Assembly: GCA_041660165.1 (NCBI GenBank)
Contig: JBAZWW010000003.1
Location: 68,352 to 132,351 of the forward strand
Length of the DNA: 64,000 nucleotides
Reading direction: 5' to 3'
DNA from: Patescibacteria group bacterium
GTDB lineage: Bacteria; Patescibacteriota; Patescibacteriia; UBA9934
Of the stretch, positions 1-64,000 are shown piece by piece. The translations under genes and the position numbers were made by a program. The notes under the pieces were generated by a model, which saw only the letters and a list, made by a program, of their open reading frames with translations, was not told the DNA's origin and did no database searches. Positions within the stretch are counted from its first letter, which is position 1. Each line of letters starts with the position of its first letter.

Positions 1-98
1 GTTTTCATATAAGGAAATCGTACCACATAAGGAAAACCCCCGGGGCTAAGTGCCGGCGGGGGTCTTTGGATCCAGAATCCGCGGGTGCGGGTTTGGAA

Positions 99-626
99 TT
101 ACGGGGTCCAGCTGAAGACGGCCATGAGATTCGGGCGTTTGGCTTCCGGATCATAGAGCGGGGCCGTCCAGAGCTCGAAGTGCTGTCCTGCGAATCCCAG
201 CCGAACGCCAAGGCCGTTGTAGCGTTTGGCTATGACGCCGAACTTGAAACAGCCAACGCGTTCCGTGATGTCCACGCGGTACCACGGGCCGGTTCCGCCA
301 TCCTCCAGGATGACAAAGCCTTTGAACCCTTTTTTCGCGTAGAGCACCTTTGCAGCCACCCGCCAGAGTGACGGACTTGATTCGATTCCCGCGGACACGC
401 TGAGCGCCAGCTGGTCGTTCGGCTTCCAGACGGGGCCGAGGTAGGCCAGCGAGTATCCGGCGCTGACGGCTGAGAACGCGCTGACAGACCAGTGATCCGC
501 CAGCTTGGAGTCCGTGAAGACTATCAGGCTGGGCGTTACGCCGTCTGTGTTGATCCGGTTTTCCGTGGCGATGAAGACGAACTTGTCGCCCGCGAATGCC
601 GACACAACTAAGAAAACGATGAGCAT
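99..626 (-). CDS. hypothetical secreted protein (N-terminal signal peptide, beta-rich)
   Basis: 175-aa ORF with a hydrophobic N-terminus MLIVFLVVSAFAG; the antisense ORF at 66..371 looks spurious; a terminator-like hairpin lies downstream at about 38-72 on the minus strand. Confidence 0.4.
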   Translation of the reverse strand: MLIVFLVVSAFAGDKFVFIATENRINTDGVTPSLIVFTDSKLADHWSVSAFSAVSAGYSLAYLGPVWKPNDQLALSVSAGIESSPSLWRVAAKVLYAKKGFKGFVILEDGGTGPWYRVDITERVGCFKFGVIAKRYNGLGVRLGFAGQHFELWTAPLYDPEAKRPNLMAVFSWTP

Positions 627-658
627 GATTTCCTCCGGCCCTGACCTTAGCGAAAAAG

Positions 659-1471
659 TTACTTCTGGTCAATTTCCAGAATCATCGGCAAGTGGTCAGA
701 AACCGGCTCGTCTGGTACCTCGAACGATTGAACGTGAACACCCGGTGAGACAAAAGTGTAGTCCGCAAATTCTTGAAAGCCGTATTTTCCGTGTTCGTGT
801 TGCGGATGGAGTTTTCGCATGTGGGAACCGCGAGTTGTTTTGATGTTGTACTCGACGACGAGGTTTCTGTAGCCGGCTCGCTCGAACATTTTGATACTCT
901 CGGTCTCTGGAAAAAGATTGAAATCGCCCATGACGACTGATTCGCCAGGAAGTTTTGACATCATGTCGAGGATTTTCTGCGACTGCGCTATGCGCTTTGG
1001 CGTGTCGAGCTTGTTGGCTGGTTCCGAAACGCCATGAATGTTGCAGATGTTGAGCATTGAGCTGCCCAGTTTAAGCCGAATATAGAGAGCATTCGCGCCC
1101 AGAGTCTCGTAATCATGGCCAACGAGCGAATTGAAGCCGTTCGCAATGAAGAAATTTCCGCTTCCGGCGATCGGAAGCTCATTTTTCACAAAAATTGCCA
1201 GTCCCTCATCCGAACTACCAAGGTCATTCTGGTCAAAACCAAACTTTTCTTGAGTGACTGAAAACAACTCCTGAAAATTCGGCAGTCTGGATCTCAATTC
1301 ACTCAGCAAATTCAGCCGTTCGCCCTGCTCAGGCTGTGGAAACTCGCCATGCGCATTATTCATGACTTCTTGGAAGCAGAACACGTCCGTATCCGGCGCC
1401 ATCCGCTCGACAAATTCCATGAGTGGCTCAAAAACGTGACCGCCGTAAGTGTTGAGAGAGATGATTTTCAT
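659..1471 (-). CDS. endonuclease/exonuclease/phosphatase (EEP) family protein
   Basis: Start trimmed to the internal Met (MKIISLNTYGG) so it does not overlap the upstream gene; EEP-like motifs (FCFQEV, GDFN, SDHLP). Confidence 0.7.
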   Translation of the reverse strand: MKIISLNTYGGHVFEPLMEFVERMAPDTDVFCFQEVMNNAHGEFPQPEQGERLNLLSELRSRLPNFQELFSVTQEKFGFDQNDLGSSDEGLAIFVKNELPIAGSGNFFIANGFNSLVGHDYETLGANALYIRLKLGSSMLNICNIHGVSEPANKLDTPKRIAQSQKILDMMSKLPGESVVMGDFNLFPETESIKMFERAGYRNLVVEYNIKTTRGSHMRKLHPQHEHGKYGFQEFADYTFVSPGVHVQSFEVPDEPVSDHLPMILEIDQK

Positions 1472-1475
1472 ATTT

Positions 1476-2387
1476 TTACGTGCTAAGAATATATGTTCCG
1501 ATGAGCATGACAACAATTGCAATCAGTTTTTGGGCGATGTGCTTTTTTGTGAGGCTTTCTTTGGCAATATGGGGGAAGAAGATGGTGAGAAGCGCACCGT
1601 AGAGGAAAATGAAGAACGGCTGGAAGCCATTGAGCGTGGAAAGGACTGCGAGCGGGAGGGTAAGTGACAGGAAGGCGAAGTTCAGCCCGCCAAGGATGGT
1701 GATGATTTCATTGAAGACATTGAGTCCCAAGATTGGCACGTTATTAGTTTTGATTACGGCCAGGAATTCACGGCGATATCTCGGCACACAAGTGAAGAAC
1801 GTGATGCCCATGAGGCCATCGCCCACATACGTCCAAAAGATAGCCGTCCAATACTCTGTGCCAAGCGCGCCCATTTTGAGTATGAGCCAGCCAAGGGAGA
1901 TGAGGAATGATGACACAAGCATGAGGCCGAGGATCTTCTTGTTGAGCTTTGGCAACCGTCCGCCAAGCTCGAATGACAAGCCCACAGCCGCCAAAAGGAT
2001 AATAATCGAGCCGAGAATCTGCCGGCCACTCAGCACCTCGTGTAAAAATACCGCGCCGAGGATGAAGCTGAAAATGGGAATCGTTTGATAAAGCGGAGCT
2101 ACGTAGGACGTCTCGCCTTCCTGCATGGCGTAGAGATAGAGGAGAACGGAGACAATCCAGGTAATGCCCGCCAGCGTCATGAAGAGTGCTTGGGAGATGG
2201 AAACGGCGAGCACTTCTGGCCGAAAAAGATAGATAACGGGCAGAAAAAACACCATGATGACGGAGGAAAAGATGATGAGCGCTCCCGTTCCTCCGCCCTT
2301 GAAATACTTGCTAACTAGGTATTTATCAATGTGGTTGCTCATGCTCCAGAGGGCGGGGGAGATGAGGGCCAGAAGAAAGACGTGCAT
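1476..2387 (-). CDS. DMT/EamA-family membrane transporter
   Basis: 303 aa with about 10 predicted TM helices; duplicated EamA-like halves. Confidence 0.65.
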   Translation of the reverse strand: MHVFLLALISPALWSMSNHIDKYLVSKYFKGGGTGALIIFSSVIMVFFLPVIYLFRPEVLAVSISQALFMTLAGITWIVSVLLYLYAMQEGETSYVAPLYQTIPIFSFILGAVFLHEVLSGRQILGSIIILLAAVGLSFELGGRLPKLNKKILGLMLVSSFLISLGWLILKMGALGTEYWTAIFWTYVGDGLMGITFFTCVPRYRREFLAVIKTNNVPILGLNVFNEIITILGGLNFAFLSLTLPLAVLSTLNGFQPFFIFLYGALLTIFFPHIAKESLTKKHIAQKLIAIVVMLIGTYILST

Positions 2388-2457
2388 ATGGCGCCAATCA
2401 TAACAACCTTGCCAACACTTGCCAAAAACGCTACCCTGCTTCTGTTTTCGACCAAAG

Positions 2458-2547
2458 GGAGAGGTGGCAGAGTGGTCGAATGCGCATGACTCGAAATCAT
2501 GTATACCTGAAAGGGTATCGAGGGTTCGACTCCCTCCCTCTCCGCCA
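2458..2547 (+). tRNA. tRNA-Ser (anticodon CGA)
   Basis: 90-nt cloverleaf: acceptor GGAGAGG/CCTCTCC, anticodon stem CATGA/TCATG with loop CTCGAAA, long variable arm, T-arm GAGGGTTCGACTCCCTC, encoded CCA. Confidence 0.9.
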
Positions 2548-2551
2548 TGTG

Positions 2552-2584
2552 AAACCGACCTGAAGGGGTCGGTTTTGCTTTTTG
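2552..2584 (+). terminator. rho-independent terminator after tRNA-Ser
   Basis: Hairpin AACCGACC-tgaagg-GGTCGGTT followed by a T-run. Confidence 0.6.
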
Positions 2585-2638
2585 CATGCTATACTTTTTT
2601 CGTCATTTGTTCTTTAAAATTAAATAATTATCTATGTT

Positions 2639-3118
2639 ATGTCGCCCTTAGCGAAGCTTGATAAGGAAAAGGGGGAGTTCCGATGTGGCGAGTGTGGAAA
2701 GCTCCTTGTAAAAATCGGGCCAGCCCCCGATTCATATGAGGTGAAGTGTGGCCGGTGTGGGGAGAAAAATACGATTCTTGGGCGGCTCATTGAGCATACG
2801 ATTGTAACCGATACAAAGGGCAAGATTCTTTATGCGAATAGCGTAGTAGAAAAAGCGACGGGCTACTTGATATCCGAGGTGATCGGCCAGACGCCCTCAC
2901 TTTGGGGAGGGAAGACAGGCGAGGAAAATTACACAAGACTTCTTGCCTCAGTTGAGCAGAATAAACAGCCGATAATGACCACGGTTACGAATACGCGAAA
3001 GGACGGGGTGGTTTATCAAGCGGCAATAACGGTATCTCCTGTGCTCGACTCAAAAAATGAGATACAATTCATCGTGTTCATGGAGAGATGTATTGATCGG
3101 GAGACCAGGAATTTATAA
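2639..3118 (+). CDS. Mu Com-like zinc-ribbon fused to a PAS domain protein
   Basis: N-terminus CGECGKLL...KCGRCG (four-Cys ribbon resembling phage Mu Com); the remainder looks like a PAS fold (ILYANSVVEKATGY...GVVYQAAITVSPV). Confidence 0.55.
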   Translation: MSPLAKLDKEKGEFRCGECGKLLVKIGPAPDSYEVKCGRCGEKNTILGRLIEHTIVTDTKGKILYANSVVEKATGYLISEVIGQTPSLWGGKTGEENYTRLLASVEQNKQPIMTTVTNTRKDGVVYQAAITVSPVLDSKNEIQFIVFMERCIDRETRNL

Positions 3119-3160
3119 TATTGCGCGCCACAGAGCGCCGTGCAATGAGTGAGAGGATCT

Positions 3161-3190
3161 CGAATCCCGATACGCGGATTCGTTTTTTTA
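3161..3190 (+). terminator. rho-independent terminator
   Basis: CGAATCC-cgatacg-CGGATTCG followed by TTTTTTT. Confidence 0.55.
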
Positions 3191-3242
3191 TATAACTTTA
3201 GAGAGCCTTTGAGCACCGGTACCGATCGTTTGATCAGGTGCT

Positions 3243-6200
3243 ATGCACAAATTTTACGGCAGTTTCACACAGCCTCTTTTCGCTAAACTTATCATAGTAT
3301 TTTTCTTTTTCGTATTTTCATTTTCTTCAATAGGTATTGCCCAGGCAACGGTTTATTTGCCGGGCGAAACGCTTGCTCCGGATTGTGCGCCGGGTGCTTC
3401 AAGTTGCGGTGTACTTCCTATCGGCGACGCGCATACGGGTTCCGGTGCACCTTCGCTTGTAAGCCCGAATACCGGCGCGCTCTACTTTGATACAGCGGGC
3501 GGTATTTTGTATTCGTACAACGGTACTTCATGGGTGAGCGTGGGAAGTGGAACGACAATAACCAGCTTGAATGGTCAGACGGGTGCCTCACAAACATTTG
3601 CAACGGGTACGTCAGGAGCTGACGTAAACTTCGTTTCTGCCGGAGATATCCACACGCTGAATATTCCAAGTGCCTCCGTGTTGAACCGCGGGCTTGTCAC
3701 TATTGGCGCGCAAACATTTGGCGGGGTGAAGACCTTTGCAGACGGACTCGTAATGAACGGAAACGTTGTTGCTCCAAGCGGAACAAACTACACAACAACC
3801 GGCACGCAAAATGACGTGGATCTTGGTACGGGCTCATTCTTCCGTTATACGGGCGCAGGAGTTGCGACCTTTACGGGTTTTGCGGGAGGAGCTGATGGTC
3901 GAATGGTCCGTGTCACAAACGCATCTTCATCAAATCTCACCATTCAGCATCAAAATACGGGATCTGTAGCTGCGAACAGAATTATCATCGAAACTGGGCT
4001 GGACGCGATCATCACGCCAAACTCTACGTTTGACATGCAGTATGACGCGAGTACTGCCCGTTGGCGTATTGCGGTGTTGCCAACCACCTCATCTCAAAGT
4101 TTTGCACAGGGCGGTAACGCTTTTGGTGGAGTAGCCACTATTGGAACCACGGATGCTAACGCTCTCAACATCATCAGCGGTGGGACAACACGTTTTACAC
4201 TTGCTGCCGGTGCCTCAACGCTCACGGGGTCTGGTTCCACATCACTCATTTCCACCGGCGCGCTCGCTCTTTCGTCGGGGACGGCCTCGACCATTGGCAT
4301 CACCACTGGCACAACGGGAGTGTTGACACTCGACTCCGGCACAACGGGTGCGGTAAACCTTGGGAACGGATCAAACTCGAAAATTATCACTATTGGCAAC
4401 ACTACCGGTACGACGGCCTTAAACTTGAACAGCGGTTCCGGAGGCATTTCGCTAGTCGGAAACACAACCGTTACGGGAAGTCATACGTTTGCGACGGGTA
4501 CGGGATTGACCACCATCAATTCAACCCAAATGACACTTGCCGGGAATGGGATGGTGATAGATATGACCGGCACAGGGACGCTTGGCCTCAACACTACAAC
4601 GGATAGACCAATCACAACGGGTACGGGACTGACCACTTTGTCCGGTGATACGGACGTGGGCGGTCACATGATTGTGGCGGGGAACTTTGCCACAACCAGG
4701 GGCGCAGATTATTCAACAACCGGTGTCCAGAATAACGTTAATCTTGGCGCGGGATCATTTATCCGTTTTACTGCCGCAGGGGACGCAACATTCACAGGTA
4801 TCCTTCCAGGAGTTGATGGTCAAGATCTCACGCTCATGAACGTGGCAGGAGCGGGTACACTGACGTTGGCAAATAACAGCTCATCATCAGTTGTGGCGAA
4901 TAGGATTATTACCGGTACCGGTGGAGATCTCAGCATTGCTCCGGATACAGCCGTGCTTCTTCAATATGAGCTAACCCCTTTAGGCGAATCCGAGTGGCAT
5001 GTTATTTCTCCGCCTTCAAGCGTGGCCGCTATCGCAACTGCCGCTTTTCTTCAAAATGGAAATTCTTTTGCGGGAACGGCAACTTTAGGAACGAATGACT
5101 TCTTTGGCTTAAATTTTGAAACGAATAACGTGACAGCATTGGCGCTTGATACTTCCGGGAACGGTACGCTGACGGGTGATCTGACGGTGACGGGCGGAGA
5201 CATTTCTACTCCGGCGGCAACAGCTTTGAACGTGAAGACCGGGACAACTGGTGCCCTGACGCTTGATTCGGGAACAACGGGTGCTATTAACATAGGCACT
5301 GGTGCCAATGAGAAAGTAATCACCATCGGGAACACAACCGGGGCTTCAGCCATTCATCTGGATGCTGGAACCGGCGGGCTTCATATCAATGCAAATACGA
5401 CATTCACAGATGGTAATGCCTTTAGTTCCGGCTCAGGGGTATTTTCTATCTTGGGTAACTTTGTCACCCCGAAGGGGACAGACTATGCTTTAACTGGTAC
5501 CCAGAATAACGTCGCTCTCGGTACGGGGATGTTGTTCCGTTTCACCGGAGTTGCCCCGGCGACTATTACTGGTATTGCCAATGGTGCGGACGGCAGGCAA
5601 ATCAGGATAACGAACGCCTCATCCTCAAATATATCCATCACCAATGAGGATTCCGGATCGTTAGTGGCGAATAGAGTCCTCACCGCGAATGGAACAACCG
5701 CTACGTTAAAACCGAACGGCTCTGTTGGTTTGTTGTATGACTCAGGATCACTACGCTGGCGCGTATTTAGCCTCCCCGTTGAGGATGTTGCCGTGGTGGC
5801 AGGCGGGAATACTTTGGGCGCGGTGTTGAACATAGGTACAGTGGACTCTTATGCGCTCAATCTTAAGACAAATAACGTTACTGCTTTAGCAATTGATACT
5901 TCAAGTAATGCAAACTTTACGGGAGATATCACGGTGACGGGAGGTGATATTGCTACACCAGCTACATCGGCATTAAATATTACGACTGGTACCACAGGCA
6001 TTCTCACTCTGGACTCTGGCAGTACCGGGGCCGTGAATCTTGGTACTGGGGCGAGTGCAAAAACAGTGACAGTTGGCAACACCACAACCACATCGACGTT
6101 GAACCTCCAGTCGGGAACCGGAAATATTAACTTACAAGTTGCGGGTACAAGCGCAATTGGCAACGTACAAATTGGCGCGGGCACGGGATCTGCCACGCCG

Positions 6201-9200
6201 GATCTTTTGGTGCTCGACATAAAAAATAATGATGGAACAGATCCTGCTGGCGGAATAAACGGTGCAAGCTACTACAATACAACGAGTAACAAGTTTCGTT
6301 GTTATGAAGGCGGGGGATGGAAGGATTGTGACACCACCGGCGGGACGACTACGTTGCAGTCCGCATATAACTCCGGCCAAACGATCACGACATCATCCGC
6401 GCATGACCTTGCGCTTACGCTCACGAGCGGAAATTTCACCGCGTCCGGTGCCGGTGCAGTCACATTAACGCCAACAGGTGCGTCAAGCTTTACGTCCGGT
6501 GGTGCGCTGACTTTGACTGGTGGTGCCGCCTCAACATGGGGAACTACAACCGGCAACCTTAACGTGCAGGTTGCGGGCACGGGGACAACGGGGAACGTAC
6601 AAATCGGCGCAGGCGGGGCGGGATCGGCCACGCCCGACTTCTTTGTTGTTGACACAAAGTCTGCGGTAAGCGGTTCGGGAGATCCGTTAGGCGGGACACC
6701 GGGCGCGAGTTATTACAATATTGCCAGCGATAAGTTCCGTTGTTATGAAGGTGCCGGGTGGAAAGATTGTGACACGGGTGGCGGAGTTGGCGCGCAAACG
6801 TTGAACGGCCAGGGCGGAGCATCACAAACGCTTGTTGTGGGCACAACCGGTACAGATTTCAACATTGTTTCTGCTCTCGATGTTCATACGTTCAATTTGC
6901 CTGACGCCTCTACCACCGCTCGCGGTCTGCTGACCACGGGCGTCCAAACGCTTGGCGGGGCAAAGACTTTCAATGACGATCTGTTGGTGAACGGCTTGAC
7001 CACCCTTGGCAATGCTACCGGTGACACCGTGACGGTAAATGGCTCAACCTTCACTTTTGCTGGCAATAGCACTGTTCTAGACATGACGGGAACCGGCGTG
7101 CTGAGTTTGAACACAGTGACAAATCGGCCAATTACCACCGGTACCGGACTCTTTACGGCAAGCGGCGCGGCAACAGTTGCGGGTACATTTTCTAACTCCG
7201 GAAATTACGTAACACCTAAGGGCACGGATTACACCACCACGGGATCACAAAACAATGTCAATCTCGGAACCGGCTCATTGATCCGCTATACCGGTATTTC
7301 CCAAGCAACATTTACCGGCTTGGCCGGTGGTACTGATGGTCGATTTATCCGTATTATTAATGCTTCATCGTCAGACCTCATCTTTACGAATCAGGACATT
7401 TCTTCGACAGACACAAATCGCATCATTACCACTACGGGTGGTGCTCTGACGATTGGTTCAGACGTTTCTATCAGTATGCAGTACGACTCCGGTGTTAGTC
7501 GTTGGCGAGTAATCATTCTACCGGTTACATCTGGTACTCTAGCTGACATCGCATTCATTCAGAATGGTAACGCCTTCGGTTCTGCGGCAAATCTTGGCAC
7601 TACAGATGCTTTTGCGCTCAATCTGAAGACAAACGGGGCGAATGCCTTAGTTCTTGATACCTCCGGCAATGGAGATCTGACCGGCGACTTTACCGTGACT
7701 GGTGGCGATGTCGTCACTCCGTCCGGTACGTCGCTTAACGTAACCGCTGGCACTACCGGCGTCTTGACGCTTGACTCCGGTTCTACGGGAGCAATCAATC
7801 TCGGTACCGGGGCAAATGCCAAAACAATCACGATCGGTAATACATCCGGTGCAACGGAGGTACATGTACTTTCCGGCTCGGGTAACTTTGATCTGACCGC
7901 GCCCAGTGCAACGTTCAAAACCGCCACAACCACAGACGACAAACTTGCGCTCGTTCCTCATACCGGCGCAGCTTCCTCTTTCACGGGATCAATTACTTCC
8001 GCAGATTTGACGGTGAGTGGAAAGACGTGGACTTTCCCAAACCTGACAGGCAACGTTCTGCTTGATACTTCAACTTGTCTTTCAACGGGCTCGATAACGT
8101 GTAATGCGGGAAACAATACCGGAGCAGCACTTTCGATTGGTACTTTAGACGCGAATGCGTTGGATCTTATGACTGGTGGCACTACCCGTTTCGCTGTTGC
8201 CGCTGCTTCTTCCACGCTCACCGGTACAGGTTCGACAACGCTTGCTTCCACCGGCGCGCTCGCTCTGTCATCTGCTGCGGCCTCGACCATAGGTATCACC
8301 ACAGGCACAACGGGTATCCTTACGCTTGATTCCGGAACAACGGGCGCAGTAAACCTTGGTACGGGTGCAAGTTCGAAAACAATCACCATTGGCAACACAA
8401 CAGGTACGACTACGCTGAATCTGAACAGCGGGTCAGGCGGGGTTGTGATGGGTGGCAACGCTTCAGTTTCTGGCACTAATACTTTTACAACCGGTACCGG
8501 CACAACCACCATCAATTCAACCGCCATCACGCTTGCCGGCGCAAGTGCGGTTATTGATTTGTCGAGTGGAACTCTTGGGATCAATACCGCAACAAATCAG
8601 GCGGTCACCTTTGGTTCCGGGTTGGTTACTATGAATGGAGGCCTTACGGTTACGGGAGCAATTTCCGCTTCTGACGGTTTTTCTACGCCAAAGGGTACGG
8701 ACTACTCCACTACAGGCATTACCAATGACGTTAATTTTGGAAATGGTTCACTATTCCGTTATACCGGAGTGGGTTCGGCAACAATCACCGGTTTTGCCGG
8801 TGGTTCTGATGGCAAATACGTCCGCTTCATGAATGCTTCCACATTCGGCCTCACTATTGATAATGAGTCTGTCAGTTCCATTGCGGCCAATAGAGTCATT
8901 ACCGGAACGGGTAGCGCTCTTACTATTCCGGCGGATGGAACTTTTTGTGCGCAATACGACATCACCGCTACACGGTGGCGTTTAGGATGTACCCCAGCGA
9001 ACGCGAGTACAATTAGTTCTTTTGGATTCATTCAGGGAGGAAATGCTTTTGCCGCCACCGCTACTCTTGGTACAACGGATGCGAACGCTTTGAACCTTCT
9101 GACGGGTGGTGCAACAAGGTTTGCGGTTGCTGCTGGCACACCTACGCTCACGGGTACAGGCTCGACCATTCATACGTCAACAGGGACAATGACACTTTCC

Positions 9201-11333
9201 TCTGCGGCCGGTTCAAATCTGACCGTTGATTCCGGAACAACAGGATCGGTTTTCCTGGGAACAGGCATAGCAGCAAAGACGATTACTATCGGAAATGGAG
9301 CGGATGACACGTTCTCGCTTAACTCCTCGGCTCTTGTTGTCTCAACGGCTGGAGCATTGACGGGTGTGGCTTCGCTTGACACCGTCGCAACATCAGCAAC
9401 CGCCTTTACCTTCGCCGGTGCCGGAGCTATTTCTTCAACAACATCATCTGCCATGACGATCGATTCCGGTTCAACGGGTGACGTGAACCTTGGTACTGGC
9501 GGTACGGCAAAAACGGTGAATGTAGGTAACGTAACGGGAGGTACGACATTGAACTTGAAATCAGGGACAGGCGGTATTTTGATGACGGTTGACAGCACTG
9601 CGTCAAGCGGCCAGGTACGTATTGGCAACAGCGCAACCGCCACGCCGGATTTATTAGTACTCGATAACGGAACGGCAGACCCAACCGGAGTGAATGGTGG
9701 GATGTATTACTCGACGGCCACAAACAAGTTCCGTTGTTATGAAAATGGCGCGTGGGCAAATTGCATAGGCGGTGGAACGAGCTCGACATCAAAATTCGTT
9801 GTGAAGGGTGCAGATGAAAATGTTCCAACAGGGAACACGCTCCAAACTGATGATGCACTGACGTTTGCGGTGGGAGCAAGCGAAACATGGGTGTTCCAAT
9901 TCAATCTCATGGTTGATAACTTGAGTAGCACGGCACCTGATTGGCAAGCAGCAATTTTGGGCGCATCGGGTTGGACCTGTAACTTCATCATGCACGGCGA
10001 GGAACCAGGCAGCTCTGCCTTCCCACAGTCAGCGGGAACCGATTGTGACAACGTGCCTACCGCGGTAGCAGACGGCACAATTGCTTCCAACGGTGGAATT
10101 CCATTTGAGGTAGTGTTGCAGGGAAGTATTACAACAACGAGCAGTGGATCAGTTACGCTGGAATGGGCTCCAAACACCAGCGGAAGCCTAACGGTGAAAG
10201 CGGGAAGCTTTGTTATCGCGCAGAAAGTTGGCGGTGCTGACTTGGCTGAAGTGTATTACACGAGGGATTCTGGAATGAGACCCGGAGATGTGGTGAGCAT
10301 TGATGGATCTATAGCGTCAGGGGTTAAGAAATCAACCGTTGCGCGTGATCCTAAGGTGATTGGCATTATTTCAACAAAACCGGGGTTGATCCTTGGCGAC
10401 GCAGAAGTGAACACGGAAGATTTCCCGGTTTTTGTAGCCCTGTCCGGAAGAGTGCCGGTGAGGGTAGTTACAGAAAATGGTTCGATTGGAGTTGGCGATT
10501 ACCTCACACCCGCTTCAGAACCGGGCACGGCCATGAAATCCGATGGGACAGGCCCTGTTATTGGACAGGCCATGTCTGCGTATGACGGCGAGGGGATTGG
10601 CACGGTTCTTGCCTTCGTTAAGAGTTTTGACTTGGGAGATGAGAGGCTGGTGCTTCTAGGAGACATCTCGCCAAAGCCGAAGGCCGACGGATCAGACAAT
10701 GGTCTTTCCACGTTCGTTGCCATGCTTCAGGCTGAGACGGCGCATGACCCTGTGATAATCATTGGCGAGAAGATTGCAGGCGGAAAGGACTTCCTTACAG
10801 ACTTTGTCTCCGCTCGCGTTACAGCAATCCGCGGATACTTTGATGAAGTGTTCGCAAAGAAAGTGCACACGGAACAGCTTTGTGTGAAGAAGGCGGATGG
10901 TACGGAGGCGTGTTTTGACGGAGACCAATTGCAACAGGCAATCAATGGGGAAGGGCCTCTAGCGAATTTCTCGGCGCCATCGAATAGCCCGGCACCTGCT
11001 CCGGCACCGGAGACCTTGACGTCGATGACCGATGTGATTGCGCCGACAGAAACAGCAACGCCGGAAATCATAGCCCTTCCTGCTGACGTGTCTTCTGACA
11101 CGGTACCAAATGAAGCAACGACAGATACTTCGGCTCCTGTAGTGGAGACGGTTCCAATTGTGGACGCCCCGGTTTCCGCCGAGGAACCGGTGAGCGAGCC
11201 TGTTGTCATTGAAGCGCCTGCGGGTGTTCCTGACATTGTGCCAGCGCCCTTGGACGTAGCCCCTGTGAGTGAGCCGGCACCAGCGCCAGAATCTGCACCA
11301 GAATCGGCTCCTGCTCCTGACCCAGCTCCTTAA
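3243..11333 (+). CDS. giant (2696 aa) secreted Thr/Gly-rich repetitive cell-surface protein
   Basis: N-terminal signal/TM; five copies of a module [21 protein letters not shown]...TITG.A.GADGR..R..NASSS...ANRIITGTG; three copies of a YYN...[15 protein letters not shown] module; a near-identical roughly 330-bp internal duplication (about 4200-4450 and 8210-8460); a globular C-terminal domain; an APAPAP Pro-rich tail. Confidence 0.8.
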
Positions 11334-11347
11334 ATCTAATTATTTCT

Positions 11348-12064
11348 ATGAACATCTCAAGAAGCCCTCTTCGCGTGATCCCCGCTATCGTCTCAAAAAT
11401 CTTTCACGCCCTGAGTATTGAGCGCGCATTGCTCGGTCTGCTCATTGTCATGGCTGTTGCCGGCACGGGGAGTTCTGTTTATTTCTATAAGCGCTACACC
11501 GCGCTCAAGGCAAACCCGAATGCAGAGGCGCAGAAAGAAAGCGCGGCTTTGCTTGAGGCGCTTGGCAAGCATATTGAGTTGCCAAAAGATGAGACGCCTT
11601 CGGTTGTGACTATTGTTGATAAAACAAAACTGGCTGATCAAGCATTTTTCAAAAATGCGGAGAATGGAGATGTGTTATTTGCCTACGTGACAACTAAAGA
11701 AGCTATTCTCTATCGGCCATCCACGAACAAAATCATCCAAGTGGCCTCTATTAACGTGAGCGCTGATGCGGCCACGCAGACCGCGCCTGCCGAGTTGTCG
11801 GTGGCCTATTACAACGGAACAACAACGGCTGGGCTTACGACCGCCACTGAAAAACTCGTTAAGGACGCCTTCAGTTCATACAAAACAGCGTCAGTCACAG
11901 TGGCAGCAAAAACAAATTACACACAAACCATTGTGGTAGATGTTTCAGGCAAACACGCTGAAGAAGCCGCGAAGGTCGCGGAAGTTGTCCATGGCATCGT
12001 TGCCGGATTGCCTGATGGGGAGGCCGTGCCAAACGCGGATTTGCTGATTATTTCAGGTAAGTAA
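11348..12064 (+). CDS. membrane-anchored LytR_C-like (LytR/CpsA/Psr C-terminal) domain protein
   Basis: N-terminal TM; C-terminus LSVAYYNGTTTAGLTTATEKL...TIVVDVSG...DLLIISGK matches the LytR_C pattern. Confidence 0.5.
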   Translation: MNISRSPLRVIPAIVSKIFHALSIERALLGLLIVMAVAGTGSSVYFYKRYTALKANPNAEAQKESAALLEALGKHIELPKDETPSVVTIVDKTKLADQAFFKNAENGDVLFAYVTTKEAILYRPSTNKIIQVASINVSADAATQTAPAELSVAYYNGTTTAGLTTATEKLVKDAFSSYKTASVTVAAKTNYTQTIVVDVSGKHAEEAAKVAEVVHGIVAGLPDGEAVPNADLLIISGK

Positions 12065-12069
12065 ATTGT

Positions 12070-13302
12070 ATGCGGAAGAGACTCGCCATACTTTTCTTGC
12101 TTGGCGTGTGTTTTCCGTTTCAGGCCCTTGCTTTCACCGGAAGCGTTTTGGCAGATCACGAATACGCTTGGAGCAATAATGTTGGCTACATCAGTTTCCG
12201 CAACGTGGTTATTACGGACAGCTCACTAAGCGGGTATGCCTGGTCCGCGAATAAGGGTTTTATTACGTTCAATCCCGCAAGGGGCGGGGTTCATAATGAC
12301 GGTAAGGGCAACTTATCCGGTTCAGCCTGGGGCGAGCAATTGGGTTGGATTGATTTTAGCGGGGTGGCGATAGATACATTCGGGCAATGGTCAGGGACAG
12401 CCACGGGGGATTTGGTAGGCACAATCACTTTTGATTGTCCGCAGTATTGCGATGTAAATACTGACTGGCGCGAAACAAAAGAGCCAACGTCTAGCAGAGC
12501 GTCCGTTCTCCCCTCGCAAGGGACGCCTACTCGTCTTGATGTAGTGGATCAACCGCTCATCACCGTTCCCGGCGAGTCCGGAAGTTTGACATTCAATACC
12601 CCGGTTGGGCCCGTTATTTTGGACGTCCCGACAAACACCTCATCAGGGCCAATCACGTTTATCATTACGCCCGTGCCATTAACTGCAGACAATAGGTATC
12701 TGGTGATTGGGAACACCGTGCTTGTGAACGGAGAGTTTTATGACCTTACCGCTTCGGATCCCAACGGTAGTCCCGTAGAATCTTTTTTTCCTCCGCTCGC
12801 TATCACGCTCCCGATAGACAGGAAGCTTTTGTCCGTGAATAATTTAGGACTGTATTTTTTTGACGAGTCTAATCAAGAATGGGCGCTTATCCCCGATGCA
12901 ATTTTTGAACCAAATAGCGTTACGGTTCAAATGGATCATTTAGCCCGGCTGGCGATCTTTGGCGGATTGGCTGAGGTGCCAAAACCGCCGGAGTTGCCGT
13001 TGCCAACGGTCATCACGCCGATCGTTCCCGTTACTCCGCCGGCTCCCATCCCAACTGTCCCCTCAAAGCCCGTCCCCACTGCACCGGGCGCAAAACCCAT
13101 TCCAGGAGGGCCATCGGCACCAGCTGGGGGAGTTGTGTCTCCGCCAAGCAGAGGCGAGATTGCGAACATCCCTTCGGTGCTAGCGAACGTCATTCCCGTG
13201 CTCCGGAGAAGCGTGCCTGTAGATATTATTATTGGTCTTGGTCTGAGTTCGCTCGCGCTTCTTTTATTGCTTCCTCGACTATTCAAACTGCTTAGGAAAT
13301 AG
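12070..13302 (+). CDS. secreted repeat protein with a Pro-rich linker and C-terminal membrane anchor
   Basis: Signal peptide; repeated G(Y/S)AWS..KGFI(T/D)F motifs; PxxP-rich region; C-terminal hydrophobic helix plus KLLRK. Confidence 0.5.
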   Translation: MRKRLAILFLLGVCFPFQALAFTGSVLADHEYAWSNNVGYISFRNVVITDSSLSGYAWSANKGFITFNPARGGVHNDGKGNLSGSAWGEQLGWIDFSGVAIDTFGQWSGTATGDLVGTITFDCPQYCDVNTDWRETKEPTSSRASVLPSQGTPTRLDVVDQPLITVPGESGSLTFNTPVGPVILDVPTNTSSGPITFIITPVPLTADNRYLVIGNTVLVNGEFYDLTASDPNGSPVESFFPPLAITLPIDRKLLSVNNLGLYFFDESNQEWALIPDAIFEPNSVTVQMDHLARLAIFGGLAEVPKPPELPLPTVITPIVPVTPPAPIPTVPSKPVPTAPGAKPIPGGPSAPAGGVVSPPSRGEIANIPSVLANVIPVLRRSVPVDIIIGLGLSSLALLLLLPRLFKLLRK

Positions 13303-13343
13303 GTTTTTGCATCTTTTGGCGCCAAGGGTATCATGGTCGCTAT

Positions 13344-13589
13344 ATGACGAATGATCTGAGTGCAATCGCGGGCCTGGGCCTTGGGCTTGGGATAGGGGTC
13401 CTCGTGCTTGTTATCTGGTCTATCTTCTGGAAGGGTTTAGCGCTTTGGCACTCGGCACGCCGGAATGAGCCATGGTGGTTTGTGATTCTTCTCATCGTCA
13501 ACACCGGCGGGATTCTGGAGATTATTTATCTGTTTGCGGTAGCGAAACTAGGGTTCGAGCAGTTATTTGATACAAAAAAGCTCTCGTAA
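13344..13589 (+). CDS. small two-TM membrane protein
   Basis: 81 aa with two hydrophobic helices. Confidence 0.4.
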   Translation: MTNDLSAIAGLGLGLGIGVLVLVIWSIFWKGLALWHSARRNEPWWFVILLIVNTGGILEIIYLFAVAKLGFEQLFDTKKLS

Positions 13590-13773
13590 GTTATGAGGTG
13601 AAATTGCCGAGTTGGGCTGGTTTTCATTGGCGAGCGCACTCGGACTGCCCGCGTATCCCGCTACGAAGGCGTTTTTACAGCAACTATCAACAGATTTGTG
13701 CTAAATATGTTTGACTTGCTTTTGTTAAGCATAGTACACTATGTGTAACAAGTAACTAACACATTTCTTATCT

Positions 13774-15231
13774 ATGGTTAGCGATAAAAGCGTTGAGTTT
13801 TATAAGAAGATTATTCACGCTAATTCTCCGTGGATCCAGGATCCTAGTAGATTGATAGAGCCTGAGGCGTACAGGAGAGAGGCATTTTTTCAAGTGAAGA
13901 AGGAGCTTTCGGCACCGCATGGAAACGCGGTTCTCATAAAAGGACCCCGCCGTGTCGGAAAGACAGAAACACAAAGGCAACTTATTCAAGATCTCGTGCA
14001 AAGTGGAGTTTCGCCAAAGTTTATTCTCTACCTTTCTTTTGATGATTTACAGATTATTTCTGAACGTCCAGATGATAGAGCGAGGACCGTTCAGCATATT
14101 CTTGATGCTTGGGCAGAGATACTTGGTTTTGACATGTACGATGAGATTGCTGTTCCCGCCTATTGTTTTTTTGATGAGGTGCAAGAGGTGAAGGATTGGG
14201 CGCATCTTGTGAAGAATCGTATTGAAAGAAACCATCATGTTCGAATTGTACTATCCGGTTCAGCAGCTCACTCTATTTTTGAAAAGGCTCTCAAAATATT
14301 ACTTGGGAGAGTCATTGACGTTAAACTCGCCCCTTTTTCATTTCGGGAATATCTTGAGATGAATAAATATATCTCCCAAGAAACGCTCGCCGGAGTTCGC
14401 CAGGTACAGTTAGATTTTGAGCGAGGGTTAAACCCGGTGAATTTGTATAACGACCTGAAGACAGCCACAATGAGCTGTGATGCAACGAAGATCCGTACGT
14501 ATATTTCCGAATTCCTTCTGAAGGGCGGGTTTCCACAGCTATGGAAGATGGATCAGTATAGACAGCTCGAGACAGCGCAATTCATGGATGATAATTATGT
14601 GAAAAAGGTAACGCTTGAGGATCTCATGCTCTTACAGTCTATTAAGAAGCCGGAACTGTACGAAAGACTTCTACGGCACTTGTTTGCTAGGCCGGGACAG
14701 GAATATAGCCAACAGAAGGTGGCTGTCGAGCTTGGTACAACGACGGTCACTTTGGCAGAGGGCATGCGTCTCCTTGAGCAGACAGATCTGCTTATCTTTG
14801 TTGAGAAGTTTTCCTTAAGAGCTGAGCCACTGAAACGGAGAAATATAAAGGTTTATCCTGTCGATTTAATGCTCACGACAGCTATGACAAAAGTAATTCC
14901 GCAACTCGAAACCTTAGAAAAGGGGATGATTGCAGAATCCCTTGTTGCTCAAACTACGCACCGTTTAAAAAATCTTAGTGCTTTGGCTTTCATGCAGTCG
15001 GATGATGTAAGGTTTGCTGGCGAGATTGATTTCTATTTGCGTGCAGATATGCACGATTGTCCTGTGGAGGTGAAGTACCAAACAGATATCCGAGGTCAGG
15101 ACATTGCGGCCCTGAAGCGCGTGGTCGGCGAAAGAGGGCTTATTGGCGGAATTCTTGTAACTGTTGATGAGTGGCATGTCTCGCAGAATATATACTCCAT
15201 TCCCTTATGGGCATTTATGCTTTTGGCATAA
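13774..15231 (+). CDS. AAA+ ATPase (AAA_14/DUF4143 family)
   Basis: Walker A GPRRVGKT, Walker B FFDEVQ, C-terminal DUF4143-like region. Confidence 0.7.
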   Translation: MVSDKSVEFYKKIIHANSPWIQDPSRLIEPEAYRREAFFQVKKELSAPHGNAVLIKGPRRVGKTETQRQLIQDLVQSGVSPKFILYLSFDDLQIISERPDDRARTVQHILDAWAEILGFDMYDEIAVPAYCFFDEVQEVKDWAHLVKNRIERNHHVRIVLSGSAAHSIFEKALKILLGRVIDVKLAPFSFREYLEMNKYISQETLAGVRQVQLDFERGLNPVNLYNDLKTATMSCDATKIRTYISEFLLKGGFPQLWKMDQYRQLETAQFMDDNYVKKVTLEDLMLLQSIKKPELYERLLRHLFARPGQEYSQQKVAVELGTTTVTLAEGMRLLEQTDLLIFVEKFSLRAEPLKRRNIKVYPVDLMLTTAMTKVIPQLETLEKGMIAESLVAQTTHRLKNLSALAFMQSDDVRFAGEIDFYLRADMHDCPVEVKYQTDIRGQDIAALKRVVGERGLIGGILVTVDEWHVSQNIYSIPLWAFMLLA

Positions 15232-15251
15232 GTGCAGGAATAATCAACAGT

Positions 15252-15854
15252 ATGATCGAAGTAGAAAAGAAATTTCTGTTGAGCGAAAGTGATGAGGCCC
15301 GCCTTTTAGAGGGTGCAGAGTTTTTGAGCGAGAAATCCTTTACGGACATCTATTATGATAGAGCGGACTACGCCCTGTCCGTGCAGGATAAGTGGCTGAG
15401 GGCCAGGGATGGGAAGTTCGAGCTAAAGGTGGCTATATCTTCGAGTACCGAGAGGCTTGTAGATCAGTATGATGAGCTTGAGGACGAGGCGAAAATCCGC
15501 GAAGCCCTCCATCTCGATGTGGTCGGAAGTTTTATCGAGGACATTGCGCGGGCTGGATACTCGCCCTTTTGTACGTGTAAGACGACCAGACGAAAATACT
15601 CGAAAGACGGTTTCATCATTGACCTTGATAGCGTTGATTTTGGCGATTTCACCTATAAGATTGGCGAGATCGAGCTTATGGTGGACGAGAAATCGCAAAT
15701 TGACGGCGCGATTGAGAAAATTTTTGCCTTTGCCAAAGAACATGGCCTGGCCATTGCCCCCGTGCGCGGAAAAGTCAGGGAATATCTTGAAAGAAAGCGT
15801 CCAGAACACTATCAAGCACTCATTACCGCCGGGATTATTGCCCCACTGCCATAA
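15252..15854 (+). CDS. CYTH domain protein (triphosphate tunnel metalloenzyme / class IV adenylate-cyclase-like)
   Basis: Start reassigned to MIEVEKKFLL (the CYTH EIERKF-like start); the gene sits directly downstream of the AAA ATPase. Confidence 0.6.
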   Translation: MIEVEKKFLLSESDEARLLEGAEFLSEKSFTDIYYDRADYALSVQDKWLRARDGKFELKVAISSSTERLVDQYDELEDEAKIREALHLDVVGSFIEDIARAGYSPFCTCKTTRRKYSKDGFIIDLDSVDFGDFTYKIGEIELMVDEKSQIDGAIEKIFAFAKEHGLAIAPVRGKVREYLERKRPEHYQALITAGIIAPLP

Positions 15855-16731
15855 GTACGTCGCCTTTTTTGGCGCGGAGCGTTTCTTTCCACCAGAGCGG
15901 AGTGCCGGAGGCGGGGGAGCGGAGGGTTGAGGATTTTCGGTTGTGCAGTTTCTGAAAGATACCAACCATGTCGCCCTTTTTGAACGAGTTTTGGACGGGC
16001 AGGCTTGGCCTCCATAGCCCGTTTGTGGGCGCGAGTAGATAGCGGACGCCTGTGAAAATAGTGGGGCTCGATAGTCTCTTTGGTTGAGCGTCAGTAAGCA
16101 TGCCAAGCACGCGCATGGTGGATTCGGCCCAGGAAATATGGCGGGCAATTGACGCCTCATCACGGTTTCCGCGCTCGCCAGACTCTGCCAAGATATACGC
16201 CGTGCCTGCACGAGCAAGTTTTTCAGCCTTCGAGTTTCGGCGAGCGCGCTCGATGACTACCCGCTCGGCGTCAAGGGAATGGACGAGTGTTTGCGTAAAC
16301 TCGTCTACGCTTGGCGTCCCCGTTTGATAGAGCGAAACAAATGGCCGGAGCCCTTCCGTAATGGCGCCGGCGTGCAGATCGTGCCAAACGTCGGCCTGTG
16401 AGATATAATTACTCGATAACCAATGCATTAAACGCTCAGTTGATGAGCCGTCGGCCTTTCCCGGGAATATGTACTTTGGAAATTTGCCGTCAAGAGGATT
16501 TTGACTGCACTCGCCTTCAAATCCCGGTATATTAACGATAGGAATGATAATGAGCCTTCCCTCAAATTGGCCGTTGCGGTACTTTTCCGCTAGTTGGTAG
16601 CCCGCTTCAATCCCGGCATACTCGTCCCCATCCATCCCGCCCGTGATTAGCAGGGTTTTCCCGGGCCGTTGTCCCCGAATTTCATGAACAGGAATGCGGA
16701 CAATGGCGTCCCCAAGGTTTACGCGAAGCAT
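15835..16731 (-). CDS. succinylglutamate desuccinylase/aspartoacylase (AstE/AspA) family zinc hydrolase
   Basis: ITGGMDGDEYAG and DLHAG motifs typical of the M14-like AstE_AspA fold. Confidence 0.65.
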   Translation of the reverse strand: MLRVNLGDAIVRIPVHEIRGQRPGKTLLITGGMDGDEYAGIEAGYQLAEKYRNGQFEGRLIIIPIVNIPGFEGECSQNPLDGKFPKYIFPGKADGSSTERLMHWLSSNYISQADVWHDLHAGAITEGLRPFVSLYQTGTPSVDEFTQTLVHSLDAERVVIERARRNSKAEKLARAGTAYILAESGERGNRDEASIARHISWAESTMRVLGMLTDAQPKRLSSPTIFTGVRYLLAPTNGLWRPSLPVQNSFKKGDMVGIFQKLHNRKSSTLRSPASGTPLWWKETLRAKKGDVLMAVGQ

Positions 16732-16760
16732 AGTATTTCTACTGTAACATATATCCCGTT

Positions 16761-18188
16761 ATGGATGATCATCTCCAGGAATTACACGTTTTGGCGGGGT
16801 CATTGGCGGAAAAGATGCATGTTTTTCGGCGCGCCATTGAAAGGAATCCCAGTTTCTCTCGTGCGGGGGCGCGGGCCAGCGTGCTTGCAGTTCTTGATGT
16901 CCTCGAGCGCGAAGTTATCAGTGTGTTTGCGGAGAATGCTGATGTTGCCGACAGCGCATCTCGCTTGCGGAGCCTCCAGGGGATGGTTGGTGCCATTTGT
17001 GCGTCGCTCGACTGGCAATCGCCGTCATTTCTTCATGCGCTTCAGAGCGAAGCCGGCCTGCAGACCGGAAGAATCCAGGGCACTATTAACGACTATAAGC
17101 GCGACCATCATTTGGATTCTGCGGACTACGAAAAAAGGTTTATCCGCGAATATGTTGATAGAAAAACCCCGCTTCCCGTGCGGGCCCATCTGACAGTCAG
17201 CGGGATGTCCGCCCTCGCCACTATTGTAAATTCGCTCCAGATGTACGGCGTGCTTCCCGGACCCATTCTTCTTGGGTGCTCTTCATACTTTGAAAATAAG
17301 ATGATCATTCACCGGCTGTTTCCAGGGCAGGTGGTTGAGGTGGATGAGGAGGACACGGAAGGGCTGATTGAGGCCGTCCGCCTGCACAAGCCGAAGGTAA
17401 TCTTTTTGGATTCGCTTTGTAACGCGCAAACGCTGGCCATGCCAGACCTGGCCCGGCTCATGCCCGCGCTGGCGAAGCTCGTCACCGAGGACACGTATTT
17501 GGTGCTTGATAACAGCGGGCTTGGGCCATCATGCCAACCGCTCCGTTTCATGCCCGCCGTGCCTACTCGTTTTCGGCTGGTAGTGTTTGAAAGCCTGAAC
17601 AAGCATCATCAGTTTGGCCTGGACAGGGTAACGGGCGGGGTTATTTGGACGCAGGAAATTTATTTCGGCTGGTTGAGCGGTGCCTGCATCCATTTGGGCA
17701 CGCAAATGCCGGATGTTTCAGTTCTCTCTCTCCCCACGCCCAACCGCGCGCTTTTGGATGCCCGTCTTGCGCTCATTGGCCGTAACGCGCAGGCCTTGGC
17801 CGAGGCGCTGGACACGCACGTACGTTCCCGTCCGCGTTCGCCCTTTGCCCGCGTAGCCTATCCGGGCCTGCCCGCGCATCCTTCATACGCCTGGGCGCGT
17901 GAACGTTCCTTTCATGGCGCCAGCTTAATCCCCATTTTTAAGGATGATCGGCAGGCTGTTAGATTATCAAAGATATTTCTTAGTCGAGCAATCAAAGAAG
18001 CCCGGAGTGCACACATTGATCTCACCGCCGGCACAAGTTTTGGTCTTGATACCACCCGCGTCTATTTAACTGCGCTCCACGCAAGCAAAGTGACCACGCC
18101 TTTCCTGCGCATCTCCGCCGGAACCGAGTCTCCTCAACAACTCGCCGTTTTGATCGAAGTCTTTAAGCGAGCCATGGATGCGCTGTAG
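16761..18188 (+). CDS. PLP-dependent Cys/Met-metabolism family enzyme (cystathionine gamma-synthase-like) with an N-terminal extension
   Basis: S-x-x-K PLP-lysine motif ESLNKHHQFGLD; Cys_Met_Meta_PP-like architecture; locally elevated GC. Confidence 0.6.
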   Translation: MDDHLQELHVLAGSLAEKMHVFRRAIERNPSFSRAGARASVLAVLDVLEREVISVFAENADVADSASRLRSLQGMVGAICASLDWQSPSFLHALQSEAGLQTGRIQGTINDYKRDHHLDSADYEKRFIREYVDRKTPLPVRAHLTVSGMSALATIVNSLQMYGVLPGPILLGCSSYFENKMIIHRLFPGQVVEVDEEDTEGLIEAVRLHKPKVIFLDSLCNAQTLAMPDLARLMPALAKLVTEDTYLVLDNSGLGPSCQPLRFMPAVPTRFRLVVFESLNKHHQFGLDRVTGGVIWTQEIYFGWLSGACIHLGTQMPDVSVLSLPTPNRALLDARLALIGRNAQALAEALDTHVRSRPRSPFARVAYPGLPAHPSYAWARERSFHGASLIPIFKDDRQAVRLSKIFLSRAIKEARSAHIDLTAGTSFGLDTTRVYLTALHASKVTTPFLRISAGTESPQQLAVLIEVFKRAMDAL

Positions 18189-18207
18189 CAATGCCGGCCC
18201 GAGTTGT

Positions 18208-18495
18208 TTAGCTTTGTTGCATGTATTCGACAACAATGGAGACTATTTCCTTAACCGTTGGAGAACAGTGTTTGAATTGAAGCCGATCAAGGATTTCTGA
18301 CCCGTATTTACGGAGGACGTCACTGATAAGTGCATGGATGAACGATTGCGTAGTTGAATCAACGCCCTCAAAGTTAAGGACAACGGTCTGTTGTTCTTGG
18401 AGCGCGGGGAGAATTTCGTTTAATCGGATATCACGGGCGGTATCCTTATTTTCAGCAAAGCTTCCGACTTTTGGGAGGAGGAGTATTTCTATCAT
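18208..18495 (-). CDS. STAS-like DUF4325 domain protein
   Basis: 95 aa; a similar protein occurs at 21408; translationally coupled to the upstream GHKL ATPase (4-bp overlap). Confidence 0.5.
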   Translation of the reverse strand: MIEILLLPKVGSFAENKDTARDIRLNEILPALQEQQTVVLNFEGVDSTTQSFIHALISDVLRKYGSEILDRLQFKHCSPTVKEIVSIVVEYMQQS

Positions 18496-19457
18496 ATGAA
18501 TTGGGGTTTGCGATATTTGGTGCGTTTACGCTCAGCCAGAGCCTTGGCATACGTGTCTCGGATAAGATCAAGCAGTTGAGAAAATTCCTTTGTTGTATCA
18601 AGCGAAATATCAAACCCCACTACGGTACCCTGCCAATAGGGAAGCATCGTTTTTTTTGAGTGCCGATCAGCAAAAGGATCGGCGTGCAACATGACTTTTG
18701 CAGTCGTGGCAAGGGGCTTGAGAAGCTTGTACATGGCGCTACCGCTATATATGACGAAGTGATTACGGTTCACTGTGGCGATGGATTTTGTAAAAAACAG
18801 TCCTGCTCCGGCATTTTGTTCAGTTCCACCCTCTCTTTTTGTTGTTCCAGTGATTCCCGGCATGAGTGCAAGCTGGAGCGCCTCAAGATCATTTTTTGCA
18901 TCATATGAGTGATTGATGGATGAGAGGACGCCAATGCCCGTATCTGCAATGCCAATGCCGATACGGTTGCTTTTCCTATAATACTGAGCGCAGATAAATG
19001 CGCCCTCTGGTGTATGTGCGTGTTCAAGAACATTGCGTACAATTTCGCTTACGACATACTTAATTGGCTCTGCATGCTTTTTATCAAGATGGAGTAGGGG
19101 AACCATGTCGGTGATGAATCGGGAGAGGTCCTCTGAACTAGTAATTTTTTGGAGAGGGATGAATCTTCCGGCGGATTCATGCTCGGTAACGGGATGCTTT
19201 GGGTTAACCCCTAAAAATGTAAAGAGTCCCATCCGTTCAAGGTGATGAGCTGAGGCCGCGGTAAATGGGGCCGTATGGATATTCTGTTTTTGGACGGTGG
19301 CACTCAGTGCCGCCATCATGGCGATGATCGCCGGATGGATGCTTATCCAGCTTGGATGGGCAGTAATGAAGAGTTCTTGGGGGTTTGAAAAATCACACTT
19401 TTTTAAGAAGGCGTCAAAAGTTCCCAGAAAAGCACTGTTTGGCAGGTGGATTTTCAC
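18492..19457 (-). CDS. GHKL (HATPase_c-like) ATPase
   Basis: Bergerat motifs EIVRNVLEHA, IADTGIGV and GAGLFFTKS. Confidence 0.6.
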   Translation of the reverse strand: MKIHLPNSAFLGTFDAFLKKCDFSNPQELFITAHPSWISIHPAIIAMMAALSATVQKQNIHTAPFTAASAHHLERMGLFTFLGVNPKHPVTEHESAGRFIPLQKITSSEDLSRFITDMVPLLHLDKKHAEPIKYVVSEIVRNVLEHAHTPEGAFICAQYYRKSNRIGIGIADTGIGVLSSINHSYDAKNDLEALQLALMPGITGTTKREGGTEQNAGAGLFFTKSIATVNRNHFVIYSGSAMYKLLKPLATTAKVMLHADPFADRHSKKTMLPYWQGTVVGFDISLDTTKEFSQLLDLIRDTYAKALAERKRTKYRKPQFI

Positions 19458-19603
19458 TGGCTCATTTTACCGGGATTCCCGGTATATTGTCAATTATTGT
19501 ATATCCCGGTGATTACTAGCCAAGATTTGGCAGTATTAGTGTTATTTCACCTTTAACCGGGAAACACTAGTTGGAAGGCCATGTATTGTGTATATTGGCC
19601 GAT

Positions 19604-20257
19604 ATGAAAGTACGAATCTGGAAGATTCTCGGCGCTGGCGTTTTTCTGTTTGTTGTAGGCCTCGCGCTCGGTTTTACTGCGGGGGCTTTTCGATTTGCGA
19701 AGACGATCACCCCTTCGGTGGCAGTTACCGGCACGGAATGGCGAGCTCGCGATGAGTTTGCACGCGATGCTGAGCCTGATTGGCGAACGCTGACTCTCAA
19801 TGGCTTTAGCCTGGCTCTTCCGTACTCGCCGGGCTGGTCTGTCTCGACGGTCGGTTTGTCAGTCTATGACCAGAGCGAGAATCTGAGCGACTCGCAATCC
19901 GATTCGATCACTTTTGGCCGGCCAGTAGACTTTGGGATGTCTATTTCTCGTCAGTACGGTCTGTCCCAAATGCCAAAAGAGAATCTTTTACAGGACCCTC
20001 GCGGTTTTGATCTTTGGAGCAGATTTAGCGAAGGCTGTCTCGGTCATCCTTTTGCGGAGCGCGAGCTAGTGGGTACGATTAACGGCATAAAATATTTAGT
20101 AGGCGGGGCCAAGGGATGTAATTTGGATTTCATTTTCAATGTTGGCGAGCATACCTACGATCTCTCGCAAAGCGTTGATTTTGGCGAGGTACCGCCGGAA
20201 GTAATTAGCGATGAAATGGCCAGGATTATCAAAAGCGTAACGGAACCAGAAGCATAG
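19604..20257 (+). CDS. hypothetical membrane-anchored or secreted protein
   Basis: Start at MKVRIWKIL followed by a TM helix; no recognisable domain. Confidence 0.4.
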   Translation: MKVRIWKILGAGVFLFVVGLALGFTAGAFRFAKTITPSVAVTGTEWRARDEFARDAEPDWRTLTLNGFSLALPYSPGWSVSTVGLSVYDQSENLSDSQSDSITFGRPVDFGMSISRQYGLSQMPKENLLQDPRGFDLWSRFSEGCLGHPFAERELVGTINGIKYLVGGAKGCNLDFIFNVGEHTYDLSQSVDFGEVPPEVISDEMARIIKSVTEPEA

Positions 20258-20278
20258 AGAATGCCCAACAACCCATCC

Positions 20279-20569
20279 TTACTTTTTCCCTTTTAGTCGT
20301 TCTTGCCAGGTGGGAATCCCTCGCCAAAGCGCTTGCCATTTGCCAAGGATGCCGGGCAATGGTTTGCGCAGAAACATGGCTAAGCATGAAATGATGAGAA
20401 TGAGGAAAATGCCAAGTTCTAGGACTCCATCCACAGTGGCTTGCGGATAGCCCCGGCTGTCCATGATATTGCCTATGACGCCCAGAGCCACGCAGGCGAG
20501 AATGATGGGCAAAGCAAAGCCAAAGGTCTTTCCCAGGCGCCTTTTATAAAAATTTCCAAGTGAGTTCAT
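20279..20569 (-). CDS. small membrane protein
   Basis: 96 aa, two TM helices. Confidence 0.35.
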   Translation of the reverse strand: MNSLGNFYKRRLGKTFGFALPIILACVALGVIGNIMDSRGYPQATVDGVLELGIFLILIISCLAMFLRKPLPGILGKWQALWRGIPTWQERLKGKK

Positions 20570-20610
20570 AGGTCTTTAGTATAGCGTGTGAAATGCCGGT
20601 GACGGGGTAC

Positions 20611-20640
20611 TTGACAACATGTATAGTTTTGTATACATTA
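20611..20640 (+). promoter_or_regulatory. candidate promoter (TTGACA -35) overlapping a 7-bp inverted repeat ATGTATA-n6-TATACAT (operator candidate)
   Basis: TTGACA at 20611-20616; perfect IR at 20619-20638, about 35 bp upstream of the HTH-GHKL gene. Confidence 0.4.
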
Positions 20641-20670
20641 TAGTATATAAGCTATACAAAGCTGTACAGT

Positions 20671-21399
20671 ATGTCAGATCAGGATTTTCTCTCGATCACA
20701 GAGGCCGCAAAGTCACTGGGGGTAGATAAACAAACATTACGCCGGTGGGATACGGCGGGGTCTTTGCGTCCTGATTTCCGATCTCCCGGAGGACATAGGA
20801 AATACAAGCGAGAAACGATTGATGCGTTTGCCACGGATCAGGCATCAGTGGCCGAACAATGGGCCTCATCAGAGTGTGGCGTATTGCCAAAAGCAAACTC
20901 CTATTGTGAAAATAGCGGCACATTTCAAGTCCGTCTCCACCGGCTTGAGGGCGAGCTTGTTGATCTGCTCGGCGACCTAAACTTTTCCGCCTTGATTACT
21001 GCAGTGGCAGGGGAGATTGGCAACAATTCATTTGATCATAACCACGGAAACTGGCCTGATGTCAGGGGGATTTTCTTTTCTGCGGATCTTCAAAAAAGAC
21101 AGATCGTGCTTGCAGATCGCGGGCAAGGAATCCTGGCCTCACTAAAAAGAGTTAGGCCGGAGCTTGAGGATCACAAACAGGCATTGAAAGTCGCATTCAC
21201 GGAGATTATTTCCGGCAGGGCGCCAGAACCAAGGGGGAATGGATTGAAATTTGTGTATGCCGTAGTGAGAGATAATCCTCTGCATCTTCTTTTTCAGTCC
21301 GGGGATGCCAGAGTAAACCTCAGCAAGGATTCGCCGGAGCTTGTTATTGGCCGTGCTCCGAAAAGTATTCGTGGAACATTTGCCGTGATAAAGTACTAA
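20671..21399 (+). CDS. MerR-type HTH fused to a GHKL (HATPase_c-like) ATPase
   Basis: N-terminus LSITEAAKSLGVDKQTLRRWD (MerR/excisionase-like HTH); C-terminus EIGNNSFDH, LADRGQGI, GNGLKFV (GHKL motifs). Confidence 0.6.
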   Translation: MSDQDFLSITEAAKSLGVDKQTLRRWDTAGSLRPDFRSPGGHRKYKRETIDAFATDQASVAEQWASSECGVLPKANSYCENSGTFQVRLHRLEGELVDLLGDLNFSALITAVAGEIGNNSFDHNHGNWPDVRGIFFSADLQKRQIVLADRGQGILASLKRVRPELEDHKQALKVAFTEIISGRAPEPRGNGLKFVYAVVRDNPLHLLFQSGDARVNLSKDSPELVIGRAPKSIRGTFAVIKY

Positions 21400-21407
21400 A
21401 TAATTTT

Positions 21408-21701
21408 ATGATTATTGCGCTGAAAAAGTTTGGAACAACACTGACGTCGCGACAAGGCGGGAAAGAGGCTTTCTCCGCCTTCCTGCCCATTTTGCGCGAA
21501 GTGAACGGTAGTGAGGACATTCTTGTCGATTTTGATGGCGTCATCACCTTCACCCCATCTTGGGGGGATGAATTTTTGCGCCCGCTCTTTGATATGTTTC
21601 CTGGCCGTGTACTCCTCAAGCAGACTGACAATGCCTCCGTTTTAGCTACTCTCAAGATGCTCGAGCGGGTATATAGCAGGCCTTTGCCGTTTGGATCGTG
21701 A
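21408..21701 (+). CDS. STAS-like DUF4325 domain protein
   Basis: 97 aa, similar to the protein at 18208; lies 8 bp after the GHKL gene. Confidence 0.5.
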   Translation: MIIALKKFGTTLTSRQGGKEAFSAFLPILREVNGSEDILVDFDGVITFTPSWGDEFLRPLFDMFPGRVLLKQTDNASVLATLKMLERVYSRPLPFGS

Positions 21702-21713
21702 AAGCACCTTTTG

Positions 21714-23024
21714 TTAGAGCACAGGGATATACGTTTCTTCCTTTGGCGAGGGTTTATAAGAGAGACTCGGCCCGTTTTTTTGGATGGAGATTAAAGCATC
21801 AACTAGCCGATCAATATCCTTAGTGGTGTTGAAGATGCCAAGACTGGCGCGCACGGCGCCATAGGATGCAAGACGATCGCCATTTTTTATTCGTTCCTCA
21901 ATTTTTTCTTGCGTTTTATCATCAATAGCAAACCAGCGCCGAACCAGCCGGTGATTGCAGATGGTCCCTGCCCGGGTCTCAATGCCGTATTCGTGGTCAA
22001 GGATAGCGGCCACCAGCGCATGATGGTAGCCCTTGAGCGTAAACGGAAAAGTGCCAATGCGGTCTTCAGCTTTGAACTTTTCAAGCGGGACATGATGAAT
22101 GACGTCCGGAATGCCTGACAAACGTTTTACGGCGTACTGAATGAGATCGCGTTCATGTTTGAGAATGGTGCTCCAGCCTGTGTTCGTCATGATCCGACAG
22201 CTTTCTGCCAGCGCCACAATGCCAACCACATTCCATGTTCCCGTTTGGTGCCGTTCCGCGCTTGGCGCCCACAGGATTCGTTCGGTTGAAATCATGTCGA
22301 TTGATCCTCCGCCGGGATCAACGGGCGTTCTTTCAAGCATATCTTTCGGTAACACAAGGACGCCTAAACCAAAGGGCGAGTAGATCTTGTGCGCGGAAAA
22401 AGCCAGCGCATCAATGCCCTGTTTCTTCATGTTGATCGGCCGGTGCGGGGCCAGCTGGGCGGCGTCAATGAACAAGCGCGCCCCGTGCAGGTGAGCAATG
22501 GCGGATAGGCGTTTCACATCCGGCACAAAACCGGCCAAGTTTGAGGCGCCGGTCATAGCAATCCATTTGAGCTGTTTGCTGTATTTTTTGGCCTTCTCCT
22601 CAAGATCGTCCATGTCTAGCGAGCCATCGCTAAAAGCCGAAACCTCCACTATTTTTGCTTTGGTGTTGTAACGCCAGGGGAGATTATTCGAGGTGTGCTC
22701 AATACATGAGGTGAGAATGACGTCTTCATTGGTCAGTACCATCAGGCGCGCCAGCTCATTGATGGCCGCGCTCGTGTTAGAGGTATAAAGCATCGCCTGT
22801 TCAGCGGACACGCCAAAGAACTCGCGAATGGTGGCAATTGCTTGTTCAGCAATTTCTACGGTTTTATTCGCATGCGGGCCGGCTCCGCGGTGGAGTGCGC
22901 CGTAGGAATCAAAGAATTTGTGAACGGCATCTGCAGTCTGCACGAATGGAGAAGTAGTGGCAGCATTATTCAGCTTCACCACAAGAGTGTCTGATCCAAT
23001 GACGGCTGGTATGAGTTTTTCCAT
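21714..23024 (-). CDS. aminotransferase class V (cysteine desulfurase / C-S lyase-like PLP enzyme)
   Basis: PLP-lysine motif SAHKIYSPFGLG; class V fold motifs. Confidence 0.75.
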   Translation of the reverse strand: MEKLIPAVIGSDTLVVKLNNAATTSPFVQTADAVHKFFDSYGALHRGAGPHANKTVEIAEQAIATIREFFGVSAEQAMLYTSNTSAAINELARLMVLTNEDVILTSCIEHTSNNLPWRYNTKAKIVEVSAFSDGSLDMDDLEEKAKKYSKQLKWIAMTGASNLAGFVPDVKRLSAIAHLHGARLFIDAAQLAPHRPINMKKQGIDALAFSAHKIYSPFGLGVLVLPKDMLERTPVDPGGGSIDMISTERILWAPSAERHQTGTWNVVGIVALAESCRIMTNTGWSTILKHERDLIQYAVKRLSGIPDVIHHVPLEKFKAEDRIGTFPFTLKGYHHALVAAILDHEYGIETRAGTICNHRLVRRWFAIDDKTQEKIEERIKNGDRLASYGAVRASLGIFNTTKDIDRLVDALISIQKNGPSLSYKPSPKEETYIPVL

Positions 23025-23031
23025 AGAGATG

Positions 23032-23742
23032 TTATTTTGTCACAAGTAAAAGCGCCGTGTTCCATTTGTAGAATAATCGTTTCACCTTACACCCCGTATC
23101 TATTAGCCATTGCTCTTGGTTTTCAATGGGCGCTAGGTTGTTCAGGAACATGTGGTGGTACGCCCAATCTCGTAATGTCGAACGGCTGTCAGAATGCTCG
23201 ACCAAGTGGTGGAAATGTCGAGCGTCCCTTTCCGCGGTTTCATGCGGGTCCGTGCTCGTCATCAGATCGCCAAAGAGAAACACTCCGCGTGGTTTCAGCA
23301 GGCCAGCAATCTTTTTGAACAAACGTTGTTTGCCGGCATGAGACTGATGGTGAATGCCGATGACCGAAAGAATGACGTCGTATTGTCCGTGAAAATGCAG
23401 TTTGCCAAAATCACCGAGTACGTAGGAAACGTTCTTTTGCCCGAGCCGTTTTTTAGCGTGGTCGAGCATTGTCGAAGAAAAATCGACCACCTCGAATCGG
23501 GCGCTTGGAAACGCTGATCTGACCAGGGCGGATGTGAGACCGGTGCCAACGCCGAGTTCAAGGATTCGCAACGGCTCATCTGAGCAGAAGCGTTTCTTCA
23601 GTTCCTTCAAGAGCGCCGTATGAATTTCCTTATGAAAAGGAATGGCCGAAATAATATTGCGGTCGTATTTGCTTTGGCTGTAATAGTGGTAGTTCAAATC
23701 TGTGGCTTGAACTAAGGGTTTTTGAGCCTTCATAGCGAACAA
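23032..23742 (-). CDS. class I SAM-dependent methyltransferase
   Basis: Motif I ILELGVGTG; probably in an operon with the class V aminotransferase. Confidence 0.65.
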   Translation of the reverse strand: MFAMKAQKPLVQATDLNYHYYSQSKYDRNIISAIPFHKEIHTALLKELKKRFCSDEPLRILELGVGTGLTSALVRSAFPSARFEVVDFSSTMLDHAKKRLGQKNVSYVLGDFGKLHFHGQYDVILSVIGIHHQSHAGKQRLFKKIAGLLKPRGVFLFGDLMTSTDPHETAERDARHFHHLVEHSDSRSTLRDWAYHHMFLNNLAPIENQEQWLIDTGCKVKRLFYKWNTALLLVTK

Positions 23743-23858
23743 TAATAGCAGAAAATTCCACCATAGTCAATAATCTATGTCACAGCATATTTACAATGTA
23801 GCCAATGTTAGGTATAAAATCTGGTAGGTGAAGAAGTGTCGATATATTTTGACAACAT

Positions 23859-24581
23859 ATGAATGCACAAGACGCACTTATTGCCATGGGTTTAACTAAA
23901 CAGGAGGCGGGAATGTACGTGGCCATGCTGAGGCAGGGCGGAGCTTCTGCGAGTGTTCTCGCTCGCGAGGTAGGGATTAAACGCACCACGGCCTATGCCG
24001 TTTTGAAGAATCTGACGGACAAGGGTTTTTCGGCCGTCTATTTTCGGAGCGGGAAACGAGTCTTTCATGCACAGAAACCACACAAAATCGCTGAGCTGGC
24101 TGAGCAGAAACTGCAAAGTTTCAATGAAGCAATACCCATGTTTGAATCCATGGATAGGGCGCAGACGCAGAAACTCGGCCTGCGTTTCATTGATAGCAAA
24201 AAAGAGCTGGAAAAGTTTTATGATGAAATTTTGCTTGATTACAAGAATAAAGAATATCTCGTGATCGGCAGTACGCCAGCGTGGGAAAGCATTGATCCCG
24301 AATACTTTGTGAAGTTTCGTGCTGATCGGGCCAAGGCTCAGATTAAGACGCGCTTGCTTCTCACTGCCGAATCGACCGAAATGAACCCAACGAACAATGA
24401 GCTCCTGCGCGAGGTTAGATTCCTACCAAAAAAATACGTCTTCAAAAGCACGCTCGATATTTTTGATGATAAAGTACTCATCGTCAGCCCGGAACTTGCC
24501 TCGCTCGCCGTTATTATTGCTGTACCAGCCATGGTGGACGTATTCAAATCAATTTTTGAAATGCTTTGGGATAACGTTTAA
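23859..24581 (+). CDS. TrmB-family transcriptional regulator
   Basis: N-terminal winged HTH (LTKQEAGMYVAMLRQGGASASVLAREVGIKRTTAYAVLKNL) plus a TrmB C-terminal-like domain. Confidence 0.6.
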   Translation: MNAQDALIAMGLTKQEAGMYVAMLRQGGASASVLAREVGIKRTTAYAVLKNLTDKGFSAVYFRSGKRVFHAQKPHKIAELAEQKLQSFNEAIPMFESMDRAQTQKLGLRFIDSKKELEKFYDEILLDYKNKEYLVIGSTPAWESIDPEYFVKFRADRAKAQIKTRLLLTAESTEMNPTNNELLREVRFLPKKYVFKSTLDIFDDKVLIVSPELASLAVIIAVPAMVDVFKSIFEMLWDNV

Positions 24582-24590
24582 ACAAGCCTT

Positions 24591-25481
24591 ATGCGAAATT
24601 GGTTTTACTATTGGTTTGGGCTTGGCATCCTTTTTGCAAATAAGGCGCGGTACTCCGTTACGGGGTATTGCCGGCCTCGTGAATTCCCGGTGAAGGAGAT
24701 TGAGCGAGCGGTTCAGTACGATCGTGAAGTAGTTGCGCGCTTCGAAAGCATGTTGAAAGAAAAAGGTTTTGGCGAGCGTCCCTTTGCCGGCCGGCGGATA
24801 CTTGAACTCGGTCCTGGCGCAGACCTTGGCGTTGGTCTCTTGCTTCTTGGCAAAGGGGCGGTGTCATATCTTGGTTACGACAAATACTCGCTGGCAGACA
24901 AGGCACCAAGGGGACTTCATTCGGCCATTGTCTGCTCGATCGAGGACGGCGAATGTCGGGCGCGAGTTAGTGATTCGCTCCTTGCTTACGAACAAGGCCA
25001 GCCGACTGCACTGCACTTCAGGCGAGACGCGAGTTTTTCCTTTTCAGGACTCGAAAATGAAAGCGTTGATCTCATTATGAGCAACGCGGCTTTTGAGCAT
25101 TTTGACGATGTGATAGGCGTACTTGAACAGTCAGCAAGAGTACTTGCAAGCGGGGGTGTGTTGTGTGCTGAAGTGGATCTGCAGACGCATACCAGGGTGA
25201 TCCGTGATCGGGATCCGCTCAATATTTATCGGTATCCTTCAACTATTTACGGCTTGGTTAAGTTTTCCGGCATACCAAATCGGATCCGGCCGAATGTGTA
25301 CGAGGAGAAACTTCGCGCCCTCGGTTTCTCCTTGGTTCTCGTTGTTCAGGGAACAATACTCGACGAACAGAGGACTACGCTTGTTCGGCCGTATTTGCAC
25401 GCGGATTATCAGGAAGATCCTGCTTTGCACGTCATGAGCTTTATGGTTGTCGCGAAGAAAGCGGAAGAGGTGGTAAAATGA
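24591..25481 (+). CDS. class I SAM-dependent methyltransferase
   Basis: ILELGPGADLG motif I. Confidence 0.55.
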   Translation: MRNWFYYWFGLGILFANKARYSVTGYCRPREFPVKEIERAVQYDREVVARFESMLKEKGFGERPFAGRRILELGPGADLGVGLLLLGKGAVSYLGYDKYSLADKAPRGLHSAIVCSIEDGECRARVSDSLLAYEQGQPTALHFRRDASFSFSGLENESVDLIMSNAAFEHFDDVIGVLEQSARVLASGGVLCAEVDLQTHTRVIRDRDPLNIYRYPSTIYGLVKFSGIPNRIRPNVYEEKLRALGFSLVLVVQGTILDEQRTTLVRPYLHADYQEDPALHVMSFMVVAKKAEEVVK

Positions 25482-25488
25482 TGACAAT

Positions 25489-26367
25489 ATGCCTGCCAAG
25501 ATGCAAAAGATCCGCAAAGCCATTATTCCTGTGGCCGGAATGGGTACCCGTTTCCTACCCGCCACTAAGGCTCAGCCCAAGGAAATGTTGCCGGTGGTTG
25601 ATAAACCGGTGATCCAATATATTGTCGAGGAAGCCGTGGCAGCTGGTATCGAGGAGATCATTTTCGTTACCGCCATGGGCAAGCGGGCGCTTGAGGATCA
25701 CTTTGACAGAAACTTTGAGCTTGAATATCGCCTGGAACAGAAGCACAAGATGAAAGAGCTGGAGGCCATTGAAAAGATCGGCAAGCTGGCCAAGTTCGCC
25801 TTTGTTCGCCAGCAGAAACCGCTTGGGGATGGCCACGCCATCCTGGCCGCTGCGCCTTTTGTTGGGAAGGATGAGGCTGTGGCTGTGCTTTTTGGCGATG
25901 ACATTATTTCCGGCGGTCAGCCGGCCATTGGCGAGCTTATTTCTGCCTACGAACGGTTCGATGCTCCGATTGCGGCTATCCAAGAAGTCCCGCGCGACAA
26001 AATTTCAAGTTACGGGATTATTGATGGCGTGGAAATTGATGGCAACACCTGGGAAGTAAAGAAATTTGTGGAAAAGCCTGAGCCGGAAGATGCGCCGTCA
26101 AACCTTGGCATTGTTGGCCGTTATGTGATTACGCCAAAAATCTTTCAGTTGCTCGCCAAACAAAAGCCGGGGAAGGACGGTGAGATACGTCTGGCCGATG
26201 CTTTTATTACTCTCGTCGAGTCCGGCAAATCCATGTACGGCTACAAGTTTTCCGGCAATCGTTATGATTGTGGCAACAAATTACAGTTTATCATTGCGCA
26301 GATTGAGCTTGGACTTGAGCATCCTGAAGTGGGTGAAGGGCTGGCCGAGTATTTGAGAAACCGATAG
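25489..26367 (+). CDS. galU: UTP--glucose-1-phosphate uridylyltransferase
   Basis: KAIIPVAGMGTRFLPATKAQPKEMLPVVDKP signature. Confidence 0.9.
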   Translation: MPAKMQKIRKAIIPVAGMGTRFLPATKAQPKEMLPVVDKPVIQYIVEEAVAAGIEEIIFVTAMGKRALEDHFDRNFELEYRLEQKHKMKELEAIEKIGKLAKFAFVRQQKPLGDGHAILAAAPFVGKDEAVAVLFGDDIISGGQPAIGELISAYERFDAPIAAIQEVPRDKISSYGIIDGVEIDGNTWEVKKFVEKPEPEDAPSNLGIVGRYVITPKIFQLLAKQKPGKDGEIRLADAFITLVESGKSMYGYKFSGNRYDCGNKLQFIIAQIELGLEHPEVGEGLAEYLRNR

Positions 26368-26428
26368 CGTCCCACTCTGAGCGAGAGCGAAGAGTCCGAC
26401 CCTCACGTCTGAAAGTCGGATCCTTCGC

Positions 26429-27043
26429 ATGGCTCAGGATGGGAATAGGATCGACATGGCCACTTTTTCGACCATCCTGTTGCTTCTCTTCGCCATCTTT
26501 CTTACTTTTTTTGTTTTGCCGTTTGTATTTCTCTTGGCCACAAGCATCATCTGGAATGGCGCGCCGTTTGTGCCGGTGCCATCGAGGGCCGTGCCAGGGA
26601 TCGTTGAGGCCCTTTTTGCGACGAAGGGGTTTAGCATCGCCAAACCCGTACATGCGCAAAGGGCCGTGGTGTATGATATGGGCTGTGGCGATGGGCGAGT
26701 GTTATGCTCGGCTGTGCGCTCGAATCCCAATGTTCGAGCAGTAGGCATCGAGTGTGCCTTATTGCCATATGCGCTTGCCAGGATTCGAGCAAGAAATCTG
26801 CCGATTGAGATACGTCGAAAAGACTTTTTTCAGGAGGATCTTTCGCAGGCAACTCACGTGGTCACCTATCTCTTCCCTGAACTAATGGCTCGCGTCGAGC
26901 AGAAACTTGCCGTCGAGCTGAAGCCAGGGACTCGAGTAGTCGCCATCGACTTTCCTTTGCCAACCTGGAAACCGATTGAGGTTATAAAGCAAAAAGTGCC
27001 GGGACTGAAGAGGGGAACGAATCTGTATATTTATCAACTATGA
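26429..27043 (+). CDS. membrane-anchored SAM-dependent methyltransferase (alternative start 26456)
   Basis: N-terminal TM helix followed by VYDMGCGDGRV motif I; the stop overlaps the next gene. Confidence 0.5.
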   Translation: MAQDGNRIDMATFSTILLLLFAIFLTFFVLPFVFLLATSIIWNGAPFVPVPSRAVPGIVEALFATKGFSIAKPVHAQRAVVYDMGCGDGRVLCSAVRSNPNVRAVGIECALLPYALARIRARNLPIEIRRKDFFQEDLSQATHVVTYLFPELMARVEQKLAVELKPGTRVVAIDFPLPTWKPIEVIKQKVPGLKRGTNLYIYQL

Positions 27044-28425
27044 AAAGATTTTTCTCGATATTTCTCGTACTTTCCACACTCGTCACCCTTGGCGCAGGCT
27101 GTGGCGGGGGAGGCGGTACGGCTTCAACTGCTACAGAAAAGGTTACGCTCAAATTTTGGAGCGTTTTTGATCAGCAGGATGCTTATCGTGAACTTATAAC
27201 AAAGTATAAAGGCGCCCATCCGAATGTAGACATTCAATATCGAGTTTTCAGGCCGGAGGAATATGACAAAGAACTCATTCGGGCGCTGGCAGAAGGAACG
27301 GGGCCGGACATTTTTTCCGTTTCAAATTCGCGCGTGGGCGAGTTTCAGGGCCTTTTGAAACCCATGCCCACTACACTCAATGTGAGCTCTCTTGTGACGC
27401 AGGGAACTCTCCAGAAAAAGACGTCTCTTGTGGCAAAGCAAGAGTCAACACCCTCGCAAAAAGCTTTCAAACAGCAATTTGTTGACGTGGTGGCAAATGA
27501 CGTCATCATGAGCTATCAGCCAGACCCTAAGAAACCCGCGGAACAGCGCGTCTTTGGCGTGCCGTTTGCCGTGGACAACCTCGCCCTTTTTTATAACAAG
27601 GATCTTTTGAACTCTGCCGGTATTGCCCAGGTTCCCGCCAACTGGGATGATTTTCGCTCGGCCGTGCAGAAGCTGACAAAATATGACGCTACCGGGGGAG
27701 TGGCTCAGTCCGGCGCCGCCCTTGGCACGGGCAAGAATGTTGACCGCGCGTCTGACATTATTTCCGTGCTCATGATGCAAAACGGTGCGCCCATGGTGGA
27801 TGAGCGCGGTAAACCCGCCTTTGACACTATCCCGGCCGGAACACAGCGGGGAATTTTTCCAGGGCTTGATGCTGTGCGCTTCTACACGGATTTTGCAAAT
27901 CCCGTAAAGGACGTTTACACCTGGAATGATACGTTTCCGGGTTCAGTAACGGCCTTCTCACGGGGGCAGACTGCCTTCATGCTCGGCTATAGCTATGACG
28001 TAGCGGCGCTTCAGGCAGCGGCGCCAAAGCTGAACTACGCCATTGCCCCGCTCCCGCAGATTGCCGGCGGGAAACAGATGAACATTGCCAACTACTGGGT
28101 GCAGGGTGTTTCAAAAACCAGCAAATTTTCTGACTACGCTTGGAATTTCTTATTGTACGCCAGCAGTCCTGCAAACGTAACAAGCTATCTAGCAAAGTCC
28201 GGCAAGCCCACTGCTCTGCGGAGTTTGATTGGCACGCAGTCAACGGATGAGAAGATCAGCGTTTTTGCGGACCAGCTTCTGACCGCCAGCAGTTGGTACC
28301 ACGGCAAAGATGCAGTGGCTGCTGAAAAAGCCCTTACAGATCTGGCCGCTAACGTCCTTGCAGGAATCGATAAGCCTGAAGATGCTATTGGACAGGCTGT
28401 GAGAGTGGTCGGGCAGACGTATTAG
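27040..28425 (+). CDS. ABC transporter substrate-binding lipoprotein (family 1, sugar-type)
   Basis: Lipobox LGAGC followed by a Gly-rich linker; SBP_bac_1-like length and motifs. Confidence 0.75.
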   Translation: MKRFFSIFLVLSTLVTLGAGCGGGGGTASTATEKVTLKFWSVFDQQDAYRELITKYKGAHPNVDIQYRVFRPEEYDKELIRALAEGTGPDIFSVSNSRVGEFQGLLKPMPTTLNVSSLVTQGTLQKKTSLVAKQESTPSQKAFKQQFVDVVANDVIMSYQPDPKKPAEQRVFGVPFAVDNLALFYNKDLLNSAGIAQVPANWDDFRSAVQKLTKYDATGGVAQSGAALGTGKNVDRASDIISVLMMQNGAPMVDERGKPAFDTIPAGTQRGIFPGLDAVRFYTDFANPVKDVYTWNDTFPGSVTAFSRGQTAFMLGYSYDVAALQAAAPKLNYAIAPLPQIAGGKQMNIANYWVQGVSKTSKFSDYAWNFLLYASSPANVTSYLAKSGKPTALRSLIGTQSTDEKISVFADQLLTASSWYHGKDAVAAEKALTDLAANVLAGIDKPEDAIGQAVRVVGQTY

Positions 28426-28551
28426 CAAGCTCCCACCCCGACGTGAGGAGGGGTAGCGAGGAGGCAACCAATTCTACCCCTCGTCTCCTCGGGGTGGGAT
28501 GTTCAGGGTTGAACGATGGGTAGAAATGAACCGTGTTACAATACGTATGCT

Positions 28552-29094
28552 ATGCATCTAGCTCGTTCAGTTTTTGTTTCACTTTTCCTTGTCCTAGCCG
28601 GTGCCTGTTTTTTTTCGTCCGCCAAACCTGCCCAGGCCCAAACGGTAAGCGAGGGTTATACGCAGATCATGTCTCAGGGTTTGGTTTTTGGAAACATTTG
28701 TCCGGCTGATAAGACCGTGGCTTGTCCATGTAGAGACGATGGCACGTGCCAGCTTTCAGACATGCTCCAGATTTTTGTAAACTTGTCGATTGGCATTCTG
28801 GCGATTTCAGGCTCCGTTGCCCTTCTCATGTTTTTCTACGGTGGTTTCACCTGGGTGACAAGCATGGGAAATGCCAAGAATGTGGAAAAGGGTAAGGAGA
28901 TCATTACCCGCGCGGTCATTGGCCTGGCTATCATCTTTGGGGCGTACGCCTTTGTGAACTTTCTCATCTTTGCTATCTCGGATACAAAAACCCGCGGTGA
29001 TCTTCCCGGTGCTACCATTGAACAAACCATTGATAAATCCGTCACCGGCCAGGAAGGGGGAGCGCCGGCAGGAAACATTCTGAACACCCAATAA
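28552..29094 (+). CDS. TrbC/VirB2-like pilin-family protein (paralog 1)
   Basis: Signal peptide; Cys-rich N-terminal region; conserved C-terminus LLMFFYGGFTWVTSMGNAKNVEKGKEIITRAVIGLAIIFGAYAF. Confidence 0.65.
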   Translation: MHLARSVFVSLFLVLAGACFFSSAKPAQAQTVSEGYTQIMSQGLVFGNICPADKTVACPCRDDGTCQLSDMLQIFVNLSIGILAISGSVALLMFFYGGFTWVTSMGNAKNVEKGKEIITRAVIGLAIIFGAYAFVNFLIFAISDTKTRGDLPGATIEQTIDKSVTGQEGGAPAGNILNTQ

Positions 29095-29095
29095 T

Positions 29096-29713
29096 ATGAA
29101 GAAGCTATTATTTTTTCTCGTCTTCGGAGCACCCTTTCTTTTCCCCCTCTCGGCTTTAGCGAATTGTCGTTCTGTACTTGATTCATGCGTTGCCGCGTGT
29201 GGCTCAGATGGTCTCTGTAGTCTGGCCTGTAATGAGGCGTATTTAGGATCTGTTGCTACATATGCGCCGGATCCTGTGCCAAGCGGTCACAATGTTCAGG
29301 CCTGTGTTGACCCCGCTCCGCCCTCAACTCCTCCGCCTTCAAACGCATCTGCAAATCTGCCCTCAACTAATGGCACAACAACCTTGTCAGACGCAAACAA
29401 GCCAGTCACGCTCATCAATCCATTGGGCACCACGGATCCCCGGGAGATTATTGGAAACCTAATTAAGGCGGTCATCTCCATCATTGGTTCTATCACGCTT
29501 CTCATGTTTGTTTATGGGGGCGTGTTATGGATTACGTCCATGGGTGATGATAAGAAGGTGATGAAGGGCAAACAGATCCTGGTGTGGTGCGTGGCCGGGC
29601 TGGCCATCATTGCCGGCGCCTATGCGCTCACTAACGCGGTGATTAGCGGGCTGACCACGGGGAGCGTTATCCCCACCACTGCCACGGGAGGATCAACCAC
29701 ACCACAGCAATAA
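29096..29713 (+). CDS. TrbC/VirB2-like pilin-family protein (paralog 2)
   Basis: Signal peptide; Cys-rich N-terminus; IGNLIKAVISIIGSITLLMFVYGGVLWITSMGDDKKVMKGKQIL...AGAYALTNAV. Confidence 0.7.
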   Translation: MKKLLFFLVFGAPFLFPLSALANCRSVLDSCVAACGSDGLCSLACNEAYLGSVATYAPDPVPSGHNVQACVDPAPPSTPPPSNASANLPSTNGTTTLSDANKPVTLINPLGTTDPREIIGNLIKAVISIIGSITLLMFVYGGVLWITSMGDDKKVMKGKQILVWCVAGLAIIAGAYALTNAVISGLTTGSVIPTTATGGSTTPQQ

Positions 29714-29760
29714 TCCTGTGCTATACTTCTTTTAAGAAATTCACTATTTCTATTATTACT

Positions 29761-30171
29761 ATGGTGAAAGCAATCGTGCGGTTCGGGATGAGCGTTGCCT
29801 TGGGTCTGGCCATGTCACTCCCGTTTGTCCGCTTGGTTCCGTCTCTCATGCCGGTAGCCCACGCTCAACCGCTGGCTGCAGAAGACATTATCAATCCGCA
29901 GTTTGGCGACGCTACGGGTCTTGGCCAGGGAGATCTGAAACAGACCATTGGCAATTTGATCCGCGTGGCTCTTGGATTCCTGGGCGTGGTAGCAGTGGTC
30001 ATTGTTCTCTACGGTGGTTTCAAGTGGATGGTGGCCGGCGGTAATGATGAGAAGGTGGGCGAGGCTAAGAAGCTCATCATCTCCGGCATTATTGGTCTGG
30101 CTATCATTCTCTCAGCTTACGCCATCACCACGTTTGTCATCTCAAGCTTCATGACCGCCACCACAGCGTAG
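29761..30171 (+). CDS. TrbC/VirB2-like pilin-family protein (paralog 3)
   Basis: IGNLIRVALGFLGVVAVVIVLYGGFKWMVAGGNDEKVGEAKKLI...SAYAITTFV. Confidence 0.7.
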   Translation: MVKAIVRFGMSVALGLAMSLPFVRLVPSLMPVAHAQPLAAEDIINPQFGDATGLGQGDLKQTIGNLIRVALGFLGVVAVVIVLYGGFKWMVAGGNDEKVGEAKKLIISGIIGLAIILSAYAITTFVISSFMTATTA

Positions 30172-30225
30172 TTGTCTCCTATCGAACTCCGCATCTTTCT
30201 TCTGGAAAGGTGCGGAGACGATATG

Positions 30226-30639
30226 CGAAAACTGGCAGCCGCCGCCTTCCTGACCATGGCTTTTTTTGCACCGCTTCGTCAGTGCTTGGCCTTTAGCGTG
30301 AATGACACTGGTCTGGAAACAACGGCTTTTGCCGCTAAGTACAGTACAGGTGACAACGTAAAAAACATCGGTACATTCATTGGCTTTTATATTATTCAGC
30401 CGGTGCTAGGTATCTTGGGTCTCCTTTTCTTGGTTCTCATGATTTACGCCGGTGTTCTCTGGATGACCGCTTCCGGCAATGAAAAGCGTGTACAGAAAGC
30501 AAAAGACATTTTGATCGCTGCCGTTATTGGCGCCACCATTATTGTGGGTGCATACGCAATCACAAATGCCCTCTTTAGTGCACTTTCTTCGGGATCTATT
30601 ACCGGTGCGCCCGCCACTACCTCCACTCCAACGCCTTAA
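30226..30639 (+). CDS. TrbC/VirB2-like pilin-family protein (paralog 4; ORF opens at 30172)
   Basis: LMIYAGVLWMTASGNEKRVQKAKDILIAAVIGATIIVGAYAITNAL. Confidence 0.65.
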   Translation, partial: RKLAAAAFLTMAFFAPLRQCLAFSVNDTGLETTAFAAKYSTGDNVKNIGTFIGFYIIQPVLGILGLLFLVLMIYAGVLWMTASGNEKRVQKAKDILIAAVIGATIIVGAYAITNALFSALSSGSITGAPATTSTPTP

Positions 30640-30644
30640 ACTCT

Positions 30645-30986
30645 ATGCCTTTTACTACCGGGCTTTCTGACGCAGCTACGGGTAATTATTCCACCACGCA
30701 AACGCTTGGCCAGCTGATTGGCATGCTGATTAGCGCCGTGCTTGGCATCCTTGGTGTAATTTTGCTGGTTCTTGTGGTCTATGCCGGATTTCTTTGGATG
30801 ACCGCAGCCGGTGATGACAAGAAAATTAAGAAGGCTAAAGATATTCTTGCATCCGCGGTTGTGGGTATGATTATTGTGGTGGCCTCTTACTCTATTTCTA
30901 CGTTTGTTATTGGTGCTTTGCAGGGGACAACAAACGGAGCGAACAATACTTCTAATCAGAATATGGTGAATCAACAGCAACCGTAG
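30645..30986 (+). CDS. TrbC/VirB2-like pilin-family protein (paralog 5)
   Basis: LGQLIGMLISAVLGILGVILLVLVVYAGFLWMTAAGDDKKIKKAKDIL. Confidence 0.7.
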   Translation: MPFTTGLSDAATGNYSTTQTLGQLIGMLISAVLGILGVILLVLVVYAGFLWMTAAGDDKKIKKAKDILASAVVGMIIVVASYSISTFVIGALQGTTNGANNTSNQNMVNQQQP

Positions 30987-31036
30987 GCAGTTAGGTTTTT
31001 AATGGTGTATACTCTCAGTAAGAATTAATTATAACT

Positions 31037-31411
31037 ATGAACAAGCTCAAGCAATTGGTTATCGGTACCGCAATCGCTGTTATGCCTTTCAGCGCCGTGG
31101 CCCTTACGGTGCACGCCGCGGATCTCACTTCACAGTTGAGCGACGTAAACCAGACTGCAGGGTTTGGAACAAAGACCCCGCAGGAAACCATTGGTCAGCT
31201 TATCAGCGTATTCCTGGGCGTGCTTGGTATCGTCTTCTTGCTTCTCACTATTTACGCCGGTTTCCTCTGGATGACGGCGGCTGGTGATGACAAGAAAGTT
31301 GCTTCCGCCAAGAACATCCTTATCTCAGCGGTAGTTGGACTGGTGGTTATTCTCTCTGCTTACGCTATCAGCAGTTTCGTGATCCAACAGCTTCAGACAG
31401 CAACAACGTAA
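31037..31411 (+). CDS. TrbC/VirB2-like pilin-family protein (paralog 6)
   Basis: IGQLISVFLGVLGIVFLLLTIYAGFLWMTAAGDDKKVASAKNIL. Confidence 0.7.
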   Translation: MNKLKQLVIGTAIAVMPFSAVALTVHAADLTSQLSDVNQTAGFGTKTPQETIGQLISVFLGVLGIVFLLLTIYAGFLWMTAAGDDKKVASAKNILISAVVGLVVILSAYAISSFVIQQLQTATT

Positions 31412-31426
31412 ATTTTCTTAGAAGGA

Positions 31427-31474
31427 AATGCCCCCGAGGTCCTGTTAGACAGGACGAAGGGGCATTTTGTTTTG
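31427..31474 (+). terminator. rho-independent terminator ending the pilin array
   Basis: AAATGCCCC...GGGGCATTT stem with a nested hairpin, followed by TTGTTTTG. Confidence 0.6.
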
Positions 31475-31538
31475 TAACGAAAACTGACCCCCGCGTTAGC
31501 GTTGGGGGCCAGTATATTTGCGCTCAGTCGGCGCACGC

Positions 31539-32177
31539 TTAGAGGCAGGATTGCCCGAGAGTAATCCAGAAGTGGTTGCCCGGGGCCTTGGGCTCGTAGT
31601 GGAGGTCCATTGTGCCCGTCATGGGCTGGGGCCGGCACTGGCGTCCCTGCAGGAGGTCGAACACGAAGTTCGTGTCCGCATTGAGCGCCTTCATGGGCAT
31701 CTTGGTGCCCTCCACCCACAAGGCGTCCACGTTCCACGTGGCGGAGGTCTCATAGACCGTGCCCTTCACCACAACCCGTCCATCGGTGACGCCGAGTTTG
31801 ACCCAGGCGTCCCCGAAGGGGAGGCAGGGAGCAGGCTCGCCGTCCGCGTTGATCACGGTGACGGAGGCGTATACGCCGCTGCGCGGATCGAGCCCGATGA
31901 CCACCGGCAGTGCTCCGCCCGTGATGTCCGGGGTGGTGCACGTACCGCGGTTGGGGTTCGTCACCTTGATGAGGCTGGTCAGCTTGTCACAGCCGTCCGG
32001 CCAATCAAGGAGGTAGACGCCCTCTTCGATGTTGTTGTGACCGCCTTCGCACTGCGGTTTCTTGAACCGCAGGTCCGTGTGCAGGTCGCTTGACCCGCGG
32101 TAGACGGCCACTTCCTTCGCGATGGCGGACGTGGTGACGGCCAGAACGGCGGCGACGATTCCAATGTAGCGGAACAT
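31539..32177 (-). CDS. secreted Cys-containing hypothetical protein (within the GC-rich island)
   Basis: Signal peptide MFRYIGIVAAVLAVTTSAIA; high GC3; antisense ORFs judged spurious. Confidence 0.5.
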   Translation of the reverse strand: MFRYIGIVAAVLAVTTSAIAKEVAVYRGSSDLHTDLRFKKPQCEGGHNNIEEGVYLLDWPDGCDKLTSLIKVTNPNRGTCTTPDITGGALPVVIGLDPRSGVYASVTVINADGEPAPCLPFGDAWVKLGVTDGRVVVKGTVYETSATWNVDALWVEGTKMPMKALNADTNFVFDLLQGRQCRPQPMTGTMDLHYEPKAPGNHFWITLGQSCL

Positions 32178-32350
32178 GATGCCTCCAAGGGGTGCGGATT
32201 TCAGCGAGACATGACGGAGAGCTTATGGGCCTTCCGTCCTGTCTGCAGTAGATCCGGCCTCCCCTCAATGAAGAAGGGAGACACGGGAGCCTCGCGTGTG
32301 GGCTCATCGATGACGTACCGTAGGGACGAGGCTCGGCCTCGTCCTTGTCG

Positions 32351-33109
32351 TTACGGTTTTTCGGCCGGTGTGGGCGTGGCCAGGGTGGCCCCGATCTTGG
32401 CGGCGGCCGTCTGCACGTCCGCCACTGAGGACCCGAGGTCGGCCTGACCGAGCGCCTCTGCGTCGATCTTGGCCTGTTCCTCGGGCGTCACGGGTACGCC
32501 GTCGGGCTTGTCCGCTAGCGTGCCGGTGTCTGGGATGGTGCCGGTCTTGGGCGTACGGCCGTAGAGGTCTCCGCGGAAGTCTGCGATGACCCCGCTTCCG
32601 CCGTACCTGTAACCACCGGCGCCGAAGCTGGAACCACGGCCGTTGCTCGTGACCGCCGTCGCCAGCGCCACGTCCGTACCAACGGCGAACGTGTCGCCGC
32701 TGATGAACACGGGCCGGCCGGACGAGATCGCGCTCGTCACCGCCGAACTGCGCGTCTGCGCGTCCGTGAACGCGGGCAGGATCTGCACGCTGGCGATCGT
32801 GACGTTCGCGCTGGTCCGCGCGAGCTCCACGCGCTCGTCGCTCTGGATGCGGGCGAGGGCGATGGTCCGATCGGCGCACTGCGTGGCGAACTTGGTGCCG
32901 GCACGCGTGGTCGTGTGAGACGGCTCCAGCGTGACGCCGGCGCAGTCGCCGTAGAACGTCGCCCGGCCCACGTTCGGCCCGTTTTGCGGGTCGGCCGTGG
33001 TGGCGGTGCTGACCGGGCCCCAGTTCGGTGCCGGGGTGGCCGTGGCGTCCTGGGCCATGGCGGACCCGGAAGCCAGAGTGAAAAGAATCGAAACCAGATA
33101 CTTGCGCAT
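32351..33109 (-). CDS. secreted hypothetical protein (within the GC-rich island)
   Basis: Signal peptide MRKYLVSILFTLASGSAMA; Thr/Ala-rich; high GC3. Confidence 0.5.
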   Translation of the reverse strand: MRKYLVSILFTLASGSAMAQDATATPAPNWGPVSTATTADPQNGPNVGRATFYGDCAGVTLEPSHTTTRAGTKFATQCADRTIALARIQSDERVELARTSANVTIASVQILPAFTDAQTRSSAVTSAISSGRPVFISGDTFAVGTDVALATAVTSNGRGSSFGAGGYRYGGSGVIADFRGDLYGRTPKTGTIPDTGTLADKPDGVPVTPEEQAKIDAEALGQADLGSSVADVQTAAAKIGATLATPTPAEKP

Positions 33110-33243
33110 GTTTACCTCGCGCTTGGGTGGTCGGTCCTAGGCTCAGCAATCGGACAGTCCGACGGCTTTGCCCAGACCCTTTAGAATAGCAAAAAAATGG
33201 GTTTTTGTCAATGTTTCAAAGAGGGTGTTTCTTGGCTAATCTA

Positions 33244-33272
33244 TTGACATTTTTGAAAATTTGGGGTATTCT
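33244..33272 (+). promoter_or_regulatory. sigma70-like promoter (TTGACA-17-TATTCT) in the AT-rich divergent region
   Basis: TTGACA at 33244-33249 and TATTCT at 33267-33272; the only AT-rich stretch in the island. Confidence 0.45.
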
Positions 33273-33338
33273 CTTTTGTCTTCCTCCCCGTGCTTGCACA
33301 AGGAGGAATGACCGTCTTGGTTAGGAATACCGTTCAAC

Positions 33339-35129
33339 ATGGGGCAACGGCAAAGCCGATCCCCGGAGGAAATGATCATGCGTCGTACCCGAAATGCCGG
33401 TACCCCGGCTCTCACTCCCGGTCAGGAGCGTGCTTCTGACCTGTGGGATCGAATCGTTGATCTGCGGTTCCTCCCGGGCCGTACGATCCGCGGTCGCGCG
33501 CCGGTTCGCGGTCCGGAGATCGTGGATCGCCCGACAGAGATCCAGGTGCTCAACTGGATCATGCTCAACTGGCTCCCTGGCAATCAGGGGGTCTTGAGCC
33601 TGCTCCCGGACATGACGGTGCCGGATGCGGGAGTGGGGAATTTCGACGTGGATACTCTGTTCCGCGTGCGCGACCCTGATCCCGTTCCACCCGCCGTGGA
33701 CACTCGGCCCACCCCCGCAGAGCGCGAAGCCGCCACCCAGGCGATTTACGCACTGCTGGACGGTCCGTTTGCCCCGTTCGAGCAGGCACTCCGCGCAGGC
33801 GGAACCCCGGCCATCCCGTGGTGGCTTCGGCCCTGGTTCGAAGGTCTGGACTTCGTGGATGACCACCTGACTGTGGCCAGCCAGGCGTTCTTGCCCCAAT
33901 GGAGGCTGGTTCTCGGGGCTCTTCGCGGAGTGGGCGGATTCGCGGGCATGTTCACGCTCGGGTTCGTTGGAGCCACGCTGGCCGTTCTCTGTGCGGGGAT
34001 GCCGTTCGTGGCCTTCATCTTGTTCCTGGGCGTGCTCTTCCTCGGTCGGCGCGCTCTCGGCCGGATCTGGGGATGGATCACGGGCGCTGCGGATTGGATC
34101 GTGGAACAGCCGGCGCGTATCTGGAACGCCATGTTCCCCGCGCTCGTGACGTCCCTGACACCGCCTCCCAGGCCTCCGACCGACCCCAACTTCGTGGAGG
34201 GCGTGTCGGATCTGTCGCCCATCGAGCGTCGTGTCATCGGGCGTCGGAACGCATGGGGTGTGGTGGCTGCCGTTATCTTCGGCGGTATCCCGTTCGCCTA
34301 CGGCATCATCATGTCCACGATCGGCCTGTACCACATCTACGAGCCGATCGCGGCTGGTGCCGTGAACCCTGTGTTTGAAGGCCTTGGCAACGGGGCATTC
34401 AACCCGGCATCGTTCAACCTGAACTACTATATGTTCATGGTTGAAATCTCCCGGTACATCCTGATGATTACGGAAGTCATTACGATGAGTGCCTGGGGGG
34501 TTCCGCGTATCCGTGAGTTCGACAACAACCTCGCTGACGGCACCGTGGTGGCTCATCCGACGGATTTCCGTCGCTTGATCGAGCGGTTTGGTCTTCTCAT
34601 GGTGTGGTTCCGCCTGGGTGCGTCCGGTCGATTCCGTCCGCACTTCATCACGATCTGCATCATCGTCGACTCCATCGCTGTTCTGCTGAATGGGTACGTA
34701 TACCCTATTCATCACACGGCTCAGGGGTGGGCCTGGTCCTCGACGTTGTTGACTTGGTGGTTGATCCTCATCATTAACGTGGGCATTCGCTTCGGCGGGT
34801 GGTTCAACTTCAATGATCGGGAGAAGCTCGTCAAGTCGCTTACGGGGTACCTGTTCACTGGCCTGGGTGCTCCGCTCGCCGTCATGCTGGTCATGGGGTT
34901 CCTTCCCCCCCGGCACGGTGATGACGTGATGACGCTGGCGCAGACGGCCGGTGGCAACGCGATGGTTGCCGCTAGCAACTACGTGGGCCCGGCAAAGCTC
35001 GATCGCCCGCCCGTCCTTCCGCGCCCCGAGTGCGCGAATGCGAAGGCCAAGGTGGCCGTGCTCGAAGCCAAGATCCCTGGCATCTGCCTGCGGAACCCCG
35101 GAAAGGTTCCCTGTAGCTGCCCGAAGTAG
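33339..35129 (+). CDS. large polytopic membrane protein (at least 8 TM) of unknown function, high GC
   Basis: Multiple hydrophobic helices (e.g. FAGMFTLGFVGATLAVLCAGMPFVAFILFLGVLFLG, WAWSSTLLTWWLILIINVGI); the antisense 614-aa ORF is R/H/D-rich junk. Confidence 0.55.
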   Translation: MGQRQSRSPEEMIMRRTRNAGTPALTPGQERASDLWDRIVDLRFLPGRTIRGRAPVRGPEIVDRPTEIQVLNWIMLNWLPGNQGVLSLLPDMTVPDAGVGNFDVDTLFRVRDPDPVPPAVDTRPTPAEREAATQAIYALLDGPFAPFEQALRAGGTPAIPWWLRPWFEGLDFVDDHLTVASQAFLPQWRLVLGALRGVGGFAGMFTLGFVGATLAVLCAGMPFVAFILFLGVLFLGRRALGRIWGWITGAADWIVEQPARIWNAMFPALVTSLTPPPRPPTDPNFVEGVSDLSPIERRVIGRRNAWGVVAAVIFGGIPFAYGIIMSTIGLYHIYEPIAAGAVNPVFEGLGNGAFNPASFNLNYYMFMVEISRYILMITEVITMSAWGVPRIREFDNNLADGTVVAHPTDFRRLIERFGLLMVWFRLGASGRFRPHFITICIIVDSIAVLLNGYVYPIHHTAQGWAWSSTLLTWWLILIINVGIRFGGWFNFNDREKLVKSLTGYLFTGLGAPLAVMLVMGFLPPRHGDDVMTLAQTAGGNAMVAASNYVGPAKLDRPPVLPRPECANAKAKVAVLEAKIPGICLRNPGKVPCSCPK

Positions 35130-35226
35130 GTCCTGCCCGTAGGGGAAACGGGAAGGGCCTCGCAACGGCCGGATGACATGAGCAGAAATGCTTATGACAA
35201 CCGGTCGTTTTCTAATTTAGAGAGAG

Positions 35227-36675
35227 GTGGGTTATACTTTCCCCATGTCTTCAGCCCTCGCCAAAAACTCAGCTTTACAGGTAGGGGGAAAGCTTCTCGG
35301 CACCCTTTTTGGCCTAGTGACTTTTTATTTACTTCTTCAGTATTTCGGAACTGCAGGCTACGGGCTGATCACGACAGCCATCACCTACGTGACAATTTTT
35401 GGCGTAATTGTTGATTTTGGCCTGACGCTCACTACCACGCAGATGATTTCTGAGCACGGGGCCAATGAGGAAAAGATTTTGGGGAACTTGCTGGCGCTTC
35501 GCGTGCTTACGGCATTGGTCTTTCTTTCTATCGCCCCAATTTCCGCCATCTTTGTTCCCGGCGTGAAGGACGTCCTTGTCCTAGTCTCAATTATTACGGC
35601 TACCACGTTCTTCGCTTCCGTGGCGCAGACATTCATTGGCGTTTTTCAGAAGCGCCTCGCCCTTGGCATCCCTGTTCTTGGAGAAATGCTGAACCGCTTG
35701 GTGGCGCTTGTCCTTATCATTCTAGTTGGTACCGCACATTTAGGGCTGGCCGCTTCGGCGGTTGCCTTTACCATTGGCAATTTTGTACAGTTTGCGCTCA
35801 TGCTTCTTGGCACGGCCCGTTACGTGAAACTTCGTCCCCGGCTGGAATGGAAAGTATGGCGAGAGATAATCGTGCGGAGCTGGCCGATTGGCGTGTCTAT
35901 TTTCTTTAACCTTTTGTACTTGAAGGGCGATATTTTGTTCATGGCTTTTTTCCACCGGAGTTTCACGGAAATTGGCCAGTACGGTTCTGCATATAAGGTG
36001 GTGGATGTAATGACCATGATTCCTGTGACGTTTATGGGTCTCATGCTCCCGCTTCTCTCCGTTGCCTGGAGCGAGAAGAACCGAGAGAAATTCGATCGTC
36101 ATTTACAACAGACGTTTGATATCTTTGCCATGATCGCTATTCCGTTTGCGGTCGGCTCTATTCTCCTTGGCGTACCGGTTATGACCGCCGTGAAGCCTGA
36201 TCTTATTCTGGCCGGCCAAGTGCTGAGCGTGCTTGGCCCCGCCTCCGCCGTAGTGTTTTTCAATTCGCTCTACGGCCACGCGGTAGTGGCTGTGAAGCGC
36301 CAGCGTGTTATGCTATTAGGCTACTGTTTTGTGGCCGTGGTTGCCATTTTGGGCTACGTTCTTTACATTCCTCTTTACGGCGCCTGGGCCGCCGCCTGGG
36401 TAACGCTTATTTCAGAGTCATTGATTGGCCTGTGTTCATTTGCTGTCGTTGCTTCCGCTACTAGGCGCTGGCCTAACCTTCTCTCTCTTGGCCGAGCATT
36501 GATCGCTACGGCAGTCATGTCCGCCTCGATTCTCCTCATTCCTGGTCTTCCTATTCTGGTCGAGCTACCACTCGCTATCATGGTGTACGCTCTCGCCCTC
36601 GTGGCTCTTGGGGGTCCAAAACCCAAGCACGTGATGGCCCTGTTTATGCCTGATAAGCCATCCGTCGAGGTTTGA
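35227..36675 (+). CDS. Wzx-type polysaccharide flippase (MOP superfamily)
   Basis: 482 aa, about 12-14 TM helices; polysaccharide-biosynthesis-protein-like N-terminus. Confidence 0.7.
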   Translation: MGYTFPMSSALAKNSALQVGGKLLGTLFGLVTFYLLLQYFGTAGYGLITTAITYVTIFGVIVDFGLTLTTTQMISEHGANEEKILGNLLALRVLTALVFLSIAPISAIFVPGVKDVLVLVSIITATTFFASVAQTFIGVFQKRLALGIPVLGEMLNRLVALVLIILVGTAHLGLAASAVAFTIGNFVQFALMLLGTARYVKLRPRLEWKVWREIIVRSWPIGVSIFFNLLYLKGDILFMAFFHRSFTEIGQYGSAYKVVDVMTMIPVTFMGLMLPLLSVAWSEKNREKFDRHLQQTFDIFAMIAIPFAVGSILLGVPVMTAVKPDLILAGQVLSVLGPASAVVFFNSLYGHAVVAVKRQRVMLLGYCFVAVVAILGYVLYIPLYGAWAAAWVTLISESLIGLCSFAVVASATRRWPNLLSLGRALIATAVMSASILLIPGLPILVELPLAIMVYALALVALGGPKPKHVMALFMPDKPSVEV

Positions 36676-36822
36676 GTGTCCGGTCCTACTCCGACGACAG
36701 GAGGAGTAGCCTTGGATGCCATTGGATAAGGATTCTGACAAATTACAGTAAGCCAATTCTATCCCTCGCTTTGCTCGGGATGGGATCCATCGGCTCGGGG
36801 TGGGAAGTTAGAAATACACGCT

Positions 36823-38031
36823 ATGCCGAAGTTCAAAGACTTTCTCATTCTTCTCTTGGCCGTTTTGCCAACTTATCTTTTGCGTTTTCATCTTGGGCCG
36901 GTGCCAACTACTGTGCTCGAAATATATATATTGTTGATTATTGGGTACTGGTTTATTTTTGAGCAGGGTTATCGGTTAGATTTCTTGCGAACAATGGGCG
37001 CGTACCGGGTGCCATTCCTACTTCTCCTCGCTACTTCATGTTTTGCCGTGGCCGTGGCGCCGGATCCGATCTCGGCACTCGGCACCTGGAAGGCATTTTA
37101 TGTCGAGCCGATTTTGTTGTTTTTCGTTTTTCGTTCAACGTTCCTCGCGCGCGAGGATTGGACGCTCGCCCTTGGCGCTCTTGGCATCTCGGTGATTTCT
37201 ATTTCGATCTTTGCCGTTTTCCAACGAGTGACGGGCCTCGGCATTCCGGTGCCATGGGATATCGAGCTTCGAGCAACCTCGATCTTTGATTTCCCGAACG
37301 CCGTTGGCTTATTTGTCGGTCCGGCGGTTGCCGTGTTTGTCGTGCTCGCTGTAGACAAGGCTCGAGCACTCCGGGAACGAGTATTTTTCGGCATCTCAGC
37401 CATGTTCGGTGTCATCGCGATTGTTCTCTCGCAAACCGAGGCGCTATTCATTGCCTTGCCGGTAGCGTTTCTGTTCTCGCTTTTGCTGTCGAGCGCCCCG
37501 AAGAAGCTCAAGCTCGGCATCATTGGCGCGAGCATTTTCCTTGGCGTCATCGCCTTTGCGGGCAGTTCGACCGTTCGTGAGAAGCTGCTGCTTGAAGACC
37601 TTTCCGGTCAGGTTCGCCGTTCACAGTGGACGGAAACACTCGCCCTTCTAAAAGATCATCCCATTTTTGGCGCTGGCCTCCAGGGCTATCCCGCTGTTTT
37701 TGCTAAGTACCATGACCCGCGTCTGTACGAAATCTTCCAGTACCCGCATAACATTTTGCTGAATTTTTGGGTTGAGCTTGGCTTCCTTGGCGTGATCACG
37801 CTCGTTGTTTTCATTCTTTCAGTTCTTCAGGTGACATATATGCGCCGGACAGACATTTTTAGCCTCGTAGCCTTTGCCGGACTCGCCACCATGTGTATCC
37901 ACGGTCTGGTTGATGTGCCATTTTTCAAGAATGATCTGGCGGTACTGACGGTGTTCTTGTTGGCCCTGAGCTCGACCTCCTCTGGCTCCTCCTTGGAAAG
38001 GAGGAGGATCACTTATGACCCTGATCTATAA
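36823..38031 (+). CDS. O-antigen ligase/polymerase-like (Wzy_C) membrane protein
   Basis: Multi-TM with a central periplasmic loop; motifs SQTEALFIALP and FGAGLQGY; the C-terminal tail SSLERRR is encoded by the hairpin at 37987-38007. Confidence 0.65.
   Translation: MPKFKDFLILLLAVLPTYLLRFHLGPVPTTVLEIYILLIIGYWFIFEQGYRLDFLRTMGAYRVPFLLLLATSCFAVAVAPDPISALGTWKAFYVEPILLFFVFRSTFLAREDWTLALGALGISVISISIFAVFQRVTGLGIPVPWDIELRATSIFDFPNAVGLFVGPAVAVFVVLAVDKARALRERVFFGISAMFGVIAIVLSQTEALFIALPVAFLFSLLLSSAPKKLKLGIIGASIFLGVIAFAGSSTVREKLLLEDLSGQVRRSQWTETLALLKDHPIFGAGLQGYPAVFAKYHDPRLYEIFQYPHNILLNFWVELGFLGVITLVVFILSVLQVTYMRRTDIFSLVAFAGLATMCIHGLVDVPFFKNDLAVLTVFLLALSSTSSGSSLERRRITYDPDL
37987..38007. repeat. palindromic hairpin CTCCTCC-TTGGAAA-GGAGGAG (family A variant, left flank of DUF559 gene 1)
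   Basis: Perfect 7-bp stem; loop identical to the 63561-63577 copy upstream of the second DUF559 gene. Confidence 0.6.
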
Positions 38032-38410
38032 CCCATCATGGAGCATTGAACGGAGAAAGGAGCTTCGGATGAGAGCAACATTCGCTGAAATTGTGCTTTG
38101 GAATCTTTTGAGAAATAGGCAACTCATGAATGTGAAGTTTCGTCGGCAGTATGGTGTAGACGGGTACATTGTCGATTTTTATGCTGCCCAATTGAAATTT
38201 GCAATTGAGCTTGATGGGGCCGTTCACGATACTGAAGAGGCAAGAAGATACGACCAAATTAGAGACGAGCACTTGAGGGGAATCGGCATCGAAATACTAC
38301 GATTACGAAACGAGGAGGTTGTACTGGGGCAGGAGTCAGCTCTCAAGCGAATCACTGAAGCGATGCGCTCTCGTCAGGCGCGTTACCCCTCCTTACCAAG
38401 GAGGGGATAG
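38015..38410 (+). CDS. DUF559 (Vsr/restriction-endonuclease-like) domain protein
   Basis: Aligns from Met1 with the second DUF559 protein at 63608 (M-T-x-I-x-N-x-x-W-S-(I/L)-E-R-R-(K/R)-(E/D)-L-R, FRRQYG, (I/L)-(I/V/T)-D-F-Y, ELDG); the C-terminal tail RYPSLPRRG is encoded by the hairpin at 38386-38406. Confidence 0.7.
   Translation: MTLIYNPSWSIERRKELRMRATFAEIVLWNLLRNRQLMNVKFRRQYGVDGYIVDFYAAQLKFAIELDGAVHDTEEARRYDQIRDEHLRGIGIEILRLRNEEVVLGQESALKRITEAMRSRQARYPSLPRRG
38386..38406. repeat. palindromic hairpin CCCCTCC-TTACCAA-GGAGGGG (family A variant, right flank of DUF559 gene 1)
   Basis: Perfect 7-bp stem; loop in inverted orientation relative to the left-flank copy. Confidence 0.6.
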
Positions 38411-38433
38411 GGGAGGTATAATCACCTCACACT

Positions 38434-40320
38434 ATGCTCCCTCTTCTCAAACGCGCCTTTTCAGGTTTTCTTTTGCTGGTCACGCTCCTTCTTGGCGTCC
38501 CTTTTACGGCTTTTGCCTCGAGTATTCCTTATTCAGCTCTACGCATAACCACCACCGGCGGGGGGAATATCACTTTGGCGCCGGGGGAGGTGAAGAATAT
38601 TGCCGTTTCTTTTCAAAACAAGGGTTCGCAGACGTGGAAAAATGATGGCAACGGCTACATTTCGCTTTATACCTACGGCCCAAAGTACCGGGCGAGTGTT
38701 TTTGACCCAGGTACCTGGCTCACGCCCTCGCAGGTGAAGCGGATGGGGGAGGAAGGCGTGAAGCCCGGCGCCACGGGCACATTTTTGTTCAGCTTGAAAG
38801 CGCCAAAGACCCTTGGCACATACAAAGAAACTTTCGCCCTGGCGTCTGAGAATATCAATTGGGTTACGGGAGGTGACTTCACTTTGAATATCACCGTGCA
38901 AGCGTCGAGTACTGCCAATGCGCCAGCTGTAGACCCCCGCCCGGACGATCCGGTCGGACGGGCTTCCTCACGTCAGGGTCTGGTTCCCGTTTCCACCGTC
39001 GCTCCCGATGCCTCTATTGGCTACTCAGCCAGTCTGGTCACCCAAACCGCTTCCAAAATGAAGGTCCTGGCTAAGAAAACAATCTCATTTTCGGCCGTTA
39101 TTCAGAACACGGGAACAAAGACATGGAAGAACATTGGGCTCTCGTCTTCAGCCATGAACATTGCTTCTGGGTCGAGTGATTTTAGGAACAGCACATGGTC
39201 TGGCAATCAGGTTGCCCTCCTCTCGCAAACAGTGAAGCCTGGCGCTACGGCCACGGTTCAGTTTTTCTTCACCTCGCCCAGCGTCAACGGAACACATACC
39301 GCGAAGTTTCAGATTACTGCAGACGGCATCAGTATTCCTGACAGCTTCGTGACCATTCCCGTTGAAGTAACCGGCGGATCGGCTGAAGCACTCGACGCCC
39401 CATTAGAAAGCGGGGTTTCCAACCCCTCCTCCGTGCCGGCCGCACTGATAACTGAACCAACTATCCGCGTGGGCGTGTTGATTGTGGACGAGGAGACAAA
39501 AGACGAGGCGGTCATCACCTCATTTGAAAGCGATTTTGATTTAATTGATACAGATGGCACGATCCTTGGTTCTTATCCAAGAGGGAAAGAGATCCGGACG
39601 GCATGGGATGGAGCGAATTATCTCTATAACGACGGTGCACACAAAAAGTCCTCGAAACCGCTCCGTTTCGTTCCAAAGACGCCAAACGCAGTCATGACCA
39701 TTACAAATTTTGATCGTCGGCTCACTCGCGGAACCTCGTTCGCAAACAACACTTTTAGAAACGTACTCGAACTCCGCTACAACACGCCGAATAATCGCAC
39801 TTGGGTTATAAATGAACTCCCGCTCGAATATTATTTACGAGGATTGGCTGAAACGTCTGATTCCTCGCCCGTTGAATTTCAGAAAGCGTTGTTAACCGCG
39901 GCCAGGACATACGCTTTTTATCACTGGACGCACAGCACTAAGCACAGAGCCGAAGGATTCCACGTAGACGCTTACCAAGACCAGGTGTACTGGGGCTATG
40001 ACCAGGAGGCCAGGACTCCGCGTATTACCGGAGGCGTGCAGGCCACGCGCGGTCAGATTGTCACGTACAACGGTGATACCGCCGTCACCTCATTCTTTTC
40101 TCGCTCGGATGGCAGAACTCGCAACTGGTCAGAAGTTTGGGGCGGAAACGTTCCGTATGCCAAATCCGTCCCCGTGCCGTGTGACGTTGGCAAGACTTTG
40201 TGGGGCCACGGCGTAGGCATGTCCGCTTCCGGCGCTCTCTGCATGGCCAAAGACGGTCAGGATTGGCAATCCATTCTCAAATATTTCTACACCGGCGTTG
40301 ATATTTCACAACGCTGGTAA
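38434..40320 (+). CDS. SpoIID/LytB-domain cell-wall protein with N-terminal Ig-like repeats
   Basis: Signal peptide; two TWKN-containing Ig-like repeats; C-terminal SpoIID/LytB-like region (NELPLEYYLRG...YWGYDQE...LWGHGVGMS). Confidence 0.7.
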   Translation: MLPLLKRAFSGFLLLVTLLLGVPFTAFASSIPYSALRITTTGGGNITLAPGEVKNIAVSFQNKGSQTWKNDGNGYISLYTYGPKYRASVFDPGTWLTPSQVKRMGEEGVKPGATGTFLFSLKAPKTLGTYKETFALASENINWVTGGDFTLNITVQASSTANAPAVDPRPDDPVGRASSRQGLVPVSTVAPDASIGYSASLVTQTASKMKVLAKKTISFSAVIQNTGTKTWKNIGLSSSAMNIASGSSDFRNSTWSGNQVALLSQTVKPGATATVQFFFTSPSVNGTHTAKFQITADGISIPDSFVTIPVEVTGGSAEALDAPLESGVSNPSSVPAALITEPTIRVGVLIVDEETKDEAVITSFESDFDLIDTDGTILGSYPRGKEIRTAWDGANYLYNDGAHKKSSKPLRFVPKTPNAVMTITNFDRRLTRGTSFANNTFRNVLELRYNTPNNRTWVINELPLEYYLRGLAETSDSSPVEFQKALLTAARTYAFYHWTHSTKHRAEGFHVDAYQDQVYWGYDQEARTPRITGGVQATRGQIVTYNGDTAVTSFFSRSDGRTRNWSEVWGGNVPYAKSVPVPCDVGKTLWGHGVGMSASGALCMAKDGQDWQSILKYFYTGVDISQRW

Positions 40321-40334
40321 GGAAAAATAAATCC

Positions 40335-40916
40335 TTACTTCTCAACCACCAGTCCCGTACTGTCATCTACCTTGTCGCTGTGCCCATGATGGAGCTTGCA
40401 GGCTTCGACTAGTTTGCTGATAGTTATCTTCACGTCATCAGGATTGTCGATATTTTTGAATTGGAATCTATCCTTGGCCGCTGCGGTTTGGATAAAGACA
40501 TCGCCAAAGGTGAGGAATGTGGCCAGGAATCCTTTCATCTCGCTTGTAATGTCCTGGATTTGCCGTAAGTGGAGCTCTGACACTACTCGATTAAACAAGC
40601 CCTTTTGTTCAATGTCTATAACGCGTTCGCTCGTTACAATCCAGACGTCCAGCCAGTAATCTGTGATGGCGGTAATGGTGAGCACAAACACCAGTAGGAA
40701 ATAGGCGCTGAAAACTACGGCGGAAATCGGACCAGTGGCCGGGTCATTGAAAATATCAACCTTGGTAAGGTTGAAATAGATAAGGATGACTACGGGAACA
40801 ATGAGAAGCATGCCTGTAAAGATGAGCAGGCGGACCACATCAATCCAGTGCCGGCGCAACACTAAGACCACTTTTTCCTCTGGCTCGCTGTTGGGGAGTT
40901 CAGTAAGGCGCATCAT
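40335..40916 (-). CDS. bacterial PH-domain (bPH_2, YdbS/YdbT-like) membrane protein
   Basis: Two N-terminal TM helices followed by a bPH_2-like domain. Confidence 0.55.
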   Translation of the reverse strand: MMRLTELPNSEPEEKVVLVLRRHWIDVVRLLIFTGMLLIVPVVILIYFNLTKVDIFNDPATGPISAVVFSAYFLLVFVLTITAITDYWLDVWIVTSERVIDIEQKGLFNRVVSELHLRQIQDITSEMKGFLATFLTFGDVFIQTAAAKDRFQFKNIDNPDDVKITISKLVEACKLHHGHSDKVDDSTGLVVEK

Positions 40917-41185
40917 AGGCCGTATTGGCTAGTATTTGTGCCGGTGTTTACGTGGATAACGGCCAGCGGATCCACTCTCACGCTCCAGTCATAGCGCGAA
41001 AGAAGACCCATACTCATGCCAAAGATGATAAAAAACCCGCCTACATAAAGGGCGAGTATGGCGTACGCTTTTCCGGAATCAATGCTGAACTTCTGGATGT
41101 GATAAACATTAAAAAACAGAAACAGTCCCGCAAAAAGCACCACGCCCAAAAACGGTAGGAGAATGTACCAGACGGGAAAGGTCAT
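40913..41185 (-). CDS. small membrane protein
   Basis: 90 aa, 2-3 TM helices; translationally coupled to the bPH_2 gene. Confidence 0.4.
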   Translation of the reverse strand: MTFPVWYILLPFLGVVLFAGLFLFFNVYHIQKFSIDSGKAYAILALYVGGFFIIFGMSMGLLSRYDWSVRVDPLAVIHVNTGTNTSQYGL

Positions 41186-41203
41186 ATCGGGATTATTGTA
41201 ACA

Positions 41204-42235
41204 CTAAACCAAGGTCGAGCGTCCGCCCGTGAGTCCCATGTGCTCGTAAGCCCGGGGAGTTGCGACTCGACCGCGGGGTGTGCGCTCAAGGAAGCCAAGT
41301 TGCAACAGGAATGGTTCGTAAATTTCTTCGATCGTCTCGGTCTCTTCCTGTGTAGCAGCGGCGAGTGTTCCGAGACCAACTGGTCCGCCCTGGAATTTCT
41401 CGATAAGTGTCCGCAAAAGATGCCGATCAACATTGTCGAGGCCAAGCGGGTCAATCGCGAGCATGGTCAGCGCGTCATTGGCGATGTCTGTCGTGATACT
41501 GCCGTCATGCTTGATTTCGGCGTAGTCTCTCACGCGTTTCAGCAGGCGGTTAGCTATTCTCGGCGTCCGGCGCGAGCGGTTGGCGATGGCTACCGTAGCC
41601 GGTTCGTCGATAGTAACGTCGAGGATACCCGCACTGCGCTTCACAATCTGTGCCATGTGGTCATTTTCGTAGAAGTTCAAATGAAAGGTCGAGCCAAATC
41701 TGTCGCGTAGTGGCGCGGACAAGAGCGAGAGTCGAGTTGTCGCGCCAATAATCGTAAACGGTTCGAGACCGAGCCTGAGTGTGCGCGCTGAGGGGCCTTT
41801 GCCGACAATGAGATCGAGCGCAAAATCTTCCATGGCGGGGTAGAGCACCTCCTCAATCGTTTTATTCATTCGATGAATCTCGTCGATGAATAGCACGTCG
41901 CCTTTCGCGAGGTTCGACAAGATCGCCGCTAGGTCGCCGACTCTTTCAAGCGCCGGCCCGCTCGTTACTCGGACATTCGCCCCCATCTCTCGGCCGATGA
42001 TATGAGCCAGCGTGGTCTTGCCGAGCCCGGGATTGCCGTACAGCAAAATATGTTCGAGCGGTTCGTTTCTTTTTTTTGCCGCCTCGATAAAAATACCCAG
42101 GTTTGTCTTCAGCTCATCCTGCCCAATAAAATCCGAAAGCCGTTCGGGGCGCAGGCCGATCTCTACCTTCTGCTCCTCTTCAGTCGCCACCGGCGCAACT
42201 TCCCGGGGCTCTTCCATGGCTTGTTCTTCGATCAT
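41204..42235 (-). CDS. ruvB: Holliday junction branch migration ATPase RuvB
   Basis: [32 protein letters not shown], and an arginine finger region. Confidence 0.9.
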
Positions 42236-42366
42236 AGTGTGCCGATCGTCCTTGTCATCTCTAGGCCATCAGACGGCCGAGAGATCTCATGGTTCAGTAT
42301 CTCAATATTAGTCCAGTTAGCCCTCATAAGCAAAAAGAGCCTTTCGGGCTCTCTTTGCGTTAGTAG

Positions 42367-43254
42367 CTAGAACTGTACCGTTTGTTGGTCTGGTGAGATC
42401 GTTACTGTTTTAATGGCTTTGCGAGCGGTGATGGTTTTGCCAGTCGCGTCTCCGCAGGTGGCTCCTTCGCCACCGGTGGGAACCTGTTGGCAAAGTGGAG
42501 TCTTCGTTGAATAGATCGGTGCGTAAATCATTTTGCCCCCATCGCTCCATCCTGCAGACGTGAGTGGCTCTAGGTAGCCACCCATCTGGTTTGGTACATA
42601 ACTTGCGTATGAATACGAATAGCCGTCTGGCAGTTTTCCAATAATAGTTGTTGTATCAGTTTGCAGGTCAAGGAGCGTGAAAGAATACGTTTCGAAGGGA
42701 CAGTCTATGAAAGTTTGGCTGTCGCAGTCTGGAGATGGGGTGCCGTTTGGTATGAGGATCTTGTCTTCATTCGGTGAAACAACCATGCTAGTCGCATCAT
42801 TGCCGTTCGTCAGTATTTTTATAGTTCCCGTGGCGATGTCAATTCGCCAAATTGGGCCCCGGTTGCCCTTTTCTGCCTGGACAAGGTAGAGCGAATTCGT
42901 GTCTCCCGCCCTTGGTTCAAGGAGTATGGAGTAGTCAACTCCTGAATCTACATAGAAGGAATCGGTCTGCGCGATTGGTGTAAATTTCCCGGTTTTTGTG
43001 TCTGTGATGCCAGAGTCGTCAATGATGTACTGGCTCTCCGGGAGATTGTACTGATAACGGGCTCTATAGGTGCTCGTCCCCGCGTTAATTGTCTCTTGGA
43101 GTGTTGGAGTCGTTTCCGGAACCGAAACAATCACTGGTTGCCGTGATTTTGCCCAAATACCCGCGCCAACCATTGGCAATATGAGGCCAAGAACAAACGC
43201 CCCAAGAATGAATAACGGCGTTCGGTGCGCAATGCTCGACGATTTCTTTTTCAT
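42367..43254 (-). CDS. secreted hypothetical protein
   Basis: Signal/TM anchor; no recognisable domain. Confidence 0.45.
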   Translation of the reverse strand: MKKKSSSIAHRTPLFILGAFVLGLILPMVGAGIWAKSRQPVIVSVPETTPTLQETINAGTSTYRARYQYNLPESQYIIDDSGITDTKTGKFTPIAQTDSFYVDSGVDYSILLEPRAGDTNSLYLVQAEKGNRGPIWRIDIATGTIKILTNGNDATSMVVSPNEDKILIPNGTPSPDCDSQTFIDCPFETYSFTLLDLQTDTTTIIGKLPDGYSYSYASYVPNQMGGYLEPLTSAGWSDGGKMIYAPIYSTKTPLCQQVPTGGEGATCGDATGKTITARKAIKTVTISPDQQTVQF

Positions 43255-43291
43255 AGTTCAATGAAAAGTATAGCATCCAAATAAAAAAAGC

Positions 43292-43558
43292 TTATGAGTA
43301 GATAGCGTGGTCATCTACGTCAATGAATGAAACAACTCCATCACTTTCTATGGCGAACATGATTCGATATGACCCCGTGATAGAAAAGGACCAGAATTCT
43401 TTAAGATGGCCACTGAGTTTGTGGGTTTTGAGCTTTGGATCAAAGCAATTTGCTCGAAATGATATCTCACGCTCCAGAACTTCTTCTTTGAGGTTTTTTG
43501 GTAGTTTCTTGAAGGCGCGTTTGAAATGTGAAGAATAGGAGATCTGTTTGATCTTCAT
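43292..43558 (-). CDS. type II toxin, RelE/ParE family
   Basis: 88 aa; KKLPKNLKEEV...LSGHLKEFWSFSITGSYRIMFAI pattern. Confidence 0.65.
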   Translation of the reverse strand: MKIKQISYSSHFKRAFKKLPKNLKEEVLEREISFRANCFDPKLKTHKLSGHLKEFWSFSITGSYRIMFAIESDGVVSFIDVDDHAIYS

Positions 43559-43559
43559 A

Positions 43560-43787
43560 TTACTTCATGAGACTAGCCAGTGATCCTTTGAGCACTTTGA
43601 GTTTTCCGGTTTTCCGCTCGGTTTCATATACGGCAACCGCTTCGAGCGCGCCCTGTTCCTCAATAAATCGGCGAAGTGCTGTCCGAAGAAGCTCGGAACG
43701 GGTCATATGATGTCTCTTGGCCATTCTCTCTGATTGCACAACGAGCGCCGGGGGGAGTGAAATCGTGACCAGGGATGTGGTGCGCAT
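43560..43787 (-). CDS. ribbon-helix-helix (CopG/ParD-like) antitoxin
   Basis: 75 aa; LVTISLPPALVVQSERMAKRHHMTRSELLRTAL; 1-bp gap to the toxin gene. Confidence 0.6.
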   Translation of the reverse strand: MRTTSLVTISLPPALVVQSERMAKRHHMTRSELLRTALRRFIEEQGALEAVAVYETERKTGKLKVLKGSLASLMK

Positions 43788-43901
43788 AAAGGTTGTTACT
43801 TAGTATTAACCTCAGTGTACTCATTGTGATTATCTACGTCAAACGAGAAAAGTTGGCGTCAAGTTGATCTTTTGTATCGAAACAGGCACAATATACTCTG
43901 T

Positions 43902-43986
43902 GCCGGGATGGCGAAATGGCAGCCGCGAGGCCCTTAAGAGGCCTTATCCGAAAGGGTGTGCGGGTTCGAGTCCCGCTCCCGGTACC
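43902..43986 (+). tRNA. tRNA-Leu (anticodon TAA)
   Basis: Anticodon stem AGGCC/GGCCT with loop CTTAAGA; long variable arm; T-arm CGGGTTCGAGTCCCG; encoded CCA. Confidence 0.85.
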
Positions 43987-43993
43987 ATCAAAT

Positions 43994-44022
43994 GATCGAG
44001 CCTAATGGCTCGATTTTTTGTT
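43994..44022. terminator. bidirectional rho-independent terminator
   Basis: ATCGAGCC-taat-GGCTCGAT followed by TTTTTTG; sits between tRNA-Leu(+) and the MFS gene(-). Confidence 0.55.
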
Positions 44023-45180
44023 TTGTCGAACGGCCATGAAGATGATCAGCAGTACCGCAGAGAAGCCCGAGACGATGGCCCCAAAGTAAAACGGGGCAGA
44101 GGGGGAGACGCGGTCCCAGAGGAGGCCGGCGATTAGACTCGATGGAAGGGAGAGGACGCCGATAGTGGTATTGAAGAGGCCATATGCTCGTCCTCTGTGC
44201 GATTCGGGGACCATGTCAGCCACGAATGCTTTGGCTACGCCGTAAGTGGTGGCGTAATAGAGGCCGTAGAAGGCGAAGAGGATCCAGATGTGAATAGCCG
44301 AGGTCGCGCTTGCGAATCCGAGGTAGGCGAGGGCGTAGGCCAGCCAGCCGATGAGCATCACCTTTTCTCGACCAATCCGATCGGAGAGACTGCCGAGCGG
44401 GACTGAGGCGGTGGCGTACACAAAGTTAAAGACGGCATAGACAAGGGGGATGGCGAGCAATGTGACGCCCACGTTCTGCGCTCGCAGAATGAGAAAAGCG
44501 TCAGACGAGTTGCCAATAGCAAAAATGGTGATGATGACCAGAAAAACGTAGAACTGTGAGGGGATAGCGCCGTGGTTTGGTTCGGCGCGTTTTGCGCGCG
44601 GAATACTTGACGCCTCCTTAACCTTCCAGACCAGGATGCCGAGTGTGAAGACGAGCGGGATAGCGGAGAGGAGCAAGATGAGGTGATATTTGTATTCGTG
44701 ATCTTGGAAAATGTATAAAAGGGCAAAGAGGAGGAGCGGGCCGGCCACAGAACCCAGCGTGTCGAGCATTCTGGCGATGCCAAAGCTCTTGCCACGAGAA
44801 GTAGACACGCTTGATGAAGCAATAAGTGCGTCCTTGGGCGAGTCCTTAATCCCTTTGCCAGCACCGTCTAGAAAGCGCAGGCCGAGGACTGCCACACCGC
44901 CCGTGACGAACGCAAGTAGTGGCCGAGCCACCATTGAGAAAAAGTAGCCGGCAAAGATAATCGGTTTTTTCTTGCCGTATTTATCCGTCAGATAGCCGGC
45001 CAGCAGGCGGAAGATGCTCGCCCCAGCGGTGACCAGGCCCTCAGACAGGCCAATGAGCGCGGCGTCCAGGTGCAAGATGTTCTTGAGGTACAACGGCAGG
45101 ATCGGCACAAAAATATCCTGGCTAATACCGCCAAAAAAACTGAGGAGGCCAATGAAGAAGACGTTCATACTTTCGTTCAT
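44002..45180 (-). CDS. MFS transporter
   Basis: 12 TM helices; MFS motif LTDKYGKKKP. Confidence 0.75.
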   Translation of the reverse strand: MNESMNVFFIGLLSFFGGISQDIFVPILPLYLKNILHLDAALIGLSEGLVTAGASIFRLLAGYLTDKYGKKKPIIFAGYFFSMVARPLLAFVTGGVAVLGLRFLDGAGKGIKDSPKDALIASSSVSTSRGKSFGIARMLDTLGSVAGPLLLFALLYIFQDHEYKYHLILLLSAIPLVFTLGILVWKVKEASSIPRAKRAEPNHGAIPSQFYVFLVIITIFAIGNSSDAFLILRAQNVGVTLLAIPLVYAVFNFVYATASVPLGSLSDRIGREKVMLIGWLAYALAYLGFASATSAIHIWILFAFYGLYYATTYGVAKAFVADMVPESHRGRAYGLFNTTIGVLSLPSSLIAGLLWDRVSPSAPFYFGAIVSGFSAVLLIIFMAVRQNKKSSH

Positions 45181-45207
45181 GATAGCAGAATGCTAAACTG
45201 CTCCCGT

Positions 45208-45669
45208 ATGAAAGGCTATCGCCCCAACGCAGGCATCATTGTGACGGACGGCAAAGGCCATGTGCTCATGTGCGAGCGCACGGATTTGAAATATGAGGGG
45301 ACATGGCAGACACCCCAGGGCGGGATTGATCCCGGGGAGACGGGGAGAGATACGGCGGTGCGCGAGCTTGGCGAGGAACTCGGCCTGGCGCCGGAAGAAT
45401 TCGATATTCTGGCGGAATCAACGCAGAAGTTTCGTTACGAGTGGCCGGAAAGCTATCAGATGATGAATCCATTACGAGAGTTTCGGGGCCAAGAACAGCA
45501 GTTTTTCCTAGCGCAAGTCCATCCGGGCGTGGAGTTTTATCTTGATTCTGCTGGTCATGGGGAATTCAGACGGGTAATGTGGGGGAGCCCGCAGGACTTG
45601 CTCAGCAAATGCTGGGAACCCAAGCGTCCGGGGCTTGAGTCTGCTATGAAAGAGTTTGGCCTTTTATGA
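45208..45669 (+). CDS. NUDIX hydrolase (RppH-like)
   Basis: Start at MKGYRPNAGIIV; Nudix box GGIDPGETGRDTAVRELGEELGL. Confidence 0.7.
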   Translation: MKGYRPNAGIIVTDGKGHVLMCERTDLKYEGTWQTPQGGIDPGETGRDTAVRELGEELGLAPEEFDILAESTQKFRYEWPESYQMMNPLREFRGQEQQFFLAQVHPGVEFYLDSAGHGEFRRVMWGSPQDLLSKCWEPKRPGLESAMKEFGLL

Positions 45670-46553
45670 AAAAAACTACGCCAAAGAAGATTGTCATCAT
45701 TGGGGGAGGAACTGGCACGGCCACCGTCCTCAAAGGACTGCGCCAGTATCCGCTTGAGCTTTCAGCCGTGGTTTCAATGGCTGATGACGGCGGTTCGACG
45801 GGAATCCTTCGGCGCGAGCTTGGCATTTTACCGGTTGGGGATATTCGCCAATGCCTGCTCGCGCTTTCAGACGCCGAGGATTCCGTGAAGGAACTATTCG
45901 GTTATCGCTTCGCCGAGGGGAGTCTCTCAGGACACAGCGCGGGCAATCTTCTCCTCGCCGCGCTCGTGAAATCTACGGGGGATTTCGAGGAAGCATTGGC
46001 CGTTGCCTCGAGAATGCTCGACATAAAGGGCGAAGTCATTCCCGTAACGCTCGATTTGACCACGCTCGGCGTTATTCATGGGAGTGATCGAGTGAAAGTG
46101 ATGGGCGAGCATGTGATTGATGACGGACTCGTGCTCAACCAACCGCGAGAATTCTTCCTTGAGCCCCGCGCGCAGATCAGCAGTCGAGCTCGAACCGCCA
46201 TCCTCGACGCCGATGTGATCGTGATCGGCCCCGGCTCGCTCGCCACCTCGCTCATACCAGCACTCATTGTAGAGGGAGTGCGCAAGGCGATTGGCGAGTC
46301 TAAGGCGAAGATCATCTATAACGTAAACCTCGCCCCAACGCCGGGGCAGACGGAGGGGTTCTCGGTAGCCGATTACGTGAAAGAGATCGAGTCATACTTG
46401 CCCCGCAAGATAGATTTTGTGACGAGCGGGGACGCGCTCAGGGATCCCTCGAAAGTAGAGAAAAAGGCTGGCGATCTCCTTGTCAGAAGCAGTGTTCGGC
46501 ATAATCCGGAGGCGCTTGGCCGGGTCATTATGGAATATATTGAGGCGCTATGA
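45666..46553 (+). CDS. YvcK/CofD-like (UPF0052, gluconeogenesis-factor family) protein
   Basis: KIVIIGGGTG...MADDGGSTG signature. Confidence 0.8.
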   Translation: MKKTTPKKIVIIGGGTGTATVLKGLRQYPLELSAVVSMADDGGSTGILRRELGILPVGDIRQCLLALSDAEDSVKELFGYRFAEGSLSGHSAGNLLLAALVKSTGDFEEALAVASRMLDIKGEVIPVTLDLTTLGVIHGSDRVKVMGEHVIDDGLVLNQPREFFLEPRAQISSRARTAILDADVIVIGPGSLATSLIPALIVEGVRKAIGESKAKIIYNVNLAPTPGQTEGFSVADYVKEIESYLPRKIDFVTSGDALRDPSKVEKKAGDLLVRSSVRHNPEALGRVIMEYIEAL

Positions 46554-47698
46554 AGATTTTTATTGATTTTGACCACACGCTAACCCGGGGCCGGGAGTTT
46601 GGGGATGCCATTTTGGGCGAACTGGGCGGGGAGTCAGCGGAAATTTTGCGCACCGCGCTTCGGGATTTTAGGCAAACGCATGATTTTACGTTGGAAGCCG
46701 TTTCTCAGCTCTTTGAACAGTTCGGCTTTCCGCCTGAGCGAACGATCAGTATGTATGAAGCGTATGCCAAGCGGATGGAGGAGTTTTTGGCGCCAGATGC
46801 CCATGAATTTCTGTCCGCTTTGAAGGCATTGGGCCACGAGCTGATACTCCTCACGCGTTCTCCTGACGTGGAAACATGGCAACGGCCAAAGGTGCTGGCG
46901 TCAGGGCTGAGTGAATATTTTACTGGCATTGAGATTACGAGCGGAGCAAAAGTGGACGTGATAGAGATGCTCGGCCACCAAGAGCCGTTTATATTTATTG
47001 ATGATCTCCCAAAGGAAACGGAAGAAATGCAAGCACGTTTTCCGGTGGCGCTTTGTATTACGCATGAAAAAGGCGCCCCGCTCATGGAGCATCTTTTCAC
47101 TATTGCCGGTTTTGCTAATCGTGACGAGCTAAAAACGCTTCCGTTGCCGATTAATACCGCGATCAACATCGGAAATCTTTCACTCGAGGACGGCGAACAG
47201 CTGGCCGTAACGTTTGGCCTCGACAAAAAAGCAGTCGACGCTTTCAAAAAGCGTTCGTGTGATGAAACGGATGAAGAGCTCATGCGTTTTACGAGTGATC
47301 ACGAGCGGATTTGCCTTGGTTCGTATGAAACTTGGTATGCCAAGGAGCGCTACCCGTTTGGCCTCATGAGCAAGTCCGGCGAACTGGCCGGCATTGCCTG
47401 GTTTGGCCCAAAGGCGTTTCCCTCGATTGAAAAAGCGGGGTTTCAAACCCCGCCCATGACCGCGAACGCCGAGTGGCATACCTTTGCTGTCCGCATGTAT
47501 AACCCGTATCGCGGAAAACGGCTGGCTTTCCCCTTTGCTTCCTTTGTTTTTAAGGCTTACAATACCTTTCTTCCTCCGCATCCGCTTTGGCTTGATACAA
47601 GTCCGGAAAACGCTGGCGCCATTCGGTTATACTCAAAGCTAGGATTCATCGAGCATGGACATCGAGAGGATGGCCGAGTAGTCATGATCCGCCCGTAA
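46550..47698 (+). CDS. HAD-like hydrolase fused to a GNAT acetyltransferase
   Basis: N-terminal DxD motif FIDFDHTL; C-terminal GNAT-like region; contains in-frame palindrome B at 47435-47453. Confidence 0.55.
   Translation: MKIFIDFDHTLTRGREFGDAILGELGGESAEILRTALRDFRQTHDFTLEAVSQLFEQFGFPPERTISMYEAYAKRMEEFLAPDAHEFLSALKALGHELILLTRSPDVETWQRPKVLASGLSEYFTGIEITSGAKVDVIEMLGHQEPFIFIDDLPKETEEMQARFPVALCITHEKGAPLMEHLFTIAGFANRDELKTLPLPINTAINIGNLSLEDGEQLAVTFGLDKKAVDAFKKRSCDETDEELMRFTSDHERICLGSYETWYAKERYPFGLMSKSGELAGIAWFGPKAFPSIEKAGFQTPPMTANAEWHTFAVRMYNPYRGKRLAFPFASFVFKAYNTFLPPHPLWLDTSPENAGAIRLYSKLGFIEHGHREDGRVVMIRP
47435..47453. repeat. palindromic hairpin GCGGGGTT-tca-AACCCCGC (family B, copy 1, in-frame in the HAD-GNAT gene)
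   Basis: Perfect 8-bp stem; encodes KAGFQTPP. Confidence 0.6.
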
Positions 47699-47700
47699 CT

Positions 47701-48981
47701 ATGCCTCGCGTTAAACTGACCGAATTTCGGGCGAAGAAGCTCATCCTCGGCAACACCTACGCCGGTGTTTCTTTTTGTGGTGTGGTGCGTTCTCCCTCTT
47801 TCCAAGAGGGCGTCAGTACGGGTGGGCGTTCCCCCTCTTTCCAAGAGGGTGTCAGGACGGATGGGCGCTCCCCCTCTTTCCAAGAGGGGGCTACGGGGGA
47901 GTCGGTGGTGCGTTGGGTGGTCAAAGTCGATCAAGGTATCAAAAAGCGCTTCAAGCAAGGCCTCGTCAAAGTGAATATCTCGGCGGACGAGATTTTGAGC
48001 GCTGTCGAGCCTTGGAAGGCAAAGGGCTTCTCGCAATTCATTGCCGAGCCGTTTGTCGAGCACTCGGCGAACGAGGAACAGTATCTTTCGCTTGAGCGCG
48101 TGCGTGAGGGGGTTCGCATTTTGCATACCGCCGAGGGCGGAGTTGATATTGAGGCGCATCCGGAAGCTGTCCGATCATATGTCGTCGAAAATGCGGGCGA
48201 GATTTCATTGATCGCTAAAGAGACGAAGATTCCGCAGGCATTCCTTGAACAGTTAATTTCAACTTTTAACGATAAGATGTTTGCATTTCTTGAGATCAAT
48301 CCGCTTGTGATCAAGGGTGATCGAGTCTATTTGCTCGACGCTGCCGTGCTCGTGGACAGCGCAGGAATCTTCTTTGTGCACGGCGCGTGGACGGCGAGTG
48401 ATCTTGTTCTGCCCACCGCCAAGCATCCGGCTGAAGCGCGGGTCGAGGAATTAGCGAAAACCACTCCCGCCTCGCTCAAATTGTCCGTGCTGAATCCTGA
48501 CGGAGCATTGTTTTTCTTGTTGTCTGGCGGTGGGGGATCAATCGTGATCGCAGATACCGTCATGAACAAAAGCGGGGTTTCAAACCCCGCCCACGGCGCG
48601 GGCCAACTGATCGGCAACTACGGCGAGTACAGCGGAGGGCCCACGCGCGAAGAGACGTTTTTGTACACTCGCGAGGTACTCGGTTTGTTGCTCGGATCGA
48701 GCGCGCCGAAGAAGGCGCTCATAATTGCCGGGGGAGTGGCAAACTTTACGGATGTGAAGCGGACGTTTGCAGGCATCATTGACGCGTTGACCGAGCGCTC
48801 AGCCGAACTCCGTAAGCAGGGCGTTAAGGTGTTTGTGCGCCGGGGCGGACCGAATGAACAGGCGGGACTGGCCATGATGCGTGAGTTCCTGACCGCCGAG
48901 GGATTGCTCGGTGCCGTTTATGGATCAGAGGCGGTGATGACTAAGGCGGTAGAAGACGCCATAGCTTTTGTAAAAGTATGA
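47701..48981 (+). CDS. ATP-grasp subunit resembling ATP-citrate lyase beta / succinyl-CoA synthetase beta (AclB-like)
   Basis: ATP-grasp plus CoA-ligase fold; near the N-terminus carries three tandem 13-aa in-frame repeats (SPSFQEGxxTxGR) from element A, and a family B hairpin at 48572-48590. Confidence 0.65.
   Translation: MPRVKLTEFRAKKLILGNTYAGVSFCGVVRSPSFQEGVSTGGRSPSFQEGVRTDGRSPSFQEGATGESVVRWVVKVDQGIKKRFKQGLVKVNISADEILSAVEPWKAKGFSQFIAEPFVEHSANEEQYLSLERVREGVRILHTAEGGVDIEAHPEAVRSYVVENAGEISLIAKETKIPQAFLEQLISTFNDKMFAFLEINPLVIKGDRVYLLDAAVLVDSAGIFFVHGAWTASDLVLPTAKHPAEARVEELAKTTPASLKLSVLNPDGALFFLLSGGGGSIVIADTVMNKSGVSNPAHGAGQLIGNYGEYSGGPTREETFLYTREVLGLLLGSSAPKKALIIAGGVANFTDVKRTFAGIIDALTERSAELRKQGVKVFVRRGGPNEQAGLAMMREFLTAEGLLGAVYGSEAVMTKAVEDAIAFVKV
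47784..47903. repeat. three tandem 39-bp copies of palindromic element A (GGTGCGTT-CCCCCTCTTTCCAAGAGGGGG-CTACGGGGGAGTC)
   Basis: Direct reading of the sequence; in-frame within the AclB-like CDS. Confidence 0.85.
48572..48590. repeat. palindromic hairpin GCGGGGTT-tca-AACCCCGC (family B, copy 2, in-frame in the AclB-like gene)
   Basis: Identical 19-mer, read in a different frame (KSGVSNPAHG). Confidence 0.6.
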
Positions 48982-50798
48982 ACGTCATTGAAACCATAAG
49001 AACGGGGCAGGATGGTATTCTCGTCCTTGGCAACCATCCAGAAATCGTGCAATCCATTTTGGATTTTGATTATTTGTCGGGCAAGGCTCATCCCTCGATT
49101 TTGGGGATTGTGACTCAGAACCGAAAGGCCTTAAAATGTTTTTTTGGCGCGCGGGAGATGCTGGTTCCGTGTTTTAAGAGCGTTAATGCGGTGCCGAAAG
49201 TGATCGGCGAGAATGTGCGCTGGATGCTGAACGCGCAGTCTGGCCGGCGCGCGTATGACTCGACCGTTTCGTTTTTCGAGGCCTTTCCGAAGGCACTCGG
49301 CGGGCACATTTTTGCGGAGAATATGCCGGAGATCCACGCGACCGAGCTGATTCGCCGTTATGGATTCTCGAAACTCATCGCTGGGCCATCCGGCGTTGGT
49401 CTCCTCGTCCCTGGCCATCTCAAACTTGGCGCCAGCGGGGGAGTGGGCGTGCCCCAGCTTGTGCAGGGGAAACTAGCGAATCCTGGCTCGGTCGCCGTTG
49501 TCTCGACATCTGGCGGAATGACGAACGAGTTGATTGTGGCCGTGGCGAATGCGGGCAAGGGGACCTCGTTTTCCGTTTCTATCGGCGGGGATAGGTTTCC
49601 GATCACTTCGCTAACTGATGTGTTGATGCTGGCGGAGGGAGACGCGCAGACAGAAGCGATCGTCTATTTCGGCGAGCTTGGCGGAGCGGACGAGTATGAG
49701 ATTGTGAAATTACTCGACGAGAAAAAGCTGACGAAGCCAATCATTTGTTATATTGCCGGGATCATTGACGAAGCTTTTGATCAGCACATGCAGTTTGGCC
49801 ACGCCAAGGCACTGGTAGCGCATAAAGATGAGAGCGCTCGAGCGAAAAGAGTTGCGCTCGCAAAAGCCGGAGCCATTGCCCCGGAGACGTTCCCTGAGTT
49901 TCTCTCGGTCATCCCAAGCATCAATATCATCTCGAGCGGAGCGAGAGATTTGATTGGCCAATCAGATCCTTCGCCTGTCAAACAAGCTCAGGATGACGCT
50001 TACATTAAACCCCTTATGGAAAGACAAAAAAGTATTCTCTCGACACGAAAAATTGTTGACCTAGAATCCGTTCCGCAGTACGTCAAAGACGGCAAGCTGG
50101 CTAAACCGCGGGCGAATGCGTTCGCCTCGGCTTCTCTGCGAGCACTGCTCGGTCGTGAACCTTCAGCCCTAGTTTCGGCCTTTGTTGAGAACATTTTCGA
50201 GTTATTGATCGATCACGGCGGGAACGTTTCCGGCGCGGTGAACACCATGATTACCGCCAGGGCCGGCAAAGATCTCGTCTCCTCGCTCGCCTCAGGCTTG
50301 TTAACGATCGGTCCGCGTTTTGGTGGGGCGGTCAATGATTCAGCCAAGACCTGGATGCAGGGCGTAGTGTCAAAAAAGTCCGCCTCTGACTTTGTTGAGG
50401 AGAAAACCAAAGCTGGCGATCTGCTCGCGGGCATTGGACATAGAAAATATCGTGTAGGCATTCCTGATCCACGCGTAGCTTCCTTGTCCGAGTTTGCTTC
50501 GCTCCTTTCAAGTCATCCGCATTACGATTTCGCGCGAGCAGTCGAGGCAGTGACCACGAGCAAGAATGGCAACCTCATCTTGAACGTGGACGGCGTCATG
50601 GCTTCGCTCCTCCTAGACATTCTTGCCGAGTCCGATAAATTCTCGCCCGAAGAACTTCAAGAACTGGTTGACGCTGAATTCTTTAACGCCCTCTTTGTCA
50701 TCCCCCGCACCGTTGGCTTCATTTCACACTTTATCGAACAGAAGAGGAACGACGAGGGACTATTCCGCTTGCCGGACGAGCTGTTGTTTGAGAGATAG
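48978..50798 (+). CDS. ATP-citrate lyase alpha-like subunit (SCS-alpha CoA-binding domain plus citrate-synthase-like C-terminal domain)
   Basis: 606 aa; phosphohistidine loop MQFGHAKAL; citrate-synthase-like GIGHRKYRVGIPDPRV; 4-bp overlap with the upstream ATP-grasp subunit. Confidence 0.7.
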   Translation: MNVIETIRTGQDGILVLGNHPEIVQSILDFDYLSGKAHPSILGIVTQNRKALKCFFGAREMLVPCFKSVNAVPKVIGENVRWMLNAQSGRRAYDSTVSFFEAFPKALGGHIFAENMPEIHATELIRRYGFSKLIAGPSGVGLLVPGHLKLGASGGVGVPQLVQGKLANPGSVAVVSTSGGMTNELIVAVANAGKGTSFSVSIGGDRFPITSLTDVLMLAEGDAQTEAIVYFGELGGADEYEIVKLLDEKKLTKPIICYIAGIIDEAFDQHMQFGHAKALVAHKDESARAKRVALAKAGAIAPETFPEFLSVIPSINIISSGARDLIGQSDPSPVKQAQDDAYIKPLMERQKSILSTRKIVDLESVPQYVKDGKLAKPRANAFASASLRALLGREPSALVSAFVENIFELLIDHGGNVSGAVNTMITARAGKDLVSSLASGLLTIGPRFGGAVNDSAKTWMQGVVSKKSASDFVEEKTKAGDLLAGIGHRKYRVGIPDPRVASLSEFASLLSSHPHYDFARAVEAVTTSKNGNLILNVDGVMASLLLDILAESDKFSPEELQELVDAEFFNALFVIPRTVGFISHFIEQKRNDEGLFRLPDELLFER

Positions 50799-50874
50799 TA
50801 CTTTCTCCATCCCGAGCCATGCGAGGGATCCGACTTTCCCTGCGAGAAGTGGGGGGGGGGCGGATAAGGGCGCA

Positions 50875-51942
50875 TTAGCGCGAGATCTCGAGAATCCCCG
50901 TTGGCACCCCGAGCGTCTCAAGCATTTGCTTCGCCTTCTCCTCGCTGGCCGGCATCATTTGGCGTTTTTGGAGGTAGAGCGGTTCGAATTTGAGCGTCAG
51001 TTTGTCAGCCTCGACGGTTAAGCGGACAGCCAGCCCGCTTTTTGTAGCTTCCGAGAAATCTTGATCGAACAAGAAATTGCCGAGCGAATAGACGATCGGG
51101 ACATTTTTGTATGTTTCGACGGTTTCAATGACATGCGGATGTCCGCCAATGACGGCGTCTGCGCCAGCGTCAACAAATTGATGCCCCGCAAAGATCTGTG
51201 AGCTGGACGGATTGTGCTGATACTCCACGCCCCAGTGAGGCATAACGATCACGAAATTGCCGGCGGATTTTTCAAGTTTGATGGCCTCGACAATGCCAGC
51301 GGTTGTTTCGTTAAAAGCGTGGTAGCCAATAAAGGCAAAAGTTATTCCGTTCACGGTTTTGTGGGCTACAAACTTTCCGCCTTCCCACGCATCGCCAAAC
51401 GGAGTCATGCCGGCGTTCGTGATTGTTGTCCTGGTGAGCTCCGCGGTTGCCCGGCCATAATCATCAGCATGATTGTTCGACAATGAAAGCAAGTCGAATC
51501 CTTGGGTGGCGAGCATTGAAACATTGCCGGGCGTGGTGTCAAAGTTCATGACGTTTGTTCCTTCGATGTTTTCTTTTTCGCGTACTGTTCCCTCAAAATT
51601 ACCGATAAGCAGGTCACTATTTGAAAGCAAATCTCCAACCTTCGCAAACGGATATTCGGTGCCGTAAAGTTTTATGTATTGCTCCACGTTTCTTGCGAGC
51701 ATAATGTCGCCCACGAATTCAAGAGTCGTGCTCGAGTCGTTCGGTGAGGGCACGATATCCGCCGTAGGGGTCGATCCATGTATCGACCCCGCAGTGACGA
51801 TGCGATCTCCCGCCATGGTCAGATGCGCCCTTCGAGAGATTTCGATGGACGAATTTGCTTTAGAAAACGGCGATACCACAAGAAATCCGATGAGAACGGT
51901 GAGTCCAAGCGCGGTTAACAGTATGGCGAGTTTTGGGGTCAT
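50875..51942 (-). CDS. CapA/PGA_cap-family metallophosphatase-like protein
   Basis: N-terminal TM; motifs FVGDIM, NFEG, NNHADDYG, GGHPHV; carries in-frame element C at 51767-51790. Confidence 0.7.
   Translation of the reverse strand: MTPKLAILLTALGLTVLIGFLVVSPFSKANSSIEISRRAHLTMAGDRIVTAGSIHGSTPTADIVPSPNDSSTTLEFVGDIMLARNVEQYIKLYGTEYPFAKVGDLLSNSDLLIGNFEGTVREKENIEGTNVMNFDTTPGNVSMLATQGFDLLSLSNNHADDYGRATAELTRTTITNAGMTPFGDAWEGGKFVAHKTVNGITFAFIGYHAFNETTAGIVEAIKLEKSAGNFVIVMPHWGVEYQHNPSSSQIFAGHQFVDAGADAVIGGHPHVIETVETYKNVPIVYSLGNFLFDQDFSEATKSGLAVRLTVEADKLTLKFEPLYLQKRQMMPASEEKAKQMLETLGVPTGILEISR
51767..51790. repeat. palindromic hairpin GGGGTCGAT-ccatgt-ATCGACCCC (family C, copy 1)
   Basis: Perfect 9-bp stem; encodes GSIHGSTPTA on the minus strand. 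Confidence 0.7.
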
Positions 51943-51954
51943 GAACGCATAATC

Positions 51955-52662
51955 TTACTCTGTTGGCTCGATAAATTCAAGACTCTTCACGAGTTTTTCG
52001 ATATTCGTTGAAGCGTTTTCAAAATTAACGTCGTCGGCCAGCCGTTCGTCAGACACGATGATGTTGTCAAAAAGTGTGCCGGTGTGGGGGAGAAGGTAAA
52101 CGTTGGCGGATGATGAGCTGACGCTCAATTTTGCTACGGCATTTTTGTCGCTTGTGGCGATACTTTCGCAGGGAGCAGAGCTGATGAGCACTTTGAGGTT
52201 TGTTGGCAGTTCAGACGAAGGTTTTTTTGCGAATGAACAAACGTCAGAAATGTTTTGCCAGTTTGGCCCGGCATCGTAATACCAGCCAAGGTCGCCCCAG
52301 TATGCATTCCGTCCTTCAGGTTTTTCCCTCGACAAATCCATGAACACTTGGCGCGAATTATCGCCGGAGTTCATCGCAGTTTTCGGTAAGAACGTAAGGA
52401 AAAGCCGAGCGCCGTAATGTTCGACCTGGACGGTTCCAAAACTTTTTGGGAATCCAAATCGCAGGCCAAGTTTGGCATTTTCATAAAGCATCGCTTCCGT
52501 TCCGGGTAGTTCGTGGCTTTTACCGGTATTGAAGTCGAGTACTTCCGCAGGCAATGGCACCGGATTCCTGGTGGTCGTCTTCGGGTTAAGGCTGGTCATA
52601 ATCAGCAGAGCCACCCCGGCCAAAACGCCAATAATACCGATCACAAGCGAATAGCGTTGCAT
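51955..52662 (-). CDS. hypothetical membrane-anchored protein
   Basis: Start moved to MQRYSLVIGIIG so it does not overlap tRNA-Gly. Confidence 0.4.
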   Translation of the reverse strand: MQRYSLVIGIIGVLAGVALLIMTSLNPKTTTRNPVPLPAEVLDFNTGKSHELPGTEAMLYENAKLGLRFGFPKSFGTVQVEHYGARLFLTFLPKTAMNSGDNSRQVFMDLSREKPEGRNAYWGDLGWYYDAGPNWQNISDVCSFAKKPSSELPTNLKVLISSAPCESIATSDKNAVAKLSVSSSSANVYLLPHTGTLFDNIIVSDERLADDVNFENASTNIEKLVKSLEFIEPTE

Positions 52663-52707
52663 ATGTTTGCAGTATAACAAAAATACCTCGTTTCCGAGAT
52701 ATTTTTG

Positions 52708-52782
<75 letters not shown>

Positions 52783-52835
52783 AATTCGGTCAAAACTTTA
52801 TCACGCGGGAGTTTGACCGTCAAACAGTGGGAATC

Positions 52836-53126
52836 TTAGCGGCTATACGCTCTTCGTGCTATGGGCTGTCTGCCTACCAGCTGGTCAACTATTTCTCTAG
52901 TTTCAACGGTTGTTTGAGAAACGGTGTGCAGGATGTGTTCGTGGATGCTCAGCGCCTCCCTCGTTTCTTTTCGAAAGTCGCGGAGTTCTTGCATGATGGC
53001 ATTTTGACTATTTTGTAGTGCGTCCAGGGCGGTTTCGGTTGTTTGTTTTTTCATATTTTTGTCTCGATGATTATTTCGAGTATAGCACCTTGAAGGGGCC
53101 GGGCAACCGGCCCCCTTCTTGTGCAA
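52836..53126 (-). CDS. small hypothetical protein
   Basis: ORF only; probable start at the internal Met MKKQTTE. Confidence 0.3.
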   Translation of the reverse strand: MHKKGAGCPAPSRCYTRNNHRDKNMKKQTTETALDALQNSQNAIMQELRDFRKETREALSIHEHILHTVSQTTVETREIVDQLVGRQPIARRAYSR

Positions 53127-53132
53127 AAAGCG

Positions 53133-53357
53133 TTATGCCGCTATCGGTTCGGCGGTTGGTTTTCCTTCTCCGCGCATCTGTTTGCGCAACCAGGAGATGC
53201 CGGAATTATTTCCACGAATGTACTGCTCCTTGGAGATCTGGAAGACGAAGTTGTAGATTTCATGACTGATATCTTCCGGCATGTCGAATTTTGACATGAG
53301 GGTGTTGAAACGATCTTCTAAAACTTCGAACCACGGCTTCTTGTTTGTCTTGTCCAT
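53133..53357 (-). CDS. small hypothetical protein
   Basis: ORF only. Confidence 0.3.
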   Translation of the reverse strand: MDKTNKKPWFEVLEDRFNTLMSKFDMPEDISHEIYNFVFQISKEQYIRGNNSGISWLRKQMRGEGKPTAEPIAA

Positions 53358-53410
53358 ATTGTTGATGTAGGGGCCGATTTATATATCGGCCCAGATTATG
53401 ATTATTTCAT

Positions 53411-55261
53411 TTACGTAACGAACGGTAACGTGATCCCCTTAGCCTTGGCCAACCAATAGCCAAGCGCCCCCAAACTGGTAGTGAGTAACCCGCCTCCCAC
53501 CCACGGAATTTGTTTCGTGGGCGGGGGAGCGATGAGATTGTGATTCCTCTCCCCGCTAGGGGAGGAAGTAGGTAGGGGGGTTGTCATATCTGCCGTAGGG
53601 GTCGATCCATGTATCGACCCCGTAAGCACGCTCATCCCCTTCGTCTCCGTTATGGCGAGCGTCCACGCTCCGCTCTTCACTCGCGCCACGCCCGTCACTG
53701 CAATACGGTCGCCGAAGGCCAGGTCAGCAAAGTTGATGGCCACATGCGGAGCAGATGCTATGGCAAGGGTGTCGCCATTTTCGAGTTCCACCGTTACTCC
53801 GCCTTTGGCCATGTCCGTGACCGAGCCTTCCAGACTGAAGTATCCGCCTTGGACAGCTTCGTCGAGTGAGTTAAGCGAGTCTGGCGCCAGCGCGTCCTGG
53901 CCGGTTGTTTTAATGTCCAACCGTTTGCTTATCTTGAGACGCACATAGCCGTCTTTTTGTTGAACCACGCCGGTAACCTGCACGTGTGCCATGTATTTCA
54001 GCTTTGGCCAGTCGGCTTTGTTGAAATACACTTCAAGTCCATTTAGATACATCAGCTGTTTGCCGAATACTCCCGGCAGGCCAACCACTACGCCATCAAC
54101 GGTCACAATTTCTCCATCCGGGACATCGCCGAGTTCTGAGACGTCGAGTACCGTCAGGGTGGTTCCTCTCCCCGTGAGGGGAGAGGCTAGGTGAGGGGTA
54201 GCGGTGGCCGGGGGCAGGGGGGAGGCTACGCTGTCCGCCACCGTTGTTGCGAGCTCCAGCCGAACAGGGCTTGGGGCGGGGGCATCAGGGTTAGTTCCTT
54301 GAGCTTGGTCTTGAACGGCCGGATCAGGGTTGATAACGGCAGGAGTGTTGATTGTCGTCTCATATGTTGTATTCGTTGTGTCGTAGGGGTCGATCCATGT
54401 ATCGACCCTCGTATTAATGGCGAGCGGAGTGGGATCAGATTCAATCCACGTTCCGTCGGGTTGTTTAGCGAGTGATTTTCCTTTTTTCGGCGCCGTTTTG
54501 CCGGTGTACGATATCGCGTCAATCGTTGCTCCGGTTCCATCGAACAGGAAGATTGAGTCGCCATCGTTATTGAGTTTGCCCTTCGGGTTTTGTAGGACAA
54601 AGAAGGCGTGCGCCGGCAGAATCTGATCGGGCAACGGAGTTTTACTTGTCGTCGCATCTTTAACCGTCCACCCGCCGAGAGAGATTTCGTCTTCGGTTGT
54701 GTTGAGAAGCTCAATCCATTCCACACCATCGGCCGGATCAGATACGAATTCATTGATGAGGACGGAGCCAGTGGGATACGGGATTGGCCCGGGTGCCACG
54801 GGCGGTACCACGGGCGCGGTTGATGGCGCGGGCGTTAGGGTGGTCAATGGGGGTGCCGTAGGGGTCGATCCATGTATCGACCCCGCCTCGGTAGGCGTGA
54901 TGATCGGCGCGGGCGCCTCAATCGGCAATGGCTCGATGACCGTGATTGGCGCAACGGGTTCTGGTTCAGGTTCCGGTGCAACTGGTTCCGGTGCCGGCAA
55001 TGGGGCCGTCTGCACCGGACACAGCAGGCACGGATCCCCGGCGTCATCCCCTCCTTGTGAGGGAGGCTCGCCCGTAGGTTGCGAAGTTACGCCCGAGGAG
55101 GGCAGAGGGATGGAGGGGGCCAAGGGGGTGGCTACGTCTCCACCGGTCCCAGCGCTTTCGACGGTTTCGACGATCGCGGTTTCGGATGCGTCTTCTGCTC
55201 TCGCGGGTAGAGGAGACACAAAGGGCAAGAGGGTGAGGATTCCCAAGAGTCCATAGTACAT
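53411..55261 (-). CDS. secreted lamin-tail-domain (LTD) protein, Pro/Thr-rich, with a C-terminal membrane anchor
   Basis: LTD pattern VLINEFVSDPADGVEWIELLNTTEDEISLGGWTVKD...LNNDGDSIFLFD; signal peptide; C-terminal TM; contains three family C and two family D hairpin elements in-frame. Confidence 0.65.
   Translation of the reverse strand: MYYGLLGILTLLPFVSPLPARAEDASETAIVETVESAGTGGDVATPLAPSIPLPSSGVTSQPTGEPPSQGGDDAGDPCLLCPVQTAPLPAPEPVAPEPEPEPVAPITVIEPLPIEAPAPIITPTEAGSIHGSTPTAPPLTTLTPAPSTAPVVPPVAPGPIPYPTGSVLINEFVSDPADGVEWIELLNTTEDEISLGGWTVKDATTSKTPLPDQILPAHAFFVLQNPKGKLNNDGDSIFLFDGTGATIDAISYTGKTAPKKGKSLAKQPDGTWIESDPTPLAINTRVDTWIDPYDTTNTTYETTINTPAVINPDPAVQDQAQGTNPDAPAPSPVRLELATTVADSVASPLPPATATPHLASPLTGRGTTLTVLDVSELGDVPDGEIVTVDGVVVGLPGVFGKQLMYLNGLEVYFNKADWPKLKYMAHVQVTGVVQQKDGYVRLKISKRLDIKTTGQDALAPDSLNSLDEAVQGGYFSLEGSVTDMAKGGVTVELENGDTLAIASAPHVAINFADLAFGDRIAVTGVARVKSGAWTLAITETKGMSVLTGSIHGSTPTADMTTPLPTSSPSGERNHNLIAPPPTKQIPWVGGGLLTTSLGALGYWLAKAKGITLPFVT
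53544..53566. repeat. palindromic hairpin TTCCTCTCCCC-gct-AGGGGAGGAA (family D, copy 1)
   Basis: Near-perfect stem; encodes PSGERN in the LTD protein. Confidence 0.55.
53598..53621. repeat. family C hairpin, copy 2
   Basis: GGGGTCGATCCATGTATCGACCCC, identical to copy 1. Confidence 0.7.
54165..54186. repeat. palindromic hairpin CCTCTCCCC-gtg-AGGGGAGAGG (family D, copy 2)
   Basis: Perfect 9-bp stem; encodes ASPLTGRG in the LTD protein. Confidence 0.6.
54386..54408. repeat. family C hairpin, copy 3
   Basis: GGGGTCGATCCATGTATCGACCC. Confidence 0.7.
54861..54884. repeat. family C hairpin, copy 4
   Basis: GGGGTCGATCCATGTATCGACCCC. Confidence 0.7.
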
Positions 55262-55465
55262 AGTGTTTAATTGTTAAGGATCAGCAAACCGGATTCAACA
55301 AACGCGCGTTCAAACAACAAACCCCACAGCTATCCTTCGGGGAAAGGAAGCCATGGGGAGTTTGTTTGTACATTCATTGCAACATATCTCCGGAGCTGTT
55401 CGAGTGTGGGGTGGGGATAACTAAAAACAACGGCTCTGCGCCGATGTTTTATGAATATTTCTTTT

Positions 55466-55550
55466 TGGTGGGCGAGGAGGGACTTGAACCCTCACGGCCG
55501 AAGCCACATGCTCCTAAGGCATGCGTGTATGCCAATTTCACCACTCGCCC
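55466..55550 (-). tRNA. tRNA-Leu (anticodon TAG)
   Basis: Reverse complement: acceptor GGGCGAG/CTCGCCC; anticodon stem CATGC/GCATG with loop CTTAGGA; long variable arm; T-arm AGGGTTCAAGTCCCT; CCA. Confidence 0.85.
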
Positions 55551-55630
55551 ATAAAGAAAACCTGCTTCAATTTAGCAAAATACCGCGGACTTTGCAATAA
55601 ATTACCCAGCGGGTGCTAGAATGTTCCCGT

Positions 55631-56623
55631 ATGCTGTCTTCTTTTCTCATCACCGCCCTGCTTTCAACACAACTATCCGGCAGAATTCTTTTGGCAGTGG
55701 AGTCTCATGGGGAGGCTTGGTATGTAAACCCCGTTGATCATCTGCGCTACTCGCTCGGCTCGCCGGATGACGCCTGGAACCTGATGCGCGGTTTGGCCCT
55801 TGGGATTTCGAATGCCAACCTTGCTAGGCCACTCCCTACTGAACTTTCCGGTCGGATTCTGCTTGCTGTTGAGGACCACGGCAAGGCGTTTTACGTAAAC
55901 CCGCTGACCATGAAGCTATATTATCTTGGCCGACCCGCAGACGCTTTTCGTATCATGTCCGAACTCGGCCTTGGCATTACAAATGTGGATTTGTCTAAAA
56001 TCCCTTCTTCAAATATCGTTCCCCTTCCATCCTCTCTCTCCTCTCCCTCCCCTGTCGTCCTCTTCACTTCTCAGGCTCCCTTTGGCGAATGGTCAGACCC
56101 TCGCCAGCAGGATGGCTGTGAGGAGGCTTCAGTCTTCATGGCGGTGAAGTGGGCGCTTAGCCAAACCTTTACGCCGGATGAGGCTAAAACGGCGATTATA
56201 GGAATGTCTGATTGGGAGAAGATCACCTTTGGTTCATTCATGGACACCTCTATAGATGACACCGCGGACAGACTGCTACGGCAGTATTTGAATTTCACAA
56301 ATTTCGAGGTGAAGAAGAATATCGGCCCCGCAGACATTCGGGCAGAGCTCGCGCTTGGCCGAGTGGTGATCATTCCGATCGACGGTACCAAACTGAACAA
56401 CTCGAATTTTACTGACGGCGGACCCCTGCGCCACATGCTCGTCGTGACAGGTTTTGATGAAGCTTCAAGCGAGTTCATCACGAATGATCCTGGCACCAGA
56501 ATGGGGGAGGGCTACCGGTATTCCTCGTCCACCATTGCCTCCGCGCTTCGTGATTATCCCTCAGGCGATCATTCGCAGATAACCTCGCTACCCACGGCCT
56601 TTATTGCCGTTCGGAAGAAATAA
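55631..56623 (+). CDS. secreted protein with an N-terminal tandem about 50-aa repeat and a C39-like (papain-fold) peptidase domain
   Basis: Repeats LSGRILLAVE(S/D)HG(E/K)A(W/F)YVNP... occur twice; C-terminus QQDGCEEASVFMAVKW ... RHMLVVTGFD (Cys/His dyad). Confidence 0.5.
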   Translation: MLSSFLITALLSTQLSGRILLAVESHGEAWYVNPVDHLRYSLGSPDDAWNLMRGLALGISNANLARPLPTELSGRILLAVEDHGKAFYVNPLTMKLYYLGRPADAFRIMSELGLGITNVDLSKIPSSNIVPLPSSLSSPSPVVLFTSQAPFGEWSDPRQQDGCEEASVFMAVKWALSQTFTPDEAKTAIIGMSDWEKITFGSFMDTSIDDTADRLLRQYLNFTNFEVKKNIGPADIRAELALGRVVIIPIDGTKLNNSNFTDGGPLRHMLVVTGFDEASSEFITNDPGTRMGEGYRYSSSTIASALRDYPSGDHSQITSLPTAFIAVRKK

Positions 56624-56659
56624 GGTAGAATACGCTCCAAGGAGTAATTTATTTTTTCT

Positions 56660-57826
56660 ATGGTAGATCAATACACGACCGTCACCACCAAAGGCTACGG
56701 CTCACGCATTATGGAATCTATTCAGGGAGTCGTCATCGGCTTCTTGCTTTTCATCGTGTCATTTGGTGTTTTGTACTGGAATGAAGGCCGGGTTGATTTG
56801 TCGAGTATTGCCAAGAAGTCCGTTGAAATCAGCGGAACAGAGTTGGCGAGCGGTCAGGATGGATCCTTTGTCTCGGCCAGCGGGACGGTGATGAGTGACG
56901 AAGTGCTTGGTGATGGCGACATGCTGAAGCCGGGCAAGTACTTGTCCGTAGAACGCAACGTAGAAATGTATGCTTGGGTTGAGAAGAAAGATACGCAGAC
57001 AAAGAGCAACACGGGCGGATCGGAAACAACCACCACTACATATTCTTACGCGCAGGAGTGGACCAGTAAGCCCGCGGCTTCCGGCTCTTTCCACGTGCCA
57101 GAAGGCCACACTAATCCAAGTTTGGCCGTGCAGGATGTGAATGTAAAAGTGAGCGCGCTTAAGGTTGGGGTGTATTCCGTGGACGGCAAAACCGTTTCCT
57201 TGCCGGGCGGGGAGAAGCTTTCATTGACGCCGGATATGCTGGCCTTGCCGGTGACGGCAAAGATTTCCGCTGACGCCGTTTATCTGAACAATGCGAATCC
57301 GACCTCGCCGATTGTGGGCGATGTCCGTGAGTCCTACTCAGCTTTGGCTTCCGGTTTTGATGGCACCGTCTTCGGTGAGCTTCATGGAAGCAAAATCACC
57401 AAGTACACGGACGCCAAGGGCAATGAGCTGTACCGCGTCTTTACGGGTGGCCGCGCAGCTGCCCTGGCCACTATGCACGGTGAGTTTGTCATGATGCTCT
57501 GGATCTTCCGCTTGGTTGGCTTCTTCATGATGTGGGGTGGTTTGTCCATGATTCTGGCGCCGGTGGCCATCATCTTGGACTTCTTCCCGATCCTTGGTTC
57601 CCTGGGCAAAATGGCCATCAGCATCATCACGCTGGCAGTCGCCTTGCCACTCGCCATAATTACGATCATTGTCTCGGCAGTTTTACACTCGATTATCGCT
57701 CTTCTGATCGTCCTCGCCGCCTCCTTGGCTGGCGTGGGTTACCTGATTTATAAGAACAAAGATAAGGTGAAGATGCCAAAAATGCCTTCCATGGGTGATG
57801 TGGCAGGAAAGATGATGGGGAAATAA
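56660..57826 (+). CDS. TMEM43/DUF1625-like membrane protein
   Basis: N-terminal TM, large extracytoplasmic domain, C-terminal cluster of TM helices. Confidence 0.45.
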   Translation: MVDQYTTVTTKGYGSRIMESIQGVVIGFLLFIVSFGVLYWNEGRVDLSSIAKKSVEISGTELASGQDGSFVSASGTVMSDEVLGDGDMLKPGKYLSVERNVEMYAWVEKKDTQTKSNTGGSETTTTTYSYAQEWTSKPAASGSFHVPEGHTNPSLAVQDVNVKVSALKVGVYSVDGKTVSLPGGEKLSLTPDMLALPVTAKISADAVYLNNANPTSPIVGDVRESYSALASGFDGTVFGELHGSKITKYTDAKGNELYRVFTGGRAAALATMHGEFVMMLWIFRLVGFFMMWGGLSMILAPVAIILDFFPILGSLGKMAISIITLAVALPLAIITIIVSAVLHSIIALLIVLAASLAGVGYLIYKNKDKVKMPKMPSMGDVAGKMMGK

Positions 57827-57868
57827 CTGAAGAACAGATTTACACAGATCTCTAAAAGCGCGACAGAT

Positions 57869-57905
57869 GAGACACAGATTAACCCCTGTGTCTCTTCTTA
57901 TTTGT
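57869..57905 (+). terminator. rho-independent terminator
   Basis: GAGACACAG-attaacccc-CTGTGTCTC followed by a T-rich run. Confidence 0.5.
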
Positions 57906-57950
57906 GTAAAATCTGTTGACCTGCTTTAATCTGTGTAAATTTACCTTGAT

Positions 57951-58547
57951 ATGAGAGTAATACTTATCCACGGCTATAAGGCCACCCCAGACTCAAACTT
58001 TTGGCCTTGGCTTAAGCGCGAGTTGATTGACCGTCGTTTTGAGGTCGTCATGCCAGAGTTGCCGAATCCCGCCGAACCGGATAGGGACGCCTGGACAAAA
58101 GCCGTGCTTGATTCCGTGGGTCCGCTTAAGGATACGGATATCATCATTGGTCATTCCCTCGGTGGTGCTACGGCTTTGCGGTTTCTCGAGGCCGCCGAAG
58201 CCAGAACCACGCCTCACGCCTGCATTCTTATTTCTACCCCTTGGATGATTAAGGACGAGCGTTTCCGCAGTTTCTTTCTGACAGAACTCGATCATGATGT
58301 GCTCATGTGGCGCGCCAGCAAGTTTGTGGTCATTCACGCCAAGGACGACCCGGTCATTCCCTTTGAGCATGCTGAACGTTATGCCGAAGTTTTCCACGCC
58401 AAACTCGTCGCTCCCGAAACCGGCAGACATTTTGATGGTCCTGAATATCCCATCATCCTCGACACTATTCTCAGCATTGCTGAAGAGCCCGTTGAGTACG
58501 CGCCAGGCATGTCCTTGAGCGATGAATTTGCGGAACTCATTAAATAA
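57951..58547 (+). CDS. alpha/beta hydrolase, RBBP9/YdeN-like serine hydrolase
   Basis: ILIHGY...GHSLGG nucleophile elbow; about 190 aa. Confidence 0.65.
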   Translation: MRVILIHGYKATPDSNFWPWLKRELIDRRFEVVMPELPNPAEPDRDAWTKAVLDSVGPLKDTDIIIGHSLGGATALRFLEAAEARTTPHACILISTPWMIKDERFRSFFLTELDHDVLMWRASKFVVIHAKDDPVIPFEHAERYAEVFHAKLVAPETGRHFDGPEYPIILDTILSIAEEPVEYAPGMSLSDEFAELIK

Positions 58548-58575
58548 GAGTTATTCACAGGTTGTTGACTCCGGC

Positions 58576-58690
58576 CCATTCCGTATGTTGTAATGGATTT
58601 ACCTGCTGGAGAAATCCATCGCTGGGTGATACAAAAGCAAACTCCCCTTTATTGGCGGGGTTTGTATTTGTTTTTATGGCAGATTCAAAG
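58576..58690 (+). promoter_or_regulatory. conserved 5'-UTR element (copy 1): promoter-like TTGACT-18-TGTAAT, structured leader, intrinsic-terminator-like hairpin
   Basis: About 75% identical over about 110 nt to 62815-62930; hairpin TGGATTT...AAATCCA; terminator AAACTCCCC...GGGGTTTGT plus a T-run. Confidence 0.35.
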
Positions 58691-58715
58691 ATTACGTGTA
58701 CAATAAGATCATTCT

Positions 58716-59231
58716 ATGAAAACCTCAAAACTTCTCATTGGTGCCAGTGCGGTAGCTGTGCTCCTTGGTGCCGGTTGTATCCCAAGCCCGAAGAATCTGA
58801 TTGAGAACGCCGTTGAGAGTAAAATCAACGCTGAACTTGGCGGGAACGGCGCTGTTGAGATCAAAGACAACGGCATTACGATTAAGGATAAAGAAAACGG
58901 CGGGACCACAAGTTTCGGTGAGGACATGAAATTGCCGGATGACTTTCCAAAGGATGTGGTCATTATGGCTAATGCGGTTATTTCCGGCTCATCCACCAGT
59001 AAGGATGGCGGTTGGGTGTTGTACTCCGTTTCAAAGAGTCCAGCGGAGGTGATCGCTTGGTACAAAGACCAGCTCACGGCCTCGGGTTGGGATAAATACG
59101 GTTCTACTTCCACAACAGGAGAGGAAACGGGCGCGTTTACAAAAGGCGATGCCTGGATGAACGTAGTTGCCAGCGCGGGAGATGATGGAAAAACGGACGT
59201 GACCGTCACAAGAGCTACGCAGACTCAGTAA
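58716..59231 (+). CDS. lipoprotein of unknown function
   Basis: Lipobox LLGAGC; Gly/Thr-rich. Confidence 0.5.
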   Translation: MKTSKLLIGASAVAVLLGAGCIPSPKNLIENAVESKINAELGGNGAVEIKDNGITIKDKENGGTTSFGEDMKLPDDFPKDVVIMANAVISGSSTSKDGGWVLYSVSKSPAEVIAWYKDQLTASGWDKYGSTSTTGEETGAFTKGDAWMNVVASAGDDGKTDVTVTRATQTQ

Positions 59232-59343
59232 GAAAGGGCAAGTTGCAAAAAACCGACCGTTGTGGCCGGTTTTTTGATTGTGTAGAAAAGTAATCAACAG
59301 GATAGATAGCGTATTGTTGCTTATGTTAGCAAAGCATTGTAAC

Positions 59344-59365
59344 TTATCCACAGTAGTGTGGATAA
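59344..59365 (+). promoter_or_regulatory. operator-like inverted repeat TTATCCACA-gtag-TGTGGATAA
   Basis: Perfect 9-bp IR ending 12 bp before the TrmB-like gene start. Confidence 0.45.
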
Positions 59366-59376
59366 TATTTCTCCAT

Positions 59377-60171
59377 ATGTCAGATTCCGTATATTTTAAC
59401 GCTGAGCTCAAGGAGCTTGCAGAAGCACTGAAAATGCTAGGGGCAACCCAAAACGCGGTTGCTTTGTACATGGCGAGTTTTACTACCGGACGTACGACGG
59501 TGGGGAAGCTGGCCAGTATCTGCCAGATGGATCGTTCCTCGGCCTATATTGCGGTCGAGCAGTTGCGAGAGCTTGGTGTGCTTGAGACTGACGAGACTTC
59601 GGCTAGAAAAACCATTCTCGCCAGGCCACCAAAGGCTGTTCTTTCGCGCTTGCGAACGGAGATGCGTCGATTGCGTCGTCAGCACGATACGATTGAAGAA
59701 TCGCTTCCCGGCCTTCTCGCCTCTTATGTAGCTCACGAGTCGAAACCGACCTTGCAGTTCTTTTCGGGCATCGAAGGTCTCCATCAGATTGCTGACGATG
59801 TACTCGAATACGGGAAGGAGGAGGTTCTCTTGTATACGAACCAGGCAACGGAAGAAAATGTTTTTAGCGAGGCTGATCACAAAGAGTTTATTGCCGAGCG
59901 TTTGCGTCGAGGGCTCTCGATCCGTGTGTTAGCGGCCGATGTACCTGAGTCGTACGAGCTTCAGAGGCGCGACAAACAGTGTCGTCGAGAGACGAGAATT
60001 GTTGATGGTGAGCCGTTTACCAGCGAAACGTATATCTATGCAGATAAAGTGGCCATGCTCAGCTTTGATAAAGAAATCATTGGTTTTGTTGTTCGCTCGA
60101 AAGACTTCGCTCAAGCCCAGCGCTGGATGTTTGAACAAATCTGGGAAAAACACGGAGGAAAAAATGCCTAA
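59377..60171 (+). CDS. TrmB-family transcriptional regulator (second copy)
   Basis: N-terminal wHTH LKELAEALKMLGATQNAVALYMASFTTGRTTVGKLA; start moved to MSDSVYF. Confidence 0.6.
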   Translation: MSDSVYFNAELKELAEALKMLGATQNAVALYMASFTTGRTTVGKLASICQMDRSSAYIAVEQLRELGVLETDETSARKTILARPPKAVLSRLRTEMRRLRRQHDTIEESLPGLLASYVAHESKPTLQFFSGIEGLHQIADDVLEYGKEEVLLYTNQATEENVFSEADHKEFIAERLRRGLSIRVLAADVPESYELQRRDKQCRRETRIVDGEPFTSETYIYADKVAMLSFDKEIIGFVVRSKDFAQAQRWMFEQIWEKHGGKNA

Positions 60172-60751
60172 ACCAGTTTTTGTCCCGCAAGTTGAACCGC
60201 GTGAGAGCGTCGAGGAACAACTCGAAAACCGTAAAGAGGAGGATCTGAACCTCCCGCACTGGAATTGGTGCGCTATCTGTTGTGTCCGCATGATCGTTCT
60301 CGGTCTCGGGTTCGAGGTTCCGGACATGATCGACATGTATAACACGGCCACCGAGAAATACGGTGTCTACAGGCTCGTCGACGGGCGGATTATCGGCGCG
60401 TATCACCGTGAGCTAGCAAGCTATGTAAAGGGCGAGTTCGGCCTCAAGGCCCGCGCTCTGCGTCGGCAATCGACTGACAACGTCGCGAGGTGGATCAGCC
60501 GAGGCTATTACTTCATCGCCTCGGTCAGCTCAGACATCCGTAAGACCGGCGCCGAGGTTCCAATCCGGCAGAACGGCCACCTCGTGCTCGTGTATGACGT
60601 CCTTGAGACATCCGAGGGACGATTCTTCATTCTCCACAACTCAGCGGGGTTTTCTCGAACGAACACCCAGTCTGAAGTCCTTGTCTCTGAAAACCGCTTC
60701 GCGCAGTGCTTCTCAGGGAACGGCCTCATCATTTCTGGCGATCATTCGTGA
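60164..60751 (+). CDS. hypothetical protein, possibly a papain-fold (C39-like) cysteine peptidase
   Basis: NWCAICCVRMIVLG (Cys) and NGHLVLVYD (His) spacing; start at MPKPVF. Confidence 0.4.
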   Translation: MPKPVFVPQVEPRESVEEQLENRKEEDLNLPHWNWCAICCVRMIVLGLGFEVPDMIDMYNTATEKYGVYRLVDGRIIGAYHRELASYVKGEFGLKARALRRQSTDNVARWISRGYYFIASVSSDIRKTGAEVPIRQNGHLVLVYDVLETSEGRFFILHNSAGFSRTNTQSEVLVSENRFAQCFSGNGLIISGDHS

Positions 60752-60781
60752 TTGCCGTGCTTACTATCGTGAACCTTATTT

Positions 60782-61729
60782 ATGACCAAGAAACGCCTTG
60801 CCATTTTAACTGGCGGGACAAGCGCTGAGCGTGACATTGCTCTGGCGTCCGCAAAAACAGTCGCTGATCTGCTTGCCGAACGGTATGACATAACCAAGTT
60901 CGATTTTCCAAGTGAGATTGACGCATTCCTAGCGCAACGAGATACCTTCGATGTCGCAATCCCCATCTTCCACGGTAAGGGCGGGGAAGACGGAACCGTG
61001 CAGGGCTTCTTGAAAACGCTCGGCGTGCCATTTCTATTCTCGGACGTCACCGCACATGCCATTGGCATGGACAAGACCTTGGCGAAAACCGTTGTGTCTA
61101 CCGTCGGTCTTCATACGCCGAGCTCGATCGTTCTGACTCGTGTTGAGTTCCTTCAGGGTGGCTCCCCCTCTTTCCAAGAGGGGGCCAGGGGGAGTCTCGG
61201 GATGGTCAGGGTGGTCAAGCCTCTGGATTCCGGCAGTACCCTCGGCATCACCATCGTCCGCTCTTCCAACGACCTACAGTCAGCCCTCGAAAACGCTTTT
61301 AAGCATTCCGATAAAGTGCTCATTGAGGATTTCATTGGAGGCGACGAATTCACCGTGGCTGTGATCGACGAACATGGCGAATCAATCGCCTTGCCCGTGA
61401 TTCAAATCGTCTCGCCGAACGGGATATACGATCACTCCGCCAAGTACGGCCCACAGCCAGCCGAGAAACTTTGCCCGGCGCCGATTAGCGAAGATCTCAC
61501 TTTACGCCTTCAAGAATCCGCCGTCACCGCGCACAAAGCCATCGGCGCCAGGCATTTGTCGCGGACAGATTTCATCGTTGACCGAGAGGGGACAATTTGG
61601 TTCCTTGAAATCAACACCATTCCCGGCCAATCCGTCTTATTTCCAAAAGCCGTAAAAGCATCAGGCCGTGATTTTGCAGAGATATTTGCCGACTGGATTG
61701 AGTCTGTCTACCTTGCCAAATCCTCCTGA
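60782..61729 (+). CDS. ddl: D-alanine--D-alanine ligase
   Basis: Ddl N-terminus RLAILTGGTSAERDIALASAK, ATP-grasp motifs, EINTIPG; carries a 39-bp in-frame insertion of element A (encoding GGSPSFQEGARGS). Confidence 0.9.
   Translation: MTKKRLAILTGGTSAERDIALASAKTVADLLAERYDITKFDFPSEIDAFLAQRDTFDVAIPIFHGKGGEDGTVQGFLKTLGVPFLFSDVTAHAIGMDKTLAKTVVSTVGLHTPSSIVLTRVEFLQGGSPSFQEGARGSLGMVRVVKPLDSGSTLGITIVRSSNDLQSALENAFKHSDKVLIEDFIGGDEFTVAVIDEHGESIALPVIQIVSPNGIYDHSAKYGPQPAEKLCPAPISEDLTLRLQESAVTAHKAIGARHLSRTDFIVDREGTIWFLEINTIPGQSVLFPKAVKASGRDFAEIFADWIESVYLAKSS
61157..61196. repeat. palindromic element A inserted in-frame in ddl
   Basis: GGTGGCTCCCCCTCTTTCCAAGAGGGGGCCAGGGGGAGTC. Confidence 0.85.
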
Positions 61730-62259
61730 CTGTAGCCTTTTGCCCTCATGCGCAGATAGAGATCAACATACTGTTTGTAGAGAGCTTCTTTGGACACGTC
61801 TGCACCCTGCTCCATGGACGTGCCTCGAATGTCATCAAAGGTGAGCGAGTATCCCGCTTCGAAAAGACATTCATCAAGGTCTGCTACGAGTCTTTGGCGG
61901 GTTCGCCGTTCTTCCTCGCTCTGCGCTTCAAGCGTTCGGTTACCGCCCCCGGGAAGCCACAGCGAAAAATTATTGAGGAGGTAGCCAGCTTTTTTCAGGG
62001 GATCAAGATTGCCAGTGTATTTTGCTAGGCCTTCTTCTATTGCAGAATCACGTTTATCCGCCGGTAGAAGCTTGAGTTCAACCAGTTTATCAACGTATTT
62101 CATTCTCGCCTCGCGTTTATGCGCCAGGAATTGCTCATAGTCCTCATCAAACGCCGGCCCAAAACTTGTCTCTTTTTCTTCTTCTCCTTTTCTCCCTTCG
62201 CTTTCTTTCATATACTCGGCATGATACTGGATCCCCCTCGCAATCGTAAACGCCTTCAT
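61708..62259 (-). CDS. hypothetical protein
   Basis: 183-aa charged ORF. Confidence 0.4.
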   Translation of the reverse strand: MKAFTIARGIQYHAEYMKESEGRKGEEEKETSFGPAFDEDYEQFLAHKREARMKYVDKLVELKLLPADKRDSAIEEGLAKYTGNLDPLKKAGYLLNNFSLWLPGGGNRTLEAQSEEERRTRQRLVADLDECLFEAGYSLTFDDIRGTSMEQGADVSKEALYKQYVDLYLRMRAKGYSQEDLAR

Positions 62260-62342
62260 GGAGTCGGGTTGTTTACATGATGATAGATCTTTTTAGTTGG
62301 CTAGTTTATAGTGGGATGTAGAGGTTAAATTAATCAATCACT

Positions 62343-62753
62343 ATGCCAGACTTTGAAGGACGGGGAGATCGATCATCACAGGCCGACACCATTGAAGCCC
62401 TGGAGTCCGGACCAATGAGGCACACTTTTGCTCATATTTTTGTTAAGACGGCCGGAGATTTGTGGGGGTTTAATCCGTCATTGAGCCAAGGGTTGAAAAA
62501 GAATTGGGAACCTAGAGAAACGGTTGATGGACTGCAGGGCAGGTTTTGGGATTCGTTAACCGCAGGAGTCCCCGCCAGTTCTATTCTGGCGGAGATTGAT
62601 CGTATCTCCGGGCACCTTTCACCCGAAGACGCAACAACAGTGCGTGAAGCTTTGCGCTTGGCTGAAGATGAATATGATGAAGCGATCAAGAATGATCCTC
62701 GCATGAGAAAACCTCCGTCCATTGTCATGCCGGATCCATACAAGCGCGCGTAA
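62343..62753 (+). CDS. hypothetical protein
   Basis: 136-aa ORF; preferred over the antisense ORF at 62432..62947. Confidence 0.4.
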   Translation: MPDFEGRGDRSSQADTIEALESGPMRHTFAHIFVKTAGDLWGFNPSLSQGLKKNWEPRETVDGLQGRFWDSLTAGVPASSILAEIDRISGHLSPEDATTVREALRLAEDEYDEAIKNDPRMRKPPSIVMPDPYKRA

Positions 62754-62814
62754 ACCCACGGTGGATCTGGGGTATTTGTTCGTTCGGTCGAGTTATCAAC
62801 ACGGTCAGGACGAT

Positions 62815-62930
62815 GTTCGTAAGGATATGTTGTAATGGAAATACCTGTTGGAGCAATCCAAAGCAAGGTGACACAAAACACGAACTCCCCATTCATTTGG
62901 CGGGTTTGTTTTTGTTTTGTGCCGGAGTGT
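62815..62930 (+). promoter_or_regulatory. conserved 5'-UTR element (copy 2)
   Basis: Homologous to 58576-58690 (ATGTTGTAATGGAAATACCTGTTGGAGCAATCCA...ACTCCCCATTCATTTGGCGGGTTTGTTTTTGTTTT). Confidence 0.35.
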
Positions 62931-62965
62931 GGGGGCTCCAAAGACAATAATTAATTGGGTAAAAT

Positions 62966-63535
62966 ATGAGAAAGATGACTGGTGCGCGTGAAGTGACGGA
63001 AACGCAGTTGATGGGCTGGGCTCATGAGGGAACGGTTGAGAGTGCCAGAAAGATTAAGGAATTCAGGGATACGAACGAGGACGACGAGCTCGAGGCCTAT
63101 GCCGAGCTGGCGTATGGCGAGGCGATCTATTTCGCTTATTCGCCCGACAATGATGAGGAAGAACGTGATTTTCTGCTCGGTCGCATGATTCACGAGGCCG
63201 AAGGGAGAATGTGTGATCTGTTTGTAAAGAAGTTTCCCTTGCAAAGAAAACAGCTTGAGGGAGATATCGAACGCGCGATTCATACAAAACTCATGAAACA
63301 GGTGTCGAAGGAAGAGAAAGATGAGTGGCAATATAACTTCAGCGAAGATTACTACACGTGGGAACGCGGGAGACTCCAGATTGTCGAAGACGAAATTGCG
63401 TATCTGGAGGTTTGGCTCAAGCAAGCCAAGCAGATGTTTGCGCTTGAGAAATATCGAGATGCACCTCAAGAAGTCTACGAGAATATCCATTCTGATGATG
63501 TCATTGATCCGTTTGAGGGGGAAGAAGAGAACTGA
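62966..63535 (+). CDS. acidic hypothetical protein
   Basis: 189 aa, rich in Glu/Asp/Tyr; preferred over the antisense 225-aa ORF. Confidence 0.45.
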   Translation: MRKMTGAREVTETQLMGWAHEGTVESARKIKEFRDTNEDDELEAYAELAYGEAIYFAYSPDNDEEERDFLLGRMIHEAEGRMCDLFVKKFPLQRKQLEGDIERAIHTKLMKQVSKEEKDEWQYNFSEDYYTWERGRLQIVEDEIAYLEVWLKQAKQMFALEKYRDAPQEVYENIHSDDVIDPFEGEEEN

Positions 63536-63545
63536 TGCGACGCGC

Positions 63546-63604
63546 GACTCCCCCGTAGCCCCCTCTTGGAAAGAGGGGGAGCGCACACCCTGACAGCACG
63601 CACC
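63546..63604. repeat. palindromic element A (inverted orientation, left flank of DUF559 gene 2)
   Basis: GACTCCCCCGTAGCCCCCTCTTGGAAAGAGGGGGAGCGCACACC..GCACGCACC is the reverse complement of element A. Confidence 0.8.
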
Positions 63605-63607
63605 ACT

Positions 63608-64000
63608 ATGACGGAAATATTCAACCAAAAATGGAGCCTGGAGAGGCGCAGAGATTTACGAAATGGAATGACCAAACCGGAGATCTTGCTGTGGTTAGCT
63701 ATCAAGGCAGATCAACTTGGCGTTCGTTTTAGAAGGCAGTACGGAATTGGTCGGTACATAACCGATTTTTATGTCCCGCGATTACGACTCGTGGTTGAAT
63801 TGGACGGCTCGCAGCATTACACCCCGGAAGGTAGGCGATATGATGAGATTCGAACCAAATCTTTCGAAAGCATCGGCATCCAGGTCATCCGTTTCGCAAA
63901 CGACGAAGTTTGCAGAAATCTGCACGGCGTTCTTCAGCGTCTCCGCATTGCGATAGCGGACCGTCAGAATGGTCAGGTGCGTTCCCCCTCTTTCCAAGAG
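63608..64000 (+). CDS. DUF559 (Vsr/restriction-endonuclease-like) domain protein, 3'-truncated by the window end
   Basis: ATG at 63608; MTEIFNQKWSLERRRDLR...FRRQYGIGRYITDFY...VVELDG, homologous to the protein at 38015; the ORF continues into element A (…QNGQVRSPSFQE). Confidence 0.6.
   Translation, partial: MTEIFNQKWSLERRRDLRNGMTKPEILLWLAIKADQLGVRFRRQYGIGRYITDFYVPRLRLVVELDGSQHYTPEGRRYDEIRTKSFESIGIQVIRFANDEVCRNLHGVLQRLRIAIADRQNGQVRSPSFQE
63976..64000. repeat. palindromic element A (forward orientation, right flank of DUF559 gene 2; truncated by the window end)
   Basis: GGTGCGTTCCCCCTCTTTCCAAGAG. Confidence 0.8.

Follow-up and report, generated by a model that had tools for sequence, protein, structure and literature searches.

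REPs and RAYTs (Y1/HUH tyrosine transposases) have been studied mostly in Proteobacteria, as extragenic repeats. A REP is defined as a palindrome with a non-complementary centre and a GT(A/G)G head, and no RAYT/REP homologues were reported outside the proteobacterial lineages of the defining study (Nunvar et al. 2010, PMC2817692). Di Nocera et al. (2013, PMC3733652) document GTAG REPs with stems of 5-13 bp and, as a minority class, intragenic REPs in ‘REP-decorated’ proteins, where they may occupy flexible linkers or loops. The text of the REP paper PMC12306157 contains no occurrence of Patescibacteria or CPR, and a literature search on palindromic elements in CPR gave nothing relevant.

Here, we analysed a 64-kb stretch of Patescibacteria DNA (the window), in which the gene of a lamin tail domain (LTD) surface protein carries several short hairpins. 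These are likely to be REP-type, GTAG-headed palindromes tied to RAYT and lodged in frame in the disordered linkers of the protein. They resemble GTAG REPs in being palindromes of 22-30 nt that carry a GTAG head and whose loop is non-complementary, in forming several sequence families per genome, in having sub-families separated by complementary stem changes and copies beside the 3' ends of ORFs, and in the physical tie of the same hairpin, with inverted pairs, to RAYT-like genes. They are distinct in their host, in residing inside the RAYT-like reading frame and not only flanking it, and in their genomic placement: classical REPs are extragenic, whereas 84% of the family hairpins recorded over about 180 kb of the lineage, 41 of 49, fall within ORFs (120 aa or longer). 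The coding fraction is 0.82, so that this share is close to what coding density would give.

The REP-decorated proteins of Opitutus terrae and others, as described in PMC3733652, share with the present proteins a single REP amounting to about 10 in-frame residues, multiple insertions per ORF and hosts from replication and repair (here DNA polymerase III delta-prime, UvrC and ParB). Intragenic copies are a minority there, and a site kept across orthologues of 50% identity with change of family does not appear in the passages of PMC3733652 consulted. The Rickettsia palindromic elements offer another instance of selfish palindromes tolerated in frame by a compact genome, with their peptides in surface loops. 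They are Rickettsia-specific and have no sequence relationship to the hairpins here. RPE-1 type elements are about 100-150 bp in size. PMC3733652 presents RPE-1 as longer palindromic insertions and the short RPE-4 and RPE-6 as CGTC-tagged, not GTAG-tagged, whereas the elements here are of 22-33 nt, GTAG-tagged and from Patescibacteria. Inverted pairs (locus L078) and clusters of even spacing (at window positions 47778-47903, three units of 39 nt; in L081, units spaced by 118 nt) recall REPINs/BIMEs; the copies in the LTD gene, in contrast, are direct-orientation singletons and not head-to-head doublets. Unlike MITEs, which have terminal inverted repeats flanking an internal segment and target-site duplications, the whole element is one short hairpin.

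Hairpins of the lamin tail domain gene

The 616-aa product of the host ORF (Table 1) is identical to NCBI MFA5945861.1 (‘lamin tail domain-containing protein, Patescibacteria group bacterium’; also P0080). Its LTD is the best-conserved block of the orthologue alignment; in two orthologues, P0002 and P0003, there is a second LTD stretch at the N-terminus, which the window protein is without. An AlphaFold model of low confidence (mean pLDDT 43.7) predicts beta domains at aa 167-275, 371-452 and 475-549, only domain limits being taken from the model, and precomputed Pfam assignments place an OB-fold (PF01336) at the beta-domain region in more distant homologues.

Table 1. Positions of the LTD gene, its predicted domains and the associated hairpins within the window
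Feature	Positions	Strand	Description
Surface-protein ORF, 616 aa	53411..55261	-	signal peptide, linker, LTD, linker, two beta domains, linker, C-terminal membrane helix
Lamin tail domain PF00932, aa 163-253	54503..54775	-	Pfam E=1.7e-17, 64.2 bits vs gathering threshold 34.3
Two beta-rich domains, aa 371-549	53615..54151	-	AF2 secondary structure, low confidence
D0, decayed D-like hairpin	55048..55064	-	5-6 bp stem; encodes EPPSQGG
C3, family C	54858..54884	+	GTAG head, 9-bp stem, 6-nt loop; read on minus strand as GSIHGSTPT, aa 126-134; -19.1 kcal/mol
C2, family C	54383..54409	+	other frame, read RVDTWIDPY, aa 285-292
D1, family D	54165..54190	-	sense strand CTAG + CCTCTCCCC-TCAC-GGGGAGAGG; encodes ASPLTGRG, aa 359-366
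C1, family C	53595..53621	+	read GSIHGSTPT, aa 547-555
D2, family D	53544..53567	-	bulged 10-bp hairpin; encodes SSPSGERN, aa 566-573
Degenerate family C hairpin	53367..53392	+	GTAG head; 19 nt downstream of LTD-gene stop codon
Fourth intact family C copy	51764..51790	+	in frame (GSIHGSTPT), N-terminal linker of neighbouring PGA_cap gene

An earlier, sequence-only reading of this DNA had described three family C and two family D hairpins in frame in the protein, had placed them in its linkers and had called the gene a hairpin hotspot. These statements are borne out. A sixth, decayed D-like hairpin is added to the count; all the elements lie outside the predicted beta domains, in disordered inter-domain segments with pLDDT <50; and the 1.85-kb gene is significantly enriched, holding 5 of the 17 family hairpins of the window, with about 0.5 expected. 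The further suggestion, that the linkers were themselves built from such elements, draws little from the data, recognisable elements covering about 57 residues of linker out of about 304, with a single partial GTAGGTAGGGGGG remnant besides.

The family C sequence GGGGTCGATCCATGTATCGACCCC is found at 53598, 54386 (1 mismatch) and 54861, and a fourth time at 51767 in the PGA_cap gene, as compared with 0 matches in shuffled sequences. Family D, described by CCTCTCCCC-N4-GGGGAGRRG, occurs at 53546 and 54165 (0.01 expected). Stems of 9 bp and loops of 4-6 nt give the hairpins the stem-loop of a REP. The GTAG head is present in all five family C copies of the window; the family D copies of the window are headed by CTAG or CTAC, those of L005 and L006 by GTAG, and family D thus shows this REP character in part. 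GTAGGGG occurs nine times in the window, six of them within 51.7-54.9 kb, of which five form the head of a family C hairpin. C1, C2, C3, D1 and D2 fold at -13 to -21 kcal/mol (median of 40-nt windows, -7.6), with C3, D1 and C1 in the top five of all 40-nt windows of the LTD mRNA by stability; D0 is weak, at about -9 to -12 kcal/mol. C1 and C3 share 32 identical nt as a direct repeat in the same frame, at a distance of 1263 nt (421 codons). A CRISPR array was rejected given that regular spacing is absent within the gene, as were intrinsic terminators, the hairpins being intragenic and without T-run, and an assembly artefact, since an independent assembly and the orthologues agree.

Outside this locus, the window-type family C variant is present in eight other metagenome contigs, in different genes, and nearly all metagenome copies, viewed in sense-strand orientation, have CTAC (the complement of the GTAG head) on their 3' side. 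Scanning of a genome collection for family C gave 58 loci, almost all from Oscillospiraceae or Clostridia gut MAGs, which carry intergenic GTAGGGGTCGAT-N6-ATCGACCCC(TAC). Within the 64 kb of genome covered, all five family C copies fall inside 3.2 kb, a clustering at odds with the dispersal that a repeat spread over the whole genome should show.

Association with RAYT-like genes

Six loci retrieved solely via the hairpin motif (L078, L085, L076, L117, L119 and L020) have ORFs matched by a RAYT-homologue HMM within a few hundred bp of the hairpin. The best NCBIfam model for these ORFs is NF047646, ‘REP-associated tyrosine transposase’ (E 1.5e-9 to 5.8e-21), and their scores of 38-75 bits are below its cutoff of 80 because in-frame inserts split the match. 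The RAYT-like genes themselves contain REPs in frame, which sit at two conserved loops. In L078, a related metagenome contig, the exact family C sequence lies within the RAYT-like gene; ACCGTAGGGGTCGATCCATGTATCGACCCCG of this locus agrees with the window family C copies at 29 of 30 positions, and a second copy is inverted. Near-identical hairpins adjoin RAYT-like genes in other taxa. The L078 ORF reads FHDR where its relatives read YYEH and may thus be without the catalytic tyrosine; a search of solved structures with the RAYT-like ORF, done to place that tyrosine, returned no match.

P0082, a full-length RAYT (82.2 bits, cutoff 80), is encoded about 5 kb away from the LTD orthologue in L006/L067; in L005 the syntenic position has a RAYT remnant. 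With the same cutoff, P0082-P0086 reach 80.2-87.7 bits and have the HUH motif as ‘HIH’ or ‘HVH’. The hairpins beside P0082 belong to neither C nor D but to another family (GCGGGGTTTMAACCCCGC). Searches of the 64-kb window by tblastn and HMM found no RAYT gene, a weak match at 60389-60529 being discarded as noise that runs antisense to an apparently real 270-aa ORF. These sequence comparisons tie family C to a RAYT-like gene with inverted REPs in other contigs, and not in the 64 kb of this genome; RAYT links were found for family C and none for family D. Both the GTAG head and the RAYT link had been overlooked in the sequence-only reading.

Hairpin sites in divergent orthologues

Judged from the alignment, the four main hairpin sites in the LTD gene are old, for hairpins are present there in orthologues of about 50% identity. 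Strong hairpins occupy the same four alignment columns in the linkers of 4-6 of 7 orthologues, with sequences and even families differing, as exemplified by three unrelated hairpins near column 455 and by C-type compared to GCGCGG-type hairpins near column 737. The D1 column has a strong hairpin in 6/7 orthologues and the D2 column a hairpin in 5/7, with the GTAG head retained in L005 and L006. At the C1 site, L001 is identical, L002 has a GGGTCGATG remnant only, and L003 and L005 have a GCGCGG-type hairpin. The C2 site is occupied at the same codon position in L002, empty in the closest orthologue L001 and filled by other hairpins in L003 and L005, whereas C3 is missing in all six orthologues compared. 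L002 has an intact 7-bp hairpin (EPPSEGGG) at the D0 site; intact family C hairpins are found at the post-stop position in L002, L003 and L005, and the position in the PGA_cap gene is also filled in L002 and L005. Element number among the orthologues ranges from 0 to 6, with loss or decay leaving no intact copy in L006 and one in L004.

The word ‘insertion’, used for all these elements in the sequence-only reading, fits C2 and C3, which together with an extra copy in L002 are the only ones to differ by presence or absence from the orthologues; it does not fit C1, D1 and D2, which have the same length as the matching segments of other orthologues. No target-site duplications are visible in the codon alignment at the boundaries of C2 or C3. 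Fast evolution of the linkers does apply between species, where they are unalignable at about 50% identity and the N-terminal LTD is present or absent. Conservation of the hairpin segments in distant homologues, which was to count against the idea of a hypervariable protein, has a divided answer: the positions are conserved, while hairpin sequence and family differ between genomes. Identity at four-fold third positions is only 0.32-0.46 between divergent orthologues; despite this, L002 and L005 have identical 22-nt hairpins. Stems change in compensatory fashion between clades (GGGTCGAT/ATCGACCC vs GGGTCGAC/GTCGACCC, and CCCTCTCCAC/GTGGAGAGGG vs CCCCCTCCAC/GTGGAGGGGG), and an alignment of 16 D-type hairpins has double changes in 6 of 9 pairs. 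Same-site hairpins of differing sequence are not documented REP behaviour and could mean host-level selection for a hairpin.

To proceed from these observations to a mechanism, we suggest that RAYT-mediated cleavage and joining of single-stranded DNA would give rise to the copies, and that the copies surviving would be those which leave the frame open and fall where the protein tolerates them. About half of the LTD protein is linker and would thus present a large tolerant target. The encoded segments of 9-11 residues, rich in Ser/Thr/Pro/Gly or of a Pro...Gly type, are probably near-neutral linker filler. A REP site would tend to stay a REP site, with the resident homogenised to, or replaced by, the current family variant of the genome, which would explain conserved position in combination with genome-specific sequence. 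We advance only tentatively, as a possibility that we do not favour, that REPs in this lineage, rather than being chiefly extragenic parasites, are long-term residents of specific in-frame protein sites, those of RAYT included, the site being kept down to about 50% identity and the sequence repeatedly overwritten. If so, RAYT-driven replacement or gene conversion would act at resident REPs, or hairpins would be selected at domain boundaries. The kind of element is already known, namely intragenic GTAG REPs; the persistence of sites with turnover of sequence remains unexplained.

Alternatives and wider meaning

The hairpins might instead be RNA or DNA structural signals that the host selects at domain boundaries, with the resemblance to REPs secondary, via co-option. 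Possible roles include ribosome pausing for co-translational folding or export, RNase processing, mRNA stabilisation, and binding sites of nucleoid or RNA-binding proteins. Occupation of the same four columns regardless of sequence or family is what such signals would produce, as are the compensatory stem changes, a hairpin conservation exceeding coding need and a post-stop hairpin in four genomes. Family C, moreover, is nearly always in one orientation, with about 12 independent intragenic sites sense to the coding strand and one antisense. This bias is partly due to the GTAG head itself, which gives a TAG stop in one antisense frame, whereas the sense orientation has no stop in any frame. 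Against host signals, the same elements occur in unrelated genes (TruB, DNA polymerase III delta-prime, ParB, Ddl, UvrC and RAYTs among them), in three frames, within the catalytic domains TruB_N and DNA_pol3_delta2 and in intergenic DNA, and every copy is lost or decayed in some orthologues. Sense-strand mismatches show no excess of G-U over A-C (1 vs 4), a result that does not inform on RNA-level structure, and Rfam returned only four tRNAs and no family matching the hairpins. We regard host selection as an unlikely origin. Selection on the peptide, for example as a Ser/Thr/Pro-rich glycosylation motif or spacer with incidental palindromy, is scarcely credible: GSIHGSTPT recurs in several proteins and has a linker-like composition, but the same DNA is read in two frames within the LTD gene and elsewhere in a third sense frame (GRHMGRPL) and antisense (GVDPCIDP), besides being intergenic. 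Such frame use rules out a peptide repeat, in agreement with the sequence-only view of DNA-level elements, and peptide selection would account neither for fixation of all third codon positions nor for perfect stems of 9-10 bp.

A hypervariable contingency locus, in which the repeats drive frequent length polymorphism and recombination, had also been proposed. Recombination between C1 and C3 would indeed give an in-frame deletion, and the spread in element number among orthologues, together with an N-terminal LTD that is present or absent, could be read in its favour. Variation within the species speaks otherwise. The allele comparison that had been recommended could be made with a single second assembly (L066), the sole same-species DNA and hence a very small strain sample, and it is 100.000% identical over 20,590 nt, with no polymorphism in that pair. 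Members of the 90% protein cluster are all identical, and a collection of 5.8 billion proteins yielded no allele between 72% and 100% identity to the LTD protein. The element sites are stable across deep divergence, and the gene showed neither a tandem repeat tract nor a reverse transcriptase or template/variable repeat pair. Hypervariability is thus very improbable. The reading preferred here is that of REP-type elements tied to RAYT. In this lineage the elements are found at loops, linkers and termini, in surface proteins as well as in housekeeping ones, and their presence in housekeeping enzymes implies that surface proteins are not specially tolerant.

Our study extends REP-type elements to a small, gene-dense and uncultured bacterium, in which they are mostly intragenic and add segments of about 10 residues to surface proteins, core enzymes and their own transposase. 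Site persistence with turnover, if real, would provide a concrete system for how REPs are copied and homogenised. In annotations of Patescibacteria, the hairpins also account for unusual inserts of low complexity and for gene calls that disagree. For the LTD gene, an N-terminal signal-like sequence and a C-terminal hydrophobic helix are kept across the orthologues, which favours the 616-aa call over the 462-aa call of JGI.

REP-type hairpins of the LTD gene

Based on their GTAG heads and their association with REP-associated tyrosine transposases (RAYTs; Y1/HUH), the hairpins in the lamin tail domain (LTD) gene are understood as REP-type palindromes that a linker-rich surface protein tolerates, in frame, within its linkers. 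The three family C and two family D insertions that the sequence-only reading had noticed in this 616-aa gene are all recovered (Table), and its placement of every element in a linker is borne out by the orthologue alignment together with a low-confidence structural model. Family C has no match in shuffled sequence. Of the 17 family hairpins in the window, five lie in this 1.85-kb gene, with ~0.5 expected. Folding energies of the five strong elements range from -13 to -21 kcal/mol, compared to a 40-nt-window median of -7.6, and three of them rank in the top five 40-nt mRNA windows by stability. Family C encodes GSIHGSTPT in two copies and RVDTWIDPY in the third; the reading frames differ, and the repeat therefore exists at the DNA level. 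The most stable local mRNA structure (53495-53526; -20 to -23 kcal/mol; CCCCGCCCACG...CGTGGGTGGG) encodes the PPPTKQIPWVGGG motif, which is conserved at the protein level and directly precedes the membrane helix. The orthologous loci L001, L003 and L006 have a similar hairpin. An old element may have been domesticated, or the structure may be a chance product of Pro/Gly codons.

Table. Features of the window and of the loci compared with it
Feature	Position	Strand	Remarks
LTD surface-protein ORF	53411-55261	minus	616 aa
Family C, GGGGTCGAT-CCATGT-ATCGACCCC	53598 (C1), 54386 (C2), 54861 (C3)	plus	LTD gene
Family C, further copy	51767	plus	neighbouring PGA_cap gene
Family D, CCTCTCCCC-N4-GGGGAGRRG	53546 (D2), 54165 (D1)		LTD gene
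Decayed D-like hairpin	about 55048-55064		LTD gene
Degenerate C-like hairpin, GTAG head	19 nt past stop codon of LTD gene
Site C2	alignment column about 455		C-type in window, L002; D-type in L003; unrelated 11-bp hairpin in L005; absent in L001
Site D1	alignment column about 536		hairpin in 6/7
Site C1	alignment column about 737		C-type in window, L001; GCGCGG-type in L003, L005; remnant in L002
Site D2	alignment column about 754		hairpin in 5/7; decayed in L006
Third family, GCGGGGTTTMAACCCCGC	39407, 47435, 48572
D-Ala-D-Ala ligase	60782-61729		hairpin 61164-61184, CCCCCTCTTTCCAAGAGGGGG, read as SPSFQEGA
RAYT P0082	L067:4001-4501 (same genome as L006)		between Pribosyltran and SPOUT_MTase genes

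GTAG heads every family C copy, and in PMC2817692 and PMC3733652 the same tag defines the main REP super-family. Scanning public genomes for GTAGGGGTCGAT-N6-ATCGACCCC yields 58 loci, nearly all from Oscillospiraceae or Clostridia, in which the motif is intergenic and often a symmetrical GTAG...CTAC; a metagenome scan for GGGTCGAYRCATGGRTCGACCC yields 111 stretches, with the complementary CTAC tag then following almost always. The gut Oscillospiraceae and Clostridia MAGs (L008-L065) carry intergenic GTAGGGGTCGAT-GCCCAC-ATCGACCCC(TAC) hairpins whose head and stem are those of Patescibacteria family C, a REP stem common to different phyla. Another symmetrical family, GTAG-GGGAGGGTC-N3-GACCCTCCC-CTAC, lies in frame in related contigs (L139:1471-1505, L088:188-212), which brings the GTAG hairpin families of the lineage to four or five at least.

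Association with RAYT transposases

An HMM made from RAYT homologues, searched against the hairpin-bearing loci, matches ORFs no more than a few hundred bases from a hairpin in L078, L085, L076, L117, L119 and L020, all with NF047646 'REP-associated tyrosine transposase' as their best NCBIfam match. L078 contains window-type family C sequence (29/30 positions match) together with an inverted second copy, and the RAYT-like ORF includes both in frame. Closer to the gene of interest, full-length RAYT P0082 (82.2 bits, cutoff 80) is ~5 kb away from the LTD orthologue in L006/L067, and a degraded RAYT remnant occupies the syntenic place in L005:5498-6001. P0082 is flanked and penetrated by hairpins of the third family, also present in the window. 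No RAYT was found in the 64-kb window.

RAYT-like ORFs with in-frame REP hairpins of their own are L078:4750-5400, L085:809-1336, L076:422-991, L119:258-911 and L020:3719-4276, with two conserved hairpin places, past the 'FGxV' strand and right past the HUH motif 'MPNHIHGI'. Eight GTAG hairpins lie in and around the gene of L020 (Faecousia). The L078 hairpins encode GVDPCIDP and GSIHGSTPT; judged by sequence, this ORF may be missing its catalytic tyrosine, since 'WQKKFHDRIVR' stands where relatives read 'WQRNYYEHIIR'. P0082 has a 4-aa 'AGFQ' insertion which makes a GCGGGGTTTCAACCCCGC hairpin, and at its syntenic place the window genome (L066, the second assembly) has DUF559 and other genes instead.

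The LTD protein and its hairpin sites across orthologues

The 616-aa protein corresponds to NCBI MFA5945861.1 (100% match; 'lamin tail domain-containing protein, Patescibacteria group bacterium') and has one Pfam lamin tail domain, at aa 163-253. Its six syntenic orthologues (L001 at 72% identity, L002-L006 at 47-54%) have in common Peptidase_C39_2 and TMEM43 upstream and small ORFs and PGA_cap downstream. They retain the signal-like N-terminal sequence and the hydrophobic C-terminal helix, which makes the long gene call the correct one. Shorter calls of 462 aa (start V155) and 437 aa appear in JGI records, but the NCBI record and the orthologues agree with 616 aa, and the gene callers seem to have been misled by the hairpin-rich N-terminal linker. 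In an AlphaFold model of low confidence (mean pLDDT 43.7), residues 167-275, 371-452 and 475-549 form beta domains and residues 593-607 a helix, such that unstructured linker would constitute about half of the protein.

The sequence-only reading proposed a fast-evolving, possibly hypervariable protein. Fast evolution is consistent with linkers that vary strongly between species and with the differing N-terminal LTD. Over 20,590 nt the organism's sole other assembly matches at 100% identity, and the protein collection searched contains no intermediate alleles; hypervariability is thus unsupported among the few strains sampled. Identity between strains with hairpins conserved in distant homologues, named as counter-evidence by that reading, is found in part: the assemblies are identical and orthologues keep the hairpin sites in position, whereas sequence or family differs. 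A second, N-terminal LTD (two Pfam stretches) is present in orthologues P0002, P0003 and P0005, and absent from P0004, P0006 and the window protein (54900-55190 compared); the N-terminal linker region has gained or lost a domain.

Codon-threaded alignment of the orthologues, combined with a scan for folding, reveals four columns at which most of them carry strong hairpins (Table). Stem differences are compensatory pairs, and the 22-nt hairpins of L002 and L005 are identical despite four-fold third positions otherwise near saturation (0.32-0.46 identity between orthologues). The sites are therefore old, and their hairpins are under nucleotide-level constraint or homogenisation. Within each genome all copies share one genome-specific variant. 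The PGA_cap gene and the post-stop position follow the pattern of the LTD gene, and some lineages have lost hairpins. Switching sequence at persistent sites could come from resident REPs being replaced or converted, or from host selection favouring a hairpin. The sense-strand test counts one G-U pair versus four A-C mismatches and favours neither explanation. In L002 (14921-14942), a family C copy lengthens the PGA_cap ORF at its C-terminus (…EIQR-GSTHGSTPTTELQ, then stop), apparently a post-stop REP that the gene has taken up into its coding sequence.

Hairpins in other genes

Related in-frame hairpins of the window lie in D-Ala-D-Ala ligase, an ATP-citrate-lyase-like gene, an O-antigen-ligase-like protein and PGA_cap. 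The segment encoded in the D-Ala-D-Ala ligase has a counterpart of the same length in the alignment with E. coli DdlB, and sequence was therefore replaced with no net gain in length. In related contigs, genes for TruB, DNA polymerase III delta-prime, ParB, an RsmB/F methyltransferase, UvrC, LeuRS and a membrane protein carry family C in frame; hairpins are not special to surface proteins. Intragenic GTAG REPs were described earlier, with linkers or loops as suggested location, in PMC3733652, where they are a minority of copies, whereas ORFs contain 41 of the 49 family hairpins here (~180 kb of the lineage, coding fraction 0.82).

The N-terminus (aa 26-64) of the ATP-citrate-lyase-like gene (Citrate_synth_N and Citrate_bind) includes, at 47778-47903, a tandem array of three 39-nt units read in frame, each containing a CCCTCTTTCCAAGAGGG-type hairpin; either this is a BIME-like cluster within the ORF or the real start codon is further downstream. 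A 2696-aa ORF (3243-11333) is internally repetitive, with units of 300 nt (4140/8136) and of about 70-105 nt (6239/6680/9696), and probably encodes a giant repetitive surface protein.

Follow-up and report, generated by a model that had tools for sequence, protein, structure and literature searches.

The D-alanine--D-alanine ligase gene (ddl) in the 64,000-nucleotide stretch of Patescibacteria DNA analysed here (the window) carries an insert that we interpret as one copy of Element A, a short palindromic repeat rich in GC, which lies in frame with the gene. We give a probability of roughly 0.78 to the reading that this repeat behaves as non-autonomous selfish DNA, with DUF559 genes as the putative agents of its spread or upkeep. 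A sequence-only reading of the same DNA had placed a 40-bp Element A inside ddl without a frameshift, and both the sequence and the open reading frame (ORF) confirm this. The frame is kept through the element, no stop arises, and the peptide GGSPSFQEGARGS is encoded (Table 1).

Comparison with copies at L056 13205, L061, L026, L024 and L001 extends the similarity to 53 nt, i.e., a 35-nt core between two 9-nt modules. In the ddl of the window the second of these modules reads TCGGGATGG, and the ortholog L001 has TCAGGGTGG in its place. A third TCAGGGTGG module follows the ddl copy and may represent either microhomology at the junction or a part of the element. A target-site duplication was one possible reading of the 9-nt TCAGGGTGG repeat on either side of the ddl copy, and we rejected it: since the module also flanks copies at the unrelated loci L056 13205, L061, L026 and L024, it belongs to the element. 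No other duplication was seen. The C-run at the 5' side of Element A, which forms one arm of the hairpin, has an alternative pairing partner in a second G-run at 61188-61194.

Table 1. Element A, its relatives and the genes around them, in positions of the window.
Feature	Position	Strand	Details
Element A as first delimited	61157..61196	+	40 nt, GGTGGCTCCCCCTCTTTCCAAGAGGGGGCCAGGGGGAGTC; codons 126-138, GGSPSFQEGARGS
Full similarity to other copies	61153..61205 (about)	+	TCAGGGTGG + 35-nt core + TCGGGATGG, 53 nt
Hairpin	61164..61184	+	9-bp stem CCCCCTCTT / AAGAGGGGG, loop TCC
Third TCAGGGTGG module	61205..61213	+	overlaps the V-R-V codons leading into the conserved VVKP strand
ddl ORF, D-alanine--D-alanine ligase, host of the insert	60782..61729	+	315 aa; Pfam, DdlB match, P0001
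Three tandem copies, 39-nt period	47778..47904	+	in frame in ATP-citrate-lyase-like ORF 47701..48981, just before the VVKVDQ strand
Copy immediately upstream of DUF559	63545..63590	-	inverted; 96% complementary to copy 47859-47904
DUF559 endonuclease ORF	63608..64000, past window end	+	Pfam 2.5e-29; stop at L056 13276 = window 64057
Copy at DUF559 3' end	63970..64000, cut by window end	+	complete in L056: GGTCAGGTGCGTTCCCCCTCTTTCCAAGAGGGGGCTACGGGGGAGTCTCAGGGTGG
Variant hairpin CTCCTCCT-TGGAA-AGGAGGAG	37977..38013	-	upstream of second DUF559 (38015..38410)
Variant hairpin CCCCTCCT-TACCA-AGGAGGGG + GGGGAGG	38385..38420	+	downstream of second DUF559
Related element	54153..54210	+	same 5' module GTCAGGGTGG, different stem CCTCTCCC/GGGAGAGG; within ORF 53414-55273(-)

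The 21-mer core CCCCCTCTTTCCAAGAGGGGG has eight matches in the window (up to three mismatches, both strands), against 0.00 expected from shuffles. Pyrimidine-arm hairpins of the Element A type likewise number eight, compared to 0.06 in shuffled sequence, and identity to other copies is 94-96% over 32-46 nt. Three independent assemblies (L056, L057 and L058) contain an identical ddl gene, and the insert is thus not an assembly artefact; it is also present in the 82%-identical ddl ortholog L001. The minimum free energy of single hairpin copies was not better than that of dinucleotide shuffles (z -0.1 to -1.9), as their C-runs and G-runs pair anyway, and folding energy was left out of the evidence for the element. 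An Rfam covariance scan of the whole window brought only four tRNAs to the gathering score, and a permissive scan of 61050-61300 returned no match at E<=10.

The interrupted gene had been named as a D-Ala-D-Ala ligase, and the domain searches bear this out. Pfam detects Dala_Dala_lig_C (5.5e-42; 144 bits, cut-off 24) and Dala_Dala_lig_N (8.9e-17; 62 bits, cut-off 34.6), and the best PDB match of the ORF in phmmer is E. coli DdlB (E 5.7e-51). A 100% identical protein, P0001, is annotated as a Patescibacteria Ddl. Judging from these matches, the ORF is a D-Ala-D-Ala ligase.

This ligase looks functional with the insert in place, as judged from its substitution pattern, its conserved residues and a structural model. 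A comparison with the insert-bearing ortholog L001 yielded a dN of 0.105 and a dS of 0.95; the resulting dN/dS of 0.11 indicates that ddl is under purifying selection while the insert is present. Residues E16, K98, K146, S152, E182, K221/Y222, R261, D263, E276 and N278 of the window protein, matched by eye, are identical in the DdlB alignment to E15, K97, K144, S150, E180, K215/Y216, R255, D257, E270 and N272, which we take to be the catalytic and ATP-binding set of DdlB. Most of the matched residues are invariant across an alignment of 34 Patescibacteria Ddl proteins. The AF2 model of the window Ddl has a mean pLDDT of 89.6 and superposes on E. coli DdlB (2dln) with a TM-score of 0.87-0.89 and an r.m.s.d. 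of 2.5 Å in Foldseek. Within this model the insert is predicted as a helix (residues 129-137, pLDDT about 61-78), and DdlB is also helical there.

The same 34-protein alignment shows where the element entered. Most of the aligned proteins are 293-301 aa long and have a short variable linker between a conserved G..T..W motif (...T.xW) and the invariant V144-K146-P147 (VVKP) strand, as exemplified by VVLRDDQHVDVGSLDFPC in P0003 and VYPENGVVEFPC in P0006, both without the insert. The peptide GGSPSFQEGARGS is found in this linker only in the window protein (P0001) and in P0002, which is 82% identical to it by BLASTP and 81% in the alignment. The closest insert-free Patescibacteria orthologs share 67-69% identity. 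No empty-site ddl allele of high identity was found, and the insertion event is thus deduced from orthologs that are at most 69% identical. Relative to the closest insert-free orthologs the net gain amounts to 10-16 residues, and up to 18 when the 9-nt modules are counted, so that the earlier figure of about 13 residues is a fair one.

A homologous segment of the same length and sequence in an unrelated Ddl would speak against an insertion, and phmmer does pair the insert, across one gap, with EKGLSDKQLAEISALG of DdlB, a segment that is almost equal in length and unrelated in sequence. We rejected homology to this DdlB helix, as the segment is missing from near orthologs and the DNA belongs to a repeat family. 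The match in length is a coincidence. In this alignment, insert residues 126-138 fall on about DdlB 125-137, just N-terminal of the VVKP strand that carries K146, and four to eight residues separate the end of the insert from this lysine. The boundary between the N-terminal and central domains of DdlB presumably lies near residue 121. Of the proposal that the element sits between the two domains, the variable linker or loop before VVKP is therefore retained, while a position strictly between the domains is not; with the boundary so placed, the insert lies right where the central domain begins.

Other Ddl relatives carry different inserts in the same loop, and at the DNA level these are again palindromic repeats. 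The loop of P0025 contains three copies of GGGTCACCGAG(A/T)GACCC, and that of P0028 two copies of GTTCGTCACCCGGTGACGAAC. As these relatives carry unrelated palindromes at this place, the Ddl linker is an insertion hotspot, and the independent colonisation by unrelated palindromes indicates that the loop is structurally permissive.

The core of Element A is found far beyond ddl. Searching 185,579 species genomes for the 19-mer core yielded 53 loci, where by our own estimate a random 19-mer would give ~4. The taxa include Uhrbacteria, Magasanikbacteria, Saccharibacteria, Planctomycetia, Caedibacter, Cysteiniphilum, Bacteroidota, Chlamydiae-like bacteria, Nostoc and others. The second G-run lay outside the query, and yet 30 of 60 matches have GGGGWGT 3' of the core, compared to 9 of 60 in a mirror control. 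Across phyla, the core lies in long open frames of dnaX, mnmA, dinG, tsaD (twice), leuS and rumA, and further in those of an ABC-F ATPase, an RND pump (acrB), a glycosyltransferase, a methyltransferase and a reverse transcriptase; these genes were recognised by eye from their translations, not by family search. Depending on the gene, the core encodes SPSFQEG, PPLSKRG, PLLERGG, PSWKEG or PPLGKRG, representing at least five frames and both orientations, and all intragenic copies checked sit in open frames. With its core spread over many phyla and read in five or more frames, Element A is a DNA element and not a protein motif.

The two ddl genes, i.e., those of the window and of L001, are 79% identical in nucleotides, and their longest identical run (47 nt, 61152-61198) coincides with the element. 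Codons 125-139 form 15 consecutive identical codons (permutation p = 0.002), and none of the 13.3 synonymous sites of the element differs, compared to a pS of 0.57 outside. This lack of synonymous change suggests either a constraint on the DNA or RNA hairpin or gene conversion from other copies. One might thus argue that the hairpin is kept for a role in ddl at the level of the nucleic acid, as an mRNA pause or stability element or as a DNA site that DUF559 recognises for a host function, and is not merely a tolerated parasite. Such a role would fit the 15 codons without synonymous change in a gene with a dS of ~0.95 elsewhere, the exact coincidence of the identical run with the element, the two possible pairings of the C-run, and the location of the element directly ahead of a VVK strand in both ATP-grasp genes of the window. 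However, the same element resides in unrelated genes, in both orientations and at least five frames, most Ddl orthologs do without it, gene conversion among copies explains the identity equally well, the folding z-scores are unremarkable, and Rfam gives no match. We consider this explanation unlikely.

Less credible still is an adaptation of the protein, in which the peptide SPSFQEGARGS would restore a DdlB-type surface helix and would have been selected as such. The helix at residues 129-137 of the AF2 model and the one-gap alignment to EKGLSDKQLAEISALG are in line with it, as is the fact that the copies within ORFs of the window are all read in one frame, as SPSFQEG. Yet the pLDDT of the insert is only ~61, and the same DNA elsewhere yields PSWKEG, PLLERGG, PPLGKRG and PPLSKRG. 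Moreover, it is the synonymous sites that are conserved, and identical DNA lies outside genes, adjoining DUF559. A selected surface helix is a very improbable account of the insert.

A stable GC-rich hairpin within a coding region also brings to mind that the element might never be translated. Translational bypassing or removal from the mRNA would join EFLQ directly to VRVVKP, instead of producing ...EFLQGGSPSFQEGARGSLGM... in between. Against this stand the ddl copy itself, which keeps the frame and is free of stops, the tandem array in the citrate-lyase-like ORF, whose 39-nt period equals 13 codons, and the intragenic copies checked, all of which lie in open frames; selection on the translated sequence predicts such open frames, and a bypassed element would have no need of them. 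Bypassing or removal is accordingly hard to credit, and the ddl insert is most likely translated, as far as its sequence can tell. A chance match or an assembly chimera, for which nothing speaks beyond the general risk of metagenome assembly, has a negligible probability given that 0 matches are expected by chance, that the gene is identical in three assemblies and the insert recurs in a diverged ortholog, and that other copies are 94-96% identical over 32-46 nt.

We therefore return to a selfish repeat that is tolerated in frame. By hand translation, all six frames of the 35-nt core are free of stops, and the extended element of 53 nt contains a single stop, on the reverse strand. Tolerance in ddl would then rest on a core that is stop-free in every frame and on a site that accepts insertions. 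If translated, the ddl copy would add 13-18 residues, modelled by AF2 as a helix of low confidence. Patescibacterial genomes offer little non-coding space, and we infer that the copies able to survive there are limited to those that lie in frame in a permissive loop of an essential gene. In the citrate-lyase-like ORF of the window, in which the inserts were judged from Pfam and ACLY alignments, the array likewise ends in GGGTGGTCAAAG, which encodes V-V-K.

Copies of the repeat also accompany DUF559 genes. The domain has a Vsr-like PD-(D/E)XK endonuclease fold and is a very widespread domain of unknown function, for which we know of no transposase activity. The DUF559 gene starting at 63608 has inverted copies of ~50 nt on either side, with their TCAGG ends pointing toward the gene. 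In the genome scan, DUF559 lies within 300 nt of the core at 6 of the 53 loci, and at the other 47 no DUF559 was detected in an 8-kb block. Conversely, of 80 DUF559 loci from metagenomes, pyrimidine-arm hairpins lie within 150 nt at 58, and at 29 they are present on both sides. The density of hairpins at these loci is 4.1 per kb in the flanks and 0.47 per kb elsewhere, i.e., a 9-fold difference. The stems vary among loci and match within a locus, and the upstream loop is often the reverse complement of the downstream one.

On this basis we propose a family of DUF559-associated hairpin repeats, consisting of a hairpin with a pyrimidine arm and a purine arm, followed by a second G-run, and adjoining or flanking DUF559; the copies in the window fit this description. 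The DUF559 cassette has an ORF of 186 aa on one side and a SPOUT methyltransferase on the other. The same slot is occupied in the relative L002 by a Y1_Tnp gene, which is preceded by a different palindrome, GCGGGGTTTAAACCCCGC. The window contains no Y1_Tnp homolog (best tblastn E 0.27), and a RAYT as the mobiliser was rejected for want of a Y1 transposase in the window.

DUF559 genes might spread or maintain the hairpin family in the way that RAYT genes do for the REPs flanking them. By analogy, DUF559 may recognise, mobilise or maintain its cognate hairpin, to which we give somewhat less than even odds. The association could instead mean that the hairpin is a target, a regulator or a terminator of DUF559. 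More tentative is a wider proposal, in which DUF559 and its cognate C-run/G-run hairpins would constitute an undescribed cross-phylum mobile system of the RAYT/REPIN kind. Solo hairpins would colonise essential Patescibacteria genes in frame, the ddl insert would be one such copy, and they would land repeatedly in the Ddl linker, possibly because GTGGTC provides microhomology to TCAGGGTGG. The pairing of a hairpin family with DUF559 nuclease genes across phyla is possibly the broader new point of this work. Our searches of the open literature, which covered it incompletely, returned no report of in-frame palindromes in CPR/Patescibacteria, nor any that connects palindromic repeats with DUF559.

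Several known systems resemble Element A in part. The Rickettsia palindromic elements (RPE) are palindromic repeats of about 100-150 bp that lie in frame in genes and have been reported from Rickettsia, according to a summary (PMC10969869) of the work of Ogata et al. 2000. Both are palindromic repeats found in frame in unrelated housekeeping genes, and both occur in small genomes with little intergenic space. RPEs add peptide segments compatible with the fold, as Element A would if translated. In contrast to RPE, Element A is 35-53 nt long and is hosted by a Patescibacterium, which by description sets it apart in length and taxon; its core also occurs in many phyla and is linked to DUF559 genes. 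The RPE-like behaviour put forward in the sequence-only reading thus holds for the way of working, i.e., a stop-free core, in-frame copies in many housekeeping genes and a family that flanks DUF559, and does not extend to membership of the RPE family.

With REP/REPIN-RAYT systems, Element A shares a short, GC-rich, imperfect hairpin repeat in many dispersed copies, an associated gene flanked by cognate and often inverted copies, and hairpin variants that co-vary with the gene copy. Here, however, the gene encodes a DUF559 PD-(D/E)XK nuclease and not a Y1 (IS200/IS605-like) transposase, so that the Y1 hallmark is missing. Element A copies are furthermore intragenic and in frame, whereas REPs are extragenic, and the GTAG-like/G-run motif comes after the hairpin of Element A and not before it.

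Bacterial MITEs can create in-frame fusions, for example in Coxiella burnetii (PMC5896051), and intragenic ERIC and BOX elements are listed in PMC10969869. Like Element A, these repeats are small and non-autonomous, and they may be located within an ORF and lengthen its product. Unlike them, Element A is much shorter, has no terminal inverted repeats besides its hairpin and shows no target-site duplication, and it is not a MITE as judged from these two features. In yeast mitochondria, the 'byps' are GC-rich elements that are bypassed. Coding palindromes have been described in the mitochondria of Nematomorpha (PMC6649704). Both resemble Element A in being hairpin-forming DNA embedded in essential coding sequences; Element A differs in that it is bacterial, in frame and stop-free, and has intergenic copies next to a nuclease gene.

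The link to DUF559 leads to a testable hypothesis, namely that this domain may recognise or mobilise a cognate hairpin in the way RAYTs do with REPs. With a dS near 1 and yet no synonymous change within the element, ddl also offers a system for studying selection or gene conversion within a coding sequence. Annotation pipelines should recognise such elements, as a profile search here placed the insert on a DdlB helix to which it is unrelated. Insert-rich proteins in Patescibacteria genomes need not imply new function. Our analysis indicates that essential enzymes of ultra-small Patescibacteria can hold repeat DNA inside their reading frames.

Element A, the short GC-rich palindromic repeat found in frame in ddl, also occurs as a tandem array within the window. 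The host ORF of this array encodes an ATP-citrate-lyase-like ATP-grasp protein, and the period of 39 nt corresponds to 13 codons per copy; all three copies are in frame. The array lies immediately N-terminal of a VVKVDQ strand, and it ends in GGGTGGTCAAAG, which resembles the ddl junction GGGTGGTCAAGCC. Its structural position in the citrate-lyase-like protein is equal to that of the Ddl insert. The host ORF, which contains Citrate_synth_N and Citrate_bind domains, is followed by a second citrate-lyase-like ORF with Succ_CoA_lig, Ligase_CoA and Citrate_synt domains. Such an enzyme seems unusual for a metabolically reduced Patescibacterium.

The Ddl linker that carries Element A in the window is occupied by other palindromic repeats in two relatives (proteins P0025 and P0028), where these add 20-40 extra residues. 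A second palindrome family, AAAGCGGGGTTTCAAACCCCGCCC, likewise lies in frame in three ORFs, being translated as ESGVSNPSS, KAGFQTPPM and KSGVSNPAH. Its copy in the citrate-lyase-like protein matches an 8-residue gap of the alignment to human ACLY. In the relative L002, the same palindrome is found closely upstream of a gene for Y1_Tnp, a RAYT-like transposase.

Repeat families and associated genes. Positions are those of the window unless a locus is named.
Feature	Positions	Remarks
Element A, three tandem copies	47778-47904	within ORF 47701-48981
Two neighbouring ATP-citrate-lyase-like ORFs	47701-50798	
AAAGCGGGGTTTCAAACCCCGCCC palindrome, second family	39407-39432, 47432-47457, 48569-48594; L002 ~4297-4320	
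GGGTCACCGAGWGACCC, three copies	L059 1501-2520	Ddl linker of P0025; positions are those of Ddl
GTTCGTCACCCGGTGACGAAC, two copies	L060 914-1876	Ddl linker of P0028; positions are those of Ddl
GTAGGGGTCGATCCATGTATCGACCCC, third family, five copies	51764-51791, 53367-53394, 53595-53622, 54383-54410, 54858-54885	
Hairpin CCTCTCCC-CGTGAG-GGGAGAGG	54165-54186	GTCAGGGTGG module 5' of hairpin
GAAAGTCGGATCCCTCGCATGGCTCGGGATGG-like repeat	26411-26442, 50807-50838, 36761-36783	
Large diverged direct repeats, families D1-D3, D6, D9, D13	3900-9800	

The third family, GTAGGGGTCGATCCATGTATCGACCCC, is REP-like in its layout of GTAG followed by a palindrome. Two long open reading frames, at 50878-51954(-) and 53414-55273(-), contain four of its five copies; three of these copies translate as (A/T)GSIHGSTPT and the fourth (54383) as TRVDTWIDPY. 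The single hairpin has a stem unlike that of Element A, but the preceding GTCAGGGTGG module is common to both, and it appears to be a compensated variant of the Element A family. Inverted copies of the GAAAGTCGGATCCCTCGCATGGCTCGGGATGG-like repeat occur at sites far apart, partly inside open frames. The direct repeats (units of 57-300 nt, 60-75% identity) fall inside what seem to be long repetitive surface-protein genes.

A variable site accommodates small mobile genes between two orthologous genes, a 186-aa ORF on one side and one for a SPOUT methyltransferase on the other. In the window, continued by the independent assembly L056 (63545-64000 with L056 12760-13250), it holds a gene for the Vsr-like endonuclease domain DUF559 between inverted Element A copies; the orthologous slot in L002 (4335-5522) holds the Y1_Tnp gene and a 202-aa ORF instead. 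Among 80 metagenome DUF559 loci (L061-L140), hairpins with C/T arms flank 58 of the genes. Their stems match on both sides of one gene and differ among loci, and the loops are often reverse-complementary. We found no description of this association in the open literature searched, the coverage of which was incomplete. The association of DUF559 with hairpins is general.

Follow-up and report, generated by a model that had tools for sequence, protein, structure and literature searches.

Inverted BoxC/PIT/TM-like repeats flank DUF559 genes in a Patescibacteria contig and across many bacteria, suggesting a repeat-nuclease partnership

The window, by which we mean the whole 64,000-nucleotide stretch of Patescibacteria contig JBAZWW010000003.1 that was analyzed, carries two genes of the DUF559 family, each lying between inverted copies of a short structured motif, here called TM (Table 1). 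A first-pass annotation had recognized gene 1 as a partial DUF559 reading frame starting at 63608, and a Pfam profile search bears this out, with a match to PF04480 at E=2.6e-29. The 3′ end of gene 1 lies outside the window; the whole gene, coding for 149 amino acids with the C terminus QNGQVRSPSFQEGATGESQGGPRGDVGLSG, is present at 16949-17398 of the sister contig L003, which reaches ~4 kb past the window end (~68 kb of the window's source genome were examined in all). Gene 2 also matches DUF559 (E=4.7e-29), and its product is 45% identical to that of gene 1. Both proteins pass PF04480 at 101.7 and 100.9 bits (gathering cut-off, 20.6) and align over their full length to the Escherichia coli YcjD model NF007294 with E~1e-16, under the equivalog cut-off.

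A structure has been solved for DUF559, a very large family for which we know of no assigned role. In a 40-sequence alignment of the family, E65 and N99 are almost invariant and D54, D67, G68, H71, and R96 fully so, and all of these are kept in both window proteins; the conserved core consists of the D of an xDF motif, E-x-D-G, H, and the R/N of the last strand. The DUF559 profile matches Protein Data Bank (PDB) entry 3HRL (E=1e-33) and the catalytic domain of the homing endonuclease I-Bth0305I (E=4.5e-6). A Foldseek search with an AlphaFold2 model (pLDDT 90, with the TM-encoded tail disordered) returned 3HRL with a TM-score of 0.92 on the target and 3R3P with a probability of 1.0. The window DUF559 proteins are thus predicted, by model, structure search, and profile, to have the fold of the DUF559 structure 3HRL and the I-Bth0305I catalytic domain, in keeping with an earlier proposal of a Vsr-fold nuclease. 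In profile searches they match the DUF559 model and not a Vsr model. No methyltransferase gene was seen adjoining the window DUF559 genes in the subset of open reading frames (ORFs) that was inspected, and a PADLOC search for defense systems gave weak, domain-level matches only.

Table 1. Positions of the DUF559 genes and TMs within the 64,000-nucleotide window
Feature	Position	Strand	Description
DUF559 gene 1	63608..64000	+	Predicted Vsr-like PD-(D/E)xK; first 131 of 149 codons in window
Left TM of gene 1	63546..63579 (core)	-	Extended inverted repeat 63545-63590
Right TM of gene 1 (start)	63976..64000	+	Cut by window end
DUF559 gene 2	38015..38410	+	131 amino acids; tail ...ARYPSLPRRG
Left TM of gene 2	37974..38006	-	Variant CTCCTCCTT / AAGGAGGAG / GAGGAGGTC
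Right TM of gene 2	38386..38418	+	CCCCTCCTT ACC AAGGAGGGG ATA GGGGAGGT
TM tandem array in aclB-like coding sequence	47787..47903	+	Three 39-nt units, in frame
Solo TM in ddl	61164..61196	+	In frame; encodes GSPSFQEGARGS
Third-type TM	54165..54198	+	CCTCTCCCC GTGA GGGGAGAGG CTA GGTGAGGGG

Each TM is 33-50 nt long. Its homopyrimidine arm is joined by a 3-nt loop to the homopurine complement, and a linker of 3-4 nt then leads to a third tract in which the purine arm is mirrored, with G answering to G and A to either A or T. With a TM finder whose thresholds were picked after the data had been seen, six complete three-tract motifs were found in the window and none in 50 shuffles; all six have 9-bp stems, loops of 3-4 nt, linkers of 3-4 nt, and 8-9 mirrored positions. 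Watson-Crick folding with ViennaRNA yields a stable hairpin in which the third tract stays unpaired. Among 162 hairpins flanking DUF559 genes, whose third tracts were aligned by G positions only, 97 have a mirrored third tract, and the linker is exactly 3 nt in 68 of these 97. The position opposite a purine-arm A is A or T in 227 of 240 cases, which is the purine-motif triplex code.

The element had been described as a GC-rich palindrome, and it does have inverted arms, but it also has the third, mirrored tract; judged by its sequence, it belongs to the BoxC/PIT/TM class of intrastrand-triplex repeats, those of the class II purine motif, rather than being a plain palindrome. In their arm sequences, the TMs beside genes 1 and 2 depart from the E. 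coli family TM_ECO, and they fail its pattern (CCCTCNCCC N3-6 GGGNGAGGG N3 GGGNGAGGG). We therefore regard them as putative members of the structural class that fall outside the E. coli sequence family, the one for which a triplex in single-stranded DNA has been shown in vitro (Hoyne & Maher; Holder et al., PMC4666352). Other explanations of the third tract and the hairpin were considered and rejected. Watson-Crick pairing of the third tract with the pyrimidine arm fits gene 1 by coincidence only (CTCCCCC) and fails for gene 2 and for locus L034, in which the tract is a mirror (parallel-complementary). A rho-independent terminator, which had been raised earlier as an alternative, does not account for the hairpins: they have no T-run after them, copies lie within ORFs and upstream of genes, and the third tract is conserved. 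A search of 133 kb (the window and 15 loci) against Rfam 15 found only tRNAs at the gathering threshold, and at E<=10 around the cassette it gave noise, with nothing below E=0.89.

On the plus strand, the left TM of gene 1 runs from the mirror tract GACTCCCCC (63546-63554) through the linker GTAG, the pyrimidine arm CCCCCTCTT (63559-63567), and the loop (63568-63570) to the purine arm AAGAGGGGG (63571-63579). The reverse copy that the first-pass annotation placed 4 bp upstream of gene 1 is present, but its core ends 28 nt before the ATG; a weak similarity trace alone, ACGCACC (63598-63604), extends to 3 nt before it. Two other contigs end exactly at the left TM, an assembly break at the repeat. 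As had been reported, the 3′ end of gene 1 runs into a forward copy: the conserved 5′ flank GGTGCGTT begins at 63976 and is followed by the pyrimidine arm (63984-63992), the loop (63993-63995), and the first 5 nt of the purine arm. Extension onto L003 shows this right TM whole, at 17325-17357, together with the 3′ terminus of gene 1, whose tail ...RSPSFQEGATGES it encodes. The gene 1 flanking arms are 96% complementary within the window, and once L003 is added the identical core is 35 nt long.

Gene 2 has the same layout, as previously claimed, but its flanks are diverged variants and not the identical element. The left TM sits in the 3′ end of a Wzy_C (O-antigen ligase) ORF, and the gene 2 stop codon, TAG (38408-38410), falls within the linker of the right TM. 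Solo copies in frame in ddl and in an ATP-citrate-lyase beta-like (aclB-like) gene had also been noted, and these do share an identical 21-nt core with the gene 1 variant, a core expected 0.00 times in 100 shuffles. The aclB-like array lies in the N-terminal region of its protein, and its third unit (47870-47903) alone has an intact third tract. In Ddl, the encoded residues fall in the loop preceding the VVKP strand; the insert is found only in the window protein and an 82%-identical ortholog and is missing from orthologs of ~297 amino acids, which agrees with an earlier comparison of the solo copies to Rickettsia palindromic elements (RPEs). The third-type TM is near the E. coli TM_ECO pattern and lies inside a minus-strand ORF (53411-55261), with no DUF559 gene beside it. 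Four of the seven motif sites in the window are within 50 nt of a DUF559 coding sequence (binomial P=1.6e-6).

The arrangement of TM, Vsr-fold nuclease gene, and inverted TM holds generally for the short DUF559 family. Among the TMs of 80 unrelated metagenome contigs, picked by protein motif only, 101 of 141 (72%) lie within 200 nt of a DUF559 domain; TM density is 1.67/kb near DUF559 and 0.08/kb elsewhere, a 21-fold difference (P~1e-64). GC-rich hairpins are present upstream of 59/71 DUF559 genes and downstream of 44/66, and matching flanks are found at 38 of 64 DUF559 genes, compared with 5 of 385 control ORFs (90-250 codons, same contigs). The closest flanking TM pairs are inverted in 17 of 21 cases, and the median gap between TM and DUF559 is 32 nt at the domain start and 6 nt at the domain end. 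Under a strict TM definition, 31 of 73 DUF559 genes have no upstream TM, and at loci L010 and L019 the flanking units are direct repeats instead of inverted ones. The layout also occurs in cultured Deinococcus aetherius, in Synechocystis, and in one Uhrbacteria metagenome-assembled genome, and three further loci with the same layout were found through the repeat core alone. To our reading, this link between TMs and DUF559 appears to be new.

Flanking and solo copies also match one another. Stems of solo TMs have a mean identity of 0.90 to DUF559-flanking stems on the same contig, as opposed to 0.65 to those on other contigs, and 13 of 29 solo TMs are identical in stem to the flanking TMs of their contig. 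The window follows suit, with the ddl and aclB-like solo copies carrying the gene 1 variant.

The flanking motifs are better conserved than the DUF559 gene that they enclose. Coding sequences of orthologous cassettes are 52-68% identical at the nucleotide level, whereas among the closer orthologs (58-68%) the TMs are mostly 82-100% identical, and between L003 and L116 they are identical at 33/33 positions on both flanks. The left TM of L114 has changed (down to 22-24/32), and in the most distant pair, with L117 (coding sequence, 52%), the TMs score 24-26/33 because CTCTT has become CTCCTT in all three tracts of both flanks at once. In four genomes, gene 2 has a left TM that differs consistently from the right one, and flanks are therefore not always mutual copies.

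The gene 1 cassette occupies the same locus in three related genomes, and both closest relatives, found through the upstream 189-amino-acid protein, carry it. Gene 2 is syntenic in L114, and its orthologs elsewhere lie in differing neighborhoods (Wzy/SpoIID, HIT/epimerase, and HIT/NUDIX); DUF559 genes stand in tandem in L033 and L107. We found no empty site for the cassettes among the relatives examined, and no target-site duplication could be defined at the ddl insert or at the cassette. A candidate duplication at ddl, the 9-nt direct repeat TCAGGGTGG, belongs to the element, since the master copy and the Uhrbacteria copies are flanked by it as well. The family is rare in phages (2 of 50,697 records) and plasmids (30 of 72,556). 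Taken together, the cassettes look single-copy, mostly syntenic, and not actively transposing.

In E. coli, ycjD has a degenerate TM across its stop codon and a BoxC ~170 nt downstream, a proximity with a chance probability of 0.004. The repeat beside ycjD occurs at a median of 19 places per E. coli genome, and K-12 has one gene (ycjD) and 23 repeats. ycjD is single-copy and confined to one locus in 3378 E. coli genomes. In a spread sample, in which the comparison is confounded by phylogeny, genomes with the ycjD locus have 14-33 other copies (median 21) and those without it 3-21 (median 9). Solo TMs remain in lineages lacking ycjD, with 15 places in O157:H7. The B2 genomes in the sample have 3-6 copies, a first hint that TMs may decay once the gene is lost. 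The locus is alternatively occupied by ycjD or the eef operon (PMC12817139). At the fabI-sapF junction, the ycjD segment has its boundary ~46 nt past the TM, and in the eef allele the junction is free of TMs, so there is no clean filled/empty pair. YcjD is also known to detect Vsr in profile comparison (PMC1189080).

TMs flank DUF559 genes across many bacteria, and DUF559 is therefore the first candidate partner enzyme for these repeats. We consider the chances about even that DUF559 is the cognate nuclease of the TMs, in a partnership like that of REP sequences and RAYT; somewhat more tentatively, the short DUF559/YcjD proteins may fill the long-vacant place of partner enzyme to the BoxC/PIT/TM triplex repeats at large. 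From the literature on the E. coli family, the first two arms of a TM in single-stranded DNA would pair as a 9-bp hairpin, and the third tract would then lie in the hairpin's major groove, forming G.G-C, A.A-T, and T.A-T triads. In the proposed partnership, the gene would be single-copy, largely vertically inherited, and enclosed by two inverted TMs of the variant that is its own. The encoded protein would recognize TMs, either folded or as duplex, and nick at or near them, in cis as well as at solo copies elsewhere. The nick could provoke repair, recombination, or template switching that would maintain and homogenize the TMs, and the same repair events may occasionally copy them to new sites, including in frame into surface loops such as that in Ddl. 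Nicking by DUF559 could also cause the rearrangements reported at TM loci.

The first-pass annotation favored a mobile or homing cassette with MITE-like derivatives. In an autonomous unit of this kind, the TMs would be halves of a homing site or terminal inverted repeats, and the solo copies would be the MITE-like derivatives. We think this unlikely, even though the flanks form inverted repeats 35-50 nt long and the nuclease has a homolog in I-Bth0305I; further points in its favor are that the neighborhoods of the gene 2 orthologs differ, that DUF559 genes are in tandem at L033 and L107, that the L019/L010 gene lies between direct copies of a composite unit, as after Campbell-type integration at a TM, and that ycjD and eef alternate in E. 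coli. Two near-identical cassettes were seen in no genome, and the two in the window code for proteins only 45% identical. Synteny of gene 1 in three related genomes and of gene 2 in L114, the single ycjD locus, and the near absence of the family from phages and mobilizable plasmids all count against the cassette, as do the lack of an empty site or target-site duplication, the assignment of the TCAGGGTGG repeats at ddl to the element itself, and the E. coli segment boundary off the TM opposite an eef junction without one. The genes, moreover, lie between other genes and the ycjD/eef alternative is no precise insertion, unlike what a homing endonuclease gene would give; the divergence of the window copies, the single ycjD copy, and the missing target-site duplication likewise do not fit a transposon with terminal inverted repeats. 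We found no evidence of cassette activity, and for the dispersed copies a relation of the REP/RAYT type fits the pattern better than a transposon with MITE-like derivatives.

A second possibility, which we rate as quite unlikely, is that DUF559 is a host structure-specific repair nuclease that clears replication or transcription blocks at triplex DNA and does not spread TMs; the TMs would be its substrates, and those flanking the gene would work as sensors or as sites of autoregulation. In favor of this, the protein shares the fold of the Vsr repair nickase, its gene is inherited vertically as a single copy, and the literature describes PIT elements as blocking DNA polymerase in vitro and TM loci as unstable. 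This reading leaves unexplained, however, why flanking and solo TMs carry the same variant, why both flanks co-vary, and why 72% of TMs on unrelated contigs adjoin the gene, and E. coli lineages without ycjD tolerate 3-21 TMs.

It is very unlikely, in our estimation, that TMs act in cis on the DUF559 gene only, through insulation, stability of mRNA ends, a ribosome-binding site (RBS) hidden in the purine arm, or a long duplex between 5′ and 3′ ends, with the protein having no role at other TMs. The hairpins are stable and the TMs abut both ends of the ORF, with the median gaps given above, and the purine arm AAGGAGGAG ends 8 nt upstream of the gene 2 ATG. Spacing to the start codon varies, however (8, 18, 24, and 28 nt), and RBS hiding by the upstream purine arm was rejected as a candidate: the spacing is right in gene 2 and is not conserved in its orthologs or in gene 1. 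The hairpins have no following T-run, identical motifs lie far from any DUF559 gene and within other genes, and the conserved mirrored tract would be without function in an RNA hairpin; according to PMC4666352, RNA does not form triplexes of the purine motif. Finally, it is true of short genes that they have intergenic DNA on both sides, and terminators could be among the hairpins counted, but an artefact of GC-rich hairpins or terminators being common in the two intergenic flanks of any short gene is scarcely credible, given matching flanks at 5/385 control ORFs and 38/64 DUF559 genes, a TM density 21 times lower elsewhere on the same contigs, the absence of the motifs from shuffled sequence, and the lack of any Rfam family or terminator-like T-run.

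Knowledge of the BoxC/PIT/TM repeats, which mark unstable loci, goes back to the early 1990s, and we are aware of neither a function nor a partner protein assigned to them, nor of any way in which they spread. If the partnership of TMs and DUF559 holds, it would be a second, independently evolved REP/RAYT-like symbiosis of a domesticated nuclease and a structured DNA repeat, and DUF559 would be the first protein family dedicated to recognizing an intramolecular DNA triple helix in vivo. It would explain how TMs are kept up and copied, including the in-frame insertions in essential Patescibacteria genes, and nicking by DUF559 at TMs would explain the rearrangement hot spots at TM loci. The tight and phylogenetically broad link gives both the repeats and the protein family a concrete hypothesis, one that is open to test in E. 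coli K-12. The finding also illustrates that triplex motifs can reside in coding sequences, which bears on the tolerance of repeats in the ultra-small genomes of Patescibacteria, and for annotation it identifies odd C-terminal tails, among them PSLPRRG, PSPSGRG, and SPSFQEG, as translated repeats.

Several known systems resemble the window genes in part. Vsr shares the fold superfamily, but it pairs with Dcm and nicks at T:G mismatches. I-Bth0305I is an intron-encoded enzyme with an extra DNA-binding region; this "EDxHD" homing endonuclease (PDB 3R3P), which is Vsr-like and comes from an intron of a Bacillus phage, has a homologous catalytic domain, whereas the window proteins are the bare 120-amino-acid domain, encoded between genes on the chromosome. 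With E. coli YcjD and Neisseria NGO0050 (PDB 3HRL), both of PF04480, the likeness extends over the full length, the conserved residues, and the gene size, and we see no difference at the family level. RPEs, which are 100-150 bp long and specific to Rickettsia, are likewise short structured repeats in frame in coding genes and tolerated in surface loops; we know of no triplex tract in them and no nuclease gene that they flank.

The BoxC/PIT/TM_ECO repeats of E. coli and other bacteria (Bergler 1992; Hoyne et al. 2000; Hoyne & Maher 2002; Holder et al. 2015, PMC4666352) are the closest match to the window motifs themselves. Their published pattern is a C-rich stem, a loop of 3-6 nt, a G-rich stem, a 3-nt loop, and a G-rich stem, and the literature on them describes no associated gene, explicitly no mobility function, and does not mention a DUF559 link; in the main survey, a mobility-related gene was never seen adjoining the repeats (PMC4666352). 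Both they and the window motifs have a pyrimidine stem, a short loop, a purine stem, a 3-nt second loop, and a mirrored G-rich third tract, and both are dispersed, multi-copy repeats that often form inverted doublets; at 54165 the window has a motif that comes close to the pattern, and the repeat beside ycjD is a member. They differ in the arms (CCCCCTCTT and CCCCTCCTT in the window, CCCTCNCCC in E. coli) and in location, the E. coli motifs being reported as strictly intergenic, whereas window motifs are also in frame within genes.

In organization, the closest parallel is with the REP/REPIN repeats and RAYT (TnpA_REP) genes, reportedly described by Nunvar in 2010 and by Bertels and Rainey in 2011. 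The window protein is a DUF559 protein, predicted to be Vsr-like, and therefore not a RAYT, so that the likeness is one of organization only: DUF559 is a Vsr-like PD-(D/E)xK family, whereas RAYT is an HUH Y1 transposase (IS200/IS605-like), and the DNA here has three tracts, forming a putative triplex, whereas REP is a simple hairpin. Both window genes are flanked by inverted repeats, and the gene 1 variant is dispersed within the window. In both systems, a single-copy, vertically inherited gene of nuclease type has a short structured repeat on either side in inverted orientation; that repeat is also scattered over the genome, singly or as inverted doublets, and each gene has its own variant.

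The architecture that the first-pass annotation described for the terminal 455 bases of the window, a DUF559 gene (gene 1) bracketed by inverted copies of a GC-rich palindrome, is borne out by a PF04480 match and the inverted flanking copies, although the 4 bp gap it placed between element and ATG is incorrect, the hairpin core stopping 28 nt 5′ of the ATG. The window is part of a Patescibacteria MAG. Gene 1 is complete on the ENA contig L003, a sister contig of the same genome, where it codes for 149 aa ending in QNGQVRSPSFQEGATGESQGGPRGDVGLSG; its flanking copies share a 35-nt identical core, with weaker similarity across ~50 nt. The other DUF559 gene (gene 2), thought to have the same architecture, does have the layout but not the identical element, and the two proteins are 45% identical. 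Four of the seven motif sites within the window adjoin these two genes (P=1.6e-6); window and L003 together covered ~68 kb of the source genome. Two independent assemblies of the organism end precisely at the left motif of gene 1, as is typical of a repeat collapsing in assembly.

Features of the window, with positions and orientation
Feature	Position	Orientation	Remarks
Gene 1 DUF559 ORF	ATG 63608, past window end	+	PF04480, E=2.6e-29
Upstream element of gene 1, GACTCCCCCGTAGCCCCCTCTTGGAAAGAGGGGGAG	63546-63581	reverse complement of downstream copy	
Downstream element of gene 1, GGTGCGTTCCCCCTCTTTCCAAGAGGGGGCTACGGGGGAGTC	from 63976, completed in L003		gene runs into element
Gene 2 DUF559 gene	38015-38410		
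Gene 2 element copies, diverged	37974-38006; 38386-38418	reverse; forward	layout as gene 1
Solo 21-nt core in ddl	61164		in frame
Solo 21-nt cores in aclB-like gene	47792-47890		three tandem copies, in frame
ddl loop before VVKP strand	61100-61260		insertion hot spot
Triplex motif, third sequence type, near TM_ECO	54165-54198	opposite to host ORF	within LTD-domain ORF; no DUF559 gene nearby
Hairpin repeat CGTAGGGGTCGATCCATGTATCGACCCC, five copies	51755-51791, 53358-53394, 53586-53622, 54374-54410, 54849-54885		not triplex type; mostly within minus-strand ORFs 50875-51942 and 53411-55261
Small palindrome AAAGCGGGGTTTCAAACCCCGCCC, three copies	39407-39449, 47432-47474, 48569-48611		in plus-strand SpoIID-like ORF, ORF 46550-47698 and aclB-like gene
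32-nt repeat GAAAGTCGGATCCTTCGCATGGCTCAGGATGG, three sites	26411-26442, 50807-50838, 36761-36783	both	
2696-aa ORF	3243-11333		several internal repeat families, 57-300 nt

In both cassettes and the orthologues compared, the element consists of a homopyrimidine arm, a 3-nt loop, a complementary homopurine arm, a 3-4-nt linker, and a purine-rich third tract mirroring the purine arm (for example, CCCCTCCTT ACC AAGGAGGGG ATA GGGGAGGT), so the "GC-rich palindromic element" is indeed a palindrome but is more than that. The third tract cannot form Watson-Crick pairs with the first arm and is single-stranded in the output of a DNA folding program. Among 162 hairpins adjoining DUF559 genes on 80 metagenome contigs, 97 have a mirrored third tract, 68 of these with a linker of exactly 3 nt; with the third tract aligned by G positions only, 227 of 240 purine-arm A positions face an A or a T. 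Antiparallel purine-motif triple helices follow the code G.G-C with A.A-T or T.A-T. We know of no replication error that yields mirror repeats, which argues that the mirrored pattern must be selected.

Work on E. coli in the 1990s described this architecture as BoxC; Hoyne and Maher came upon it again as the potential intrastrand triplex (PIT) element, and Holder et al. surveyed it under the names TM and TM_ECO (PMC4666352). A TM opens with a C-rich stem and a loop of 3-6 nt, continues with a G-rich stem, and closes, after a 3-nt loop, with a second G-rich stem; K-12 has 23 copies, frequently as inverted doublets, TM DNA forms a triplex in vitro, and TMs are linked to rearranged loci (PMC4666352). 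According to its authors, mobility functions never turned up in the neighbourhood of the motifs and no function is known, and the paper has no mention of ycjD, DUF559, or any endonuclease (PMC4666352); our literature search covered open-access papers and bioRxiv. By their layout, the window motifs are members of the BoxC/PIT/TM structural class. Triplex formation has been measured for the E. coli sequence family, from which their arm sequences differ except in the third type.

Orthologous cassettes have CDS nucleotide identities of 52-68%, and in the closer ones (58-68%) motif identity is mostly 82-100%; both flanks on L003 match those of the orthologous L116 cassette at 33/33 positions (CDS 68%). 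The changed left motif of the gene 2 orthologue L114 matches at 22-24/32 only, its three tracts having changed jointly. Motifs of the most distant pair (with the L117 cassette, CDS 52%) reach 24-26/33, since all three tracts, both arms and the mirrored one, changed in concert on the two flanks (CTCTT became CTCCTT, AAGAG became AAGGAG, and GGGGGAG became GGGGGAGG). Stems of solo motifs, those without an adjoining DUF559 gene, score 0.90 against DUF559-flanking stems on the same contig versus 0.65 on other contigs, with 13 of 29 identical, and the window solo copies are of the gene 1 variant. By these comparisons the motifs are selected, and flanking motifs belong with the solo copies.

Solo copies reported in frame in ddl and the AclB-like gene are present in both as an exact 21-nt core, of which no chance occurrence is expected. 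The Ddl segment GGSPSFQEGAR... is found only in the window protein and one 82%-identical orthologue, and ~297-aa orthologues lack it; Pfam domains extend over the Ddl insert and flank the aclB-like array on both sides. Solo copies are insertions into genes. The core also lies, in both orientations, within ORFs (putative genes) of 300-1375 codons in many other MAGs. Ddl proteins of other Patescibacteria carry unrelated 20-40 aa inserts at the same loop (e.g., GSPRDPNRWVEQRNTVDVPKPCGSPSD). Genome-collection matches to the exact core (L004-L031), many inside long ORFs, include MAGs labelled Magasanikbacteria, Uhrbacteria, Saccharibacteria, Gammaproteobacteria, Saprospiraceae, Bacteroidaceae, Nitrospinota, Dehalococcoidia, and Clostridia; a conserved tail, GGGGGAGTTGCCGAAG, and further hairpins often come after the core, suggesting a larger composite element. 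Structured repeats from several families appear to be scattered in frame throughout the source genome of the window.

The link between DUF559 genes and the motifs is general. On the 80 metagenome contigs, for which a DUF559 peptide pattern was the sole selection criterion, 59/71 DUF559 genes have a perfect GC-rich hairpin within 250 nt upstream and 44/66 have one within that distance downstream, and the flanks resemble each other at 38 of 64, versus 5 of 385 control ORFs of similar size on the same contigs. Strict three-tract motifs are enriched beside DUF559 genes: 101 of 141 lie within 200 nt of the domain on these contigs, which are not phylogenetically independent, at 1.67/kb versus 0.08/kb (21-fold; binomial P about 1e-64, with motif-finder thresholds fixed after data inspection). 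The nearest pair is inverted, in either polarity, at 17 of the 21 genes with motifs on both sides. Motifs abut both DUF559 gene ends in cultured Deinococcus aetherius, and the layout recurs on a Synechocystis plasmid, in an Uhrbacteria MAG, and at three loci found through the 21-nt core alone (L005, L019, and L028); at L010, repeat units on both sides of DUF559 went uncalled by the motif finder. Repeats flanking the gene on a Picosynechococcus plasmid have C/G in their arms and keep the mirrored third tract. Many DUF559 homologues end in C-terminal tails like PSLPRRG, PSPSGRGLG, PLKGGE, and PLPSGER, which are translated motifs; similar extensions also occur at the N-terminus.

The E. coli homologue ycjD is single-copy and present in 3378 of 5426 genomes; genomes without it have the eef operon at that position (PMC12817139). 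In K-12, ycjD has a degenerate motif at its end, and CCCCTCGCCCCTCTGGGGAGAGGGTTAGGGTGAGGGG lies ~170 nt downstream, past a 45-nt stretch that duplicates the 3′ end of ycjD. This sequence is a dispersed repeat (median 19 places per genome in the 5426 genomes) whose numbers fit BoxC, and the chance of one of 23 copies falling so near ycjD is 0.004. Sampled at even spacing, genomes that carry the ycjD locus have 14-33 other BoxC-like places (median 21) and those without it 3-21 (median 9; 3-6 in ST131-like genomes and 15 in O157:H7), a correlation that phylogeny confounds and that is therefore no more than suggestive. The duplicate (K-12 locus L112, 3290-3360, minus strand, between ycjD and fabI; ETVLENI..LNR), which separates the ycjD stop codon from the BoxC copy, has the look of a remnant left by an earlier cassette end. 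At the fabI-sapF locus the ycjD and eef alleles diverge ~46 nt fabI-side of BoxC (L112 ~3163 versus L122 ~1500), with no triplex motif at the junction of the eef allele.

Both window proteins retain every residue invariant in the family (D, E-x-D, H, R, and N). In profile comparison the family hits PDB 3HRL (E=1e-33) and, with E=4.5e-6, the catalytic domain of I-Bth0305I, a homing endonuclease encoded in an intron. An AlphaFold2 model (pLDDT 90), in which the motif-encoded tail is disordered, matches both structures, together with Vsr-like domains in PvuRts1I and AbaSI, in line with the Vsr/PD-(D/E)xK fold anticipated. The E. coli YcjD model aligns over its full length to both window proteins; PADLOC gave weak domain-level matches only.

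Despite this kinship to a homing enzyme, an autonomous homing cassette, the first-pass reading, is unlikely: we saw no sign of present-day mobility in the window paralogues, which are old, in synteny (gene 1 in three genomes, gene 2 in L114), at ycjD, which is fixed at one site, or in phages and plasmids, which almost never carry the family. Some movement over longer timescales is indicated; gene 2 neighbourhoods differ in the orthologues L113 and L115. At L010 (1240-2119) and L019 (3300-3900), DUF559 lies between direct, not inverted, composite repeat units of 85-100 nt, with tandem arrays downstream in L010 and the upstream copy forming the 3′ end of an lgt ORF in L019. On cyanobacterial plasmids (L118, Synechocystis; L119, Picosynechococcus), DUF559 genes are wedged into defence-type operons, beside BREX pglX or with DUF499 and DUF1156 genes on either side. 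A host nuclease repairing triplexes is somewhat less probable still, and purely cis-regulatory motifs are improbable. The controls rule out an artefact of base composition or of terminators.

The organisation resembles that of REP/REPIN sequences and RAYTs, with a single-copy, mostly vertically inherited nuclease-type gene that has a short structured repeat on each side, the two in inverted orientation, and the same repeat variant dispersed through the genome as singlets and doublets. From this likeness we propose that DUF559 proteins are cognate nucleases of the triplex motifs; beyond the association, anatomy, covariation, and conservation observed, they would bind and nick the motifs, may act on them in trans, and could have a role in copying them. 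Unlike a RAYT, which is a Y1 transposase, the DUF559 enzyme is a Vsr-like PD-(D/E)xK nuclease, and unlike REP, a hairpin, the DNA linked to it is a three-tract triplex motif.
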